Shown here: one piece after another, positions 1-64,000 of the stretch
How the letters are laid out: every line of letters begins with the position of its first letter
How positions within the stretch are numbered: position 1 is the first letter of the stretch
Origin: Mobula hypostoma
Lineage: Eukaryota
Direction: 5' to 3'
Assembly: GCF_963921235.1 (NCBI RefSeq)
Contig: NC_086097.1
Span: forward strand, 117,926,001-117,990,000
DNA length: 64,000 bases
Position numbers and translations under genes: made by a program
Notes under the pieces: generated by a model
Told to the model about the DNA's origin: nothing
Seen by the model: only the letters and a program-made list of their open reading frames with translations
Database searches by the model: none

Positions 1-1084
1 CTATGTCTCTATAACTGAAATGCAGCTGACACCACCACAGCAGTGAGTGATCGCCTGTATCAATAATCCAAGCACCATTAACAGGGAGATCGTTGGAAGT
101 TTCAATATGAGTCACCTGTGATGCTTCTTAAACAGGCGTGATACAATTTGACAGGCAACTTCAAAAGAAGGATGGGGCAGGTGGAGTGGTGTTGCCTGTT
201 CTACATCCTATGCATGTCAGCTAGCCCAGCGCAGCACTGGCAAGATTGTTAAATGTTGTGTTTAGCTGTACTTGTGTGGAGGAAAGGAGGAAATCATGTA
301 CAGTACAAAAATGTTCATAGATACAACAGAATTCTTAGCCTTTTTTCTCCCTTTTTACACACCTCATCTTCAGGGTAGAGGCAAGTTTTCAAAGGCAATT
401 ATCCGGAAATGTGGAAGCATTAAAAGGAAATGTCTTTGACTGATTCCCCGATCACATACTTAACCTAATCTTTGCACTGTCCAAGAGACCCATTATGACA
501 TGATGTGAAAATTTCTTCCTTTAGGTTTTTTCATTGAATAATCGCCAGCTAAGCTGCAAGGCGCGTAATTCGATCCCAGATATGTGATTTGTTGGTTGTG
601 ACAGAAATTCTTTGATTGTTTTTCTCCTCGTATTTTTTTTTCCCCTGAAGCAAAACTATTTCAGTATTTTGATTTAAACTGTTTATCTGGATATACTAAA
701 GGGAACCAACTGTATGAATAATAAGTTATATTTGAACTTTAATCCACTTTAGTTTTCTTTTCTTGAGGAGGTTTTCCTTCTGAATTCCATGGTGTTTAAT
801 GTAACCTTTTTAACAGCATATTTATTTCCTATTTATTGTTGGTGAGATCTTGCTCTGTTGGCATTGACTGTCATGCTTTTCAGTAGCAAAGCATCAGAGC
901 ATGTTGAATGTGAGATACTGGGGGTATGAAGAATCACCATGTAAATAAAATTGCTTTCTGAGTACCTGCTTAATTAGCTACACCGATTTGAATGTGCTTG
1001 TGACCATTTCTATTTCGGTTATAGTTTTTGCCCATGAGATTGAAACCTGTCAGCTCGTTTTGCCTCTTGTTATAACCACATGAA

Positions 1085-1782
1085 GGTGAAGGAATGAAGG
1101 TGCTCAACGAAGTGATGCCTGAATTTACGACAGATCTCACCAATTAAAAGAGGCTGCATTAGGAGCACTGGACACAATAAATGACCAGAGCAGATTCACA
1201 TGTGAAGTGTTGCCTCTCTTGGAAGGACTTTTGGTGCAATGAATGGAGATAATGGAGGAGGTGAATTGGCAGGTGTACCACCTTAGCCACTTGCAGCGAT
1301 AGGTGCCGGGAGGAAGATTAGTGTGGAGGGATCAATAGACAAGGGAATTACGGAGGGAGTAATCACTGCAGAGAGCAGGGACAGGGTGGAGGTGGAGGGA
1401 AGGTAAAGATATGTTTGGTGGTAGAAACTGTTTGGAGATGGCAAACTTTGCAGAGAATGGTGTGTTGGATGTGGAGGCTCACGGGGTGGTAGGTAAGGAC
1501 AAGAGGAACTCTTTCACTGTTTATCTGGCGGGAAGATAGAGTGAGTGTGGGCATTCAGGATTGGAGGAGATACGGCTGAGAGCAGCATCAATGATGGAAG
1601 AAGGGAAGCCACATTTTTTCAAGGGGGACATCTCTGATGTCCTGGAAAGGAAAGCCTCATCCTGGGAGCAAATGCAATGGAGACAAAGGAACTGAGAAAA
1701 GGGAATAGCATTTTTACAGTAGACAGTGTGGAAAGAAGTATAGGCAAGATAAACATAGGAATCAGTAGGTTTATAAAAGATG
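1085..1782 (-). mobile_element. Degenerate Penelope-like element fragment (RT C-terminus and linker)
   Basis: Minus-strand ORFs contain YKPTDSYVYLAYTSFH..CKNAIPFSQFLCLHCICSQDEAF and RVPLVLTYHP, homologous to the PLE ORF at 38105-39466; frameshifted. Confidence 0.85.
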
Positions 1783-1829
1783 AGATACAGTGGGCCCTTC
1801 TGGCCCTTCAAACCAGTCTACCCATCAAT

Positions 1830-2030
1830 CCCCCAATTTAAACTTAGAATAACCAGGGGACAATTTACAATGACCAATAAACCTACCAAACCGTACATGC
1901 TTAGAATGTGCGAGGAGACCGTTGCATCTGGAGGAAATTGACGAGGTCACGATAAGGATGTACAAACAGTGGCGGGAATTGGACCCGGGTCGCTAGTACT
2001 GTAAATCATTGTGCTAATCACTACGCTACA
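1830..2030 (-). mobile_element. tRNA-derived SINE relic
   Basis: Reverse complement has A-box-like GTAGCGTAGTGATTAGC and B-box-like GGGTCCAATTCC; similar copies near 13760-13915, 49560-49675 and 57692-57955. Confidence 0.6.
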
Positions 2031-2189
2031 ATGACTGAATATCAAATTTCATCTCCGTAACACAGTGTCACGCTCCTATCAATGTCACCAATTGCTGGAA
2101 CTGTACGATCAGTTCACATCCCAATGAACTTCTGAAGTGGTGTGGCATTGTGCTGCAATGGTCACTATTGTATTCCATTTCACTTACCA

Positions 2190-2775
2190 CTAACTCAAAG
2201 TATATTTATTATCAAAGTACATATGCATCACCATATATTACCCTGAGATTCACTTTCTTGAAGTCATTTGCAGTAGAACAAATAAGTACAACAGAATCAA
2301 TGAAAAGCTACACACAGACTGACAAACAATAAATATGCAGAAGAAGACAATCTGTGCAAATATAAACAAAAACATAAAAAAAAGTTAAGAAATAATAATG
2401 GGAACACGAGTTGTTGAGTCCTTGAAAGTGAGTCCAAAGGTTGTAGAATCAGTTAAGTGTTGAGATGACTGAAGTTATCCACACTGGTTCAGTTGTTGAA
2501 GAGTAATAGCTGTTCCTTAAACTGGTGGTGAGGGACCAAAGGATCCACTATGTCCTTCCCAATGGCAGCAGTCAGCAGAGAGCATGCCCCGGATGCTGGG
2601 GGGTCTTGATGATTGATGCACTTTCTTCTGGCAACATTCTTTGCAGATGAGCTCAGTGGTGGGTAAGTATTTTCCTGTGATGGTCTGGGCTGTTTCCACA
2701 ATTTTTTTTGTAGGATTTTCCATTCATGGGCATTGGTGTTTCCATACCAGGGTGTGATGCAACCAGCTTTCAGCT
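2190..2775 (-). mobile_element. Rex/Babar-like LINE 3' fragment
   Basis: Minus-strand GCITPWYGN..KILQK..AQTITG..LPT and PxHxLFSLLPxG-like segments, matching the copy at 45445-46110. Confidence 0.65.
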
Positions 2776-3787
2776 GAATAATATGATATTTCCCAGGATG
2801 ATGACAGTAGGAACAACTGCTGAATGGAGAAGATTTGATTAGCACTGTCCTTTTCCATGACTTATGTTCTACACTAGTGAAATTTAAGAGACTGCTAGAC
2901 AGGTATATGGAGGAATTTAAGGTGGGGGGGTTATATGGGAGGCAGGGTTTAAGGGTGGGCATAACATTGTGGGCCGAAAGGCCTGTACTATGCTGTACTA
3001 TTCTATGTTCTATGTTCTTATCTCACCATCATTCTCTACAACCTTTTATATTTCCCTGTTAGCTCTGTGTTCCTAAGTACTTTGCTGCAGATCCGTTTGA
3101 AGTTCAACAGAGCATTCGTAATGTGCAAGGTCTTGGTCAGAGTTAGGAGTCCATTTGGGTTTAGAGACAGACAGGGATGTGCAAGAGTTAGATGTAAGAC
3201 TGGAATCCAGTTCTCTAATCCATGCTCAGCACTCAAAGGCCAGCGACATGGGCTGATGATGAAGGATGAAGTTGAGGTTTCCACTCTATGTTCAAAGGTC
3301 AGCAACATAGACACAGAATGAAGGACACCTGGAGTCGAGGCCTCTTCACCAGGCTTGAATTCGAGCGATGTGGGTGGGTGAGAAAGGACATGCGTGATTG
3401 TCAGGCTGTCCCATGTCAGTGGGTCCCAGGATCAGATGTTCATGCAAACAGGAGGCAAAAGTGCTGGTGAGTTGACAAGCCCAGAGTCTGAGCCTGGTGT
3501 TCAGGGTCTCATCAGCAGCTAGAAAATCACAGCTTATGTGGTCCTATCTGCTTCTAATGGCCTTGCACATGTTCCTTAGCTATGGATTCATTGAATCAGG
3601 AAAAGATTAATAATTGATTTTTTTCCATCTTAAGTGAAAAGATGTATTGACACTCCGGAAAATGTCCATAGAATTATTTTAAAAACATTAAATTTTAAGT
3701 GACTGATCCATATCAAATTTTCAAAGTTTTATTTTCTGTTCAATGATCCAATCACAGCCAAGATTCCTTGCACTTACTAGTCATTTA

Positions 3788-4205
3788 GATCATGAGACAG
3801 AGGAGCATAATTAAGCCATTCAGCCCATTGAGTCTGCTCTGCTATTCCACCATGGCTGATCCATCATCCTTCTCAAACCAATTTCCCTCTCTTCTGCCCT
3901 TAAATTTTGACCCTTACCAATTAAGAACCAACCAACCCCTGCTTTTAATATGCCCAATGATATGGCCTGCACCACTATCCATGGCAATGAATTTCAGATT
4001 CACCAACCTCTGGTGAAAGAAACTCTTCTTCAACTTTGTTCTGAAGGGACGTCCTTCTATTCTGAGGCTGTGTTCCCTGGTCTTAGGCTCTCCCACTATT
4101 GGAAACATCTACTCCATGTCCACTCCATCTAAGCCTTTCAGTATTCGATAGGTTTCGGTGAAATCCCCCTTATTCTTCCAAACTCCAGTGAGTACAGGCC
4201 CAGAG
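3788..4205 (-). mobile_element. CR1 LINE 3' fragment
   Basis: ORF MFPIVGEPKTREHSLRIEGRPFRT..FFHQRLVNL is the CR1 ORF2 C-terminus. Confidence 0.85.
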
Positions 4206-5542
4206 TTATTTAAGAAAAAGATATCCTTAAGTCCCTGTGATGGACAGCACTCGGTAAATGCTCTCCTTACACACGCACAAAGAAACATTGCCTTGAAATT
4301 CTGCCACCCTTATACTGAGTGTGTTCACTTCATTGTCTTCCCCAGTATATTCTCATAATGAGTCCTAAACTGAGTTGATGCACTCAGGTTAGGCACTAGT
4401 ACACCAGTGCGTGCTAGCTTGGTGAAATATTTCATTTCTTTAGTAATGTGTATGTGTTATTTGTACACTGTATTTAAGGTAGATCCTTCTGTTTATTTTG
4501 TAATATGAGTGTAACTACATTGTGGGGTGTGTCATATTCTAATCAATTAAGTTAATTTTGTGAGTAACTAAAGCTGGCATATGCTGGTGCCTAACGAATG
4601 GGGCTCATTTCTTCAGTGGGAGAGAGAGACCAGGAGTTCATATGGGACAAAATAGTATGAAGCCATTATTGTGTTTTCTGGTAGATACCTTCTAGTTAAT
4701 ATTCTTGTAAGTTTGATTTTTGACACACCTAATAAACAAACGTGTGCTAAAGTGCTAAGCAACTCCAGGTATTTTTTTCCTTCAGACAAAACACATGTAC
4801 TTAACAGTCCCTTTCATTTTCACAGCACAACAGGAACTGTAGAACACAAAATACAGAGTAAACTACCAAGGCACCAATTCTTAGGTCTTTAGTTAGACTC
4901 AGAAATAATAGAAGGTGGACTGTGAGGCTGTGTAACAAGGTTTCACATGATTGTCAGTGCCAATCATTTAGTGAGTCAGCTTTTTCCTCAATTGTCCCTG
5001 GTAACCACTGCATTTTCTGTTAATCCTTCAACATTGGTTGGTTGTAATTATTATGTTTTTTGTAAGAGATTTATGTTGAAAGCCATTTATGAACTTCAAT
5101 TCCCAGTGGATCAGATGATGCAGTTCTAGCTGCCTTTCATCTAAACCTTTATAAATGGCTTCTGCAGGGAATACATGATGTCATGGATTATTGACATGAC
5201 CATAACTACTCTTTTACTGACAAACATAATGCTTTTATAGCCAGAATCTCAGTCTTGAGAAATATTTCCAATAATATATACCTTTATTTGATTATTCTTG
5301 GGTGATAGCTGAAGGATTTTGCTTTGCTTGGAGAAAGATGTAATTCTTTCAACGAGCTGATTTTTATACAGTGAGTTGATCATGGAGCACCAGCAATTTT
5401 CCTTAAAATATCTGACAATTAAATTGCCTGAGGTGACTTTAGCTCAAGTTGTCTGTGCCTGCTGATGTTCTTTTCCCCTTTCATGTGTGTATTAATTAAT
5501 AAAATACAGGAATGATCACTTTCGTGTAATTCTTTCTTTGAA

Positions 5543-6000
5543 TACACTCAGTAGCCATTTTATTAGGTAGACCTGTACATCTGCTTGTTAACGTAAATAT
5601 TTGATAAGGCAACCACATGACAGCAATTCAAAGTAAAAAAGCATGCTCACATGGTCAAGAGGTTCTGTTGTTGTTCAGATCAAACATCAGAACAGGGAAG
5701 AAATATGATCTAAATGACTGATCATGGAATGATTGTTGGTGCCAGATGAGATGGTTAGATTATCTCAGAAGTTGCTGGTCTTCTGGGATTTTCACACATA
5801 AGTCTCTAGAATTCACAGAAAATGGTGTGAACTACAAAAAAAAAATCAGTGAACAGCAGTCCTGTGGGCAAAAATGCATTGTTCATGAGAGAGGTCAGAA
5901 GAGAATGGCCAGACTGGTTCAAGCTGACAGAAGGGGATAGTAACTCAAATAATGACATTTTACAATGGTGGTGTGCATCTGTTACACGGTGGTGCAAAAG
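5543..6000 (+). mobile_element. Tc1/mariner-derived non-autonomous element fragment
   Basis: Starts with TIR-like TACACTCAGTAGCCATTTTATTAGGTA; encodes a degenerate Tc1 transposase N-terminus (GMIVGAR..; ERGQKRMARLVQADR). Confidence 0.8.
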
Positions 6001-6204
6001 AGAATGCTGAAGACACCAAGCTGCAATATTGGCATATTTGATCCAAACCTGCTATTTTCTTTGTGGGCTTTGCAGCTTCTTCCTGTGACCGTGTGTGAAT
6101 GGGCGGGAGAGATTAGATGACCGGGAGGCAAGTGGGGAAATGTGATTGGTGGGATTACTCTGAGAGGGGGCAATGATTGAATGGGACAAATGACCTCCTT
6201 CATT

Positions 6205-6715
6205 GTCAGAATCAGCTTTAATATCACTGACATATGTTGTGACATTTGTTGTTATATGGCAGCACTACATTACAAAAACTATATATTTCAATGACAAGTA
6301 TATATAAAATAATTAATTAAAATAAATAGTGCAAAAAGAGAGAAATCAATTCTGAAGTAGTGATATGGGTTCATTCAGAAATCTGATAGCAGAGGAGAAG
6401 AAGCTGTTCCTCAAATGTTGAGTGTCTGTCTTCAGGCTCTTGTACCTGCTGTCTGGTGGTAGCAATGAGGGAAGGGCATGTCCTGGTAATTGTACCTGCT
6501 GTCTGGTGGTAGCAATGAGGGAAGGGCATGTCCTGGTAATGGGGTCCTTAATGATGGATGCCACTTTTTGAGTCATCGCCTTATGAAGGTGTTTTGGCTG
6601 TTTGGGAGGCTAGTGCCCACAATGGAGCTGACTGACTTTACAACTTTCTACAGCTTCTCCATACCAGAAGTTGATGCAGCCAGAGAGAATATCCTCCATG
6701 GTACATCAGTAGAGG
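6205..6715 (-). mobile_element. Rex/Babar-like LINE 3' fragment containing a perfect 50-bp tandem duplication (6441-6540)
   Basis: ASIIKDP..PGHALPSLLPPDSRYKSLKT..RNSFF..AIRFLN on the minus strand. Confidence 0.7.
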
Positions 6716-6911
6716 GTCATAAGGCAATATAAAAAAAATGTGGGTTGAAATCCTTCAATGACATTGTAAGAATTCGATAAGGATAGACAACTGATAAAAT
6801 TAACCAGATTGTTCTTAAAGACATCTGCATAGAAATGATGGTATCTACTCCTGCTGATATTATTTGATAAATCTTTTCACTCTACTTAACAACAATCCAA
6901 ACTCAAAATAC

Positions 6912-7519
6912 AAACCATAAACACATGAGATTCTGCAGATGCTGGAAATCTCGATTCGTGGTGGAGGGTCTCTGCCTGAAATGCTGACTCTTTATTCATT
7001 CCATACCTGCTGCCAGACATGCTGAGTTCCTCCAACATTTTGTGTGTGTTGCTCAAAATTCGAACTATTTGCAGGGCAAATCCTGAGATTACGGGACATG
7101 ATATCTGCTGGTGTCAGAACGAAAGTGTCACCCCACCCCCCACCCCACAGTTCGGATACGGCCCAAGTGTGGTGTGTGAGGCACAGAAGCAGGTCGATAG
7201 TTCACAGACTTTAATGAGAATAATGTTAAAGGGAAAAGAAAACATTAAACCCTAGGCCAAACAGAGCCATTAATTAAAACTCTCAAATAGTAAATGAAGC
7301 CTACACTGCAGCTGAAAAGAACAATTAAGAATAAAACGTATACTGCTAGTTTTGCCCTGCAAATAATTCAAATTTTGAGCAACACACACAAAATGCTGGA
7401 AGAACTCAGTATGTCTGGCAGCAGCTATGGAAGGAATAAACAGTCAATATTTCAGCCAGAGACCCTCCACCACGAATGGAGATTTCCAGCATCTGTGGAA
7501 TCTCTTGTGTTTATGGTTT
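6912..7519. repeat. Inverted repeat, ~169-bp arms (6912-7080 and 7351-7519), derived from the PLE terminus
   Basis: AAACCATAAACAC..GATTCTGCAGATGCTGGAAATCTC..ATTCGTGGTGGAGGGTCTCT..TTTGCAGGGCAAA recurs as its reverse complement with scattered mismatches. Confidence 0.9.
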
Positions 7520-7723
7520 ATCAGTTGACTCGACAGTCCAATTTCTCAGGCAAGTGGAATGCAGGCAGTAAAGCATTTGCTGTGTCCAAGTCTCGGCAAG
7601 CACTTATGACAACAAGTATGGAGTTAAATACTATCACAATTAAATAATAATTAGCTGACACATGCATAGTCACAAGTGCAATTGCCGTATTTATTTTGTG
7701 CTGCTGAATCCGTGGTTGTGACA
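7126..7723 (-). mobile_element. Solo LTR (TGTCAC...GTGACA), interrupted at 7351-7519
   Basis: Inverted termini; flanks GAAAG/CAAAG resemble a 5-bp TSD; homologous in opposite orientation to 9090-9550. Confidence 0.65.
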
Positions 7724-8424
7724 CAAAGTCTTGGACGGAGTCTGTTCCTTTATTGTATGGTGGTGTTCTGTCATTAGTACTCTAGCAACTCAACAGTGTT
7801 CTGTTCTTTAGTAAAACCTATTCCAACACAGAATGATCTAAAGACACGGAATAGTTCCCTGAAGGCATAGCAGAGGCAACAAAAACTGAAGATTGGAAAC
7901 AACCACATGCACTCAGCTATCAGACTCTGTAATCAATGCTCTTTTACCCTTGCCATATGCATTTTAGTATTTCTCCACAACCAAGTTCAGCACCATAATG
8001 TTAGTCCACATCCACTGCATTCACTTCCGGTTTTGACTTTTTTAAAATCAGCTCAATTTTTTTGCTATCTGATCAAATGTTCTATCTTCTCTGAGTATTT
8101 TCAATTTTAGAGGAACTGCTTTTTAACCCAATATGAAAAATAGACTTTCATTTATTGATAACTAATTTTGAAATCAATGTTCGAGGCAATCAAAAGATTG
8201 ACCAATATTGTTGTATCATTAACTGCCTGGATATCGAGGAGATTTGAGGAAATGCAATGCTATGGAAAAAGTGCGCATGAGTGGAAATAAAAGATTAACT
8301 CTATTAAAAATCAGCACAGGCACAGCATCATGTAAAGCTTCCTTTTTGATCTATGATTGCATGAAATAGCTTTTTGTCTGTAATTGATAGAAACGACAAG
8401 AAATATTTTGTGGTTTGGAATAAA

Positions 8425-8955
8425 CACCAGTGACCACTTCATTAGGTACATCTGTACACCTGTTCGCTAATAAAAATATCTAATCAGCCAATCATTTTGC
8501 AGCAACACATTGCATAAAAGCATGCAGTCGTGGTCAACAGGCTCAGTTGTTGTTCAAGCCAAACATCAGAATGGGGAAGAAATGTGATCTAAGTGCCTTT
8601 GACCATGGAATGATTGTTGGTGTCAGACAGGGTGGTTTGATTATCTCAGAAACTGATGTTCCGCTGGGATTTTCACACACAACAGTCTCTAGACTTCACA
8701 GAGAATTTGCGAAAAAGAAAAAAAAACATCCAATAAGTGGCAGTTCTGTGGGCAAAGGGGCCTTGTTAATGAGAGAGGTCAGAAGAGAGTGGTTCAAACT
8801 GACAGGAAGGCGAAACTCACTCAAATAATCACGTGATACTACACTGAGGTGCAGAAGAGCATCTCTGAACACAACACCTCAGACCATGAAGTGGATGAGC
8901 TACAACAGCAGAAGACCATGAATGTAGACTCATTGGCCACCTTACTAGGTACATG
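8425..8955 (+). mobile_element. Tc1/mariner-derived non-autonomous element
   Basis: MGKKCDLSAFDHGMIVGVRQGGLIISET..LGFSHTTVSRLHRE is the Tc1 transposase N-terminal HTH; TIR-like CAGTGACCACTTCATTAGGTAC; a further TIR-like hairpin at ~9553-9601. Confidence 0.85.
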
Positions 8956-9089
8956 AGCTGAATATCAAATTCCAGTTTTGTAACACAATATCACACTCCA
9001 TTCAATGTTTCCGAATGCTGGAACTGTTAGTGTTAGTACAAATCCCAGTGAAAGGTCCTAGATGAATTTCTGAAATGGTGTGGTTTATT

Positions 9090-9550
9090 TGTCACAGCCA
9101 CGGATCCTGATGCAGGCTCTAAGTGCCCCTGATTGCGAGCTGTGCAACAGGTTTGCCAATTGTGCTCATGAGAAGCACGTTACAGCAAATCACTGTTTCA
9201 TTATGGCGGTATTTAACTCCCTTCTTTTCATTCTAGTCTTGTCAAGACGTGACCAAAAACATAGCAATGTTTACGTTCCCTGCTTACCCTTGTCCTAGTC
9301 TGGAAAAGGGTACTACCACTTCGACAGACGCTGTAAAGGAGCAGTATTCCTTTAGTATTTAGGCATTGCTTTCAGCCACAGTGTTTGAATTTAACTTTCG
9401 GTTTGAGAGTTTTAATTAACAGCACTGTTGGTTAGTGTTTACTGTTTTCCTTTTTCTTTAAATACTGCAACAATTCTCACTAAAAATCAGTGAACTGTCA
9501 ACCTGCTTCAGTGTGTCTCTCTCTCTGTACTTGGGCCATATTCAAAAGTT
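9090..9550 (+). mobile_element. LTR relic of the same family as 7126-7723
   Basis: Begins TGTCACAGCCACGGATCC, matching the reverse complement of 7706-7723; ACTTGGGCC segment near the end is shared. Confidence 0.6.
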
Positions 9551-10767
9551 TTGGCTTTATTAGAGACAGGAGGTACTTAATAAGGTAGACACTTGAGTGC
9601 ATACTGAGTTTTTCTTTATTGTGGAGAGTCTTGGATTATGGTTGCTCAATAGTCCATGATGTACTTAAAATTCCTATACTGTCACTGGAGTATAATTTTT
9701 TTTCACTTGTCTGTGAATCTGGCATGAGGATCACAGGGGTTATTAATTCCCAAATGATGGCATGTAATTGTGATTATTCAGTTCCTTAATCTGTTCTTGG
9801 GCAGCCAAGCATTTCAACAGATACAGGAAGAAAATCATTTCGTCATTCCAATTCATCTTTAATCTTTGCTTTCTTTTGTGTCATTTTTTGACAGTTTTGT
9901 ATTCAGCATATTATCTATTTCTCTGGAGGCATTCTTGATCTACCACCTGTAATGTTCCTGTCAGGCAGTAGCAAATAAGCTAAAGAATTTCTGCCACATT
10001 GTCACAAATTATGCCAGTGGAATGGAAGCTGTTCTCAGGATATTTTAGGGTGATGCAGCAAAATGTGTTGGGTTTTAATACCCAATAATTGTTGGATATT
10101 CAAAGAAAGCTTTAAGGATAACAAAATCAATCCCAATTGCTTCTAGAATTACTACTTCTAGTTATGGAAGTAGCAGCCAAGTTCAGAAATCCACTTTGTC
10201 ACATAACAATGACACATTTTCCGGTGTCTGAATTTCTGTTCTAGCACAACTAAATGCCTTAGAATGCTGCATTGGTGATTCTGACTCCCCAGTGATGATG
10301 CTGGTGGTATTTTCAGAGTTTCCTATACATCCTCCAATCTATCAGCCAAACAGTTTCTTGGATTTCTAGATATACGAAGCACCGGTCTGATAACTACTCT
10401 CAGAATGGCGGCATAAGATTTCACTATTTCTGTCAGCCCTCCAAGATAGGAGAAAGCTGAATCCATGTCCTTTAGAACCAGAGTAATACACATAAACCTC
10501 TGCTGGAACTCAGCAGGTCAGGCAGCATCAGTGCAGAGGAATAAAGAGTTGACGTTTCAGGCCGAGATCTTTCATAAAGACTGAAGTGTCCTGAACCAGA
10601 GCAGTTTGTGGTGATTCTGCAAGGTCATCTATGGCCTTTTTCATGGAATGTCACGAGATTGCCAACAGCCATTCAGTCACTCCACTAGATCACCTGGTAG
10701 GGGTAAGACATGAGACAGAGGCTCACTGAAAGCAGGTACAAATACATGGCACATAGATGGATGGTGA

Positions 10768-11997
10768 TTACCAGGAAAGTGGATGAAGGGAAGGCAGTGG
10801 ATATTGTCTACATGGACTTCAGTAAGCCCTTTGACAAGGTCCCGCATGGGAGGTTGGTTAGGAAAATTCAGTCGCTAGGTATACATGGAGAGGTGGTAAA
10901 TTGGATTAGACATTGGCTCAATGGAAGAAGCCAAAGAGTGGTAGTAGAGAATTGCTTCTCCGAGTGGAGGCCTGTGACTAGTGGTGTGCCACAGGGATCA
11001 GTGCTGGGTCCATTGTTATTTGTCATCTATATCAATGATCTGGATGATAATGTGGTAAACTGGATCAGCAAATTTGCTGATGATACAAAGATTGGAGGTG
11101 TAGTAGACAGTGAGGAAGGTTTTCAGAGCCTGCAGAGGGACTTGGACCAGCTGGAAAAATGGGCTGAAAAATGGCAGATGGAGTTTAATACAGACAAGTG
11201 TGAGGTATTGCACGTTGGAAGGACAAACTAAGGTAGAACATACAGGGTTAATGGTAAGGCACTGAGGAGTGCAGTAGAACAGAGGGATCTGGGAATACAG
11301 ATACAAAATTCCCTAAAAGTGGCGTCACAGGTAGATAGGGTCGTAAAGAGAGCTTTTGGTACATTGGCCTTTATTAATCAAAGTATTGAGTATAAGAGCT
11401 GGAATGTTATGATGAGGTTGTATAAGGCATTGGTGAGGCCGAATCTGGAGTATTATGTTCAGTTTTGGTCACCAAATTACAGGAAGGATATAATTAAGGT
11501 TGAAAGAGTGTGGAGAAGGTTTACAAGGATGTTGCCGGGACTTGAGAAACTCAGTTACAGAGAAAGGTTGAGTACGTTAGGACTTTATTCCCTGGAGTGT
11601 GGAAGAATGAGGGGAGATTTGATAGAGGTATATAAAATTATGATGGGTATAGATAGAGTGAATGCAAGCAAGCTTTTTCCACTGAGGCAAGGGGAGAAAA
11701 TAACCAGAAGACATGGGTTAAGGGTGAGGGGGGAAAGTTTAAAGGGAACATTAGAGAGGGCTTCTTCACACAGAGAGTGGTGGGAGTATGGAATGAGCTG
11801 CTAGACGAGGTGGTAAATGCGGGTTCTTTTTTAACATTTAAAATTAAATCGGACAGATACATGGATGGGAGGTGTATGGAGGGATATGGTTCGTGTGCAC
11901 GTCAGTGGGACTAGGCAGAAAATGGTTCAGCACAGCCATGAAGGGCCAAAAGGCCTGTTTCTGTGCTGTAGTTTCTATGCTTTCTATGATTTCTATA
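10768..11997 (+). mobile_element. 5'-truncated CR1 LINE (RT plus C-terminus, premature stop)
   Basis: VDIVYMDFSKPFDKVPH, SGVPQGSVLGPLLF, KFADDTK, LVRPNLEY motifs; (TTTCTATG)n tail at ~11972-11997. Confidence 0.95.
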
Positions 11998-12166
11998 TGG
12001 AAATTCAGAAATTTAATTTAAACTGTTTTATTTTCTGGTTATTATTAGCTTTGCATCTTAGGCTAATCCCACCTCCTTGCAGGTCACATCCAGCAACTCT
12101 TTAAATGTGAAGAGCCTCTCCAACCCTCTCAAACTATGAATCCTAAACCGCTACCATCCCCTATGT

Positions 12167-12950
12167 TAGAAACGTAGAAACATAGAAACATAGAAAATAG
12201 GTGCAGGAGTAGGCCATTCGGCCCTTTGAGCCTGTACCGCCATTCAGTATGATCATGGCTGATCATCCAACTCAGAACCCTCTACCAGCCTTCCCTCCAT
12301 ACCCCCTGATCCCTTTAGCCACAAGGGCCATATCTAACTCCCTCTTAAATATAGCCAATGAACTGGCCTCAATTGTTTCCTGTGGCAGAGAATTCCACAG
12401 ATTCACCACTCTCTGTGTGAAGAAGTTTTTCCTAATCTCAGTCCCAAAAGGTTTCCCCTTTATCCTCAAACTGTGACCCCTCGTTCTGGACTTCCCCAAC
12501 ATCGGGAACAATCTTCCTGCATCTAGCCTGTCCAATCCCTTTAGGATTTTATACGTTTCAATCAGATCTCCCCTCAATCTTCTAAATTCCATCGAGTATA
12601 AGCCTAGTTCATCCCGTCTTTCATCATATGGAAGTCCTGCCATCCCAGGAATCAATCTGGTGAACCTTCTTTGTACTCCCTCGATGGCAAGGATGTCTTT
12701 CCTCAGATTAGGGGACCAAAACTGCACACAATACTCCAGGTGTGGTCTCGCCAAGGCCTTGTACAACTGCAGTAGTACCTCCCTGCTCCTGTACTCGAAC
12801 CCTCTTGCTATAAATGCCAGCATACCATTCGCCTTTTTCACCGCCTGCTGTACCTGCATGCCCACTTTCAATGACTGGTGTATAATGACACCCAGGTCTC
12901 GTTGCACCTCCCCTTTTCCTAATCGGCCACCATTCAGATAATAATCTGTT
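12167..12950 (-). mobile_element. 5'-truncated CR1 LINE
   Basis: 211-aa ORF 12272-12907 near-identical to the C-terminus of the 22671-24344 ORF; (CATAGAAA)n tail; TGTTAG at both junctions. Confidence 0.95.
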
Positions 12951-15900
12951 AGGGTGTATTCTGGAATTATGCGAATACTGTATATTAGATACTAATTCAA
13001 ACAAAAACAGTCTTTATTTCTTCATGCTGATTACCAGAAAGAACTACAACCTACAAATCAGTGAACCTGAATAAGTTAAAAACATTGGAAGTAGACAAAC
13101 AAATTGTCTTTGTTCTAGCCATGTGGTTGAAGGAATGGAGGCTATCATTTTGTGAAGCTGTTCTGCAACCTCCATTCTGTGACTGTCTTGTGAACTGGTT
13201 TTGCTCTGGAATAACTGTATCAAAGTGCTTTAAAGTGGACACAATGATGCTCCTGATAATCTGTTGAACTAGAAATCATTTTTAAATAAGAAGCTATTTG
13301 TGACTAAATGTTCCTTGGTATGATAGAACACCTGGTTTATGAATGGGGGAATTTATGAAAAGGGGAGTCTGTGTCTGCCCTGAGTAACTCAAGGCTAATG
13401 ATTGGCTGGTCTTCTCTGATTCAAAACAAAGAGACATTAATTGCAAGTTGTCACTCGAGAGAAGGGTAATAAAATAATGCTGGCTTGGAACAGGGGCCAA
13501 GGCAAGTTGACACACATAATCTAGATAGGCCAGAAACAATAAGATTGAAGCACAACATTTGAATTGGCAGGGAGTGTATAAAAGTGAGAGGTTTTGAATG
13601 CAAAGCAACAACTACTCTTCAGAGACCAACCATCATGTAAGCAGATGAGCCCATGTCAGGCACGAGGAGATCACATCAGGGCAATGAGGAACATTTGACC
13701 AGACTGGATGCTTTTTCCCGGGTGGTATCTTTTCTCTCCTTTGACTGTTCATGGAAGGTTAGGGAAACCTAATAGGTGTGCACACAGGTATTAGTTGTAC
13801 AAACCCACATGCTTGTGAACTGAACCAATAAGGTACTAGACAGCGATGAGAATTGAACCCGGATCGGTGATTCCTGGTGCTGTAAAGTGATTGTGCCTTA
13901 CCTCTATGCTGCCACGCAGAGAAACACAATGATGCTGCTAGACTTCTTTTTGTGAAGGGTAGCGATGTGATGGGCTGATTGGTCTCTCTCTAGTTTGTGT
14001 GTTTTCTATTGTTAAAAATCCTTGAAGTCATAGAAGAAACAAAGCCTAGAACAGGATACTATATCACACAAAGTGTCTATTCTCTGTTTTCTTCCTTCTT
14101 TCCCTCTGTTTTCAGCTTGTCATAATCTTCATGTCATCTGCTCAGTCTCCTTGCTGTGTTGCCCTTCAACTAATTCATCCAGATGTGAGGACACCTGGCT
14201 GGTGAAAAGCAGAGAAAACAATCCTTCAGCACCTCTCACAACATTACACCAGGTGCCAGACACACAAATTCTAAAATAAACCCTGAAGTGTAACTATTGC
14301 AAATTGCAAGCAAACCCTTAAAACAGTATTAATGGGGAATACTTTCAGATGTAAAATCCATGCTGGGTCAGCACTGAGGCAAAAGAAGATGAAAGTGACA
14401 TTGTTGGTGTTACAGAACAATTTACATCATGACCTCACTGCTCTGTGTAAGGTACAAATCTGCCAATATTGTGCCTCAAAAACAAAAGAAGTGCAGATGC
14501 TGGAAATGTGATATTGAAGCAGAAAACTCAACAGGGCATGCAGCACTCGAAGAAAGAGAAGCAGAGGCAACTCTTCCGAAAGTCAGCAGAAAACAAGCAC
14601 AAAAGATGAGCTGAGAGAAAGAAGAAAAGGAATAAAAGCTGTCATAGTCATCTCACATTTGGTTAAGAGGTAACAAAATTCTGGTGATGGTATTTAGCCC
14701 CTTAATATAGCCAGAATTAAGTGGCATGACATCTGCTACGGAAAACTAAGAAACTTCTAGAAACTACAAAAGCAACGGATACGCAATTATCTATACTGGA
14801 AAATTCACTGAACAATTACATGCATATAGGTGATCACATAAAAATACCAACAAGCATAGGAAGGCTAAACTGATAGAAAAAAACACAAAGAAAATAACAA
14901 TTCTGCACATCAGTCCAACAGACTGTTGGTGATCTTGTTGATCCTTCCATTATAAATCTGTGCAAGTGCTACAGACAGCATTTTGATAACCATACTGCAA
15001 CCTAATGAACTTAATGTTACACAAGGTCTTAAAACTGATTATTAAAAATTTCCCAGCAAGGGAGTGAAATTCAGAAGTATGATATAACTCAGATTAGTCT
15101 GAACTGAATTTTATTTATCTTGGCTTATCTCACTCTGCATTTGTGCATTAACTTCTCAACACGGAAGGGAAAGAGCTTTATAATTTCCTTTACCTCAGAC
15201 ATATTCAGCACTCTCACAAGCTTTTTAAAGTTGTTCAAAGTTCAAACATTCAAAGTACATTTGTTATCAACGTACGTATGCAGTATACAACCCTGAGAAT
15301 CACCTTCCCATCGACAGCCACAAAACAAAGAAAACCAAGGAAACTGTTCAAAGGAAAGCATCGAACACCCCCTACACACAAAAAAAAATTGCAAACAGAA
15401 AAAAGAGCAAAACACAGAATATAAACACAAAATCAAAAGTCCAGACATGTTCAATTCAGCTCAGTTCAGTTTTATCTAGTCCTGTGTTGTTTGTTATCTG
15501 CAGGCTGCCCCGATCAAAATTGCCCAAAATAGCATCAAAAAAAGGAGCGATCTGAAACAGATCATAACATGAGCTACAGAGTCCAGCCCACAAACCGTGT
15601 CAGTTAAACCAGATGAGAAGGAGAGGGAGACCATTCGAATACAGGGCCTTTCCTCTGGGAGCAGTAAGCTGGAGGGAGAGAAAGAGAGAGAGAGATGGTC
15701 ACATGCAGACTCCTCCTTTCAGGAGCAGCGAGCAAGAGGCTGGTAGATGGTGCTAAACACCAGCTTGCCTTCTGCTCTTACCTCAATAATTTCAATCTTC
15801 CTCAACGTTTTAATCAGCAAGATCGGCGAGTAGAACCAAGCAGGGTGATGGAACTTAAGGGGAATTTAGATAGACATTTGAATATGAAGGGAAACGAGAG

Positions 15901-16969
15901 ATACGGATGATACACGGATGTGGGTATTTGGTATCGAGATCAACACAACATCATAGGGTGATTGGCCAGTCCTGACCTGTTCTGTTAGATGTTCTAAGTT
16001 TCAAGATGATTTGAACTTATGTAAATCATTGTTCTCTTAGATCAGTAAGTTGGTGATGCGCACTTTCTGGGTTCAACAAATGGTGCAAAACTTTGTCTTA
16101 ACAATTGTTTTTTGTAACTGCAAGACCCTATTGGACATGATGATACAAAATAATCCAAGCCCGGTTCATCAATTCATTAATGAAAGCTTTTTCAGGGAGC
16201 TGCGTGTCCACAGGTGTGGTGCCATTCAGGCGCATACGTCATGATGTTGCCTGCTACAGAGGATGCTCCAGAGGCAGTATAGGAGAAAATAGAGACATGT
16301 CAGTCATGCTGGGCTGGGGGAGGCTCCCCTGCAGGCCAGTTCTCCCATCAGTGCTGCTCTCCAGTGATCACCCTGTTGAAGACAAACTGGATTGCATTCA
16401 TCTGCAGCTGACCCAGCACAATATGAGGAACTGCTGCGTACTTGTTCTTACAGAAACATGGCTCCATGAAGACATTCAATGCACCATCAATCTTCAGGCC
16501 GTGCCACTCGGGGACTTGTGCTAGTATTATTCTGTGACTGTATGTGCTGGATTGTAACTGTGCGAATATATGGACTGTATGTTGCACCTTGTCCCCAGAG
16601 TAATTATGTTTCATTTAGCTGTATACACAAGTATAGTTGAATTACAATTAAACTTGAACTTGAACTTGAACTTGAAATATTCAGTTTTGTTCATTGCAGA
16701 TCCCATGAATTTATTTGGTCTGTTTTTTTTTAAGATCACAACTAATCATGGAATATGTGTTTTATTCAGAATTCCTACTTCTGTTTTAAATTCCTCTCAC
16801 ATTTGAACATTCATAACTCCAAGAGTCTGCTAAATTAACCCAGTGGGACCAGTTCTTCTCAACATCTGATTTTAAATTTCCAACTAATTAAAAAATAAAT
16901 TCAACTTACAACTGCAGATGCGGACAAATAAACGAATGAAATGGTCATTCCAATTTAAAACATATTTTC

Positions 16970-17165
16970 AGGAACTCAGCAGATCAGGTGGCATGGCATC
17001 TAAGGAGAGGAATAAACAGCTGACTTTTTGGACCAGGATCCTGCATTAGGCCTGATGCAGAGTCTCGAACCAAAACGTCAACTGTTTATTACTCTCCATA
17101 GATTCTGCCTAACCTATTGAGTACCTTCAGCGTGCTCTGAGTTTCCAGCATCTGCAGAATCTCTA
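16970..17165. mobile_element. Decayed fold-back PLE-terminus mini-element
   Basis: GGAGAGGAATAAACAGCTGAC pairs with GTCAACTGTTTATTACTCTCC; centre CTGCATTAGG/CCTGATGCAG; ends TTTCCAGCATCTGCAGAATCTC like the PLE terminus. Confidence 0.75.
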
Positions 17166-18678
17166 GTGTTCAAACATATTCTAGTGCCACAGGAGAAGGA
17201 AGAAGATCTGCTTCACAGTGGCAACCACTTTTTTTTTAAGTCTTTGTCAATCAGTACTGTTTACAATGGCTGGGTTGCTTGCCTATTACATTTGTTTATG
17301 GTACAATTCATCTATATAAACTTTACCTTCCCAGGTACAAATTATGAGTGCAGAGTGTAATGTGTTTAACAGTTCAGTTAGCTTTGGTCACTTGCTCTTT
17401 CACTGTCTATGGTTTCACACTTCAACATGTGGCAAATACTCTGGACAGAAAAGGTGCAATGGATCACTTTCACATCCAGCAGAATCCATAGAATGATTTA
17501 GTAATTCTACAAAGTTGAATGACATTAGTTCAAAGTAAAAATAAATCAAGACAGAAACATAAAAAAAACCATATCAGACTTATTAAAGCAGTTTAAAAGA
17601 TATGTACTGGAAATCTTTCAGAATTAGACTTTGGAACCACTAAAAATATACTTTAAAGTATTTAACATTTAATGCTTCTGCTCAGACAGCTACATTTGGC
17701 TCCAGGTAAAGGCTGCTGGCTATGAAAGTACATGTATTGAATAAATATTAGGTCGTGGTTAAAATATTCTGTAAGTGGTGTCTTTTAGAAACATCTGTAA
17801 CACCTGGGACCCAAAACTCATGACTGGTCTAACTCATACACATGTATTAAACAAATAATTAGTGAGAGGGAAAAAGCTGAAATAAAAATGAAAGGTGGTT
17901 TAAGTACAATGCAGCAGTCAGCATCAATGAGAGATGTGGCAGTTTTATGTCCCTGGCAGAGTTTTCCAACAGAGCAGGTTATGTTAAAGGGTTTCAACAA
18001 CATTATTCAAATTTTCTGACCTGCCACCTTGCAATGGATTTACAGTAATATAATTCACCTCATCCCTTTTTTTTGTACACAGACTCCTGGAAAGTGCAGA
18101 GAGTTAAACTCTATTTCTCACCATACGAATTGTATTTCACCATTGATCTCTCCATCTTCTTAGCGTCCTGCAATGTGATGAGTTTGGATTGCATGACTCG
18201 CAGTGGAAGGAGTGTAGGAAACTCAAATCAAGGACAAATTATTGTTGAAGAGATCTTCAACTTGTTTTTTCCACCGGCACTATGTCCCTCTTTGTCACTG
18301 ACAAGATCTTCTCAATTCTTGGTTCTCGGAGGGGGAAATTGTTTTCTGGCAGAGACGCAAAGAACTTCTTTGCAGGAGTTAATCCTGTTGATCTTCAGGC
18401 AGTTTAATCATTGTGCACAATTTTCAGCTCCTACTGATTGTACGTCATTAATAACACACTGTTCAGGAAAAACGCTCCTTGCAAAACCTTCAACACCATT
18501 ATTCTTATGATAATAATTCCATTGTTTCTGTTGATTTGAGACCAAGGTAATGGAGATAATGGAGCAGTCTAGGCTGCGGTTGATGCAGCCATCTTTACAA
18601 TCTCTTGCTGGGATTAAGACTTAATCGAACAGGTATCGAGTCAACATTAGAGGTTATGCTGAATTTGCATGTTCTTTA

Positions 18679-19492
18679 TGTGACGACAAACCAAGTTATC
18701 AGAAGATTGATGCTGATGAGAGAAATAAGTGAGACAATGGAGAAACATTCAAAATGCTAATAAGAGAGATTAACGAGAAAGAAACACATTTCAGAATATT
18801 GACAGACCGGTTGCTTTGAACCTGAACTGTTTAAAGTTTGATGGACAGGCGATACCCCAGCAGGGGGATAAAAAGAACAGGTTCGCTAAGGCATGACACA
18901 CCACGAGATCACGAGATAATGAGACCCTGGAAGAGCGGTGTGCCCCCACAAGTTGTGGGAGTTGGAGGTGTAGTTCGAGGGAACCGACCATAGACTGACA
19001 GGGTGAAAAGGGTACGATCGGCGGGAACCTGGTGTGTGTGTCCGCCCTTGCCTGGGTGCCGGGTTCACCGTGGAGCGGAGTGGAGAGGTCACAGTCGGTG
19101 ACCACAGAAGGTGTAAAAAAGGGCCCACCTGAAAGCCAACTGCAAAGAACATCAAAGGTCTGCTGAATCAGATTTGAATATCTCTATCTCTCTCTCTCTC
19201 CAATGGCACAACAACAATTACTGCGAACTGTACTAAGCTGGACTGAACTCTGTGTCACTTGAGACTGATCATTTTACCCCTAGACTGCGATAGAGCTTGG
19301 TTGATTCCTATCACCCTAGTTCTGTGTACATGTGTGTTTTATCATTGCTAAGCTGTTGCATTTATATCCTTATGATTAGAGTACTGTGTTACTTATTTCT
19401 TTAATAAAACTTTATTAGCTTCTGTTAAACCAGACTCCATCTAAGTGGTCCATTTCTGCTGGTTTGACAACCCAGTTACGGGGTACGTAACA
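18679..19492 (+). repeat. 5' LTR
   Basis: Direct repeat of 24769-25608; TGTGAC...GTAACA; AATAAA at ~19403. Confidence 0.95.
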
Positions 19493-19496
19493 TAAA

Positions 19497-19522
19497 TGGG
19501 GATCTAGTCCGCGATTTTGAAC
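19497..19522 (+). promoter_or_regulatory. Primer-binding site, tRNA-Pro-like (degenerate)
   Basis: TGGGGATCTAGTCCGCGATTTTGAAC just after the LTR resembles TGGGGGCTCGTCCGGGATTTGAAC, the complement of the tRNA-Pro 3' end. Confidence 0.75.
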
Positions 19523-19591
19523 ACCAAATTTGGGACTGGGTAAATTGATTGGGTTAAAATTCCCGAAAGAAAGAAAGGGCAAACAGCAGAA

Positions 19592-22573
19592 ATGGAGATT
19601 GAGGAATTTCTAAAGGCGCCAACCTTGGAGGCATTAGAGGATGCCAGGAGATCAGAATTGGCAACTGTGGCCAAACCGTTGAATCTTTTTAAGGGAAAGT
19701 CGACAATGAGGAGAGTGGAGATGCACAGAGCCATCATAGAGCATTATGTATCTAAAGGTGTGTTTCCCCAAGGGGAGCTGGAGGTGGTATCTATGGGCAA
19801 ACCTGGTGGAGAAGCAGTACAGCTGCAGATTGAAAAATTGAGACTCGAGCACAAGTTCCGTGTAAAACAGCTGGAACAAGAAGAGAGGGACAGGCAGTTA
19901 GAGTGAGAAGAGAGGGACAGGCAGTTAGAACGAGAAGCGAGAGAGAAGCAGAAGGACAGGGAATTTGAGCTGGAGAAGTTAAGGATGACAATAGCGCAGG
20001 GGCCCATGCCGAACCAAGGTGGAGGGTTCAGGGCGACCCAGGAGGTTAGGCTGGTTCCCCCATTTGAGGAGGCCGATGTTGATCGGTACTTTCTACATTT
20101 TGAAAAAGTCGCTGCAAGTCAGGACTGGCCGAGGGATTAGTGGGCTGTTTTGCTTCAAAGCGTACTTAAAAGGAAGGCTCAAGAAGCTTACTCGGCATTG
20201 TTCGCAGAAGATGCCCAGAGGTATGATGTGGTGAAAGAGGCAATACTCAGGATTTATGAGTTGGTCCCGGAGGCATACTGGCAGAGGTTCCGGAATGCGA
20301 GGAAGCAGTGGGGCCGCACATATTTAGAGTTTGCCCGTGAGATGCAGATGTATTGTGAGCATTGGTGCGCCACAAAAGGGGTCAATGGGGATTATAACAG
20401 ACTGCTACAGCTAATACTGATTGAGCAGTTTAAAGGTTGTGTCCCTGAAGGTATGAGACCCTACCTAGATGAGAAAGAGGCAGACACCTTAGCCGCAACT
20501 GCTAAGTTAGCGGATGAATACGCGTTAACGCACAAAGCGAAGTTTACCCCGAGTAAAAGCTACCACAAGGGTAGTCGAGAGGGCGGAGAGAGTCTACCGG
20601 GAAAGTCAGAAAGTAAACCGGGGACTAGTGAGAAGGATAAGGAAGACAGGAAGCAGTTTGGTAGGAAGTCTCCTGGGGTCGTATGCTATAATTGTGGGAA
20701 AGCCGGTCACTTTGCGTCCAGGTGCTTTGCCCCAAAGAAGGAGACGGGGAAAGGAAAAACGACCCCGACTGGCTGTATTGAGCCGGCAAACAAACCGCTA
20801 GGGGAGAAGAGGTCTGATAGAGTTCAGGAAGGGCGCGAGAAGTTTATCTCGGCTGGATTGGTGTCGGTGAAGGAGGGGTTAAACCCGGTTCCAGTACGGA
20901 TCTGGAGAGACACTGGAGCTTGTCAGTCATTGATATTAAAGAGTGTGTTAGACTTCAGTTCAGAGACCCAGACTGGGGAGGTCAGGGTGCTAAAAGGCAT
21001 TGGGAAAGAGACTGAAGCAGTACCTTTGCACCAGATACACCTACAAAGTGACTTGGTCTCCGGACCGGTTACGATCGGGGTGAGGCCCGAACTACTGATG
21101 GATGATGTGGAGGTCTTACTCGGTAATGACCTCACCGGCGGAGAGGTGTACCCAGCAGTAAGATTGACAAGCCAGCCTGCCAGCATTGAGGCCCTGCCTA
21201 TGGACTCACAGGTTTATCCCGTTTGTGCAGTGACACGGCGCATGTCCAGAAAGGCTGTCGAAGTAAATATAGATTTAGCTGAGACGTTTTTACCAGCCTT
21301 GTACCAGAAGGGGTTAGAAAGTGAGAAGGGGTGTAGTGACACGGAAATTGAGGTAGACTTATCATTAGCAAGGAAGGAATTTATACAGGCACAGGAATGA
21401 GACGAGAAGCTGATGGTTTTGACGGAGACAGCTCTCTCCGAAGCAGAATTAAAAAGGGAGCCAGTGGGCTATTATGTGAAGGAGGAAGTACTAAGGAGGT
21501 AATGGAGACCAAGTACCGTGCCCACAGATGAGGAATGGGGGGTGATAGTGCCGAAAATTTATGGGGATGAGATTTTTAACCTGGCCCACAAGATACCCCT
21601 CGGTGGACATTTTGGGGTGAGGAAAACAGTCGATAGAATCATGAAGGAGTTTTACTGGCCGCACAGGAGGAAGGATGCTATTGACAATTGTAGACGTGAG
21701 CTAACACAATTACAGGCTATTGATATGCTAACAGCTTGCCATGATAAGAGATCAGACCTAGTCAGTGTTATCACAAAAATTAATGAGGCTAGGGTGCCAC
21801 CTGATAAGGGGAAAACCCATTTTGAAAAGGTAAGTATGGTGCCGACCAGATGGGAGAACTCTATTGTTCTGGCCAACTTTGCTGATGAGTTCTCTCACTT
21901 AACCCCCGAACAGGGCGAGCCACTGACAAAGCTAATTAACAGGCATGCACACGTATGTCTGGATGTCCCGAGGCGATGCAAAGAGCCGGTACCTGGTGTT
22001 GTTGTCACATCAGGTCAGCCTAGTGAACAACACCCCTATAGGATGATTAATTCAGTGATAAAAGGGCTAAAGAACGCAGAAGCGTATATTGACGATTTAA
22101 TGGTCTGGAGTGACACGTGGGAGGGGCACATTGTGGCAGTAGAGGAACTGTTTACAAAGCTGGCTGAAGCCAGCCTGACAGTGAACCTCGCAAAAAGTGA
22201 ATTCGGCCACGCGAAGGTCACTTATGTGGGATTTGTGGTAGGACAGGGGCAACTGGCTCCGATGCAGGCTAAGGTGTAGGCTATCTCTGAAGTCCCCACC
22301 CCGACAGACAAGAGAGCCCTGAGAAGGTTCTTGGGGATGGTGGGGTACGATCAGATGTTTTGCAAAACCTTTGCGAATATTACCCTCCCTCTTACTAAGC
22401 TCTTGCCAAAGAATGCTAAGTTTGTGTGGGGCGATCTTTGTTATATTTGTCCGGGACAGAAACCACTGAGAATTTACACTGATCACAACCCATTAGTGTT
22501 TTTGGCCACTATGAAGGATAAAAACAAAAGGTTGCTAAATTGGAGCCTGGTCTTAGAGGATATTAAAATAACA
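19592..22573 (+). pseudogene. gag-pol: SCAN-like capsid, CCHC knuckle, aspartic protease, partial integrase, partial RT and RNase H
   Basis: PEAYWQRFR..LILIEQF..LADEY; CYNCGKAGHFASRC; RDTGACQSL; AHKIPLGGHFGVRKT..FYWP; AYIDDL; IYTDHNPL. All pieces lie in one frame separated by point stops; continues as HIKGTENVIADCLSRC at 24600-24650. Confidence 0.9.
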
Positions 22574-24595
22574 TAGAAACATAGAAACATAGAAAATAGG
22601 TGCAGGAGTAGGCCATTCGGCCCTTTGAGCCTGCACCGCCATTTATTATGATCATGGCTGATCATCCAACTCAGAACCCAGCCTTCCCTCCATACCCCCT
22701 GACCCCTGTAGCCACAAGGGCCATATCTAACTTCCTTTTAAACATAGCTAATGAACTGGCCTCAACAGTTTGTTGTGGCAGAGAATTCCACAGATTCACC
22801 ACTCTCTGTGTGAAGAAGTTTTTCCTAACCTCGGTCCTAAAAGGCTTCCCCTCTATCCTCAAACTGTGACCCCTCGTTCTAGACCTCCCCAACATCGGGA
22901 ACAATCTTCCCGCATCTAGCCTGTCCAATCCCTTTAGGATCTTATACGTTTCAATCAGATCCCCCCTCAATCTTCTAAATTCCAACGAGTACAAGCCCAG
23001 TTCATCCAGTCTTTCTTCATATGAAAGACCTGCCATCCCAGGAATCAATCTGGTGAACCTTCTTTGTACTCCCTCTATGGCAAAGATGTCTTTCCTCAGA
23101 TTAGGGGACCAAAACTGCACACAATACTCCAGGTGTGGTCTCACCAAGGCCTTGTACAACTGCAGTAGTACCTCCCTGCTCCTGTACTCGAATCCTCTCG
23201 CTATAAATGCCAGCATACCGTTCGCCTTTTTCACCGCCTGCTGTACCTGCATGCCCACTTTCAATGACTGGTGTATAATGACACCCAGGTCTCGTTGCAC
23301 CTCCCCTTTTCCTAATCGGCCACCATTCAGATAATAATCTGTTTTCCTATTTTTGCCACCAAAGTGGATAACTTCACATTTATCCACATTAAATTGCATC
23401 TGCCATGAGTTTGCCCACTCACCCAACCTATCCAAGTCACCCTGCATCCTCTTAGCATCCTCCTCACTGCTAACACTGCCACCCAGCTTCGTGTCATCCG
23501 CAAACTTGGAGATGCTGCATTTAATTCCCTCATCCAAGTCATTAATATATATTGTAAACAACTGGGGTCCCAGCACTGAGCCTTGCGGTACCCCACTAGT
23601 CACCGCCTGCCATTCTGAAAAGGTCCCGTTTATTCCCACTCTTTGCTTCCTGTCTGCTAACCAATTCTCCACCCACACCAATACCTTACCCCCAATACCG
23701 TGTGCTTTAAGTTTGCACACTAATCTCCTGTGTGGGACCTTGTCAAAAGCCTTTTGAAAATCCAAATATACCACATCCACTGGTTCTCCCCTATCCACTC
23801 TACTAGTTACATCCTCAAAAAATTCTATGAGATTCGTCAGACATGATTTTCCTTTCACAAATCCATGCTGACTTTGTCCGATCATTTCACCGCTTTCCAA
23901 ATGTGCTGTTATCACATCCTTGATAACTGACTCCAGCAGTTTCCCCACCACCGACGTTAGGCTAACCGGCCTATAATTCCCCGGTTTCTCTCTCCCTCCT
24001 TTTTTAAAAAGTGGGGTTACATTAGCCACCCTCCAATCCTCAGGAACTAGTCCAGAATCTAACGAGTTTTGAAAAATTATCACTAATGCATCCACTATTT
24101 CTTGGGCCACTTCCTTAAGCACTCTGGGATGCAGACCATCTGGCCCCGGGGATTTATCTGCCTTCAATCCCTTCAATTTACCTAACACCACTTCCCTACT
24201 AACATGTATTTCGCTCAGTTCCTCCATCTCACTGGACCCTCTGTCCCTTACTATTTCTGGAAGATTATTTATGTCCTCCTTAGTGAAGACAGAACCAAAG
24301 TAATTATTCAATTGGTCTGCCATGTCCTTGCTCCCCATAATCAATTCACCTGTTTCTGTTTGCAGGGGACCTACATTTGTCTTTATCAGTCTTTTCCTTT
24401 TTACATATCTATAAAAGCTTTTACAGTCCGTTTTTATGTTCTCTGCCAGTTTTCTCTCATAATCTTTTTTCCCCTTCCTAATTAAGCCCTTTGTCCTCCT
24501 CTGCTGAACTCTGAATTTCTCCCAGTCCTCAGGTGAGCCACTTTCTCTGGCTAATTTGTATGCTACTTCTTTGGAATTGATACTATCCCTAATTT
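22574..24595 (-). mobile_element. Young 5'-truncated CR1 inserted in the Gypsy RNase H
   Basis: (CATAGAAA)n tail at left; AACA duplicated at 22570-22573 and 24596-24599; host frame EDIKIT|HIKGTEN rejoins across the insertion. Confidence 0.95.
22671..24344 (-). CDS. CR1 ORF2 reverse transcriptase (partial, 557 aa uninterrupted)
   Basis: KSPGPDG, NYRPVSLTS, QHGF, YLDFQKAFDKV, GVPQGSVLGP, KFADDTK motifs. Confidence 0.9.
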   Translation of the reverse strand: MIMGSKDMADQLNNYFGSVFTKEDINNLPEIVRDRGSSEMEELSEIHVSREVVLGKLKGLKADKSPGPDGLHPRVLKEVAQEIVDALVIIFQNSLDSGLVPEDWRVANVTPLFKKGGREKPGNYRPVSLTSVVGKLLESVIKDVITAHLESGEMIGQSQHGFVKGKSCLTNLIEFFEDVTSRVDRGEPVDVVYLDFQKAFDKVPHRRLVCKLKAHGIGGKVLVWVENWLADRKQRVGINGTFSEWQAVTSGVPQGSVLGPQLFTIYINDLDEGIKCSISKFADDTKLGGSVSSEEDAKRMQGDLDRLGEWANSWQMQFNVDKCEVIHFGGKNRKTDYYLNGGRLGKGEVQRDLGVIIHQSLKVGMQVQQAVKKANGMLAFIARGFEYRSREVLLQLYKALVRPHLEYCVQFWSPNLRKDIFAIEGVQRRFTRLIPGMAGLSYEERLDELGLYSLEFRRLRGDLIETYKILKGLDRLDAGRLFPMLGRSRTRGHSLRIEGKPFRTEVRKNFFTQRVVNLWNSLPQQTVEASSLAMFKRKLDMALVATGVRGYGGKAGF

Positions 24596-24768
24596 AACAC
24601 ATATAAAAGGAACAGAAAATGTGATTGCTGACTGTCTGTCAAGGTGTTGAAAACTTAAAGTTCTCTGTATTAGCCGAATAGCTGGTGACCCTGTATATTA
24701 GTGTGTATCTAATAATGTATTCATGCCTATAATTTTTATCCTGGTAAAAATTCTTTGAAGGATAGGGG

Positions 24769-25608
24769 TGTGACGACAAACCAACTTATCAGAAGATTGA
24801 TGCTGATGAGAGAGATAAGTGAGACAATGGAGAAACATTCAAAATGCTAATAAGAGAGAAGAGAGAGAATAACGAGCAGGAAACACATTTCAGAATATTG
24901 ACAGACTGGTTGCTTTGAACCTGAACTGTTTGAAGTTTGATGGACAGGCGATACCCCAGCAGGGGGATAAAAAGAACAGGTTCGCTAAGGCATGACACAC
25001 CACAAGATCACGAGATAATGAGACCCTGGAAGAGCGGTGTGCCCCCACAAGTTGGTGGAGTTGGAGGTCAGGTTCGAGGGAACTGACCATAGACTGACAG
25101 GGTGAAAAGGGTACGATTGGCGGGAACCTGGTGTGTGTGTCCGCCCTTGCCTGGGTGCCGGGTTCACCGTGGAAGAACGGTCGTATCCGGAGTGGAGGGG
25201 TCACAGTTGGTGACCACAGAAGACATAAATAAGGGTCTGCCCGAAAGCCAACTGCGAAGAACATCAAAGGTCTGCTGAATCAGATTTGCATATCTCTATC
25301 TCTCTCTCTCTCTCTCCAACGGCACAACAGCGATTACTGCGAACTGTACTAAGCTGGACTGAACTCTGCGTCACTTGAGACTGATCATTTTACCCCGAGA
25401 CTACGATAGAGCTTGGTTGATTCCTATTACCCTAGTTCTGTGTGCATGCGTGTTTTATCATTGCTAACCTGTTGCATATATATACTTACGATTAGTGTAC
25501 TGTGTTACTTATTTCTTTAATAAAACTTTATTAGCTTCTGTTAAACCAGACTCCAACTAAGTGGTCCATTTCTGCTGGTTTGGCAACCCAGTTATGGGGT
25601 ACGTAACA
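24769..25608 (+). repeat. 3' LTR
   Basis: Direct repeat of 18679-19492, preceded by a polypurine tract. Confidence 0.95.
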
Positions 25609-25799
25609 TTTAAAACTAAATGCTGGTGTGCAGACGCAATGTTCCTCAGATTATCTGCATGAACTCCGTATTCATATGAAATAGAAATATATTGTTGCTC
25701 TTTATTCTAAATATGCTGTTTTGGCAGCAGAAAAGCTACTGTTGGAGGGCTTACTTAAGGCAGCAAACAAGTGGATTTTTAAAAAGTTTGTCCAAGGAA

Positions 25800-26590
25800 G
25801 AGGGTGGAGCTTAGTGATGATGGCGCTGAACAGCAACTTCTGTGCTTGCATCTTCGGTAGAAGCTTTATTTCTATCTTTGATCTCTCTTTTTTCCCCTTT
25901 CAAGATTCTTTTGAAGACCCTGACCTGGAGTTACACTCTGACTTTGGTTCTTTGCGGGAATGGGACCCGCTCTTAGGGCCTCATGACTGGCCGCTTTTCA
26001 ATATGCCAAGGATCTGGCCTAGGAGACTACTGTGCCTTCAGGGTGCCAGATTTTCGTGACTCTGTTGGTGAGCAGATTCAAGGCCAGAGCCGCCGCTGCC
26101 TGATGCGTCGCGCAAGAACAAGGAAGACCAGAAACAGCAGGCTTGCTGCTGGCTGTGTGCCCAGAGGCACAGAGCTCGGAAAAAGCGACACAACAGACTT
26201 TTAACATCATAAATCAGTGTGTTGTTAGTTATGTCTCCCCTCTCGCTGTGAAACGGGGACACCGCTTTTTCCCTTATTAGGAAAAGAGAGAGCTTGTGGT
26301 ATGTTGAATACTGGGTGAACAAGTAGTCTTTGGGGTACTGCAAGTCTGTGTCTTTATTGACGCTTGTGTGCTTGGTGTATGTGTCAATGTTTTTTCGCTG
26401 GTAGGGGCAGGGTCGTAGCCTTATGCTGCTTGTGCGTGGGTCGGGGGAGCTGGGGCATACTTTGGGGTTCTAACATTTAACTGTCATTCATTCTTGGGCA
26501 CTCCTCTGTTTTTGCGGATATTTGCAAAGAAGAAGAATTTCAGGATGTATATTGTATACATTTCTCTGACATCAAATGTACCATTGAACC
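25800..26590 (+). repeat. Unclassified interspersed repeat with a LINE-like tail
   Basis: GC-richer block ending TGTATATTGTATACATTTCTCTGACATCAAATG; a related tail is seen in reverse at ~31190-31280. Confidence 0.4.
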
Positions 26591-26721
26591 CTATTGAGTA
26601 TGCAAGAGGAAAGAGAAAGCAAATTTCTGCATCTGACCCCAGATAAATATAGTTCCACATGCCTTAGGGATCTAGTCATTGGATTACACGTGCTCTTGCG
26701 AGATCTAGGTTTACCGCCAGT

Positions 26722-28050
26722 GCTTGAATGTTATCACCTCCAAAGCAAAACCAAGCAACATAAATGACAACGAAGTTTCACTCCCAAATGAACTCAATGT
26801 TCACTTCGACCAAAAAAACGTGGAGACACTTTCACAAACTCCCACAGCCCCCGATGGACCTATGATTTCAGCTTCTAAGGCCAACATATGTGCACCCTTC
26901 AGGAAGTGAACCTATGGAAATCATTTGGTCCAGACAATGTATCTGGCTGAGTACTGAAGACCTGTGATGATCAAATGTCCGGAGTGTTTTCTGTCATATT
27001 TAACTTCTCACTTCGGCAGTCTGAGATACCCATCTGATTCAAGCAGGCCTCAATTATACCGGTGCCCAGGAACAATATGGTAACCTGTCTCACTGACTAT
27101 TATCCAGTAGCACTTACACCCACTGTGATGAAGTGATTTGAGAGGTTGCTGATGAAACATATCAACTCCTGCCCGAGGAGTGATGAGGATTCGCTCCAAC
27201 TTGCCTACCACCACAACAGATCAACAGTAGATGCCATTTCCTTGATACTTCACTCAGCTCTTGAACATCTGGGTAATGAAGATACATATACCAGGATCCT
27301 CTTCATTGACTACAGCTCAGCATTCAACACTTATCATCCTGCAAAACTAATCACTAAACTCTGTGACTGAGGCCTCAATACCTCCCAGTGTTTCTGTATC
27401 CTCGATTTCCTCATTTGCAGATCCCAGTCACTATGGATTGGCAACAACATTTCCTCCATGATCACCATCAGCACAGGTACACTATAAAGCTGTATGCATA
27501 GCCTCCGGCTCTACTTGATTGTGCACCTAAGTGCAACTCCAATGCTATATTTACTGTGAGTTTGCTAACAACACCACTGTAGTTCACCAAATCAAAGTTG
27601 GCCACAAATAGGAGGAAGATTAAAAATCAGTTTGAGTGGTGCCACAGCAGCATCCTTTCATTCAACATTAGCAAAACCAAGAAGCTGATTATTGACCACA
27701 AGAGGAATAAATCAGGGATCCACGAGCCAGTGCTCATTAGGGGATTGGGGTGGAGAGGGTTATTAACACACGAGTGCCAATTCAAAGAAGGCACAGCAGC
27801 AGATCGACATTCTTAGAAGTTTACAGAGATTTGGATTTTATCAAAAACTTTACCTCATGGCCTAGTATGGAACTACCAATGTCCTTGAATGGCAAAGCCT
27901 ACAAAAGTTGGTGGATACAACCCAGAATATCACAGGTAAAGCATTCTACAAAGGGTGTTGAAATACGAAAGCAGCATCCATCACTGAGGACCCCATCATT
28001 CAGGCCATGCTGTCTTTTCACTGCCTTAGGTCCCATACCACTACAGTTGG
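26722..28050 (+). mobile_element. Degenerate Rex/Babar-like LINE RT
   Basis: SLPNELN, QLAYHHNRSTVDAISL..HL..TYTRILFIDYSSAFNT, NISKTKKLIID; many stops. Confidence 0.85.
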
Positions 28051-28275
28051 GTAAAAGTATGGCTGAGCCAAATTTGTACAGTTCCGGTTGCCACCTTGGA
28101 GGAAACATGCGGTCATAGAGTCATAGAAAAGTACAGCATAGAAACAGGCCCTTTGGCCCATCTAGTCCATCCTGAACTATTTAAACTGGCCCAGACCATA
28201 GCCCTCTTTGCCTCTCCCATCCATGTCGCTGCACAAATTTCTCTTAAACATTTTGCCTTTGTGCAAAAGATATTT

Positions 28276-28820
28276 ATCAAGACTGAGGTCCTTTAACATC
28301 TGGCAGACGATGCTGAGGATGTTCTACGAGTCTGTGGTGGCCAGTGCTATCATGTTTGCTGTTGTGTGCTGGGGCAGCAGACTGAGGGTAGCAGACACCA
28401 ACAGAATCAACAAACTCATTCGTAAGGCCAGTGATGTTGTGAGGATGGAACTGGACTCTCTGACGGTGGTGTCTGAAAAGAGGATGCTGTTCAAGTTGCA
28501 TGCCATCTTGGTCAATGTCTCCCATCCACTACATAATGTACTGGTTGGTCACAGGAGTACATTCAGCCAGAGTCTCATTCCACCGAGATGCAACACAGAG
28601 CGTGATAGGAAGTCATTCCTGCCTGTGGCCAACAAACTTTACAGCTCCTCCCTTGGAGGGTCAGACACCCTGAGCCAATAGGCTGGTCCTGGACTTATTT
28701 CCTGGCATAATTTACATATTACTATTTAATTATTTATGCTTTTATTACTATTTAATTATTTATGGTGCAACTGTAACGAAAACCAATTTCCCCTGGGATC
28801 AATAAATTATGACTGACTAC
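28276..28820 (+). mobile_element. Rex/Babar-like LINE 3' end
   Basis: RLRSFNI..MLRMFYESVVASAIMFAVVCWG..SHPLH..RKSFLPVA; ends GGGATCAATAAA plus a (GACT)n tail. Confidence 0.85.
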
Positions 28821-29699
28821 GGTTACGTAACCGGCAACAATAAATATCAATCGAGACAAGTTATATAAAAACAACCAAACATTTATTAAACATGTATAAA
28901 CGATAAGGAAAAAAAAACAAACAAAAACTTTAACCGGAAGTTAACAGATATGCAGCCGTTCACCAACTCGCCACTCGCCTCTGATTCTTAAAGCGTTAAA
29001 TGCGAAAACAGTTCTTAAAGCGATATAGTCAGATATAGTTCTTAAAGCGATAACTTCGAAAGTCCAACAGATTTACACATTCAATTGGGAAAGACTTCTC
29101 TGGAGAAGGATTTCTTCACAGATGCAACTTTCCTGCTGGTTCTGTCCACAGGATTCACGATGCCGAAAATAAACAGTTTAAATCAACTGACCTTAAATTC
29201 CTTTAGAGAGAGAGAGCACCTTTTTGCATGAACTCCTTTCTCTTATTGGCAAGAGCTATCTCTCGATGCAGGTAGCTACTCCTCCAATGAAGCCTCAATA
29301 AGGTCGATCCTTTATTAAACTGCCAAACGATGCTGACTTCTCTCGATCCTTCGGTCCTGTACTTCGATAAATTCTTCACTCTCCCTTCTACTGTTGGAAT
29401 TGGGTAAGTCAACACATCTAGCAAAAACTTCCAGTCCAATAATCTGATATCTTGCAACAGAACACACACTCCGTTTTAAAACAAAAACAAACACGCAACA
29501 GAAGCGGAGATACAGCACGCTCTACCTGGAAATCTACAAACTCAAAAACCCACTGCGTCAGCTGGATCGACCCTTATATAGTCATGGGTCACATGTCATC
29601 ACATGACCTCACATCAGCGGAAAAATCACATCAGGTGACCTCCAAAAGACCATTACATCAGTCTCACAAAAAAAAACACATCTCCTTGAGCATGTAACA
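28821..29699 (-). mobile_element. Solo LTR with 4-bp TSD CTAC
   Basis: Termini GGTTAC...GTAACA; CTAC at 28817-28820 and 29700-29703; TATAAG and AATAAA on the minus strand. Confidence 0.8.
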
Positions 29700-31589
29700 C
29701 TACTATACTACTATTAGCAAAGATAGACTTGGATTTTTTTTTATATGGCACTAGAGGCTGAGGGGTCACCTAATAGAAGTATATAAAATTAAGAGGGGCA
29801 TCGATGGGGTAGATAGTCAATTGTTTTCCTAGGATGGTGCCAAACACTAGAGAGCATGGATTTAAGATGGAGATGGGGTAATACTTAGAAGTGATTTACA
29901 AGGCAAGAGTTTTGTACACAGAGCTTGAATGTTGCCTGGAACACATAGCAAAGGTTCAAAGGTTCAATTTATTATCAAAGTATGTATGCAGAATACAACT
30001 CTGAGATTTGTCTTCTCCAGATAGCCATAAAACTATGGAAGTCATTGAGGAACCCCTCCCTCATGATAAAGAAAAAACAACAATACTTGGAAACTCCAAA
30101 ACCCCCAACCTCTCTCTTGCACAAAAACTAACAGGTTGCCCACCAGGACACGGCAGCTAAAACATCAAACCCCAAATCCCCAAGCTCCTCACACACAAAA
30201 AACAGCGACAATAACATCAAACACCCAAAAACCCACCCTCACCCAAAAAAGTAAGATATTGCCCACCCGCCAGTCGGTAACAAGAAAGAAAACACAGAAG
30301 AACTGAAGGAGACCAGTATAAACTACAATCAACACCAATAACCACATATGCCTCAGAATCTCGAAAACATCCCCCATCTGCACTAAGTAGAGAAACAGCT
30401 TGAACTCAGTTCGCTCATGGGACATTCATCTACCAGTATATGGCTTCCTGACCTCTGGTATGATGGAAGTGGTAGAAGTAGGTATAATAGTTACATTTAG
30501 AAAGGCATTTAAACAGGCCCATGAACATGAAGGTGACGAAAAGATACAGACCATATCTGGACAGATGGGATTAGTTTAAATTGGCATCATGATCAGCACA
30601 GATATAGTTGCCCTAAAAACCCACTCAGGTGCTGTCCTTTTCAATGTTCCCTGTTGTAAAGTCTGTGCTCATATGTTTTCCAGGATCCAGCCTCTCTTGT
30701 GAACTTCACAGAACTTCTTTATTGGCAATTGTACTGAAAATAAATTCTCAGAATTAGCTTACAATTCAATCTAGGCCAAAGTTGAAAGTAAATTTATAAT
30801 TGAAGTATGTGTATTTATGATATAAGGCCTTGAGCAGAACAAAGAAATACAACCCAATCAATGAAAAACTACCCACAAAGACTGACAAGCAACTGATGTG
30901 AAAAGAAAGACAAACTATGCAGATACAGCAATCATAATACAAAAAATATTATAAATAAATAAATAATACTGAGAACATGAGTTGTAGAGTCCTTGAAAGT
31001 GAGTTCATCAGATGTGTTCTGTGACCAGTTCATTGTTGTACAGTGAAATTCAATGGTCAGAATTAGAATTAGAATCAGAATCAGAATCAGGTTTATTATC
31101 ACTGGCATGTGACGTGAAATTTGTTAACTTAGCAGCAGCAATTCGATGCAATACATAATTTAGCAGAGAGAAAAAAATAAATAAGTTCTTCCATTTAATA
31201 TCAGAGAATATATACAACATACAACCTATATTTTTTACTCTCGGCAGATATCCACAGAACAGGAAAAAAACCCCAAAGAATGAATGACAGAGAAAACTAA
31301 GAACCCTAAAGCCCCCTTCCCCTCCCACGCATAAAAACATCAACCTTCCACCCTCACCTCTTATTCCAGCAGAAAACACCAATGCCCCCCCTACCTACCA
31401 GGTAAGCAACAACAAAGCCCCCATAGAGAGACTATGATCTATAGCCCATGAAACATTGTTGTTCACCCAACTGTTCAACATGCACCAGCTCTTTCTCTCA
31501 CTAACAAGGGAGAGAAATGTGTCACTCCTGCCCAGTGAGAGAGGAGAAAACAGCTCGCTGTTTTGATGTTACAGTCTGGTTATCTATAC

Positions 31590-32330
31590 TGGTTCAGGAA
31601 CCTGATGGTTTAAAAGTTCATGTACTTCCTGAAACCACTAAAACTTCTGTACCTCCTCTCAATGGCAGCAGCAAGAAGAGAACATGGCTGGATTGTGGGG
31701 GTCCTTGATGATGGAGGCTGCTTTCTTGTGGCAGTGTTCCTTATATGGATGTCCAGTCTTTATACACTTACACCCTGATCAGGAGGGCCTTAAAAGTCTC
31801 TGCTTCCTTTAAGTTCCTTCATCTTTACTGCTAATTGGTGGCGAGGATTTACCTATGATGAAATGGGCTGTATCCACCAATCTTTATGGACTTTTCTGGT
31901 CCTGGGCATTGGTGTTTCCATAGCAGGTCATAGTGCAACCAGTCAGGATATTCCCACAGTGCATCTACAGAAGTTTGTCAAAGTTTTAGATGACATGTCA
32001 AATCTGTGAAGACTTCTAAGAAAGTAGAGGCGCTGTAAACTTTGACATTTACATGCTGGTTCCAGGACAGATCCTCGGATCTGATAATACCATAAAATTT
32101 TAAGTTGCCAACACTCACCACCTTCGATCCCCTAATGAGGACTAGCTCATAGACCCTCATTTTCTTCCTCCTGTAGTTGATAATCAGCTCTTTAGTTTTG
32201 CTGATGTTCAATGAGAGGTTGTTGTTGTGGTACAATTCAACCAAATTTTCAATCTCCCTCCTGTATCTCGATTTATCACCACTTATGATTCAGCCAACAA
32301 CAAAGTGTCATCAGCAAACTTAACTATGTC
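31590..32330 (-). mobile_element. Degenerate Rex/Babar-like LINE RT 3' part
   Basis: KFADDT, NNLSLNISKTKELIINYRRK and EDLSW motifs on the minus strand. Confidence 0.8.
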
Positions 32331-33417
32331 AAAAAGTTGTTCTCCTTTGTGGTAATGATTATATGACACTATCTTCAATTTATAATACTCCATAATAAGT
32401 CATCCCAAGACCCTCAACAGGAATAATACTAAACAAAATTTGACATAAAAAGTGATAATGGGCCAGATTCTGTGGTTGGAAGTGGGCCAGCCACCTTGTT
32501 AGTCTCACTTGAATAAACGCCAAGATTATTTGAATTGATCAGGCAGCTGCAGCTTGACGAAGAGAGATAGCTGATGACAGGGAAAAGAGCTGGTTGGGCA
32601 GACATGACCCTTCCACAGCAAAGAGACAATTATTTCTGAGAGCTGGCAAAACAACATTAATTAGTTTACCAAGTATAGTGTTGCGTTGTTTTGTATGCAT
32701 AATAAAGAACTTCAGTTCCCATTGGGCAATGCAAAGGACCAGAACCGAAAGTTACGGTGGTAACAGGATTGCACGCACACAGCATTCAGCAACAGTTCAG
32801 TAATAAAATGTTCCAGTGTAAACCCACGCCAAGTTTGTTTATATTAACTAGAAACATAACATGCTGTCAGAAGACGGCATGAGGTCGAAACATGGAGAGT
32901 AAATGAATACAGTGTGCGACTGAGAAAGAGACAGCATGACTTCGAAAGGTGCTAGCGGCAAGAGTGGTTGGATGCTAGTTATGATGGAGAGGAGTTGACC
33001 AGCAGGGTGAGAAAGTATGTTATTCCCGAAGTTGAGCAGTCACTGGATGCACCAAGAAAGATTCAGGTGAGAGGCCAAGAGTTACCTGCTATGGATAAGC
33101 TAAGTCCTCCTACGCCTATGCAGTTTTCAGGCAATCTAACTGATAACTGAAAATGCTTCAAATAGTGATTCAATATATATTTAGTTGCTTGCAGAGTGGG
33201 AGGGACCGAGGAAAAATTGAAAGTGTTAATTTTTCTGCATATAATTGGTTAAGATGTTTGGGACACCTTTCACAGCTTTCAAATTGATGAGACCACCGTT
33301 ATGTTGGGCACTCTGATGACAAAATAGGAGGAGTATTTTGTCCCAAGACATAATTGTATGTTTGAAAGGTACAAGTTTTTTTTCCTGTTGACCAGAAACA
33401 AGGTATTAACTACAACT

Positions 33418-35120
33418 CAAACAACAGGAATTCTGCAGATGCTGGAAATTCAAGCAACACACATCAAAGTTGCTGGTGAATGCAGCAGGCCAGGCAGCAT
33501 CTCTAGGAAGAGGTGCAGTCGACGTTTCAGGCCGAGACCCTTCGTCAGGACTAACTGAAGGAAGAGTGAGTAAGGGATTTGAAAGTTGGAGAGGGAGGGG
33601 GAGATCCAAAATGATAGGAGAAGACAGAATGGAGAGGGATAGAGCCAAGAGCTGGACAGGTGTAGGCAAAAGGGGATACGAGAGGATCATGGGACAGGAG
33701 GTCTGGGAAGAAAGACAAGGGGGGGGTGACCCAGAGGATGGGCAAGAGGTATATTCAGAGGGACAGAGGGAGAAAAAGGAGAGTGAGAGAAAGAATGTGT
33801 GCATAAAAAGAAGTAACAGATGGGGTACGAGGGGGAGGTGGGGCCTTAGCGGAAGTTAGAGAAGTCGATGTTCATGTAATCAGGTTGGAGGCTACCCAGA
33901 CGGAATATAAGGTGTTGTTCCTCCAACCTGAGTGTGGCTTCATCTTTACAGTAGAGGAGGCCGTGGATAGACATGTCAGAATGGGAATGGGATGTGGAAT
34001 TAAAATGTGTGGCCACTGGGAGATCCAGCTTTCTCTGGCGGACAGAGCGTAGATGTTCAGCAAAGCGGTCTCCCAGTCTGCGTCGGGTCTCGCCAATATA
34101 TAAAAGGCCACATCGGGAGCACCGGACGCAGTATATCACCCCAGTCGACTCACAGGTGAAGTGTTGCCTCACCTGGAAGGACTGTTAGGGGCCCTGAATG
34201 GTGGTAAGGGAGGAAGTGTAAGGGCATGTGTAGCACTTGTTCCGCTTACAGGGATAAGTGCCAGGAGGGAGATCAGTGGGGAGGGATGGGGGGGACAAAT
34301 GGACAAGGGAGTTGCGTAGGGAGCGATCCCTGTGGAATGCAGAGGGGGGGGTGGGAAAGATGTGCTTAGTGGTGGGATCCCATTGGAGGTGGCGGAAGTT
34401 ACGGAGAATAATATGTTGGACCAGGAGGCTGGTGGGGTGGTAGGTGAGGACCAGGGGAACCCTATTCCTAGTGGGGTGGCGGGAGGATGGAGTGAGAGCA
34501 GATGTACGTGAAATGGGGGCGATGCGTTTAAGAGCAGAGTTGATAGTGGAGGAAGGGAAGCCCCTTTCTTTAAAAAAGGAAGACATCTCCCTCGTCCTAG
34601 AATGAAAAGCCTCACCCTGAGAGCAGATGCGGCGGAGACAGAGGAATTGCAAGAAGGGGATGGCGTTTTTGCAAGAGACAGGGTGAGAAGAGGTATAGCC
34701 CAGATAGCTGTGAGAGTCAGTAGGCTTATAGTAGACATCAGTGGATAAGCTGTCTCCAGAGACAAAGACAGAAAGATCTAGAAAGGGGAGGGAGGTGTCG
34801 GAAATGGACCAGGTAAACTTGAGAGCAGGGTGAAAGTTGGAGGCAAAGTTAATAAAGTCAACGAGTTCTGTATGTGTGCAGGAAGCAGCGCCAATGCAGT
34901 CGTCAATGTAGCGAAGGAAAAGTGGGGGATAGATACCAGAATAGGCACGGAACATAGATTGTTCCACAAAGCCAACAAAAAGGCAGGCATAGCTAGGACC
35001 CATACGGGTGCCCATAGCTACACCTTTAGTTTGGAGGATGTGGAAGGAGCCAAAAGAGAAATTATTAAGAGTAAGGACTAATTCCGCTAGACGGAGCAGA
35101 GTGGTGGTAGAGGGGAACTG
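33418..35120 (-). mobile_element. Penelope-like (Neptune-type) element, 5'-truncated, 13-bp TSD
   Basis: RT MGTRMGPSYA..RYIDD and GIY-YIG VIYC..LYIGET; ATTAACTACAACT at 33405-33417 and 35121-35133. Confidence 0.95.
33517..33552 (-). ncRNA. Minimal type I hammerhead ribozyme motif
   Basis: Minus strand reads AGTC-CTGACGA-AGGgtctcggCCT-GAAA-CG-TC-GACT. Confidence 0.75.
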
Positions 35121-35214
35121 ATTAACTACAACTAATAGTTATCAGAGCTTTATACACTGAATAAGTCCTGTGAATTTGGAAATTTGAGAAACTCACTAGT
35201 TAGAGACAGGATAG

Positions 35215-36284
35215 TGTCATGTTCCGGTCCATGAAGTCCATATTCTGGTTCATGGTCTGGTCCATCGACCCTTACTCCAGGTTTTCCTGTCTACCCTGTT
35301 TCTGTTCCTGTTAAGCACTAATTAAGGCAGTTGATGCTCGTTGGGGCTGGCTGCATAAATACCTCCAGAGACCAGGGCGTGGCTGCCGGATTGTTCTTGT
35401 CCTTACTCCTTGTATCCCTTGCTCTTTCTTCTGGTTCCTCGCCTGAAGCCCTGCCTTGTCTTGCCGGTAACTATCGCCTCGTCTCGCCTGCAGTCTTGTC
35501 CTGGAGCCACCTTGTACCTAGCTCCCTTCCTGTCCCTTGCCTCCGCCCAGGTAAGACAGGCCGTCTTGCCATTACCTGGGGTTGGTTCTGTCCCTTCCTG
35601 TCCCTTGCCTCTGTCGGGTGGTGATCCGCACCCTGCCCAAGAATATCGCGTGCTGCCCAGGTGAGCCATACCCTGCCCAGGAGGAGCCAAGCCTCGCCTC
35701 AAGTCTCCTGTCTCCTGCCTCCTGCCAAGCCTCACCTCAAGTCTGCTGCCTCCAGCTTCCTGCCTCGCCTCACCTCGTCTCCTGCCTCCAGCTTCCTGCC
35801 TCGCCTCACCTCAAGTCTCCAGCCTTCAGCCTCCAGCCTCGCCTCACCTCAAGTCTCCTGCCTCCAGCCTCCAGCCTCACCTCGCCTCAAGTCTCCTGCC
35901 TCCAGCCTCCATCCTCACCTTGCCTCAAGTCTCCTGCCTCCAGCCTTCAGCCTCCAGCCTCGCCTCGCCTCGTCTCCTGCCTCCAGCCTCCAGCCTCGCC
36001 TCACCTCAAGTCTCCTACCTCCAGCCTCATCCTGCCTGCCTGCCAAGCCTCATCCTTGCCTAGTTCTGGGGTCCGAGCAAGAGGCAAGACCCAGTACTGA
36101 GTCCTCGTTCACTCTCTGGCTCGGAGTCCAAGCATGGGCTCCTAGCTCTTTTGTCCAGTCCTGTTCCAGGTTCCTGGCTTTCCTGTCCATGTCCTTGCCA
36201 TCGCCCTGTATCCTAGTCCTGTCCCTAGTACTTCAGTGTCTGTGTCTTGCACATGGGTCCATTCCCAGCCATGCCCTTATGACA
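35215..36284 (+). mobile_element. Solo LTR with 5-bp TSD GATAG and internal minisatellite
   Basis: TGTCAT...ATGACA termini; GATAG at 35210-35214 and 36285-36289; host gag RDRIV is split at this point. Confidence 0.85.
35688..36060. repeat. Irregular C/T-rich minisatellite
   Basis: About ten variable units of CCTCCAGCCTCGCCTCACCTCAAGTCTCCTG. Confidence 0.9.
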
Positions 36285-37426
36285 GATAGTTGGGAAATCC
36301 AGAGAATGGACTCAGAGAAAGACTGCTGCATGAAAATATTTGATGCTAGAAAAGGCTATGAATATGTGCAGGGCAGCAGAGACTACAGGAGCACAAGCTA
36401 AGGAGCTGCATAAGGCAGGCAAACAGTCTATGCTGTGAAAATAGAGGAGCAGCACACAAGGCATTTCCCAAAGCAACAGAAAAGCAAAGAGGATGTCTGA
36501 AACAGCAAATGCAACAAAATGAGTGGATTTGATCTCACGAGCAGTAAAGTGTTTCCAGATGCTGAAAAGAGTCACGACTGAAGAACATGTGCTGATGTTT
36601 TATAATTCAGAAATGTATACTAGGTGTCCCGGCACAGCCTTGGAGCGATATTACTGTGGCAGCATAATGACACATGGCAACCTGTAGCCTATGCATGAGA
36701 AACTTTAACGAGTGTGGAAGCCAACTATGCATAGATAGAGAAAGAAGTTTTCGCCAGCACATATGCATGCAAGAGGTTCCATCGAAACATCTATGGACAA
36801 GGTTTGGAATTGGAGACAGACCATGAATCACTGGTCTCAGTTATGACCAATCCACTGAATCCCATGAGGATACATGTTGATAAGGCTGCAGAAATATGAT
36901 GTGAAGATGATCTACTCACTGGAAAAACATATATTTGCTCCTGATGCATTGTCTCTAACAGTCAACAAGGAAGAAAAGGGTGACCAAGAGGTTACTGCAG
37001 ATAACAGACCTACGTTGATATCACCCCAACCGTCCCCTCACCATTGACACCCCCAGCCTCCCCCCTCCCCCCTCTGATCCCAGCTCTCATCCGTGCCGGG
37101 TCTTTACCATCCCCTCCGTCCTTCAACTGTCGGAGGCAGAACGCTCTGTTCAGATCCCACCGTCAACTCCTGGGCCCTCAGAGGCTCCATCTTCCTCTCA
37201 CCCCAACCCTCCCCTCTCCATTGACACCTTCAGCCTCCCCCCTCCCCCCTCTGATCCCAGCTCTCATCCGTGCCGGGTCTTTACCATCCCCTCCGACCTT
37301 CCACTGTCGGAGGCAGAACGCTCTGTTCTCAGTAAGGGCCTCACGTTTGTCCCCCTTCGCCCACACCTCAGCGAGTTCCGTGTTCGCCATGATGCGGAAC
37401 TTTTCTTCCACCGTCTCCGTCTCTGA

Positions 37427-39466
37427 GCCTACTTCTTCGGCAAGGACTCTTCCACCCCCACCGATGACCCCTTCTCCCGTCTTCGACCCTCTTCTTCTTC
37501 ATGGACACCCCGCTCTGGTCTTCTGCCTGCTCTGGATCTCTTTATCGCTAACTGCCAACGGGACATCAACCGTCTCAACTTCACCGCACCTTGTCCCCAT
37601 TCCAACCTCACTCCTTCGGAACGCTCTGCTCTCCACTCCCTCCGCACTAATCCTAACGTTATTATTAAACCCGCCGATAAGGGGGGTGCTGTTGTAGTCT
37701 GGCGTACTGACCTCTACCTTGCCGAGGCACAGCGACAACTCGCGGATACCTCCTCTTATTTACCCCTCGATCGTGACCCCACTAAGGAGCACCAGGCCAT
37801 TGTCTCCCACACCATCACCGACTTTATCCGCTCAGGGGATCTCCCATCCACTGCCACCAACCGTATAGTTCCCACACCCCGCACTTCCCGTTTCTACCTC
37901 CTACCCAAGATCCACAAACCTGCCTGTCCTGGCCGACCTATTGTCTCAGCTTGCTCCTGCCCCACCGAACTCATTTCTGCATACCTCGACACTGTTTTAT
38001 CACCCCTTGTTCAATCCCTTCCGACCTATGTTCGTGACACTTCTCATGCTCTTAAACTTTTCGATGATTTTAAGTTCCCTGGCCCCCACCGCTTTATTTT
38101 CACCATGGATGTCCAGTCCTTATATACTTCCATCCCCCATCAGGAAGGTCTCACAGCTCTACGCTTCTTTTTGGATTCCAGACCTAATCAGTTCCCCTCT
38201 ACCACCACTCTGCTCCGTCTAGCGGAATTAGTCCTTACTCTTAATAATTTCTACTTTGGCTCCTCCCAATTCCTCCAAACTAAACGTGTAGCTATGGGCA
38301 CCCGTATGGGTCCTAGCTATGCCTGCCTTTTTGTTGGCTTTGTGGAACAATCTATGTTCCGTGCCTATTCTGGTATCTGTCCCCTACTTTTCCTTCGCTA
38401 CATCGATGACTGCATTGGCGCTGCTTCCTGCACGCATGCAGAACACGTTGACTTTATTAACTTTGCCTCCAACTTTCACCCTGCCCTCAAGTTTACCTGG
38501 TCCATTTCCAACACCTCCCCCCCCTTTCTAGATCTTTCTGTCTCTGTCTCTGGAGACAGCTTATCCACTGATGTCTACTATAAGCCTACTGACTCTCACA
38601 GCTATCTGGACTATTCCTCTTCTCACCCTGTCTCTTGCAAAAACGCCATCCCCTTCTCGCAATTCCTCCTTCTCCGCCGCATCTGCTCTCAGGATGAGGC
38701 TTTTCATTCTAGGACGAGGGAGATGTCTTCCTTTTTTAAAGAAAGGGGCTTCCCTTCCTCCACTATCAACTCTGCTCTTAAACGCATCTCCCCCATTTCA
38801 CATACATCTGCTCTCACTCCATCCTCCCACCACCCCACTAGGAATAGGGTTCCCCTGGTCCTCACCTACCACCCCACCAGCCTCCGGGTCCAACATATTA
38901 TTCTCCGTAACTTCCGCCACCTCCAACGGGATCCCACCACTAAGCACATCTATCCCTCCCCCCCTCTCTCTGCATTCTGCAGGGATCGCTCCCTACACAA
39001 CTCCCTTGTCCATTCGTCCCCCCCATCCCTCCCCACTGATCTCCCTCCTGGCACTTATCCCTGTAAGCGGAACAAGTGCTACACATGCCCTTACACTTCC
39101 TCCCTTACCACCATTCAGGGCCCCAAACAGTCCTTCCAGGTGAGGCATCACTTCATCTGTGAGTCGACTGGGGTGATATACTGTGTCCGGTACTCCCGAT
39201 GTGGCCTTTTATATATTGGCGAGACCCGACGCAGACTGGGAGACCGCTTTGCTGAACATCTACGCTCTGTCCGCCAGAGAAAGCAGGATCTCCCAGTGGC
39301 CACACATTTTTATTCCACATCCCATTCCCATTCTGACATGTCTATCCACGGCCTCCTCTACTGTAAAGATGAAGCCACACTCAGGTTGGAGGAACAACGC
39401 CTTATATTCCGTCTGGGTAGCCTCCAACCTGATGGCATGAACATCGACTTCTCTAACTTCCGCTAA
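37427..39466 (+). CDS. PLE reverse transcriptase plus GIY-YIG endonuclease; frame appears open from the TGA at 37424-37426, first ATG at 38105
   Basis: 453-aa ORF in the track plus in-frame upstream PLE motifs read by eye; upstream frameshift and stop indicate an inactive copy. Confidence 0.8.
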   Translation, partial: AYFFGKDSSTPTDDPFSRLRPSSSSWTPRSGLLPALDLFIANCQRDINRLNFTAPCPHSNLTPSERSALHSLRTNPNVIIKPADKGGAVVVWRTDLYLAEAQRQLADTSSYLPLDRDPTKEHQAIVSHTITDFIRSGDLPSTATNRIVPTPRTSRFYLLPKIHKPACPGRPIVSACSCPTELISAYLDTVLSPLVQSLPTYVRDTSHALKLFDDFKFPGPHRFIFTMDVQSLYTSIPHQEGLTALRFFLDSRPNQFPSTTTLLRLAELVLTLNNFYFGSSQFLQTKRVAMGTRMGPSYACLFVGFVEQSMFRAYSGICPLLFLRYIDDCIGAASCTHAEHVDFINFASNFHPALKFTWSISNTSPPFLDLSVSVSGDSLSTDVYYKPTDSHSYLDYSSSHPVSCKNAIPFSQFLLLRRICSQDEAFHSRTREMSSFFKERGFPSSTINSALKRISPISHTSALTPSSHHPTRNRVPLVLTYHPTSLRVQHIILRNFRHLQRDPTTKHIYPSPPLSAFCRDRSLHNSLVHSSPPSLPTDLPPGTYPCKRNKCYTCPYTSSLTTIQGPKQSFQVRHHFICESTGVIYCVRYSRCGLLYIGETRRRLGDRFAEHLRSVRQRKQDLPVATHFYSTSHSHSDMSIHGLLYCKDEATLRLEEQRLIFRLGSLQPDGMNIDFSNFR

Positions 39467-39761
39467 GGCCCCACCTCCCCCTCGTACCCCATCTGTTACT
39501 CATTCTTATGCACACATTCTTTCTCTCACTCTCCTTTTTCTCCCTCTGTTCCTCTGAATATACCTCTTGCCCATCCTCTGGGTCACACCCCCCCCCGTCC
39601 TTCTTCCCAGACCTCCTGTCCCATGATCCTCTCATATCTCCTTTTGCCTATCACCTGTCCAGCTCTCGGCTCTATCCCTCCCCCTGCTCTCTTCTCCTAT
39701 CATTTTGGATCTCCCCCTCCCCCTCCAACTTTCAAATCCCTTACTCACTCTTCCTTCAGTT

Positions 39762-39797
39762 AGTCCTGACGAAGGGTCTCGGCCTGAAACGTCGACT
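39762..39797 (+). ncRNA. Minimal type I hammerhead ribozyme motif
   Basis: AGTC-CTGACGA-AGGgtctcggCCT-GAAA-CG-TC-GACT: stem I AGTC/GACT, CUGANGA and GAAA boxes, GUC triplet. Confidence 0.75.
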
Positions 39798-42700
39798 GCA
39801 CCTCTTCCTAGAGATGCTGCCTGGCCTGCTGCGTTCACCAACAACTTTGATGTGTGTTGCTTGAATTTCCAGCATCTGCAGAATTCCTGTTGGTTGCCTA
39901 TGTTGACATGATTGTCACCTCCCTTCCAGTGTCTCCTGAGAGAACAGGGAAGATTAGTAAAACAACAAGGCCAGGTGAAACAAGAAAGAACTCAAAGATA
40001 CAAAGCAGACGGGATGGCCTGCAGCTAGAAATGACTGTCCAATGTGTATTTTTGCTTATTGGACGTGCAGAGCTGAAATGCCAGTGGTGAAAGATATGGT
40101 CTTCAAAGGGTACAGGTTTATGTTTCCAGTATTGCTATGCAAGGAAATGCTCCAGAAGATACAGTACATGAAAGGCATCTTGGTGAGGAAAAATGTAAAT
40201 GTAGAGCTCATGAGGTGATGTACTAGCCAAGAATGAACCAAGATATCAGCTTGAATCAAGATATTGCTTCATGTGAAATATGCCTTACCTACAGACCAAA
40301 GCAGAACGCAGAACCACTTACATCACACCCTGTATCAGACAGTCTGTACTTCAAAGTAGGAGTGGATTTGATTGATTGTAATTAGAAGAGTTATATTGTT
40401 GTAAGAGACTACTTTTCTGATTACCCAGAGTTTGCAACACTGCAATCAACATCCAGCAAGGCGATCATCACCTTCCGAAAGATGTGTTTCTGAGGCATGG
40501 AGTTCCATGTGAAGTGGTATCAGACAATGGTCCACAATTTTCAAGCTGTGAGTTTCAGTCCTTTGCCATTGATTGGGGGTTTAAAAATAAAACTTCAAGC
40601 CCACATCACCTAAAATCTAATAGCTTAGCAGAGAGTTCAGTCAAGGTAGTGAAGGACTTCAAGAAGAAAGGACAAGATGAATGAGAGGATTTCCACAAAA
40701 GTCTGATGATTTACAAAAATGTGCCACTGCAGAATGGCCTTTTACCAGCCCATATGCTGATGGGTTGATGCATACACACTAACCTTCCAGTCGACACCTA
40801 AAGGAGCCCACAAGATCAAATTGGCTAAAGTAAAAGAGAACGAGAAACCAATGCAGTATTATGACAAGACTATGAAAAGCCTACCAGTCCTGAAGCCTGA
40901 ACATCAAGTGCAAATCCAAGACCAAGATTCTGGTACATGGTCCATGCAAGGATATGTGCAAGAGGAAGCAGCTCCACATTCCTACCAGATCCAGACAGAG
41001 AGAGGAACACCTCTGAGAAGTAACTACATGGATCTACAACCATAAGCTCCAACCCTGTCACCTGCCAGTTTACCAAAGGGGCCAGCATTTGTAAACATTG
41101 AATATGTTGATCAGAATTCTCAGAAAGACACAAATATTAAGCAGCCTAAGCAAGCAATGCACCTGTGGAAATAAATAGCAGACTAAAAATGTCCATTAAA
41201 CCACCTCAGAGGCCAATTGAAAGTTGTTGAGTGGATTAGACAGTGCAGTTGCTCATTACCATTGAAGTTGAAATAGTGAACAGTTGAAAATTTGAAAGAA
41301 AAGAAGAGACTGACAATGGAATGTAGATATCTTTTTTGGGAAGATTTGTTGTTCTCTGCAGTCCTATAAGGACATAGAATTGTGTTTGTTTTCCTTCCAA
41401 GAGGGACATGTATTATTATGTGTGCATAATAAAGAACTTCAGTTGCCAGTGGGCAATGTGAGGAGTTCACCCAGAACCAGAAACTATGAAGGCTGTGCAC
41501 ACAGAGCATTGAGCAGCTGTTCAGCAATAAAATGTTCTAACATAAACTCACACCAAGTTAGTCTTGGCCTGAAACGTTGACTGTACCTCTTCTTAGAGAT
41601 GCTGCCTGGCCTGCTGCATTCACCAGCAACTTTGATGTGTGTTGCAGGAGTAGTCCATTCGGCCCTTCGAGCCTGCACTGCCATTCAGTATGATCATGGC
41701 TGATCATCCAACTCAGAACCCTGTACCAGCCTTCCCTCCATATCCCCTGATCCCTTTAGCCACAAGGGCCATATCTAACTCCCTCTTAAATATAGCCAAT
41801 GAACTGGCCTCAACTGTTTCCTGTGGCAGAGAATTCCACAGATTCACCACTCTCTGTGTGAAGAAGTTTTTCCTCATCTCGGTCCTAAAAGGCTTCCCCT
41901 TTGTCCTCAAACTGTGACCTCTCGTTCTGGACTTCTCCAACATCTGGAACAATCCTCCTGCATCTAACCTGTCCAATCCCTTTAGGATTTTATACGTTTC
42001 AATAATATGCCCCCTCAATCTTCTAAATTCCAACAAATATAAGCCTAGTCGATCCAGTCTTTCATCATATGAAAGTCCTGCCATCCCAGGAATCAATCTG
42101 GTGAACCTTCTTGGTACTCCCTCTATGGCAAGGATGCCTTTCCTCAGATTAGGGGACCAAAACTGCACACAATGCTCCAGGTGTGGTCTCACCAAGGCCT
42201 TGTACAAATGCAGTAGTACCTCCCTGCTCCTGTATTCAAATCCTCTTGCTATGAATGCCAGCATACCATTTGCCTTTTTCACCGCCTGCTGTACCTGCAT
42301 GCCCACTTTCAATGACTGGTGTATAATGACACCCAGATCTCGTTGCACCTCCCCTTTTCCTAATCGGCCACCATTCAGATAATAATCTGTTTTCCTGTTT
42401 TTGCCACCAAAGTGGATAACCTCACATTTATCCACATTAAATTGCATCTGCCATGAATTTGCCCACTCACCCAACCTATCCATGTCACCCTGCATCCTCT
42501 TAGCATCCTCCTCACAGCTAACACTGCTGCCCAGCTTCATGTCATCCGCAAACTTGGAGAAGCTGCATTTAATTCCCTCATCTAAGTCATTAAGATATAT
42601 CGTAAACAACTGGGGTCCCAGCACTGAGCCTTGCGGTACCCCATTAGTCACTGCCTGACATTCTGAAAAGTTCCCGTTTATTCCCACTCTTTGCTTCCTG

Positions 42701-43026
42701 TCTGCCGACCAATTCTCTATCCACATCAGTACCTTACCCCCAATGCCGTGTGCTTTAAGTTTGCACACTAATCTCCTGTGTGGGACCTTGTCAAAAGCCT
42801 TTTGAAAATCCAAATATACCACAATCACTGGTTCTCCCCTATCCACTCTACTAGTTACATCCTCAAAAAATTCTATGAGATTTGTCAGACATGATTTTCC
42901 TTTCACAAATCCATGCTGACTTTGTCCGATGATTTCACAGCTTTTCAAATGTGCTGTTATCACATCTTTGATAACTGACTCTAGCATTTTCCCCACCACT
43001 GATGTCAGGCTAACTGGTCTATAATT

Positions 43027-43247
43027 CAAACAACAGGAATTCTGCAGATGCTGGAAATTCAAGCAACATACATCAAAGTTGCTGGTGAATGCAGCAGGCC
43101 AGGCAGCATCTATAGGAAGAAGCGCAGTCGACGTTTCAGGCCGAGACCCTTCGTCCTGACGAAGGGTCTCGGCCTGAAACGTCGACTGCGCTTCTTCCTA
43201 TAGATGCTGCCTGGCCTGCTGCGTTCACCAGCAACTTTGATGTATGT
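43027..43247. mobile_element. Fold-back mini-element made of the PLE terminus, 12-13-bp TSD
   Basis: ~92-bp near-perfect inverted arms (43064-43155 and 43158-43249); TGGTCTATAATT(C) at 43015-43027 and 43248-43260. Confidence 0.95.
43153..43186 (+). ncRNA. Hammerhead ribozyme motif at the hairpin centre
   Basis: GTC-CTGACGA-AGGgtctcggCCT-GAAA-CG-TC-GAC. Confidence 0.65.
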
Positions 43248-45444
43248 TGGTCTATAATTCCCCAGTTTCTCTCTCCCTCCTTTTTTTAAAAAGTGGGGTT
43301 ACATTAGCCACCCTCCAATCCTCAGGAACTAATCCAGAATCTAAAGAGTTTTGAAAAATTATCACTAATGCATCCACTATTTCTTGGACTACTTCCTTAA
43401 GTACTCTGGGATGCAGACCATCTGACCCTAGGGATTTATCTGCCTTTAATCCCTTCAATTTACCTAACACCACTTCCCTAATAACATGTATTTCCCTCAG
43501 TTCCTCAGTCTCACTGGACCCTCTGTCCCCTACTATTTCTGGAAGATCATTTATGTCCTCCTTAGTGTAGACAGAACCAAAGTAATTATTCAATTGATCT
43601 GCCGTGTCCTTGCTCCCCATAATCAATTCGCCTGTTTCTGTCTGTAGGGGACCTACATTTGTCTTAACCAATCTTTTTCTTTTCACATATCTATAAACAC
43701 TTTTACAGTCAGTTTTTATGTTCCCTGCCAGTTTTCTCTCATAATCTTTATTCCCTTTCCTAATTAAGCCCTTTTTCCTCCTCTGCTGGACTCTGAATTT
43801 CTCCTAGTCCTCAGGTGAGGCACTTTTTCTGGCTAATTTGTATGTTTCTTCTTTGGAATTGATACTATCCCTAATTTCCCTTGTCAGCCACGGGTGCACT
43901 ATCTTCCCTGATTTATTCTTTTGCCAAACTGGGATGAACAATTGTTGTAGTTCATCCATGCGATCTTTAAATGCTTGCCATTGCATATCCACCGTCAACC
44001 CTTTAAGTGTTATTTGCCAGTCTATCTTCTTTAAGTTTGGAAACTTTGTTTCTGAATTAACTATGTCACTCTCCATCTTAATGAAGAATTCCACTATATT
44101 ATGGTCACTCTTACCCAAGGGGCCTCTCACGACAAGATTGCTAACTAACCCTTCCTCATTGCTCAATACCCAGTCTAGAATAGCCTGCTCTCTAATTGGT
44201 TCTTTGACACGTTGGTTCAAAAAACCATCCCGCATCCATTCCAAGAAATCCTCTTCCTCAGCATCCTTACAATTTGATTCACCCAATCTATATGTAGATT
44301 GAAGTCACCATTATAACTGCTGTTCCTTTATTGCATGCATTTCTAATTTCCTGTTTAATACCATCCCCAACCTCACTACTACTGTTAGGTGGCCTGTACA
44401 CAACTTTCACCACCGGTTTCTGCCCTTTAGTGTTAAGCAGCTCTACCCATATCGATTCCACATCCTCCCGGCTAATGTCCTTCCTTCCTATTACAGTAAT
44501 CTCCTCTCTAACCAGCAATGCTTCTGCACCTCCTTTTCTTTCATGTCTATCCCTCCCGAATATTGAATATCCCTGAATGTTGAGCTCCCATCCTTCGTCA
44601 CCCTGGAGCCATGAGCCATGTCTCTGTGATCCCAACTATATCATAGTCATTAATAACAATCTGCACTTTTAATTCATCCACCTTGTTATGAATGCTCCTT
44701 GCATTGACACACAAAGCCTTCAGGTTTGCTTTTGCAACATTCTTAGCCCTTATACAATTATGTTGAAAAGCGGCCCTTTTTGATTTTTGCCCTGGATTTG
44801 CCGGCCTGCCACTTTTACTTTTCACCTTACTACTTTTTGCTTCTACCCTCATTTTACACCCCTCTGTCTCTCTGCACTTGTTCCCATTCCCCTGTTGTGA
44901 ACTAACCTCCTCTCTCCTAGTCTCTTTAATTTGATTCCCAGGTTGTACTTCTTCCCCTCCTCCCACCATCTTATTCTGGCCTCTTCCTTTCCACTCCTGA
45001 TCAGGCTCTTGGCCCAAAACATCGACTGTTTATTCCTCTCCATAGGTTCTGCCTGACCTGCCACCTCCTCCAGCATTTTCTGTGTTACTCTGGTTAATCA
45101 GAACATGCAAAATCTTTTGTGATTAAAATTAAAGCCTACAAATATTATGAAATTGTTTAGAAATTGATTTTTATATATAAAGGCATTTAAAAATTCACAC
45201 ATTTGTTTAAAAACTCCTAAGTGAATGTAAAATTTCAGTAACCCTTACCCAGAAGTATTGAGTTTAATACCATGGAAGTAAAGAGCGTGCCAGCCTACAG
45301 AGTCTCATGAGAAGTGATCACATTGAACCTATTCAAACATACCATTTCATAGATACCATTGAGGAAGATGTTTGGAAGCACCAGGAGAACTTCAGCAATG
45401 ATTTGATGCTGAACTTAGAAAGTTGCCAAGAAATCTCCTAAGGA

Positions 45445-46112
45445 AGTCTCTACTTCCTTAGGAGTCTGAGGATATTCATCAAGACATCTAAAGCTTTGAC
45501 AATCTAAAGATGTGTCGTGGACAACATATTGTCTGACTACATCGTGGCCTGGTATGGAAACAGCAATGCTCTAGAACAGAAAACCCTACAAAAAATAGTG
45601 GATTTGGCCCAGTACATCACAAGTAATGCCCTCCCAACCATTGAGCACATCTACATAAAACACTGTCGTAGGAAAGCAGCAGCCATTATCAGAGATCCTC
45701 ACCACACAGGTCATATTCGCTTCATCCTGCTGTCATCAGGCAGAAGATACAGGAGCCTCAGGACTTGCATCACCAAGTTAAAAAACAGTTACTACCCCTC
45801 AACCATCAAGCTCCTGAATAGAAGGGGATAACTACACTCATTTGCTCATCATTGAAAATTCAATCATTTTAAGGGCTCTTTATCTCATTATCTCATGTTC
45901 TTGTTACTTACTACTATTTATTTAAATTTACATTTGCCCAGTTTGTTGTCTTATGTACTCTGGTTGATCCTTCATTGATCCTGTTATAGTTACTAATTAT
46001 CCAGTAGGTTTGCTGAGTTCCTAATTATTTGGTAGGTTTGCTGAGTACGCCCACAGGAAAATGAATCTACATAAATGATAACGTATATGAACTTTGATAA
46101 TAAACTTTACTT
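45445..46112 (+). mobile_element. Rex/Babar-like LINE 3' fragment
   Basis: IVAWYGNS..LQKIV..AQYIT..AIIRDPHHTGH..LLSSGRRYRS..NSYYPSTIKLLN; ends GATAATAAAC. Confidence 0.85.
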
Positions 46113-46669
46113 AGAAACTTTGATGTTCTGATATTGTCAGCAGGTATTTCTGACTTTCCACCAGACTTCTCATGCCAACTCTCCACACACTCCTTTCTCC
46201 TATAAGAAAGTGAAGAACTGCAATTGAGTTAAAAACTGAGCTGAACAGGAGAACAAGGGAGACGCAAATATGATACTGTTGATGAATCAACTCAGGTACT
46301 GACGTTGTCCACATTTTGGAAGACAGTTTAAGAGCTGGGATCCATGAGAGAACAGATCAAGGAACAAGCCGGGAAGCAAGGTGCCAGAAAGCGAAGTTTA
46401 ATCAAAGTCGTTTTACAAGTGTTATAAAGCACTATAATCATAAATTACAATGTGCAATGCTCTATTGCAGTTGTACCAATTCTTCTGGAAACAGTTAATA
46501 ACATAGGTCGAATTGCTATGGCAAAACTGAGATGCAATGCAAAGTCTATGTCAGATCCAATCAGGGAGGATTGTGCTGGGGACAGTCTCCAAGTGTTACC
46601 ATGCTTCTAGTGCCAACATAGCAAGCCCACAACTTACCAACCTAAGCCTAAGACTTTAGAATGTATGAG

Positions 46670-49559
46670 TGTTGTAGTGTGAGCATTATTAAAAGTAAGT
46701 TAATACTAGTTGGGATAATGAGGGGGTTTTACTTCCGTTCTTTTGTACTTCCAGTGGGCTCTGTGTATAGTGTGCCCACCATGCTGTACGGGTTGTGAAA
46801 GCCTCTGTATATACATCATGGTTTTGAATGTTCGAGATAAAGTTGTTTCTTGGGCATGAAGTTGTCGAGTGTGCCTTTTTTCAAAGTAGAAGTTACTCCA
46901 TATTTTTGGCGACGAGGTGAACTGGGTTCGTGTACGTAGCGGCATGTTTTTCGAATGGGAGCTTCGCGTTCGGATGGCTACGTTTCAAACTATCATTGAT
47001 TTTGTGGACGTGACGGAGAACTGGCCAGAGTATGGGGAAAGGTTGGACATTTTTTCTGTGCTAATGGAATTACTGAGGAGTCTAAGAAGTGCTCTATTTT
47101 CCTGAGTGTGTGTGGGGCAAAGACTTACAAGCTAATAAGGAATTTAGCTGCACCGCGGAAGGAAACCGGGGGACATTCCATATAACAAACTGGTCAAGCT
47201 CGTGGGGTAACACTACAATCTGAAACCTTCAGTGGTAGTCCAACGGTGTAAGTTTCACAGCCATTTCAGGAAGCCAGGTCAGTCTGTGGCCAATTTCATG
47301 GCCGAGCTTCGGCAGCTGCTGGAGCATTGTGAATTCGGAGCGGTGTTGGATGACATGCTCCGTGATAGATTGGTATGCGGCATTAATAATGATGGCATAC
47401 AACACCACTTGTTAGAGGAAACCCCACTGATGACTTTCAAGAAAACCTTAGAGATTGCCCAAGGCATGGAGATGGCTGCTAATAATGTCAAGGATATCCA
47501 GAAAGGATATTGGGGGTCGCAGTCGGCGGCAGTGCACCAAGCAGGAGGGAGACTGGTAAACGGGCAAAGCGGGTGGAATGTTTCCGGTGTGGAGGGACAC
47601 ACTATGCAAATGATTGCAAATTCAAAGACGCTGTCTGCCGTGCTTGTAGCAAAACGGGACATTTAACTAAAAAGTGCAGAAGTTCAAAGGCTAAGATTAA
47701 GCCTGGGCAGGGGAAAGCCCAACAGGCTCAGGTAGCCATACACCATCTAGAAGAAGCAGATGAAGAGGCAAAGTATGCCTATAACATGTTTGCAGTGGAA
47801 ACAGATGAGGAACCACCTGAACCATATTATGCCACAGTCACTGTCAGGGGAAAGGACATTAAGTTTCAGATTGATTCAGGGACTACTGCATTGGTCATTA
47901 GTGAGGAGACCTACAGGAGGACATGGGGGTCCAACCTGCCTCCCATTAGACCATTAAAGCTCAAACTTAGGATCTATACAGGGCAGCCCATACCTCATTT
48001 AGGGGTGTTATATGTGGACATTTCAGCCAGGGGTCAGAAGGCTGAAGCCAGGCTAGTGACAGGTAAGGGCAGGGGACCCAGTCTTTTGGGTTGCAATTGG
48101 CTTTGCAAAATCCAGTTAAACTGGCATGAGATTCAATATGTACACACGACGGAGGACATTCTGCAGTGGTACAGTGATGTTTTCAGGGACGAGCTGGGAA
48201 CACTGAAGGGCGTGACAGTGAAACTCCATGTCGACCCTGAGGCCACACCATGTTTTTTTTAAGCCCAGGTTGGTGCCCTATGCCATGAAAGACAAAGTTG
48301 AGTAGGAGCTGGAACGTTTACAGAGGCTGGGCATTATTGAGCATGTCCAGTTTTCAAGGTGGGCAGCTCCCATTGTTCCAGTTTTGAAGGCAGACAAAAC
48401 GGTGAGGATATGTAGTGATTATAAATTTATGGTGAATCAGATCTCTAGGCTGGAGGAGTACCCATTGCCACGGGTGGATGACCTATTTGAGACCCTGTCA
48501 GGGGGTAAGCTGTTCACAAATCTGGACATGGGCCATGCCTGCCAACAGCTGCTGCTCGACGAGGATTCAAAAGGAGTACGTCACAATTAATACGCACAAG
48601 GGATTATTCAAGTACAATCGCCTGGTGTTTGGAGTGGCGTCCAGCCCTGCCATTTTCCAAAGGATAATGGACACTTTGCTGCAGGGGATTCCACACGTAG
48701 CAGTGTACTTGATGATATTTTGATCACGGGGGCTACGGAGGTGGAGCATCTGGCTAATTTAGAACGGGTGTTGAAGAGGCTCTCAGACGCAGGGCTGCAG
48801 TTGAAACGCAGAAAATGTGTGTTCCTGGCATCGAGTGTGACTTATCTGGGACACAAGATCATACCTGAGGGGCTGTTTCCTGTGGAGGACAAAGTGAGAC
48901 AGACTACTGCGGAAGCATGTCCACCAGTGGCTTTGCCAGAGGGCGAGACACTGACAGAGAGGTCGGGGTCCCCTGAAGAGGATGGACATTCTCACGCAGA
49001 TACACAGACCCCTCTCATGCCCCCAACACCAGACCCACCCAAAACACCATCACCTGCGGTGCCTGCTGGGTCACCGGGGGTAGTGGGCAGATCACAACGC
49101 ACTCGTAAACCTCCTGACAGACTGAATCTTTGATGGGACAGTTCTTTTTTTGTTGTTGTTAGGTTGAATGTTGAATCTGTCACATTTTCCAGATGTTTTG
49201 TACCGATAAACTGTTACTGAGATACTAGTATAAGTTTTCAGGGGTACTCAAGTTAATAACGCCACCGTTTTTATTTCCTGGTTTTTTACATTTGGGATGT
49301 TGGATTTTGAATGGGGAGAAGTGCTGTAGGGTGAGCATTATTTAAAGTAAGTTAATACTAATTAGGGTAATGTGGGGGGGTGGGGGGTTTACTTCCGTTC
49401 TTTTTTTATTTCCGGTGGGCTCTGTGTATAGTGTGCCCGCCATGCTGTACGGGTTGTGAAAGCCTTTGTATATACATAACGGTTTTGAAGTTCACGATAA
49501 AGTTGTTTCTTGGGTATGAAGTTGGCGAGTGTGCCTTTTTCAAAGTAGAAGTTACTACA
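46670..49559 (+). mobile_element. Mag-like Ty3/Gypsy element, internally deleted (no RNase H or integrase core)
   Basis: LTRs 46670-46900 and 49322-49559; TSD ATGAG/GTGAG; PBS TGGCGACGAG at 46907; PPT ATGGGGAGAAG; inserted in a tRNA-SINE. Confidence 0.95.
46974..49133 (+). pseudogene. gag-protease-RT of the Mag-like element (frameshifted)
   Basis: LRDRLVCGI; CFRCGGTHYANDC and CRACSKTGHLTKKC; IDSGT; YPLPRVDDLF, FGVASSPAIFQ, YLDD-like; C-terminal RSQRTRKPPDRL. Confidence 0.9.
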
Positions 49560-52112
49560 GTGAGGAAACTTATACAGTCACTGGGAGGATGTACAAATTC
49601 CGTACAGACAACTGAGAATTGAACCTTGATAGGTGATTGCTGGCTGGCACTGTAAACCACTACATTACCATGCCGAAGTGGAGAAAGGTGCAGATTTACT
49701 GTTTCTCTGGAGCAGCTTTAAAGATTCGGGTGAGTGTGACAGTCAGCAGAGAAGGAATCAAAACATCGAGAGCATGCTCCATTCAAAGGACAGAAGACAC
49801 ACCTGAAGATTGTTCCAGTACAGCATTTGAATATGGCTGCTTCTTCCCTCAGGCTGTTAGACTTCCTAACACCCAGCTGCTGCCCAGCACACATGTACAT
49901 CCTATGTGAATGCCCTGCCTTCCCCCTCCTTCCCCCACTCCCCATCCCCAACTCACGGGCAGACTCTCATCCTGCACTGGTCACTCTTCATCTTTTGTTG
50001 CTGCTGTTTCACATATTTCTGCTTCTGCTTGTTTTATTCTAATGGTGCCAGTAACATTATACTGTCTTACATAGACATGCAACTTGCACTTTATTTCAAC
50101 CCCAATCCCCAAGCCATCCCACTTGTGCTATAATGTTATTTTGTGATTGTATGCACTGGATCATATCTGTAGGTGCTGTGTGTGACTATATGGACTGTGT
50201 TTTGCAAGTTAACCCCAAAGGAACAACGTTTTGATCAGCTGTATATATGTGTATGGTTGAATGACAATAAGTTTGAACTTGAACAGGAATAAATATTGAA
50301 ATAATAACTAACATCCTAACAATGATCTACGTAATAGGCTGATACTTGTTTATTTCTATCAGCAAACCAATTTGTTTTCTCTCCGAGGTATTTGCAGGCC
50401 AATCTGACAACAGTAACATCAAGCATTGTGTTTCACTTTTTGTCACAAAACATCATTGCATAATCCAAAAGTTTAAACTCTGTGTCATGTGTGAGAATAT
50501 CTCGGTTACATTTTATGATATATTTTATCTGAATTCAGTTCTTTGCAAAAAAAACAGGTGACTCCAATGATTTGTGAACAAATTCAGGTTCTACACTTTG
50601 GGGAATATTGTATATCTCTTGTTATTTGATATACAATCTTAAAGATTGTAAATTTGATTGACTTCATTAATGAGAGGCCAAGAAAGTAAGGAACAAAGTT
50701 GTTAGGATATTTCTAAGTGAGGGTTGTAATATGTTGCAAGATTTTGATGAAAATTAATATTTCCTTTGGCAAGGAAGACAAAGATCTTCCACTTCTCATC
50801 TTAAAATCATGCCATCTTGTTTATCATACTCTAACATGAAAAACAACGATTCATCTATCTACTGTATCATGTTCCCCATAATCTCATTCACTTCTATCAA
50901 AAGTCAATAACAAAGTGAGGAAATTAGGATTTTTTTTCACTTAGTGAGTCGTCAAAACTTCGGACATCTCTGAAAAAATGGTGGAAGCCTAGTCGGTAAA
51001 TAATTCAGAAACAATGTTGGAGAAGGTCTTGAGTATGAGCTATCACTGGAAGAGAACCTCCTCCTATACCATTAGACTTCCTGTTTTATAAAACATTCAC
51101 ATGGTAAGTTCATTCCATAATCCATTAGAAAACCTAAAATAAATCTCAGTTCTGCCACTTAATGAATTCATAGTCTTGACTGCATTACTTTATGAATAAT
51201 GACAGCATCTGGTTCCCCATCATACGTGCAGCTACAGATTTAGTAAATCAGAAATAGCTGGACAAGTTATGTTAAAAATTACTTCTTGACTAATATTAGA
51301 TCTTTGAACAACTTGAAAAGAAAACCAGAAGTTTTTTTTTTGGTATAGGTACAATTTGTCTTCTTTTGTGCATTGTTTTTTTTTTCATCAGTCTTTGGAC
51401 GTAGTTTTTCATGGATTTTATTCTATTACTTTGCTCTACTGTAAATGTCTGCAAGAAAATGAAAATGGCGACATATAATTAATTTGATAATAGATTGACT
51501 TTGAAATTTGAATTGATATGACTGACTGATAATGAATTAGGAGAGATATTCTAGCAAGGTCAGCTACTTGATGAAAAGTAAGCTCAAACTGAAAAAAACA
51601 CGCTGCTCTGGTGGTGGCTGACAGGCATTCAGGTAAAAGGAATGCACAAATCAACACTGTTACCAATCAAGGCTGCGAATTATGAAAGCAGCCCAACTTA
51701 AATGGAGAAAGACTGTCTGGAAGAAGAGAAGGTAGAGTAGAAAAATGATTTCAGTACTGATGCTTCAAAGTCACTCCTTGAAGTTATCTTCAAGAACAAA
51801 AGTTGCATCTTGGTAGGTCAACATATTTGTCAATGTGCTTGAAAACTGCAACATTGGCATTATGAGAGCACTGGACCAGTCTGCATCAGATGAATAGCAA
51901 ACCCAAATAAGTCTACAAGGTCCTAAGGAGACATATTTGGAATAATCTATAAAGACGATAAACTATAGTCACAATTTTATAGAATATAGAACATAGAACA
52001 TTAGAGCACAATATAGGCCCTTTGACCCACTATATTTTGATGGCATTTCAACCGACTCTATAATCAATCCACCCTTCCCCTCCACCTAGCCGTCCATTTT
52101 TCTATCATCCAT

Positions 52113-55100
52113 GTGTTATGCTTTGTAAATCCTGAAGCTAATCAAAGGAAAAACACAGGAGCCCAGGATAACATGTCTACTTATTTTATTCTTTTAGTGA
52201 GGCACTCATATATGACATAGTGACATTATGACATATTGACATATATATATATATATACACAAACACAAACTGTAAGCCTGTATACATAGTAGACTACATA
52301 AAACAACTACTATATCCAGAGTATAGTAAATTTTAAAGTGTCCTATTTAGGCTTGAAGATTTTATTACTGTGGAGGATTTATTGCTCTTGTGGGTAAACA
52401 TCTTTCCTGCAAATTAGGTTGGTCATCCGCTTTGCAGCTGAGACTTGTGGTTGAGAGACCATCTCAAGTTCTTCCATGATGGTTGTTGGAGTTGACTCCG
52501 GGACTGCAGGAAGTGGTTCTGACAGCTCTGGACACCTTTCTTCTCTAACAATTGACTCTGATTTCCTCAACTGAACAACGTGTCATCTCCAGATGACATC
52601 AGATGCAATTTCTACTGTGTAGGACAGCGGTCCCCAACCACCGGGCCGCGGACTGGTACCGGGCTGCAAAGCATGTGCTACCGGGCCGCGAGGAAATACT
52701 TTCAGAAATGCTTTATACTTTAAACGATATGAATTGGCGATTTGAGTCAGCTGCACCTTTTCTCATTCCCTGTCATGCCCACTATTGAAGTTGAACGCAT
52801 GCGAGGTCATTACCCGTGCATCATCCATTGTCAGCGCGGGAAGAAGATCAACTCCTCGAACTTGCAAATGACGACGGACTGAAAAGTATGTTTGACATAA
52901 CAGCTCTGCCTGCATTCTGGATCAAAGTCAAGGCTGAATACCCTGAGATAGCCACGAAAGCACTGAAAACGTTGCTTCCATTTCCAACATATCTCTGCAA
53001 TGAATGCAAAGAAAAATAAATTGCAGAATAGACTGGACATAAGGAACCCTCTTTGAGTATCGCTGTCTCCCATCACCCTTCGATAGGACCGTCTTGTTGC
53101 AGGGAAACAAGCCCAGGGCTCCCACTGATTCAACGATATTGGTGTGTTGCAATGATTTTATATGTTCATACGGGGAAAATATGCACTGTATGTTTAATAT
53201 CCAAACGTTACTTAAAATGTTATGATGTTATTGACTTATAAGTGACTTATATAACCATATAACAATTACAGCATGGAATCAGGCCACCTCTGCCCTTCTA
53301 GTCCGTGCCGAACGCTACTCTCACCTAGTCCCGCCGACCTGCACTCAGCCCATAACCCTCCATTCCTTTCCTGTCCATATACCTATCCAATTTTTCTTTA
53401 AATGATAATATCAGAGCTGCCTCTACCACTTCTACTGGAAGTTCATTCAACACTTACTTCAACCTCCCCTGATAATTGACTTATCACTATATTCATGCAA
53501 GGAAAATATGCGCTGTGTTTAATATTAAATTCGTTAGGTAAACCCTTTTAGAAATAAAATTGAGTGTATTAGCCACTTATCACCTATATTCCGGTCATGA
53601 TTAACACCCCACCCCGCAAACAGAATCGTCAAAAACGATTTGTAGTAAAAAATCCGCACATACATGCATGCGCACTGGTGCCCGCGCAAGGCTTCATGGT
53701 CATTGTAGTCTTTCTCGGGGTAAACACGACATATTTGACTGCTACTCTTGTCCATTGGCAACCCTACCCCGCCCCCCCACCCGGGTCGGCCGGTCTGCAA
53801 GAATATTGTCAATAATAAACCGGTCTGCGTTGCAAAATAGGTTGGAGACCCCTGGTGTAGGAGAGTAGTCCAATTCTATCCTTAATCATTTCAAGTACCC
53901 TCTTTTGATCACCTTTGTAGTCCTTCATCAGGACTGCTTATCCTGGAGTGAAACAGCGAACCTTCTTGTTTGAGGAGACTTTTTTTTTTCTCAGCTATTT
54001 GTCCTACATAATCCTTCTGAAATTGGCTTTTAGGAAATCCAAGCATGAGTGCAAGGGATGACCCAGGACAGCATAGCTGGTGAGTTGTTGTTTGTGGTGT
54101 GTGCTGCATTGGTGAAATTCGTAAGCTTCTGATTCAGTGTCATTCGTTTGTATTCTGCTAACATTGCTTGCAGTGCATTCCTTAGACTCTGGACAAACCT
54201 TTCAGCCAAGTTATTTGTGGTACAGTGGTCTGGTGCAGATGTAATTTGCCTTATTCCATTCATTTTCAGGAATGACTGAAACTGTGGCCCATTGTCACTG
54301 ACTAAGTGTTCTGGAACACCTGTCCTTGAGAGCAGGCTTCTCAACACATCAACATTGTGTGAGGCTGTAGTGGAGGCAATTGGAAACTCTTCTGGTCACT
54401 TTGTAACAACCTATGAATGGTCTGGAAAAACCTACAAGAATTCTCTGCCAGTGCAATGCAAGCCATTCCCAAGGATTGAGAGGTGCTGCAATTGGCATCT
54501 TCTGGATTTGTTGGCATCCTGAACAGTGTGTGGGAAGCTGCTTGATCTGCTGATCTATCCCAGGCAACCGGACAGAGCTTTGAGCCAATGCTTTCATTTT
54601 GACCATGACTCGGTGACCAGCTCCTCCAATATCTTAGCTGTCAGCTTGGATGGTACAGCAACTCTCAATCCCCACATTAAGGCAACCTCCATCAAGGGCA
54701 AGTCCTCCTGCCACTGGTAAAAATGGGGAAACTGGAATTTCTGCTGCACATTTCAGCCATTTTGTGCTGCCATGTCGACCTGAGACAGTGTCGGGTCTTT
54801 CCCAGTTTCCCTTTGGTTCATCTCTGCCATAATAGAGAGACTTTCAATTTGAATTAGGGAGAATATGTCAAGAGGAGTGGAGTGATCTTCCTTCTAAATG
54901 TTTCAAGCATTTCCTTTTCCAAGGGTAAACAGAACAATCCATCAGCATTTCCATGATTAGTCATCTTCTTGAATTCAATTTATAATTGCGTCCTCCAGGA
55001 GCAGAGCCCATTTCTGCATTTGTGCTGCTGGTAGTGGAATACCCTTCTGTGGATTGAAAATAAACATCAGTGGTTGATGATTAGTAACAAGAGTAAACTA

Positions 55101-55490
55101 TCTCCCATACAAATACTGGTTGAAATGTTTTACCCCAAACTAGACTCAAGACATATCCGTCAATCTTTGTGTATTTTTTTCTATATGGCAATAAGGGATC
55201 GTGGTGCAAAGGTTATGGGGTATTCACTTCCATCATTCACAACCTTTGACATGACTATACCTATCCATAAAGTTATGAGTCAGAGGCAAGCTTCACTGGA
55301 TGATGTGGATCATAAAGTGTGAGTGCAGTGTCTGACATCACCATTTCTTTTGGAAATTCACCTCACACAGCTTTGCCCATTGCCACTTCTTCACAATCTG
55401 TTGTAATGGGTTCGAGGGGTGGAGCAGTGTAACCAGGTTTGGTAGGAACCTGTTATAATAATTGACAAACCTTAACAAGGACTGCAACTA
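52113..55490 (-). mobile_element. Degenerate Ty3/Gypsy pol relic with probable 3' LTR remnant
   Basis: Integrase GVPEHLVSDNGPQF..LAERFVQS and KMKALA..PGID..CSGCQ; RNase H and RT traces at 54900-55490; TGTTAT terminus at ~52113. Confidence 0.8.
52625..53854 (+). mobile_element. hAT (Charlie-like) non-autonomous DNA transposon
   Basis: TIRs CAGCGGTCCCCAACC and GGTTGGAGACCCCTG; 8-bp TSD GTGTAGGA (52617-52624, 53855-53862); hAT dimerisation-domain remnant FWIKVKAEYPEIATKALKTLLPFPTYLC. Confidence 0.95.
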
Positions 55491-55494
55491 TGTT

Positions 55495-55800
55495 AGCAAC
55501 ACACATCAAAGTTGCTGGTGAACGCAGCAGGCAGGTAGCATCTCTAGGAAGAAGCACAGTCGACGTTTCAGGCCAAGACTTTTCGTCAGGACTAATTGAA
55601 AGAAGAGCTAGTAAGCGATTTGAAAGTGGGAGGGGGAGGGGGAAATCCAAAATGATAGGAGAAGACAGGAGGGAGAGGGATGGAGCCATGAGCTGGATAG
55701 TTGATTGGCAAAAGGGATATGAAAGGATCATGGGACAGGAGGCGTAGGGAGAAAGAAAAGGGGGAGGGGGGAAAATCCCAGAGGATGGGCAAGGGGTATA
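55495..55800 (-). mobile_element. PLE 3' terminal fragment with hammerhead motif (55558-55593)
   Basis: Homologous to 33453-33755; minus strand AGTCCTGACGAAAAGTCTTGGCCTGAAACGTCGACT. Confidence 0.9.
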
Positions 55801-57691
55801 GTCAAGCTGAAACACTGACTCTGTTTCCCTTTTCACATGTGCTGCCAGTCCTGCTGGTGTTCCTAGCCTTCTCTGCGTGAAAATTTGTTTCAGCATTAAA
55901 CACTGTCTAGCCATTTGCTTGCAGAGATACAGCGTGAATCCGTACACAAGCCCGAGGTATGTACCTGCAGAAATATTAATGAGAAAATTGATACTCAAAC
56001 AGCATTAGACAAGTCTAAACCATCAAGAGTGGAACAGAATTGTTAGAAAAGTAGAAGTAGAAAAATGAAGGTTAGCAGAGAGTAAAAGAAAATGCCACTG
56101 TAATATTAATTAGAAGAAATATAATTTCAAGTAAGGCAATCATATTTGTGTTCGAGGAATCGGTGAGTTAAGCTAACACAAGTGAGAGATTGAAACCATC
56201 ACTGAGCTCAGCAGAGGCAAACACATTAGGTTGAAAGTGGTGGCAAATCTAAAATGCTTATGCAAGTCAGATGATCTTATCTGAAGTTTTGATAAGAAAA
56301 CGATCTTGTTTAAAGGTGTATCATGAAGGCTTGTCTGAGTTAAATCCAAATCAGACTTCAGAAACTGAAGAACCAAATCCTACCAGGCTGGACACAAAGT
56401 GAGATGAATTCAGATCCAGAACTAAACAGTCTAAAGGTTAATTAAACAGCAAAGCATGTAATTTCAGGAAGACTCTGAAAATGTACACTTCAAGCAAAAA
56501 AGAAATATAAAATAAAAAATGTAATTCTGAGAAGCATTCATTAGGAGTTGCTTAAACTTTACTGTTCAAATTGTAAAAAAAGAATATGATGAAATTAGCT
56601 TCCTTAACAGCGGGTGAACTGTATAATGAACCTCTATGTGTGGAAATACACTCACTGAATCAATACTTGCACATACATTGTGAGCCGCTTGAATAAGAGA
56701 GTCATATGACAAGGCTGCTGTTAACAGCATAACACTGACTGGAAAATTAATTCTGCAGCAGGAACAAGGAGACATGGATGTAGATTATATATCATAAATT
56801 CCACAATGGAGTTGAACTATTCATCTCACCCAGTGGTGAAGATAAATATTCACTTTCTAGTTTTATTATTTGTTGTTCCACAGTCATTGTCATATACTGT
56901 GAATTCTATAAAACACATTGGGTAACAGGGGCATCTTATGAATCCATTGATATCACTGGCCACCAGCCATCAGAGATCACTGTATCATGGAACAAGCCTC
57001 CAAATAATTGATCCCAGATGACTGATGAGGCCCAGTGTAATACACAGCGTCTCCAAAAACAATGGGGATGAAGTATTGCTTTGACAGTTAGTGAGGCATC
57101 ACCTCCAGCATTAGCAACCATCACTGTTATTTACATTGAATGTTCATGAAGGTTTCTCACAACAGAGAATATTGACAGAGATGTCACCAACTGCTGTGAA
57201 GTAGGTTCAGTACTTCTAAATTTGACATTACATGTGCAAAAATCTCAGACTATTGCTATTTAGTTATATGCCAACAGATACGGAACAGCTGGCATTTACC
57301 AGCAACATCTGGCCCTTTACTAAAAGAGAAAAAATGAGTTACTTGTTATTTAACATTTTATCGTCATTTCTGCATGTAAAAATGTCTTCATATCTGCGGA
57401 TTATAAAGCTTTAAAATATTTGAACGAGCAAAATGAAATTCTCTGAAAGATATATTGTTTAGGAATCAGCATTCATTTATAAAAATAAATACACTCCACG
57501 TCCATTTAGTATCCTTTTTCACCATTTGCTAGAGTAACTTGGTTATGGACAGCTATGGTGCTGGTGCAGGTCAATGGAACAGACAGTTTAAATGGTTCAG
57601 CAGGGACTCGATGGGCCAAAGGGCCTAATTCTGTGCTGTACTTTTCTATGACTCTATAACTTGATAGTAAATTACTTCTGTCCCTGAATTC

Positions 57692-57955
57692 CGGGGCAGC
57701 ACAGAGGCGTAACGGTTAGCATAACTATTTTATAGCTTCAGATACCCGGGTCCAGTTCCTGCTGCTATCTGCTGTCTGCAAAAGGAGTTTTTATGGTCTC
57801 CCCATAACCTTGTGGGTTCCTTCCAGGTGTCCCATTTCTTCCCAAGACGTACTGAGTAGGTTAAATCATCCAGTGGGTTTAATTAGGTGGCGGGGGCTCA
57901 TTGGGCTCGAAAGAGACAGGTGCCATGCTATATTTCTCAATAAAATTAAAATAAA
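57692..57955 (+). mobile_element. tRNA-derived SINE relic
   Basis: A-box-like GGCGTAACGGTTAGC, B-box-like GGGTCCAGTTCC, (TAAAA)n tail. Confidence 0.7.
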
Positions 57956-58075
57956 ATTTTAAAGAACGTGTTATTATCATATTACTATGAGTTATACCTA
58001 AACTGGCATGCAACATGAGACAAAATTGAACTCTGATAAAAGGAAAGAGTGTTTTTTCCAGTATGGTTTTGAATA

Positions 58076-58543
58076 TACTCAGTAGCCACTTTATTTGGTA
58101 CCTCCTGGGCCTAATGAAATGGCCACCGACTGCACGTTTGCAGTCTTCTGCTGCTGTAGCCCATCCACATATTGCAGCTCACTTGACCTCTCTCATTAAC
58201 AAGATGTTTTTATCCACAGAACCGACACTCACTGGATGTTTTTGTTTGTTTCTCAAGCCTTTCTCTGTAAACTCTAGAGACTGTTGTGCGTGAAAACACC
58301 AGGAGATTAGCAGTTTCTGAGATGCTCAAACAACCTCTGTCGGATGCCAACAATCATTTCACGGTCAAAGTCACTTAGATCACATTTCTTTCCCATTCTG
58401 ATATTTGGGCTTACCAATGACTGAACCTCTTGACCATGCCTGCGTGCTTTTATGTATAGAGTTGTTGCCACATGATTGGCTGATTAGGTATTTCTATGAA
58501 TGAGCAGCTGTACAGGAACACCTAATAAAATGGCCACTGTGTT
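58076..58543 (-). mobile_element. Tc1/mariner-derived MITE with both TIRs
   Basis: TACTCAGTAGCCACTTTATTTGGTACC and ACACCTAATAAAATGGCCACTGTGT are inverted; interior is the reverse complement of 5543-6000 and 8425-8955. Confidence 0.85.
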
Positions 58544-59157
58544 TATATTTCCTGGTTCCTCCAATTCCCAGCCAGTTGACTACAGTTAATCAATTACAGC
58601 TAGATATCTTATTATCCAACAGAATATATCCTAAGGGATAGTAGGATTTAATTTAAATTATGTATTTCAAGTAAAATTACCCTTTTACTTACCAAAGTTC
58701 TCACTCTGTAGTTACTGAACTCAATGTTAATAACTAACTCCATTCAACGAATAGTCCATTTTATTATCTGCTATAGTAGACAGAAAGATGTCACCAATAC
58801 AGGAGGGATAAATTTATAAGAGGTTGGGGGGGTTTTGTCCATGGAGTGCTGTAGACTTAGGGATGACTGAGAGGGGAAGATAGTGTCAGCATACATCGGT
58901 GACTCTATGTGGGCTGCAGAAAACTGTACCAGTTTTCCTCTTAAATATAATCCTTTTGAATACTTTTACTACAATCTGCAGCAAGTAAATTTCCTCTTAA
59001 CAACGATCTGCAAAATTACATCAAAAACCTTCCAATCTCACTTTCGAACATTAAAAGTGGAGCAGAAGTCATGAGCTCCAACGTAGCAGTTAAGTTCGGC
59101 ACCTTTAAGGGTCAACACCATGGCCAAAAATGCAGCAGGAGAGGCAGAATTCAAACC

Positions 59158-60005
59158 GGGCTGAAGGGCGGAAGGATGAGGCGTCCTCTACCCAGCATCT
59201 TGTTGACAAATGTACAGTTGCTGGAAAATAAGATTAACGATCTCAGGGCAAGGCTGCAGTATCAGAGGCTGATGAGGCAGATCTCAATTGTTTTTGCACT
59301 GAAACTTGGTTAACTGTGAATATTCCTGATGTAGCTATACAACCGATTTTAAGAATGGATCAAGCAGTGAACTCTGGTAAGGAAAAAGGTGGCAGCGTGT
59401 GCTTTTCAGTCAATTCTTGTTGGTGCACAGGAATGTTGGAGTTATGTTGACTCCTTGTTCCCCTTCTTGAACAACTAACAATTAAATGTAGACCATTCTA
59501 TTTGCCTCGGGAGTTCTCATCCGTGATCCCAACCACAGCTTATATACCACCTGCACTCATGAAACTGCACAATGTTGTCTGCAGACAAGAAACAATTCAT
59601 CCTGATGCATTTCAAACTATAGTCAGTGACTTTAACCAGGCCCATTTGAAGAAAACCCTGCCCTATTATCACCAGCACATAACCTGTTGCACCAAAGATC
59701 TCAACACACAAGACCACTATCACAGTACGAAGAAGAGTTCCTATCATTCTTTTCTGTATTTTGGCAAGTCGGATCAATTGGCTGCACGCCTACTACTTGC
59801 TTACAGACAGCACCTAAAGAGCAAGGCTCCAGAGATCAGGACAATTAAGAGATGGTTGCAGGAGGCAGAGGAATGGTTACAGGATTGCCTTGGGTCAGTG
59901 GACTGGGCCGTGTTCAAGGACCCAAGTGAGGACCAGAATGATTCTATTTCTTCTCTAATCCTCTTACTGGAATCCAAGGATTCATAGAGCACCTGCTTAT
60001 TTCTT
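59158..60005 (+). repeat. 848-bp direct repeat, copy 1 (decayed Rex/Babar-like endonuclease region)
   Basis: Matches 61594-62441 at offset 2436, with identical ORF translations; LPSILLTNVQLLENK, ETWL-like and PFYLPREFSS motifs. Confidence 0.95.
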
Positions 60006-61590
60006 TCTTTTTAAATCTTTTTATTGAGTAAGTATACAAAAAAGGTAAGCCATATAAACATTAATACAATGTTAAAGTATAATAAAATTCCAAAAGGTAT
60101 CAATACCAAAAAAAATACTACAAACAATGTAATTTAAACATAAGAAACCAAGATAACATAATAGTATACTAAATTTTATATATATCAATGGAAAAAAAGA
60201 AAAAAAAACACGAAAAAAAAACCCCAAAAAAAAAACCCACCGTGCAACTAACTAAAAGCAAGGCAAAGCAATGGGCTAACTTGAAACCAAACAGAGTTAA
60301 ACTTAAAATCACGTCCTCAATCCCGACCTCCATTAAAAACAGTGAAAAAAAAAACAAGAAGGGTAAATATTACATTAAATGAAAATATCGAATAAAAGGT
60401 CCCCAAATCTGTTCAAATTTAAATGAAGAATCATAAAGGTTACTTCTAATTTTCTCCAAATTCAAACATAAAATCGTCTGAGAAAACCAAAAAAAGGTAG
60501 TTGGAGCATTAAGCTCTTTCCAATGTTGTAAAATACATCTTTTCGCCATTAAAGTAAGAAATGCAATCATTCTACGGGCTGAAGGGGAAAGATTACTAGA
60601 AATTTTAGGTAGTCCAAAGATAGCAGTAATAGGGTGAGGAGAGATATCTATATTTAATACCTTAGAAATAATATTAAAAATATCTCTCCAAAAAGTTTCC
60701 AAAGTAGGACAAGACCAAAACATATGAGTTAAAGAGGCTATCTGCCCCGAACATCTATCACAGAAAGGATTAATATGCGAGTAAAAATGCGCTAACTTAT
60801 CTTTGGACATATGTGCTCTATGAACCACTTTAAATTGAATTAGGGAATGTTTAGCACAAACAGAGGAAGTATTAACTAATTGTAAAATCTGCCCCCAATC
60901 ATCCACAGAAATGGTAAGCCCCAATTCCTGTTCCCAATCTACCCTAATCTTATCAAATGGAGCTTTCCTAAGTTTCATAATAATATTATAAATCATAGCC
61001 GATGCACCTTTCTGACATGGATTGAGGTTAATTATCGAATCTAAAATATATGTAGGAGGAAGCATTGGAAAGGAAGAAAGTATAGTACTTAGGAAATTTC
61101 TAACTTGTAAATATCTAAAAAATGTATTCTTGATAAGTTATATTTATTAGATAATTGTTCAAAAGACATAAGGGAACCATCTAAAAATAAATCCAAAAAC
61201 CGTAAAATACCCTTAGTCTTCCAAGTTTGAAAAGCGCGATCCGTAAAAGAGGGAGGAAAAAATATGTTACCTAAAATAGGAATCGCTAACCCGAATTGAT
61301 TAAGATCAAAAAATTTTCTGAATTGAAACCAAATGCGCAAAGCATATTTAACTATCGGGTTAGAGACCTGCTTAAGGCGTTTCGAATCAAAAGGGAGAGA
61401 GGAGCCTAAAATAGAGCCAAGTGTATAACCCTGAACAGATTGTAATTCCAATGCTACCCATTTAGGAATAGATAGTATGTCCTGGTCAAGTAACCAAAAT
61501 TTCATATGTCGAATATTAATAGCCCAATAATAGAATCTAAAGTTAGTTAATGCTAAACCTCCATCTCTCTTAGCTTTCTGTAAATGTATT
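60006..61590 (-). mobile_element. 5'-truncated L1 LINE (ORF2 C-terminus, 3' UTR, A-rich tail)
   Basis: LQKAKRDGGLAL.NFRFYYWA; QFKVVHR..CDRC..LTHMFWSC zinc-binding region; AATAAA and A-rich tail at 60006-60025 on the minus strand; one frameshift. Confidence 0.95.
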
Positions 61591-61593
61591 GAA

Positions 61594-62441
61594 GGGCTGA
61601 AGGGCGGAAGGATGAGGCGTCCTCTACCCAGCATCTTGTTGACAAATGTACAGTTGCTGGAAAATAAGATTAACGATCTCAGGGCAAGGCTGCAGTATCA
61701 GAGGCTGATGAGGCAGATCTCAATTGTTTTTGCACTGAAACTTGGTTAACTGTGAATATTCCTGATGTAGCTATACAACCGATTTTAAGAATGGATCAAG
61801 CAGTGAACTCTGGTAAGGAAAAAGGTGGCAGCGTGTGCTTTTCAGTCAATTCTTGTTGGTGCACAGGAATGTTGGAGTTATGTTGACTCCTTGTTCCCCT
61901 TCTTGAACAACTAACAATTAAATGTAGACCATTCTATTTGCCTCGGGAGTTCTCATCCGTGATCCCAACCACAGCTTATATACCACCTGCACTCATGAAA
62001 CTGCACAATGTTGTCTGCAGACAAGAAACAATTCATCCTGATGCATTTCAAACTATAGTCAGTGACTTTAACCAGGCCCATTTGAAGAAAACCCTGCCCT
62101 ATTATCACCAGCACATAACCTGTTGCACCAAAGATCTCAACACACAAGACCACTATCACAGTACGAAGAAGAGTTCCTATCATTCTTTTCTGTATTTTGG
62201 CAAGTCGGATCAATTGGCTGCACGCCTACTACTTGCTTACAGACAGCACCTAAAGAGCAAGGCTCCAGAGATCAGGACAATTAAGAGATGGTTGCAGGAG
62301 GCAGAGGAATGGTTACAGGATTGCCTTGGGTCAGTGGACTGGGCCGTGTTCAAGGACCCAAGTGAGGACCAGAATGATTCTATTTCTTCTCTAATCCTCT
62401 TACTGGAATCCAAGGATTCATAGAGCACCTGCTTATTTCTT
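61594..62441 (+). repeat. 848-bp direct repeat, copy 2
   Basis: Matches 59158-60005. Confidence 0.95.
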
Positions 62442-62991
62442 GACTGTCAAACTGGCAATGTCTTCCTTCTATTAGATGCCTACTTTTTATTTTATTTCAA
62501 AGTTCTTTGTGTTCCCTTTTGCCTTCCTTTTATTTAAGATCTAAGTACTTGTTATTTGTCTTTTCTTTAGTTTCTGTTTTCCTCACTTACCTGATTCTGG
62601 CTTTGACAGGACTATATCCCTCTTCAGTTCTATTGATTACAAATTGTAGATTCTCCATTGTTTTCTCTCTTCATTGGTTTGGTCAGCTCTTTTCTGAAGT
62701 TGGCCATTATTCATTCTTTTCTACTTCCTCACACTTTGCATTTTACCCATTTTATTTTCTTAGTCTGGTACCTCCATCCATCAATTTCAGTTCCAACTAT
62801 TAACTTTGACTGAGGTGCTTTCCTCACATCTCCTTGTTTTGCTTTATTACCCATAAAGTGATAAATTAACAGTTTTAATTATTCTCATTGTTATTCATTT
62901 CTTTTTGTTTTCAATATGAGTGATGTACAGTAGATGGGCTAAATGCAAACAAGTGTTTTTTAATAAGATTGGGTGAGACAAGAACTAGAGA

Positions 62992-63925
62992 TCATAAGAA
63001 CATAAGAAGTAGGAGCAGGAGTTGGCCATCGGGTCCGTTGAGCCTGCTCTGCCATTGAATAAGATCATGCCTGATCTGACCATGGATTCACCTCCACCTA
63101 CCTGCCTTTTCCACATAACCCTTAATTCCCCTACTATGCAAAAATCTATCCAATATTGTCTTAAATATATTTACTGAGGTAGCCTCCACTGCTTCAATGG
63201 GCAGAGAGCTCTACAGATTCACCACTCTCTGGGAAAAACAGTTCCTCCTCATCTCCATCCTAACTCTACTCTCCCGAATCTTGAGGCTATGTCCCCTAGT
63301 TCTAGTCTCACCTACCAGTAGAAACAACTTTCCCGCCTCTATCTTTCTATGCCTTTCATAATTTTATATTTTCTACAGTATTTCCACTCCTTCTTCTGAA
63401 TTCCAGTGAGTGCAGTCGCAGGCGACTCAATCTGTCCTCATTGTCTAACCCCCTCATCTCTGGAATCAACTTGGTGGACCTCCTCTGCACTGCCTCCATA
63501 GCCAGTATATCCTTCCTCAAGTAAGGAGACCAGAACTGCACACAGTACTCCAGATGCAGCCTCACCAGTACCCTGTACAGTTGCAGAATTACATTCCTGT
63601 TCTTAAATTCAATCCCTCTAGCAATGAAGGCCAACATTCTAGTTGCCCTCTTGACAGCCTGCTGCACCTGCGAACCTACCTTTTGTGATTCATGCACAAG
63701 CACTCCCAAGTCTCTCTGAACAGCAGCATGCTGCAATTTTTCACCATTTAAATAATCTGCTCTTTCATTTTTTCTTCCAAAGTGGATGACCTCACATTTA
63801 CCAACATTGTACTTCATCTGCCAGACCCTTGCCCACTCACTTATCCTATCTATATCTCCCTGCAGACTCTTTATATCTTCTACACAATTTGCTTTTCCAC
63901 TCAATTGAACATCATCAGCAAACTA
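62992..63925 (-). mobile_element. CR1 LINE 3' fragment (different subfamily)
   Basis: FADD..LQGDIDR..WQMKYNVGKCEVIHFG..LEYCVQFWSP; (CATAAGAA)n tail. Confidence 0.95.
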
Positions 63926-64000
63926 GGTCACCAATTAAAGGTGAAAGGTGAAATGTTTAATGGGAATAGGAGAGATATGTTCCTCACACAGAATGAGTTA

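Follow-up and report, generated by a model that had tools for sequence, protein, structure and literature searches.

Is a 220-bp fold-back insert with a hammerhead ribozyme core, lodged in the reverse transcriptase frame of a host LINE, a new self-spreading element or a by-product of an integrating PLE? The locus lies in a 64,000-nt stretch of DNA (the window), and the original prediction had offered both readings for it: an extreme truncated-and-inverted PLE insertion, or a retrozyme-like, self-propagating partner of the PLE. As set out below, the hairpin is most likely an ordinary PLE by-product and not a new self-spreading element.

The hairpin insert and its target site

The features of the locus and of the paralogous site that we compared it with are listed by their position in the window:

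43015 to 43027, plus strand: left TSD of 11 to 13 bp, whose final base also belongs to the element, from the repeat search and the empty-site comparison
43028 to 43063, minus strand: 36-nt PLE "tail", which folds into its own small hairpin and is identical to the end of the PLE copy at 33 kb
43064 to 43155, minus strand: paired part of the long arm, a PLE 3′ terminus with its sense on the minus strand and a hammerhead core without its first two bases, from the inverted repeat and alignment
43153 to 43160, no strand assigned: junction, an 8-nt quasi-palindrome that is native to the parent element and made up of 3 bp, a 2-nt loop, and another 3 bp
43153 to 43186, plus strand: minimal type-I hammerhead motif with a 3-bp stem I, a 3-bp stem II, and a loop-less palindromic helix III, from motif parsing
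43158 to 43249, plus strand: short arm, a PLE terminus with its sense on the plus strand, a tail-less end, and a 2-nt microhomology to the target
43248 to 43260, plus strand: right TSD, from the repeat search
41643 to 43877, minus strand: host LINE of putative CR1 type, whose ORF2 (RT) is broken at NYRPV and extends further to the right, from alignment and translations
22601 to 24595, minus strand: uninterrupted paralogue of the host LINE, which represents the empty site, from alignment

A search for direct and inverted repeats placed the 220-bp insert at 43028–43247, flanked by a TSD and within the ORF2 of a LINE that is putatively of CR1 type. The TSD appeared as a 13-nt direct repeat (43015–43027 and 43248–43260, at a spacing of 233) with 100% identity between its copies, while the inverted repeat consisted of two 92-nt arms (43064–43155 and 43158–43249) that were 99% complementary and joined by a 2-nt loop, the 36-nt tail (43028–43063) being present at one side only. 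Because the microhomology at both element ends can be assigned in more than one way (nucleotides 43248–43249 close the short arm and at the same time open the right TSD, and the element begins on the base with which the left TSD ends), the TSD length is given as 11 to 13 bp. The region 42500–43800 contained only this TSD and a chance 18-mer as direct repeats, and in a random control, which left out window pairs closer than 300 nt, an 11-mer was common to two 23-nt windows in 0 of 20,000 draws. The TSD coincides with the NYRP codons of the host ORF2. At the paralogue (22601–24595), which is 93.3% identical over 2002 nt to the host minus the insert and whose ORF matches RVT_1 (E = 4.8e-34), the target is present once. 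The 220-base hairpin is confirmed as a real insertion. The original prediction had described a CR1 ORF2 split at NYRPV, a fold-back made of a PLE terminus and a ~92-nt inverted copy of it with a 2-nt loop and one mismatch, and a TSD of 12 to 13 bp, and the repeats, the alignment, and the paralogue bore out each of these points.

The sole mismatch between the arms (43090/43223) lies in a CpG and is a CpG transition; together with the identical TSDs, it suggests that the insertion is young. An ADAR footprint was ruled out as this mismatch, a single site only, is not a mark of A-to-G editing. The insert was predicted to fold at −193.5 kcal/mol (z = −26.5), which 0 of 200 shuffled sequences equaled. 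A minus-strand frame that runs through the insert was discounted on account of a stop at 43198–43200 and a frameshift upstream in the host. A hairpin of this makeup occurs in one copy in the 64-kb window. Elsewhere in the window, an 848-bp direct repeat (59158–60005 and 61594–62441; 100% identical) flanks a fragment of another LINE-type frame and is either a very recent duplication or an assembly feature, and broken gag/protease/RT-like frames of the LTR retrotransposon type were seen by eye in the translations of 20141–22279 and 47211–49133.

Parent PLE copies and related inserts

The window also holds two long copies of the PLE and several shorter derivatives:

33418 to 35120, minus strand: ordinary 5′-truncated PLE copy with a tail and its own 13-bp TSD (33405–33417 and 35121–35133)
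37427 to 39896, plus strand: long PLE copy with a 679-aa frame (RT and C-terminal GIY-YIG, with a Cys-rich linker) and its tailed end at 39896
55495 to 55804, minus strand: non-hairpin PLE fragment that ends at the tail-less site
41555 to 41645, plus strand: non-hairpin PLE fragment with a tail-less end and a deleted core, abutting the 3′ end of the host LINE
~16955 to 17180, no strand assigned: older two-armed insert from a sister PLE family, with a one-sided tail and a 12-bp TSD with one mismatch
6912 to 7519, no strand assigned: two-armed unit of the sister family, with a tail-only antisense arm and a sense arm that starts from the 5′ edge of the hammerhead

The whole insert derives from the 3′ terminus of a local PLE: across 128 nt, the long arm has 96.9% identity to the end of the 33.4-kb copy and 94.5% identity to that of the 39.9-kb copy. 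The claim that it shares its terminus with the long PLE copies held for the 33-kb copy, whereas the terminus of the 39-kb copy differs by one base from the one quoted in the original prediction. In the 679-aa frame, RVT_1 (E = 1.8e-05) and GIY-YIG (E = 4e-04) were detected at scores that are both below the Pfam curated cut-off, and the translation of the 37427–39896 copy contains a C-x4-C-x2-C pattern between RT and EN. A Cys-rich segment between RT and EN is described as a mark of Neptune elements (PMC3846280), and judged from this linker motif alone the parent PLE looks Neptune-like. The two long copies are 96% identical, face outward, lie ~2 kb apart, and represent separate events; we considered them as one large inverted unit within a single TSD and rejected this, as the 33-kb copy has its own TSD.

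Four variants are common to both arms, and no long local copy has all four. The original prediction, which had listed variants that set both arms apart from the long local copies, was correct in that all four are real and shared, yet they also occur outside the hairpin: two are present in the non-hairpin fragment at 55495–55804, and in the public sequencing run X1 two account for 19% and 2.3% of the summed depth, the other two being absent from the 40 of 177 rows listed. The four arm variants are therefore subfamily markers. As for the outer ends of the hairpin, the long arm begins at the full PLE end and the short arm begins 36 nt inside it, and all three short pieces of the same family (the short arm and the fragments at 41.6 and 55.5 kb) end within 2 nt of one tail-less site. 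The two outer ends of the hairpin match the two preferred 3′ ends of the PLE. At 41555–41650, the tail-less fragment meets the 3′ end of the host LINE via a 3- to 4-nt microhomology, where it replaces the short-repeat tail of the LINE that is seen in the paralogues at 12171 and 22570, and a deletion between two GTC has removed the hammerhead core of the fragment.

A search with the PLE end (nhmmer) gave 12 matches at 10 loci, or nine independent inserts when the pair at 6.9 and 7.4 kb is counted once. As judged by eye, five of these nine begin, at their 5′ end, no more than ~10 nt away from the 5′ strand of stem I (the inserts at 43 kb, 17 kb, 6.9/7.4 kb, 10.5 kb, and 41.6 kb), and the other four are longer. 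Some of the matches are themselves two-armed. In the insert at 16955–17180, which is diverged and was not recognized as a hairpin by plain BLAST, the arms meet, without overlap, ~2 nt away from the position that corresponds to the turn at 43 kb; in a third two-armed unit (6912–7056), the antisense arm consists of the tail only. The latter unit is present as two inverted copies (6912–7080 and 7351–7519) that are 91% identical and share ~25 nt of flank, with another repeat between them and no clear TSD, and the pair is a second-generation copy, which arose through an inversion of the DNA or was re-copied from RNA. Both sister-family inserts differ in junction geometry from the 43-kb hairpin. Junctions that differ between copies, which are one part of what the original prediction took to distinguish a by-product from a family, were thus found among the other two-armed inserts of the window.

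We also traced the PLE terminus in public sequencing runs, where all counts come from contigs in which hairpins are collapsed and counting is saturated, and where summed depth is not copy number. In X1, 138,568 of 29.8 million contigs matched the 421-bp PLE end, and the PLE family is therefore very abundant. Loose ends with unrelated flanks were recorded at the tailed end in X1 (409 records), X5 (341), and X10 (351) and at the tail-less end in X15 (12), all among 24 of 1389 rows listed. Strand-switch joints numbered three among the 15 of 95 joints listed and lay at three different places; the joints listed show a variety of strand-switch sites, and a dominant form stays compatible with them. 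A joint matching the turn of the hairpin itself (~33546 to 33548) is absent from the 15 of 95 and the 12 of 145 rows listed, which in contigs of this kind carries no weight. One joint between opposite strands (33419/33452; four contigs in X1 and two in X5) connects a tailed end to a tail-less end, and represents either a tandem of two-armed units or an insertion into the element's own end. Another (33463/33551; three contigs each in X1 and X5 and one in X10) was found in runs under three organism labels, and on one side it falls, like the 43-kb hairpin, on the base with which stem I begins. The summed depth in X1 dropped ~3.6-fold between 33549 and 33565, from 14.2 million to 3.9 million, and joint rows starting at 33548–33553 made up 4 among the 12 of 145 rows listed. 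A homology boundary to a sister subfamily, visible as loose ends behind 33552, accounts for part of this pattern, which we treat as a lead only. In a scan of metagenomes for hairpins with these arms, 0 of the 120 listed loci matched the PLE end by BLAST at E 0.01; with arms that reach at most 17 nt beyond the pattern, these loci are unrelated short hairpins.

The hammerhead motif and the route of integration

The hammerhead was assigned by parsing the motif against the min-HHR definition of PMC4209133, and Rfam at its gathering threshold gave 0 matches across the window. The core is complete on the plus strand only, as originally predicted, with a predicted cut between 43183 and 43184, and is broken on the minus strand, which has the tail at its 3′ end. 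The junction quasi-palindrome takes in the 5′ strand of stem I together with the beginning of the core, and stem I has 3 bp in the insert versus 5 bp in both parent copies. Forcing the ribozyme fold was predicted to cost 57.7 kcal/mol in the insert, compared to 10.5 to 10.9 kcal/mol in the parents. Even for a nascent transcript that stops just past stem I, the predicted penalty was still 46.6 kcal/mol, because the complementary arm is transcribed first. The intact core would be sequestered in the 92-bp stem, where it is not expected to fold or cut, and its presence appears incidental.

The two arms overrun the predicted cut site, one by 26 and the other by 31 nt, and the template RNA was therefore uncleaved; by the same overrun, we rejected the idea that ribozyme cleavage sets the turn. 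An uncleaved template agrees with the use of unprocessed RNA by PAc, for which such RNA is the main substrate (PMC11167929). For min-HHRs, single motifs are described as being without detectable cleavage and dimers as weakly active (PMC4209133). In neither X1 nor X5 did the summed depth change stepwise at the cut site (33520).

Very probably, then, an abundant PLE with an endonuclease left the hairpin behind as the dead-end product of a single integration. In one event with one TSD, two copies of the PLE 3′ terminus came to lie with their tail ends outward, joined at a native 8-nt quasi-palindrome 26 to 31 nt upstream of the hammerhead cut site. The single TSD, the one-sided tail, and the junction palindrome support the first of the two originally predicted readings, that of an extreme truncated-and-inverted PLE insertion. 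Given a by-product of this class, two-ended priming followed by annealing is a reasonably probable route. The RT/GIY-YIG protein would nick both target strands, 11 to 13 nt apart; on uncleaved RNA as the template, the top nick would serve to prime one cDNA from the tailed start, and the bottom nick another from the internal start. Synthesis would halt after ~130 and 100 nt, the identical cDNA 3′ ends would anneal via the quasi-palindrome (six pairs and two central mismatches), and fill-in would then fix the loop in its bottom-strand version.

We consider more tentatively a variant with self-priming at the quasi-palindrome, either of the tail-less cDNA or of an antisense template, in which the tail is supplied by the other primed end or left by trimming. 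Self-priming on the antisense strand has been proposed from the abundant palindromes at inverted junctions (PMC3846280). A simple fold-back of the tailed first strand was excluded, as it would place the other two letters in the plus-strand loop. The turn is one of 38 among 363 cDNA ends that self-anneal with a paired 3′ base, and it ranks 15 by energy; self-annealing of the palindrome at the turn is plausible and not outstanding in this model, and its strength alone would not explain the turn.

Alternative readings and known systems

Some of the data stand against a one-off by-product: the pair at 6.9 and 7.4 kb demonstrates that two-armed units can, by some route, undergo a further round of copying, the loop letters also fit the re-copying of a hairpin RNA, and tailed-to-tail-less joints occur in X1 and X5. 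They bear on a distinctly unlikely alternative, in which a self-propagating non-autonomous hairpin family would make a minus transcript with an unpaired 36-nt 3′ tail that the PLE protein binds in trans and copies whole. The loop, in the letters of a tailed first strand, is as expected from copying a pre-formed hairpin RNA; the arms carry a minor haplotype that is absent from both long local copies; pLTRs are reported to suffice for mobilization in trans (PMC3846280); the two-armed unit is duplicated at 6.9/7.4 kb; and the joint from a tailed to a tail-less end was seen in four contigs of X1 and two of X5. However, neither strand of the insert has a Pol III A or B box, a TATA, or a poly(A) motif by simple sequence patterns, and therefore nothing defines a unit-length RNA. 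A SINE likewise found no match, the A and B boxes being unmatched on both strands by such patterns and the insert being wholly PLE terminus. The short arm stops where ordinary fragments start, as expected of fresh local priming, and the terminus would be double-stranded throughout except for the tail. The arm mismatch, at its one site, is a CpG transition and not A-to-G editing, and junctions vary among the other two-armed inserts and the joints listed. A clonal hairpin family, if true, would be a non-autonomous retroelement propagating as almost fully double-stranded RNA, and an element that spreads in this way was not met in the literature searched. A related and likewise unlikely view holds that the turn at the 5′ edge of stem I is non-random and reflects a fixed RNA 5′ end or an RT stop. 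The arms would then be "strong-stop-like" cDNAs, and the PLE protein would afterward re-copy or concatenate the two-armed units, whose tail would remain single-stranded, into a non-autonomous hairpin family that seeds long dsRNA templates. Hints in this direction come from the five of nine inserts near the edge, the depth drop in X1, the duplication at 6.9/7.4 kb, and the tailed-to-tail-less joints.

The hairpin might also have formed later, at the DNA level, from an ordinary short PLE insertion by a replication fold-back or by gene conversion between the arms, which would suit the almost identical arms and a turn on a quasi-palindrome. Yet both copies of the TSD are intact, and the short arm terminates precisely at the second start site of the element, a position that a replication error would reach only by chance; we regard this origin as very improbable. 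Perfect palindromes are a known class of sequencing and assembly artefacts, and a chimeric fold-back read could produce one. Here, however, the host LINE resumes in register after a 13-bp duplication and the paralogue shows the empty site, while the arms are unequal, differ by one base, and both end at biological termini, which leaves an artefact with hardly any likelihood. We hence retain the reading of a by-product of PLE integration.

The retrozyme-like, self-propagating partner of the original prediction did not stand: there is no tandem, the core is sequestered and broken on the minus strand, stem I is reduced from 5 to 3 bp, the arms cross the cut site, and the short arm ends at the terminus of ordinary fragments. 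Animal non-LTR retrozymes resemble the hairpin in being non-coding, ~200 bp in length, and derived from PLE pLTRs with a type-I hammerhead (PMC7229834; bioRxiv 10.64898/2026.07.22.740005). They are, in contrast, direct tandem repeats in which successive ribozymes set free linear and circular monomers, with abundant unit-length RNAs of both forms at ~170 to 400 nt, and they are defined by at least two consecutive direct units with a complete type-I HHR each (bioRxiv 10.64898/2026.07.22.740005), whereas the hairpin is a single inverted unit that holds one sequestered core at its center, and no tandem arrangement was found in 42500–43800. With the min-HHRs of metazoan PLEs, the motif shares the conserved core, the loop-less helix III, the palindromic 15.2–16.2, and the short helix I (PMC4209133); it differs in its 3-bp stem I (compared to ~4 to 5 bp in that definition), in having the core on one strand, and in being fully paired to its complement. 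Pairs of min-HHRs on opposite strands, 100 to 700 bp apart, have been reported (PMC4209133).

Mechanistically, the closest likeness is to PAc, a Poseidon element from Anolis, which cuts and extends both strands from an uncleaved RNA template and uses two RT start sites that delimit the tail (PMC11167929), as we propose for the hairpin. The in vitro PAc data concern a Poseidon element, whereas the parent of the hairpin, with its Cys-rich RT-EN linker, looks Neptune-like, and the main text on PAc describes no joining of two cDNAs. In the literature searched, which lay outside subscription journals and repeat databases, no such hairpin family was described in cartilaginous fish, and finer prior descriptions of such hairpins may exist.

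In architecture, the hairpin resembles the inverted insertions of EN+ PLEs, which carry an inverted 5′-truncated copy and a 30- to 40-bp tail that is often at one end only (PMC8557442). In Pen2a_Av of Adineta vaga, an inverted pLTR comes with a 9-bp TSD, a 31-bp tail, and a 15-bp overlap, and palindromes are abundant at inverted PLE junctions (PMC3846280). Alike are the single TSD, the head-to-head termini, the one-sided tail of 30 to 40 bp, and the palindromic overlap. Accordingly, our insert combines the terminus of an RT and GIY-YIG element with an adjacent inverted 5′-truncated copy, tails outward, within one TSD, and has a 36-nt tail at one end and a palindrome at the junction. It differs from the insertions described in that neither an ORF nor a second pLTR separates the arms, in its total of 220 bp, and in an overlap of 8 nt with a 2-nt mismatch, where theirs span 15 to 38 bp. 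The hairpin is thus a neat, young case of an insertion pattern that is known, and it is useful as data: within 220 bp, minimal inserts of this kind preserve the two priming sites along with the distance between the nicks and the microhomology used in joining, in an architecture that is already published and is here reduced to its minimum.

Follow-up and report, generated by a model that had tools for sequence, protein, structure and literature searches.

Within the 64-kb window (i.e., the whole stretch of DNA that was analysed), a 5'-truncated L1 element is bracketed by two identical copies of an 848-bp segment, and it is likely that this locus arose by one recent target-primed L1 insertion that was accompanied by an 848-bp target-site duplication (Table 1). 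The original prediction had already proposed a recent L1 insertion duplicating 0.85 kb of host DNA, and the evidence set out below agrees with it on each of the following points: the identity of the copies, the continuity of an old LINE across the left edge of the first copy, an endonuclease-like site at the 3' junction and a 5' junction that appears to be templated.

Table 1. Features of the duplicated segment and the inserted L1 (window coordinates).
Feature	Positions	Strand	Remarks
Decayed single-ORF LINE fragment, endonuclease region	59038..59963	+	Found by tblastn; crosses left edge of copy 1
12-mer at far breakpoint, CGGGCTGAAGGG	59157..59168	+	Identical to L1 interior 60575-60586
Copy 1 of 848-bp duplication	59158..60005	+	By homology, host target DNA, continuous with left flank; 848/848 identity
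L1 3' UTR	60006..60369	-	364 nt including tail; AATAAA at 60025-60020; tail AAAAAGA at 60012-60006
5'-truncated L1 ORF2, C-terminal part with zf-RVT	60370..61590	-	TAA stop 60370-60372; one frameshift in T run 61117-61122
12-mer in L1 interior	60575..60586	+	Identical to far breakpoint; orientation lets cDNA pair with the target strand finally joined
Three non-L1 bases GAA, 5' junction	61591..61593	+	Complete TGAAGGG, apparent copy of target 59162-59168
Copy 2 of 848-bp duplication	61594..62441	+	Begins mid reading frame of old LINE; old-LINE homology from 61597
Putative first-strand nick site TCTT/GA (empty allele)	62438..62443	+	TCTT/g is among the human L1 cleavage sites of PMC5223499, Table 3

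The two flanking copies, previously judged identical by eye, indeed do not differ at any of their 848 bases in a pairwise comparison, and the match extends neither to the left nor to the right. This pair stands apart from the other repeats of the window: the next longest exact direct repeat measures 123 bp, the longest exact inverted repeat 110 bp, and the remaining long repeats are 92-96% identical. Zero differences over 848 bases place the divergence of the copies below 0.35% at 95% confidence. If 0.8-2.5e-9 substitutions per site per year are assumed, the insertion would date from less than about 0.7-2.2 million years ago, provided that gene conversion has not made the copies uniform. The direct repeat adjoins the 3' end of the L1 directly, while three extra bases separate it from the 5' end. 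The A-rich tail had been described as abutting the end of copy 1, and this contact is direct, but the tail (AAAAAGA) is very short and merges into the target AAGAAA, so that up to 6 bases of the repeat could represent 3' microhomology and the true length of the duplication could be anywhere from 842 to 848 bp.

The description of the copies as old, decayed LINE sequence was borne out by homology to single-ORF LINE proteins. The old LINE was recovered by tblastn in pieces at 59038-59292 (P0007), 59104-59289 (P0018) and 59137-59292 (P0004), followed by 59265-59963, and its relatives carry the combination PF03372, PF00078 and PF09004 (30 hits among 801 candidates); we take it to be of the Rex1/Babar type. 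Its homology runs unbroken over 59157/59158, where copy 1 begins, whereas at copy 2 it sets in abruptly. Copy 1 is, therefore, continuous with its left flank, while the start of copy 2 marks a new break; a target-site duplication requires just this arrangement. Judged by this homology, the duplicated copies are local host DNA. The old LINE carries on into the left flank, and the possibility that the L1 transduced the segment is rejected for this reason. Because the old LINE stops at about 59945-59963, some 40-60 bp short of the end of the duplication, this check of host continuity covers the left edge only.

The insert between the copies (60006-61593; 1,588 bp) corresponds to the 1.6-kb minus-strand L1 piece of the original prediction and comprises the 3' end of ORF2 and the 3' UTR. 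It contains two open frames on the minus strand, of 167 and 255 residues, the second of which carries a zf-RVT domain (PF13966, E 2.7e-6). The first frame has three relatives (61-68% identity) among 431 candidates, and for two of these the annotated source is the stingray Hypanus sabinus; the relatives point to a cartilaginous fish, probably a ray, as the host. One relative, P0002 (63% identity to the insert frame), contains both an endonuclease domain and a reverse transcriptase domain and has human L1 ORF2p as a match (E 4e-175), and a profile built from the insert together with two relatives aligns with 872-1247 of human ORF2p (E 7.5e-9). On the basis of the zf-RVT domain, the domains and ORF2p match of P0002 and the profile match, the insert is classified as a 5'-truncated element of the L1 clade, from which the part encoding the APE endonuclease and the reverse transcriptase, both seen in P0002, has been truncated away. 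The 3' end is organised as AATAAA, AAGATTT and then the tail, which amounts to 7 nt only.

The frame of the L1 changes at a run of six T (61117-61122) where the relatives read through. This homopolymer frameshift is the sole lesion seen in the L1 frame, while the flanking copies are unmutated; it may reflect a slip during reverse transcription, a defective source element or an assembly error. Both the frameshift and the 7-nt tail, which is unlike most of the tails of the de novo human L1s in PMC5223499, count against the reading of the locus as a single insertion. The relative P0001 bears the name "Bardet-Biedl syndrome 5 protein homolog isoform X1" (Hypanus sabinus), but the ORF2 fragment of the L1 aligns to its residues 64-471, and it is probably a gene model into which an L1 has been taken up.

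Further copies of the L1 family of the insert were found neither in the 64-kb window nor among viral contigs (11 pattern hits, 0 confirmed) or metagenome contigs (593 pattern hits, 0 confirmed; 0 matches in another search of metagenome contigs). The words of a 5,401-base query of the locus were also looked up in 18 sequencing runs (as contigs). Four runs of one organism (A) contained a share of 0.81-0.86 of these words, four runs of another (B) 0.30-0.34, seven runs less than 0.1 and three none. The runs of organism A probably derive from the source sample and would then not be independent. The share in organism B is close to that of the L1 in the query (1,588 of 5,401 bases) and may stem from either an orthologous locus or copies of the L1 family; like the seven runs with low shares and the three with none, it is given no weight here.

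The 3' junction is of the type expected for an L1 endonuclease. The single-copy empty site, as reconstructed from the two copies, would read TATTTCTT/GA, and the resemblance to the consensus TTTT/AA that the original prediction had pointed out is upheld: TCTT/GA, which sits at the exact end of the L1, belongs to a class (Y4/RA with at least three T) that occupies 0.4% of the positions in the window, or 1.8% when the looser Y4/R2 is applied. This consensus is that of human L1, and it is assumed that the fish enzyme shares its preference. No stable hairpin was found at either breakpoint (-1.1 to -5.0 kcal/mol, values that were obtained without a shuffle control).

The same site preference bears on a different origin of the locus, in which L1 had inserted twice, independently and at points 848 bp from each other, into different chromosomes. 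The two insertions would then have been merged, by the assembler if it switched haplotype within the shared L1, or by unequal crossing-over in vivo. Such a merger would yield exactly the observed succession of copy, (chimeric) L1 and copy with identical copies, and heterozygous regions are prone to false duplication (PMC9516828). It would, however, require that a second L1 was primed at the left edge, and the stretch between -40 and +45 of that edge contains no Y4/R2 site; if the rule is relaxed, priming at the closest sites that have three T or more would entail a deletion of 51 bp or a duplication of 44 bp. Furthermore, the L1 is the only one of its kind in 64 kb, so that two hits 848 bp apart would be unlikely, and the false duplications treated in PMC9516828 are most often separated by gaps, whereas none of the 64,000 bases of the window is an N and, hence, no assembly gap lies between the two copies. 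We consider the merger of two insertions unlikely.

A tandem duplication could also have arisen by itself, through replication slippage or break repair, and its junction could have been patched with L1 cDNA or, once in existence, have received the L1 by blunt insertion. The bare junction would read TCTT/GG, which is likewise a pyrimidine-purine step, the very short tail of the L1 counts in favour of this route, and duplications without an insert do occur in the window, as is evident from a perfect 50-bp tandem duplication at 6440-6540 that has nothing between its copies. Nevertheless, the L1 would have had to land exactly at the junction without itself producing a duplication, TCTT/GA, the site in its single-copy form, already suits the endonuclease, and the 3' end of the L1 is complete, AATAAA included. 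An independent origin of the duplication is, on this evidence, improbable to a marked degree.

At the 5' junction, the homology to L1 begins at IHLQK, directly after a Lys codon, while the relative P0001 reads KIHLQK there. By this comparison GAA at 61591-61593 (or TGAA, if the Lys codon was AAG) is non-L1. That these three extra bases echo TGAAGGG had been noticed before, and the protein homology together with the template at 59162-59168 now substantiates this: the extra bases look as if they had been copied from the end of the target. The chance of finding a local template for them is about 0.3% when the T is counted and 1.0% without it. Extra bases at the 5' end are common, being present in 14.6% of the 5'-truncated L1s of human and chimpanzee surveyed in PMC2912911, and templated insertions copied from within 15 bp or less of the site have been described (bioRxiv 2024.08.27.596794). 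At the far breakpoint, the minus strand, which is the one that must end there, reads GCCC/GG and is not endonuclease-like.

The product and the junction sequences can be read from the locus itself, while the order of events is our reconstruction. Under a single insertion, the L1 endonuclease would have nicked the plus strand at TCTT/GA, after which the T-rich 3' end would have primed on the short A-rich end of the RNA. Reverse transcription would then have made about 1.59 kb of cDNA, the product of which lies at 60006-61590, and would have halted within ORF2. Subsequently, the end of the cDNA may have engaged the opposite strand 848 bp upstream, pairing by the T at 59162 and copying GAAGGG, and may then have slipped back to the terminal GGG before continuing; such a slip after the copying of GAAGGG would explain the extra GAA. 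Finally, the 848 bp would have been copied again, leaving host copy, L1 and host copy as the end product. This second copying could have proceeded through break-induced replication or through strand displacement that followed a distant second nick. Both of these routes fit the re-copying, and the sequence does not separate them. Long target-site duplications of L1 had originally been put down to a distant second-strand nick as rare products. This route, with strand displacement, is indeed published (PMC5223499) but is only one of two, since break-induced replication has been published as well (bioRxiv 2024.12.14.628481).

The same end product could conceivably have come about through a circle composed of the 848-bp target and the L1 cDNA, excised from the insertion intermediate and re-entering the same segment by homologous recombination. 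Zorro3, an element of the L1 clade, makes circles, and the model of the authors places target DNA in them (PMC3510499); a unit of segment plus L1 is what such a circle would be expected to contain. This route adds two steps for the same product, however, and the account of Zorro3 in PMC3510499, as far as it is drawn on here, describes no target-carrying circle of such a size. We regard it as very improbable indeed.

The single-insertion reading leaves room for a further element, new at this locus, which we present as a lead rather than a result. The 12 bases at the far breakpoint are identical to 12 bases in the interior of the L1 (Table 1). Among random positions, a 12-mer match to the L1 touching the position was found on the same strand at 113 of 58,976 (0.19%) and on either strand at 264 (0.45%), and none of 5,208 GC-rich 12-mers matched the L1. 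A weaker control with gapped alignments gave 19 of 1,500 random 40-mers that scored as high, or 14 of 1,444 when homopolymers were left out. Overall, the chance of the 12-base match is 0.2-1.3%, for a match that was spotted post hoc with two breakpoints open to inspection. At the other breakpoint, exact matches to the L1 reach only 7 bases, and the final junction did not use the 12-mer, about 1 kb more of the cDNA having been retained.

The 12-mer looks native to the L1, as the SPS residues that it encodes are also present in the relative P0003. Its capture from the target is, for the same reason, judged unlikely. Twin priming is ruled out as an explanation of the match, since the target end is identical to the RNA rather than complementary to it and no inversion is present. 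It might be imagined that the tethered cDNA invaded through these 12 bases and thereby fixed the cut or the capture of the second strand, so that base pairing of the cDNA determined where the duplication ended on the far side, although we find this doubtful. The match is the one lead of wider reach, as it bears on how the second strand is cut: if a choice guided by the cDNA were general, the "random distant nicks" behind giant target-site duplications would in part be guided by the cDNA.

Large target-site duplications of L1 are rare but already documented, and the locus adds a case to a known class. For de novo human L1 insertions in cultured cells, duplications of 842, 863, 886 and 887 bp were reported, along with a TCTT/g site with a duplication of 277 bp; duplications of more than 100 bp made up at most 10% of the events in HeLa cells but occurred in 4 of 7 events in XPA-, 21 of 23 in XPC- and 22 of 28 in XPD-deficient cells, which are deficient in nucleotide excision repair (PMC5223499). 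These events resemble the present one in the 5'-truncated L1, the endonuclease-type site and the size of the duplications. They differ in that the L1s were engineered human elements, studied in cell lines and mostly ending in long poly(A), whereas a natural fish-type L1 in a cartilaginous-fish assembly, with a 7-nt tail, is concerned here. Tandem duplications of 1-10 kb associated with L1 have been described as "large TSDs" and ascribed to break-induced replication (bioRxiv 2024.12.14.628481), and duplications constitute 14 of 152 retrotransposon-bridged rearrangements in tumours (bioRxiv 2024.08.27.596794). As in these cases, an L1 bridges the junction of a tandem duplication; however, both sets are somatic, from human tumours or induced clones, while the duplication reported here is slightly smaller than 1 kb and presumably inherited.

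In 20 human samples sequenced with long reads, 24 transposon-insertion-mediated duplications were called, of which 6 involved L1 (PMC8219666). They share the definition that applies to our locus, i.e., a central element with both sides aligning to one region of the reference, albeit in human. The zebrafish LINE ZfL2-2 produced a 1,228-bp target-site duplication in 1 of 25 insertions in wild-type DT40 chicken cells (PMC2666801). This is likewise a fish LINE with a duplication of roughly 1 kb, made in repair-proficient cells, but ZfL2-2 belongs to the L2 clade and was studied in an engineered assay in chicken cells. For HERV-K, duplications of 250 bp have been reported (PMC5488345). Our literature search identified no report of a large L1 target-site duplication in a cartilaginous fish, which does not show that none exists. 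If the single-insertion reading is true, the locus would represent a natural, apparently inherited, non-mammalian case in which L1 copied almost 1 kb of host DNA upon insertion.

A duplication of nearly 1 kb would suffice to duplicate an exon, had the L1 hit a gene. Since only dead LINE DNA was duplicated here, no effect on the animal is expected. Large L1 duplications are probably under-counted, because one genome-wide survey restricted duplications to 5-30 bp by design (PMC2912911) and because long repeats may recombine the L1 away, as is discussed in PMC5223499.

Several other mobile elements are present in the 64-kb window. A Penelope-like element occurs as an inverted pair (33418-35124 and 38185-39896; 96% identity over 1.7 kb) for which no clear shared target duplication was found, and a Penelope-like copy at 37427-39466 contains a frame of 679 residues with a reverse transcriptase and a weak GIY-YIG hit. 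A CR1-type LINE is broken at 43015-43260 by a fold-back of roughly 220 bp, which is built from the same Penelope-like end and forms a 186-bp palindrome (98%). Direct repeats of 13 bp, at 43015 and 43248, border the fold-back and represent a target duplication of normal length within the window. An LTR retrotransposon at 18679-25609, with terminal repeats that are 92% identical and with SCAN, zf-CCHC gag and integrase-zinc hits, is itself interrupted by a LINE (about 22570-24595) that holds an open reverse transcriptase frame of 640 residues.
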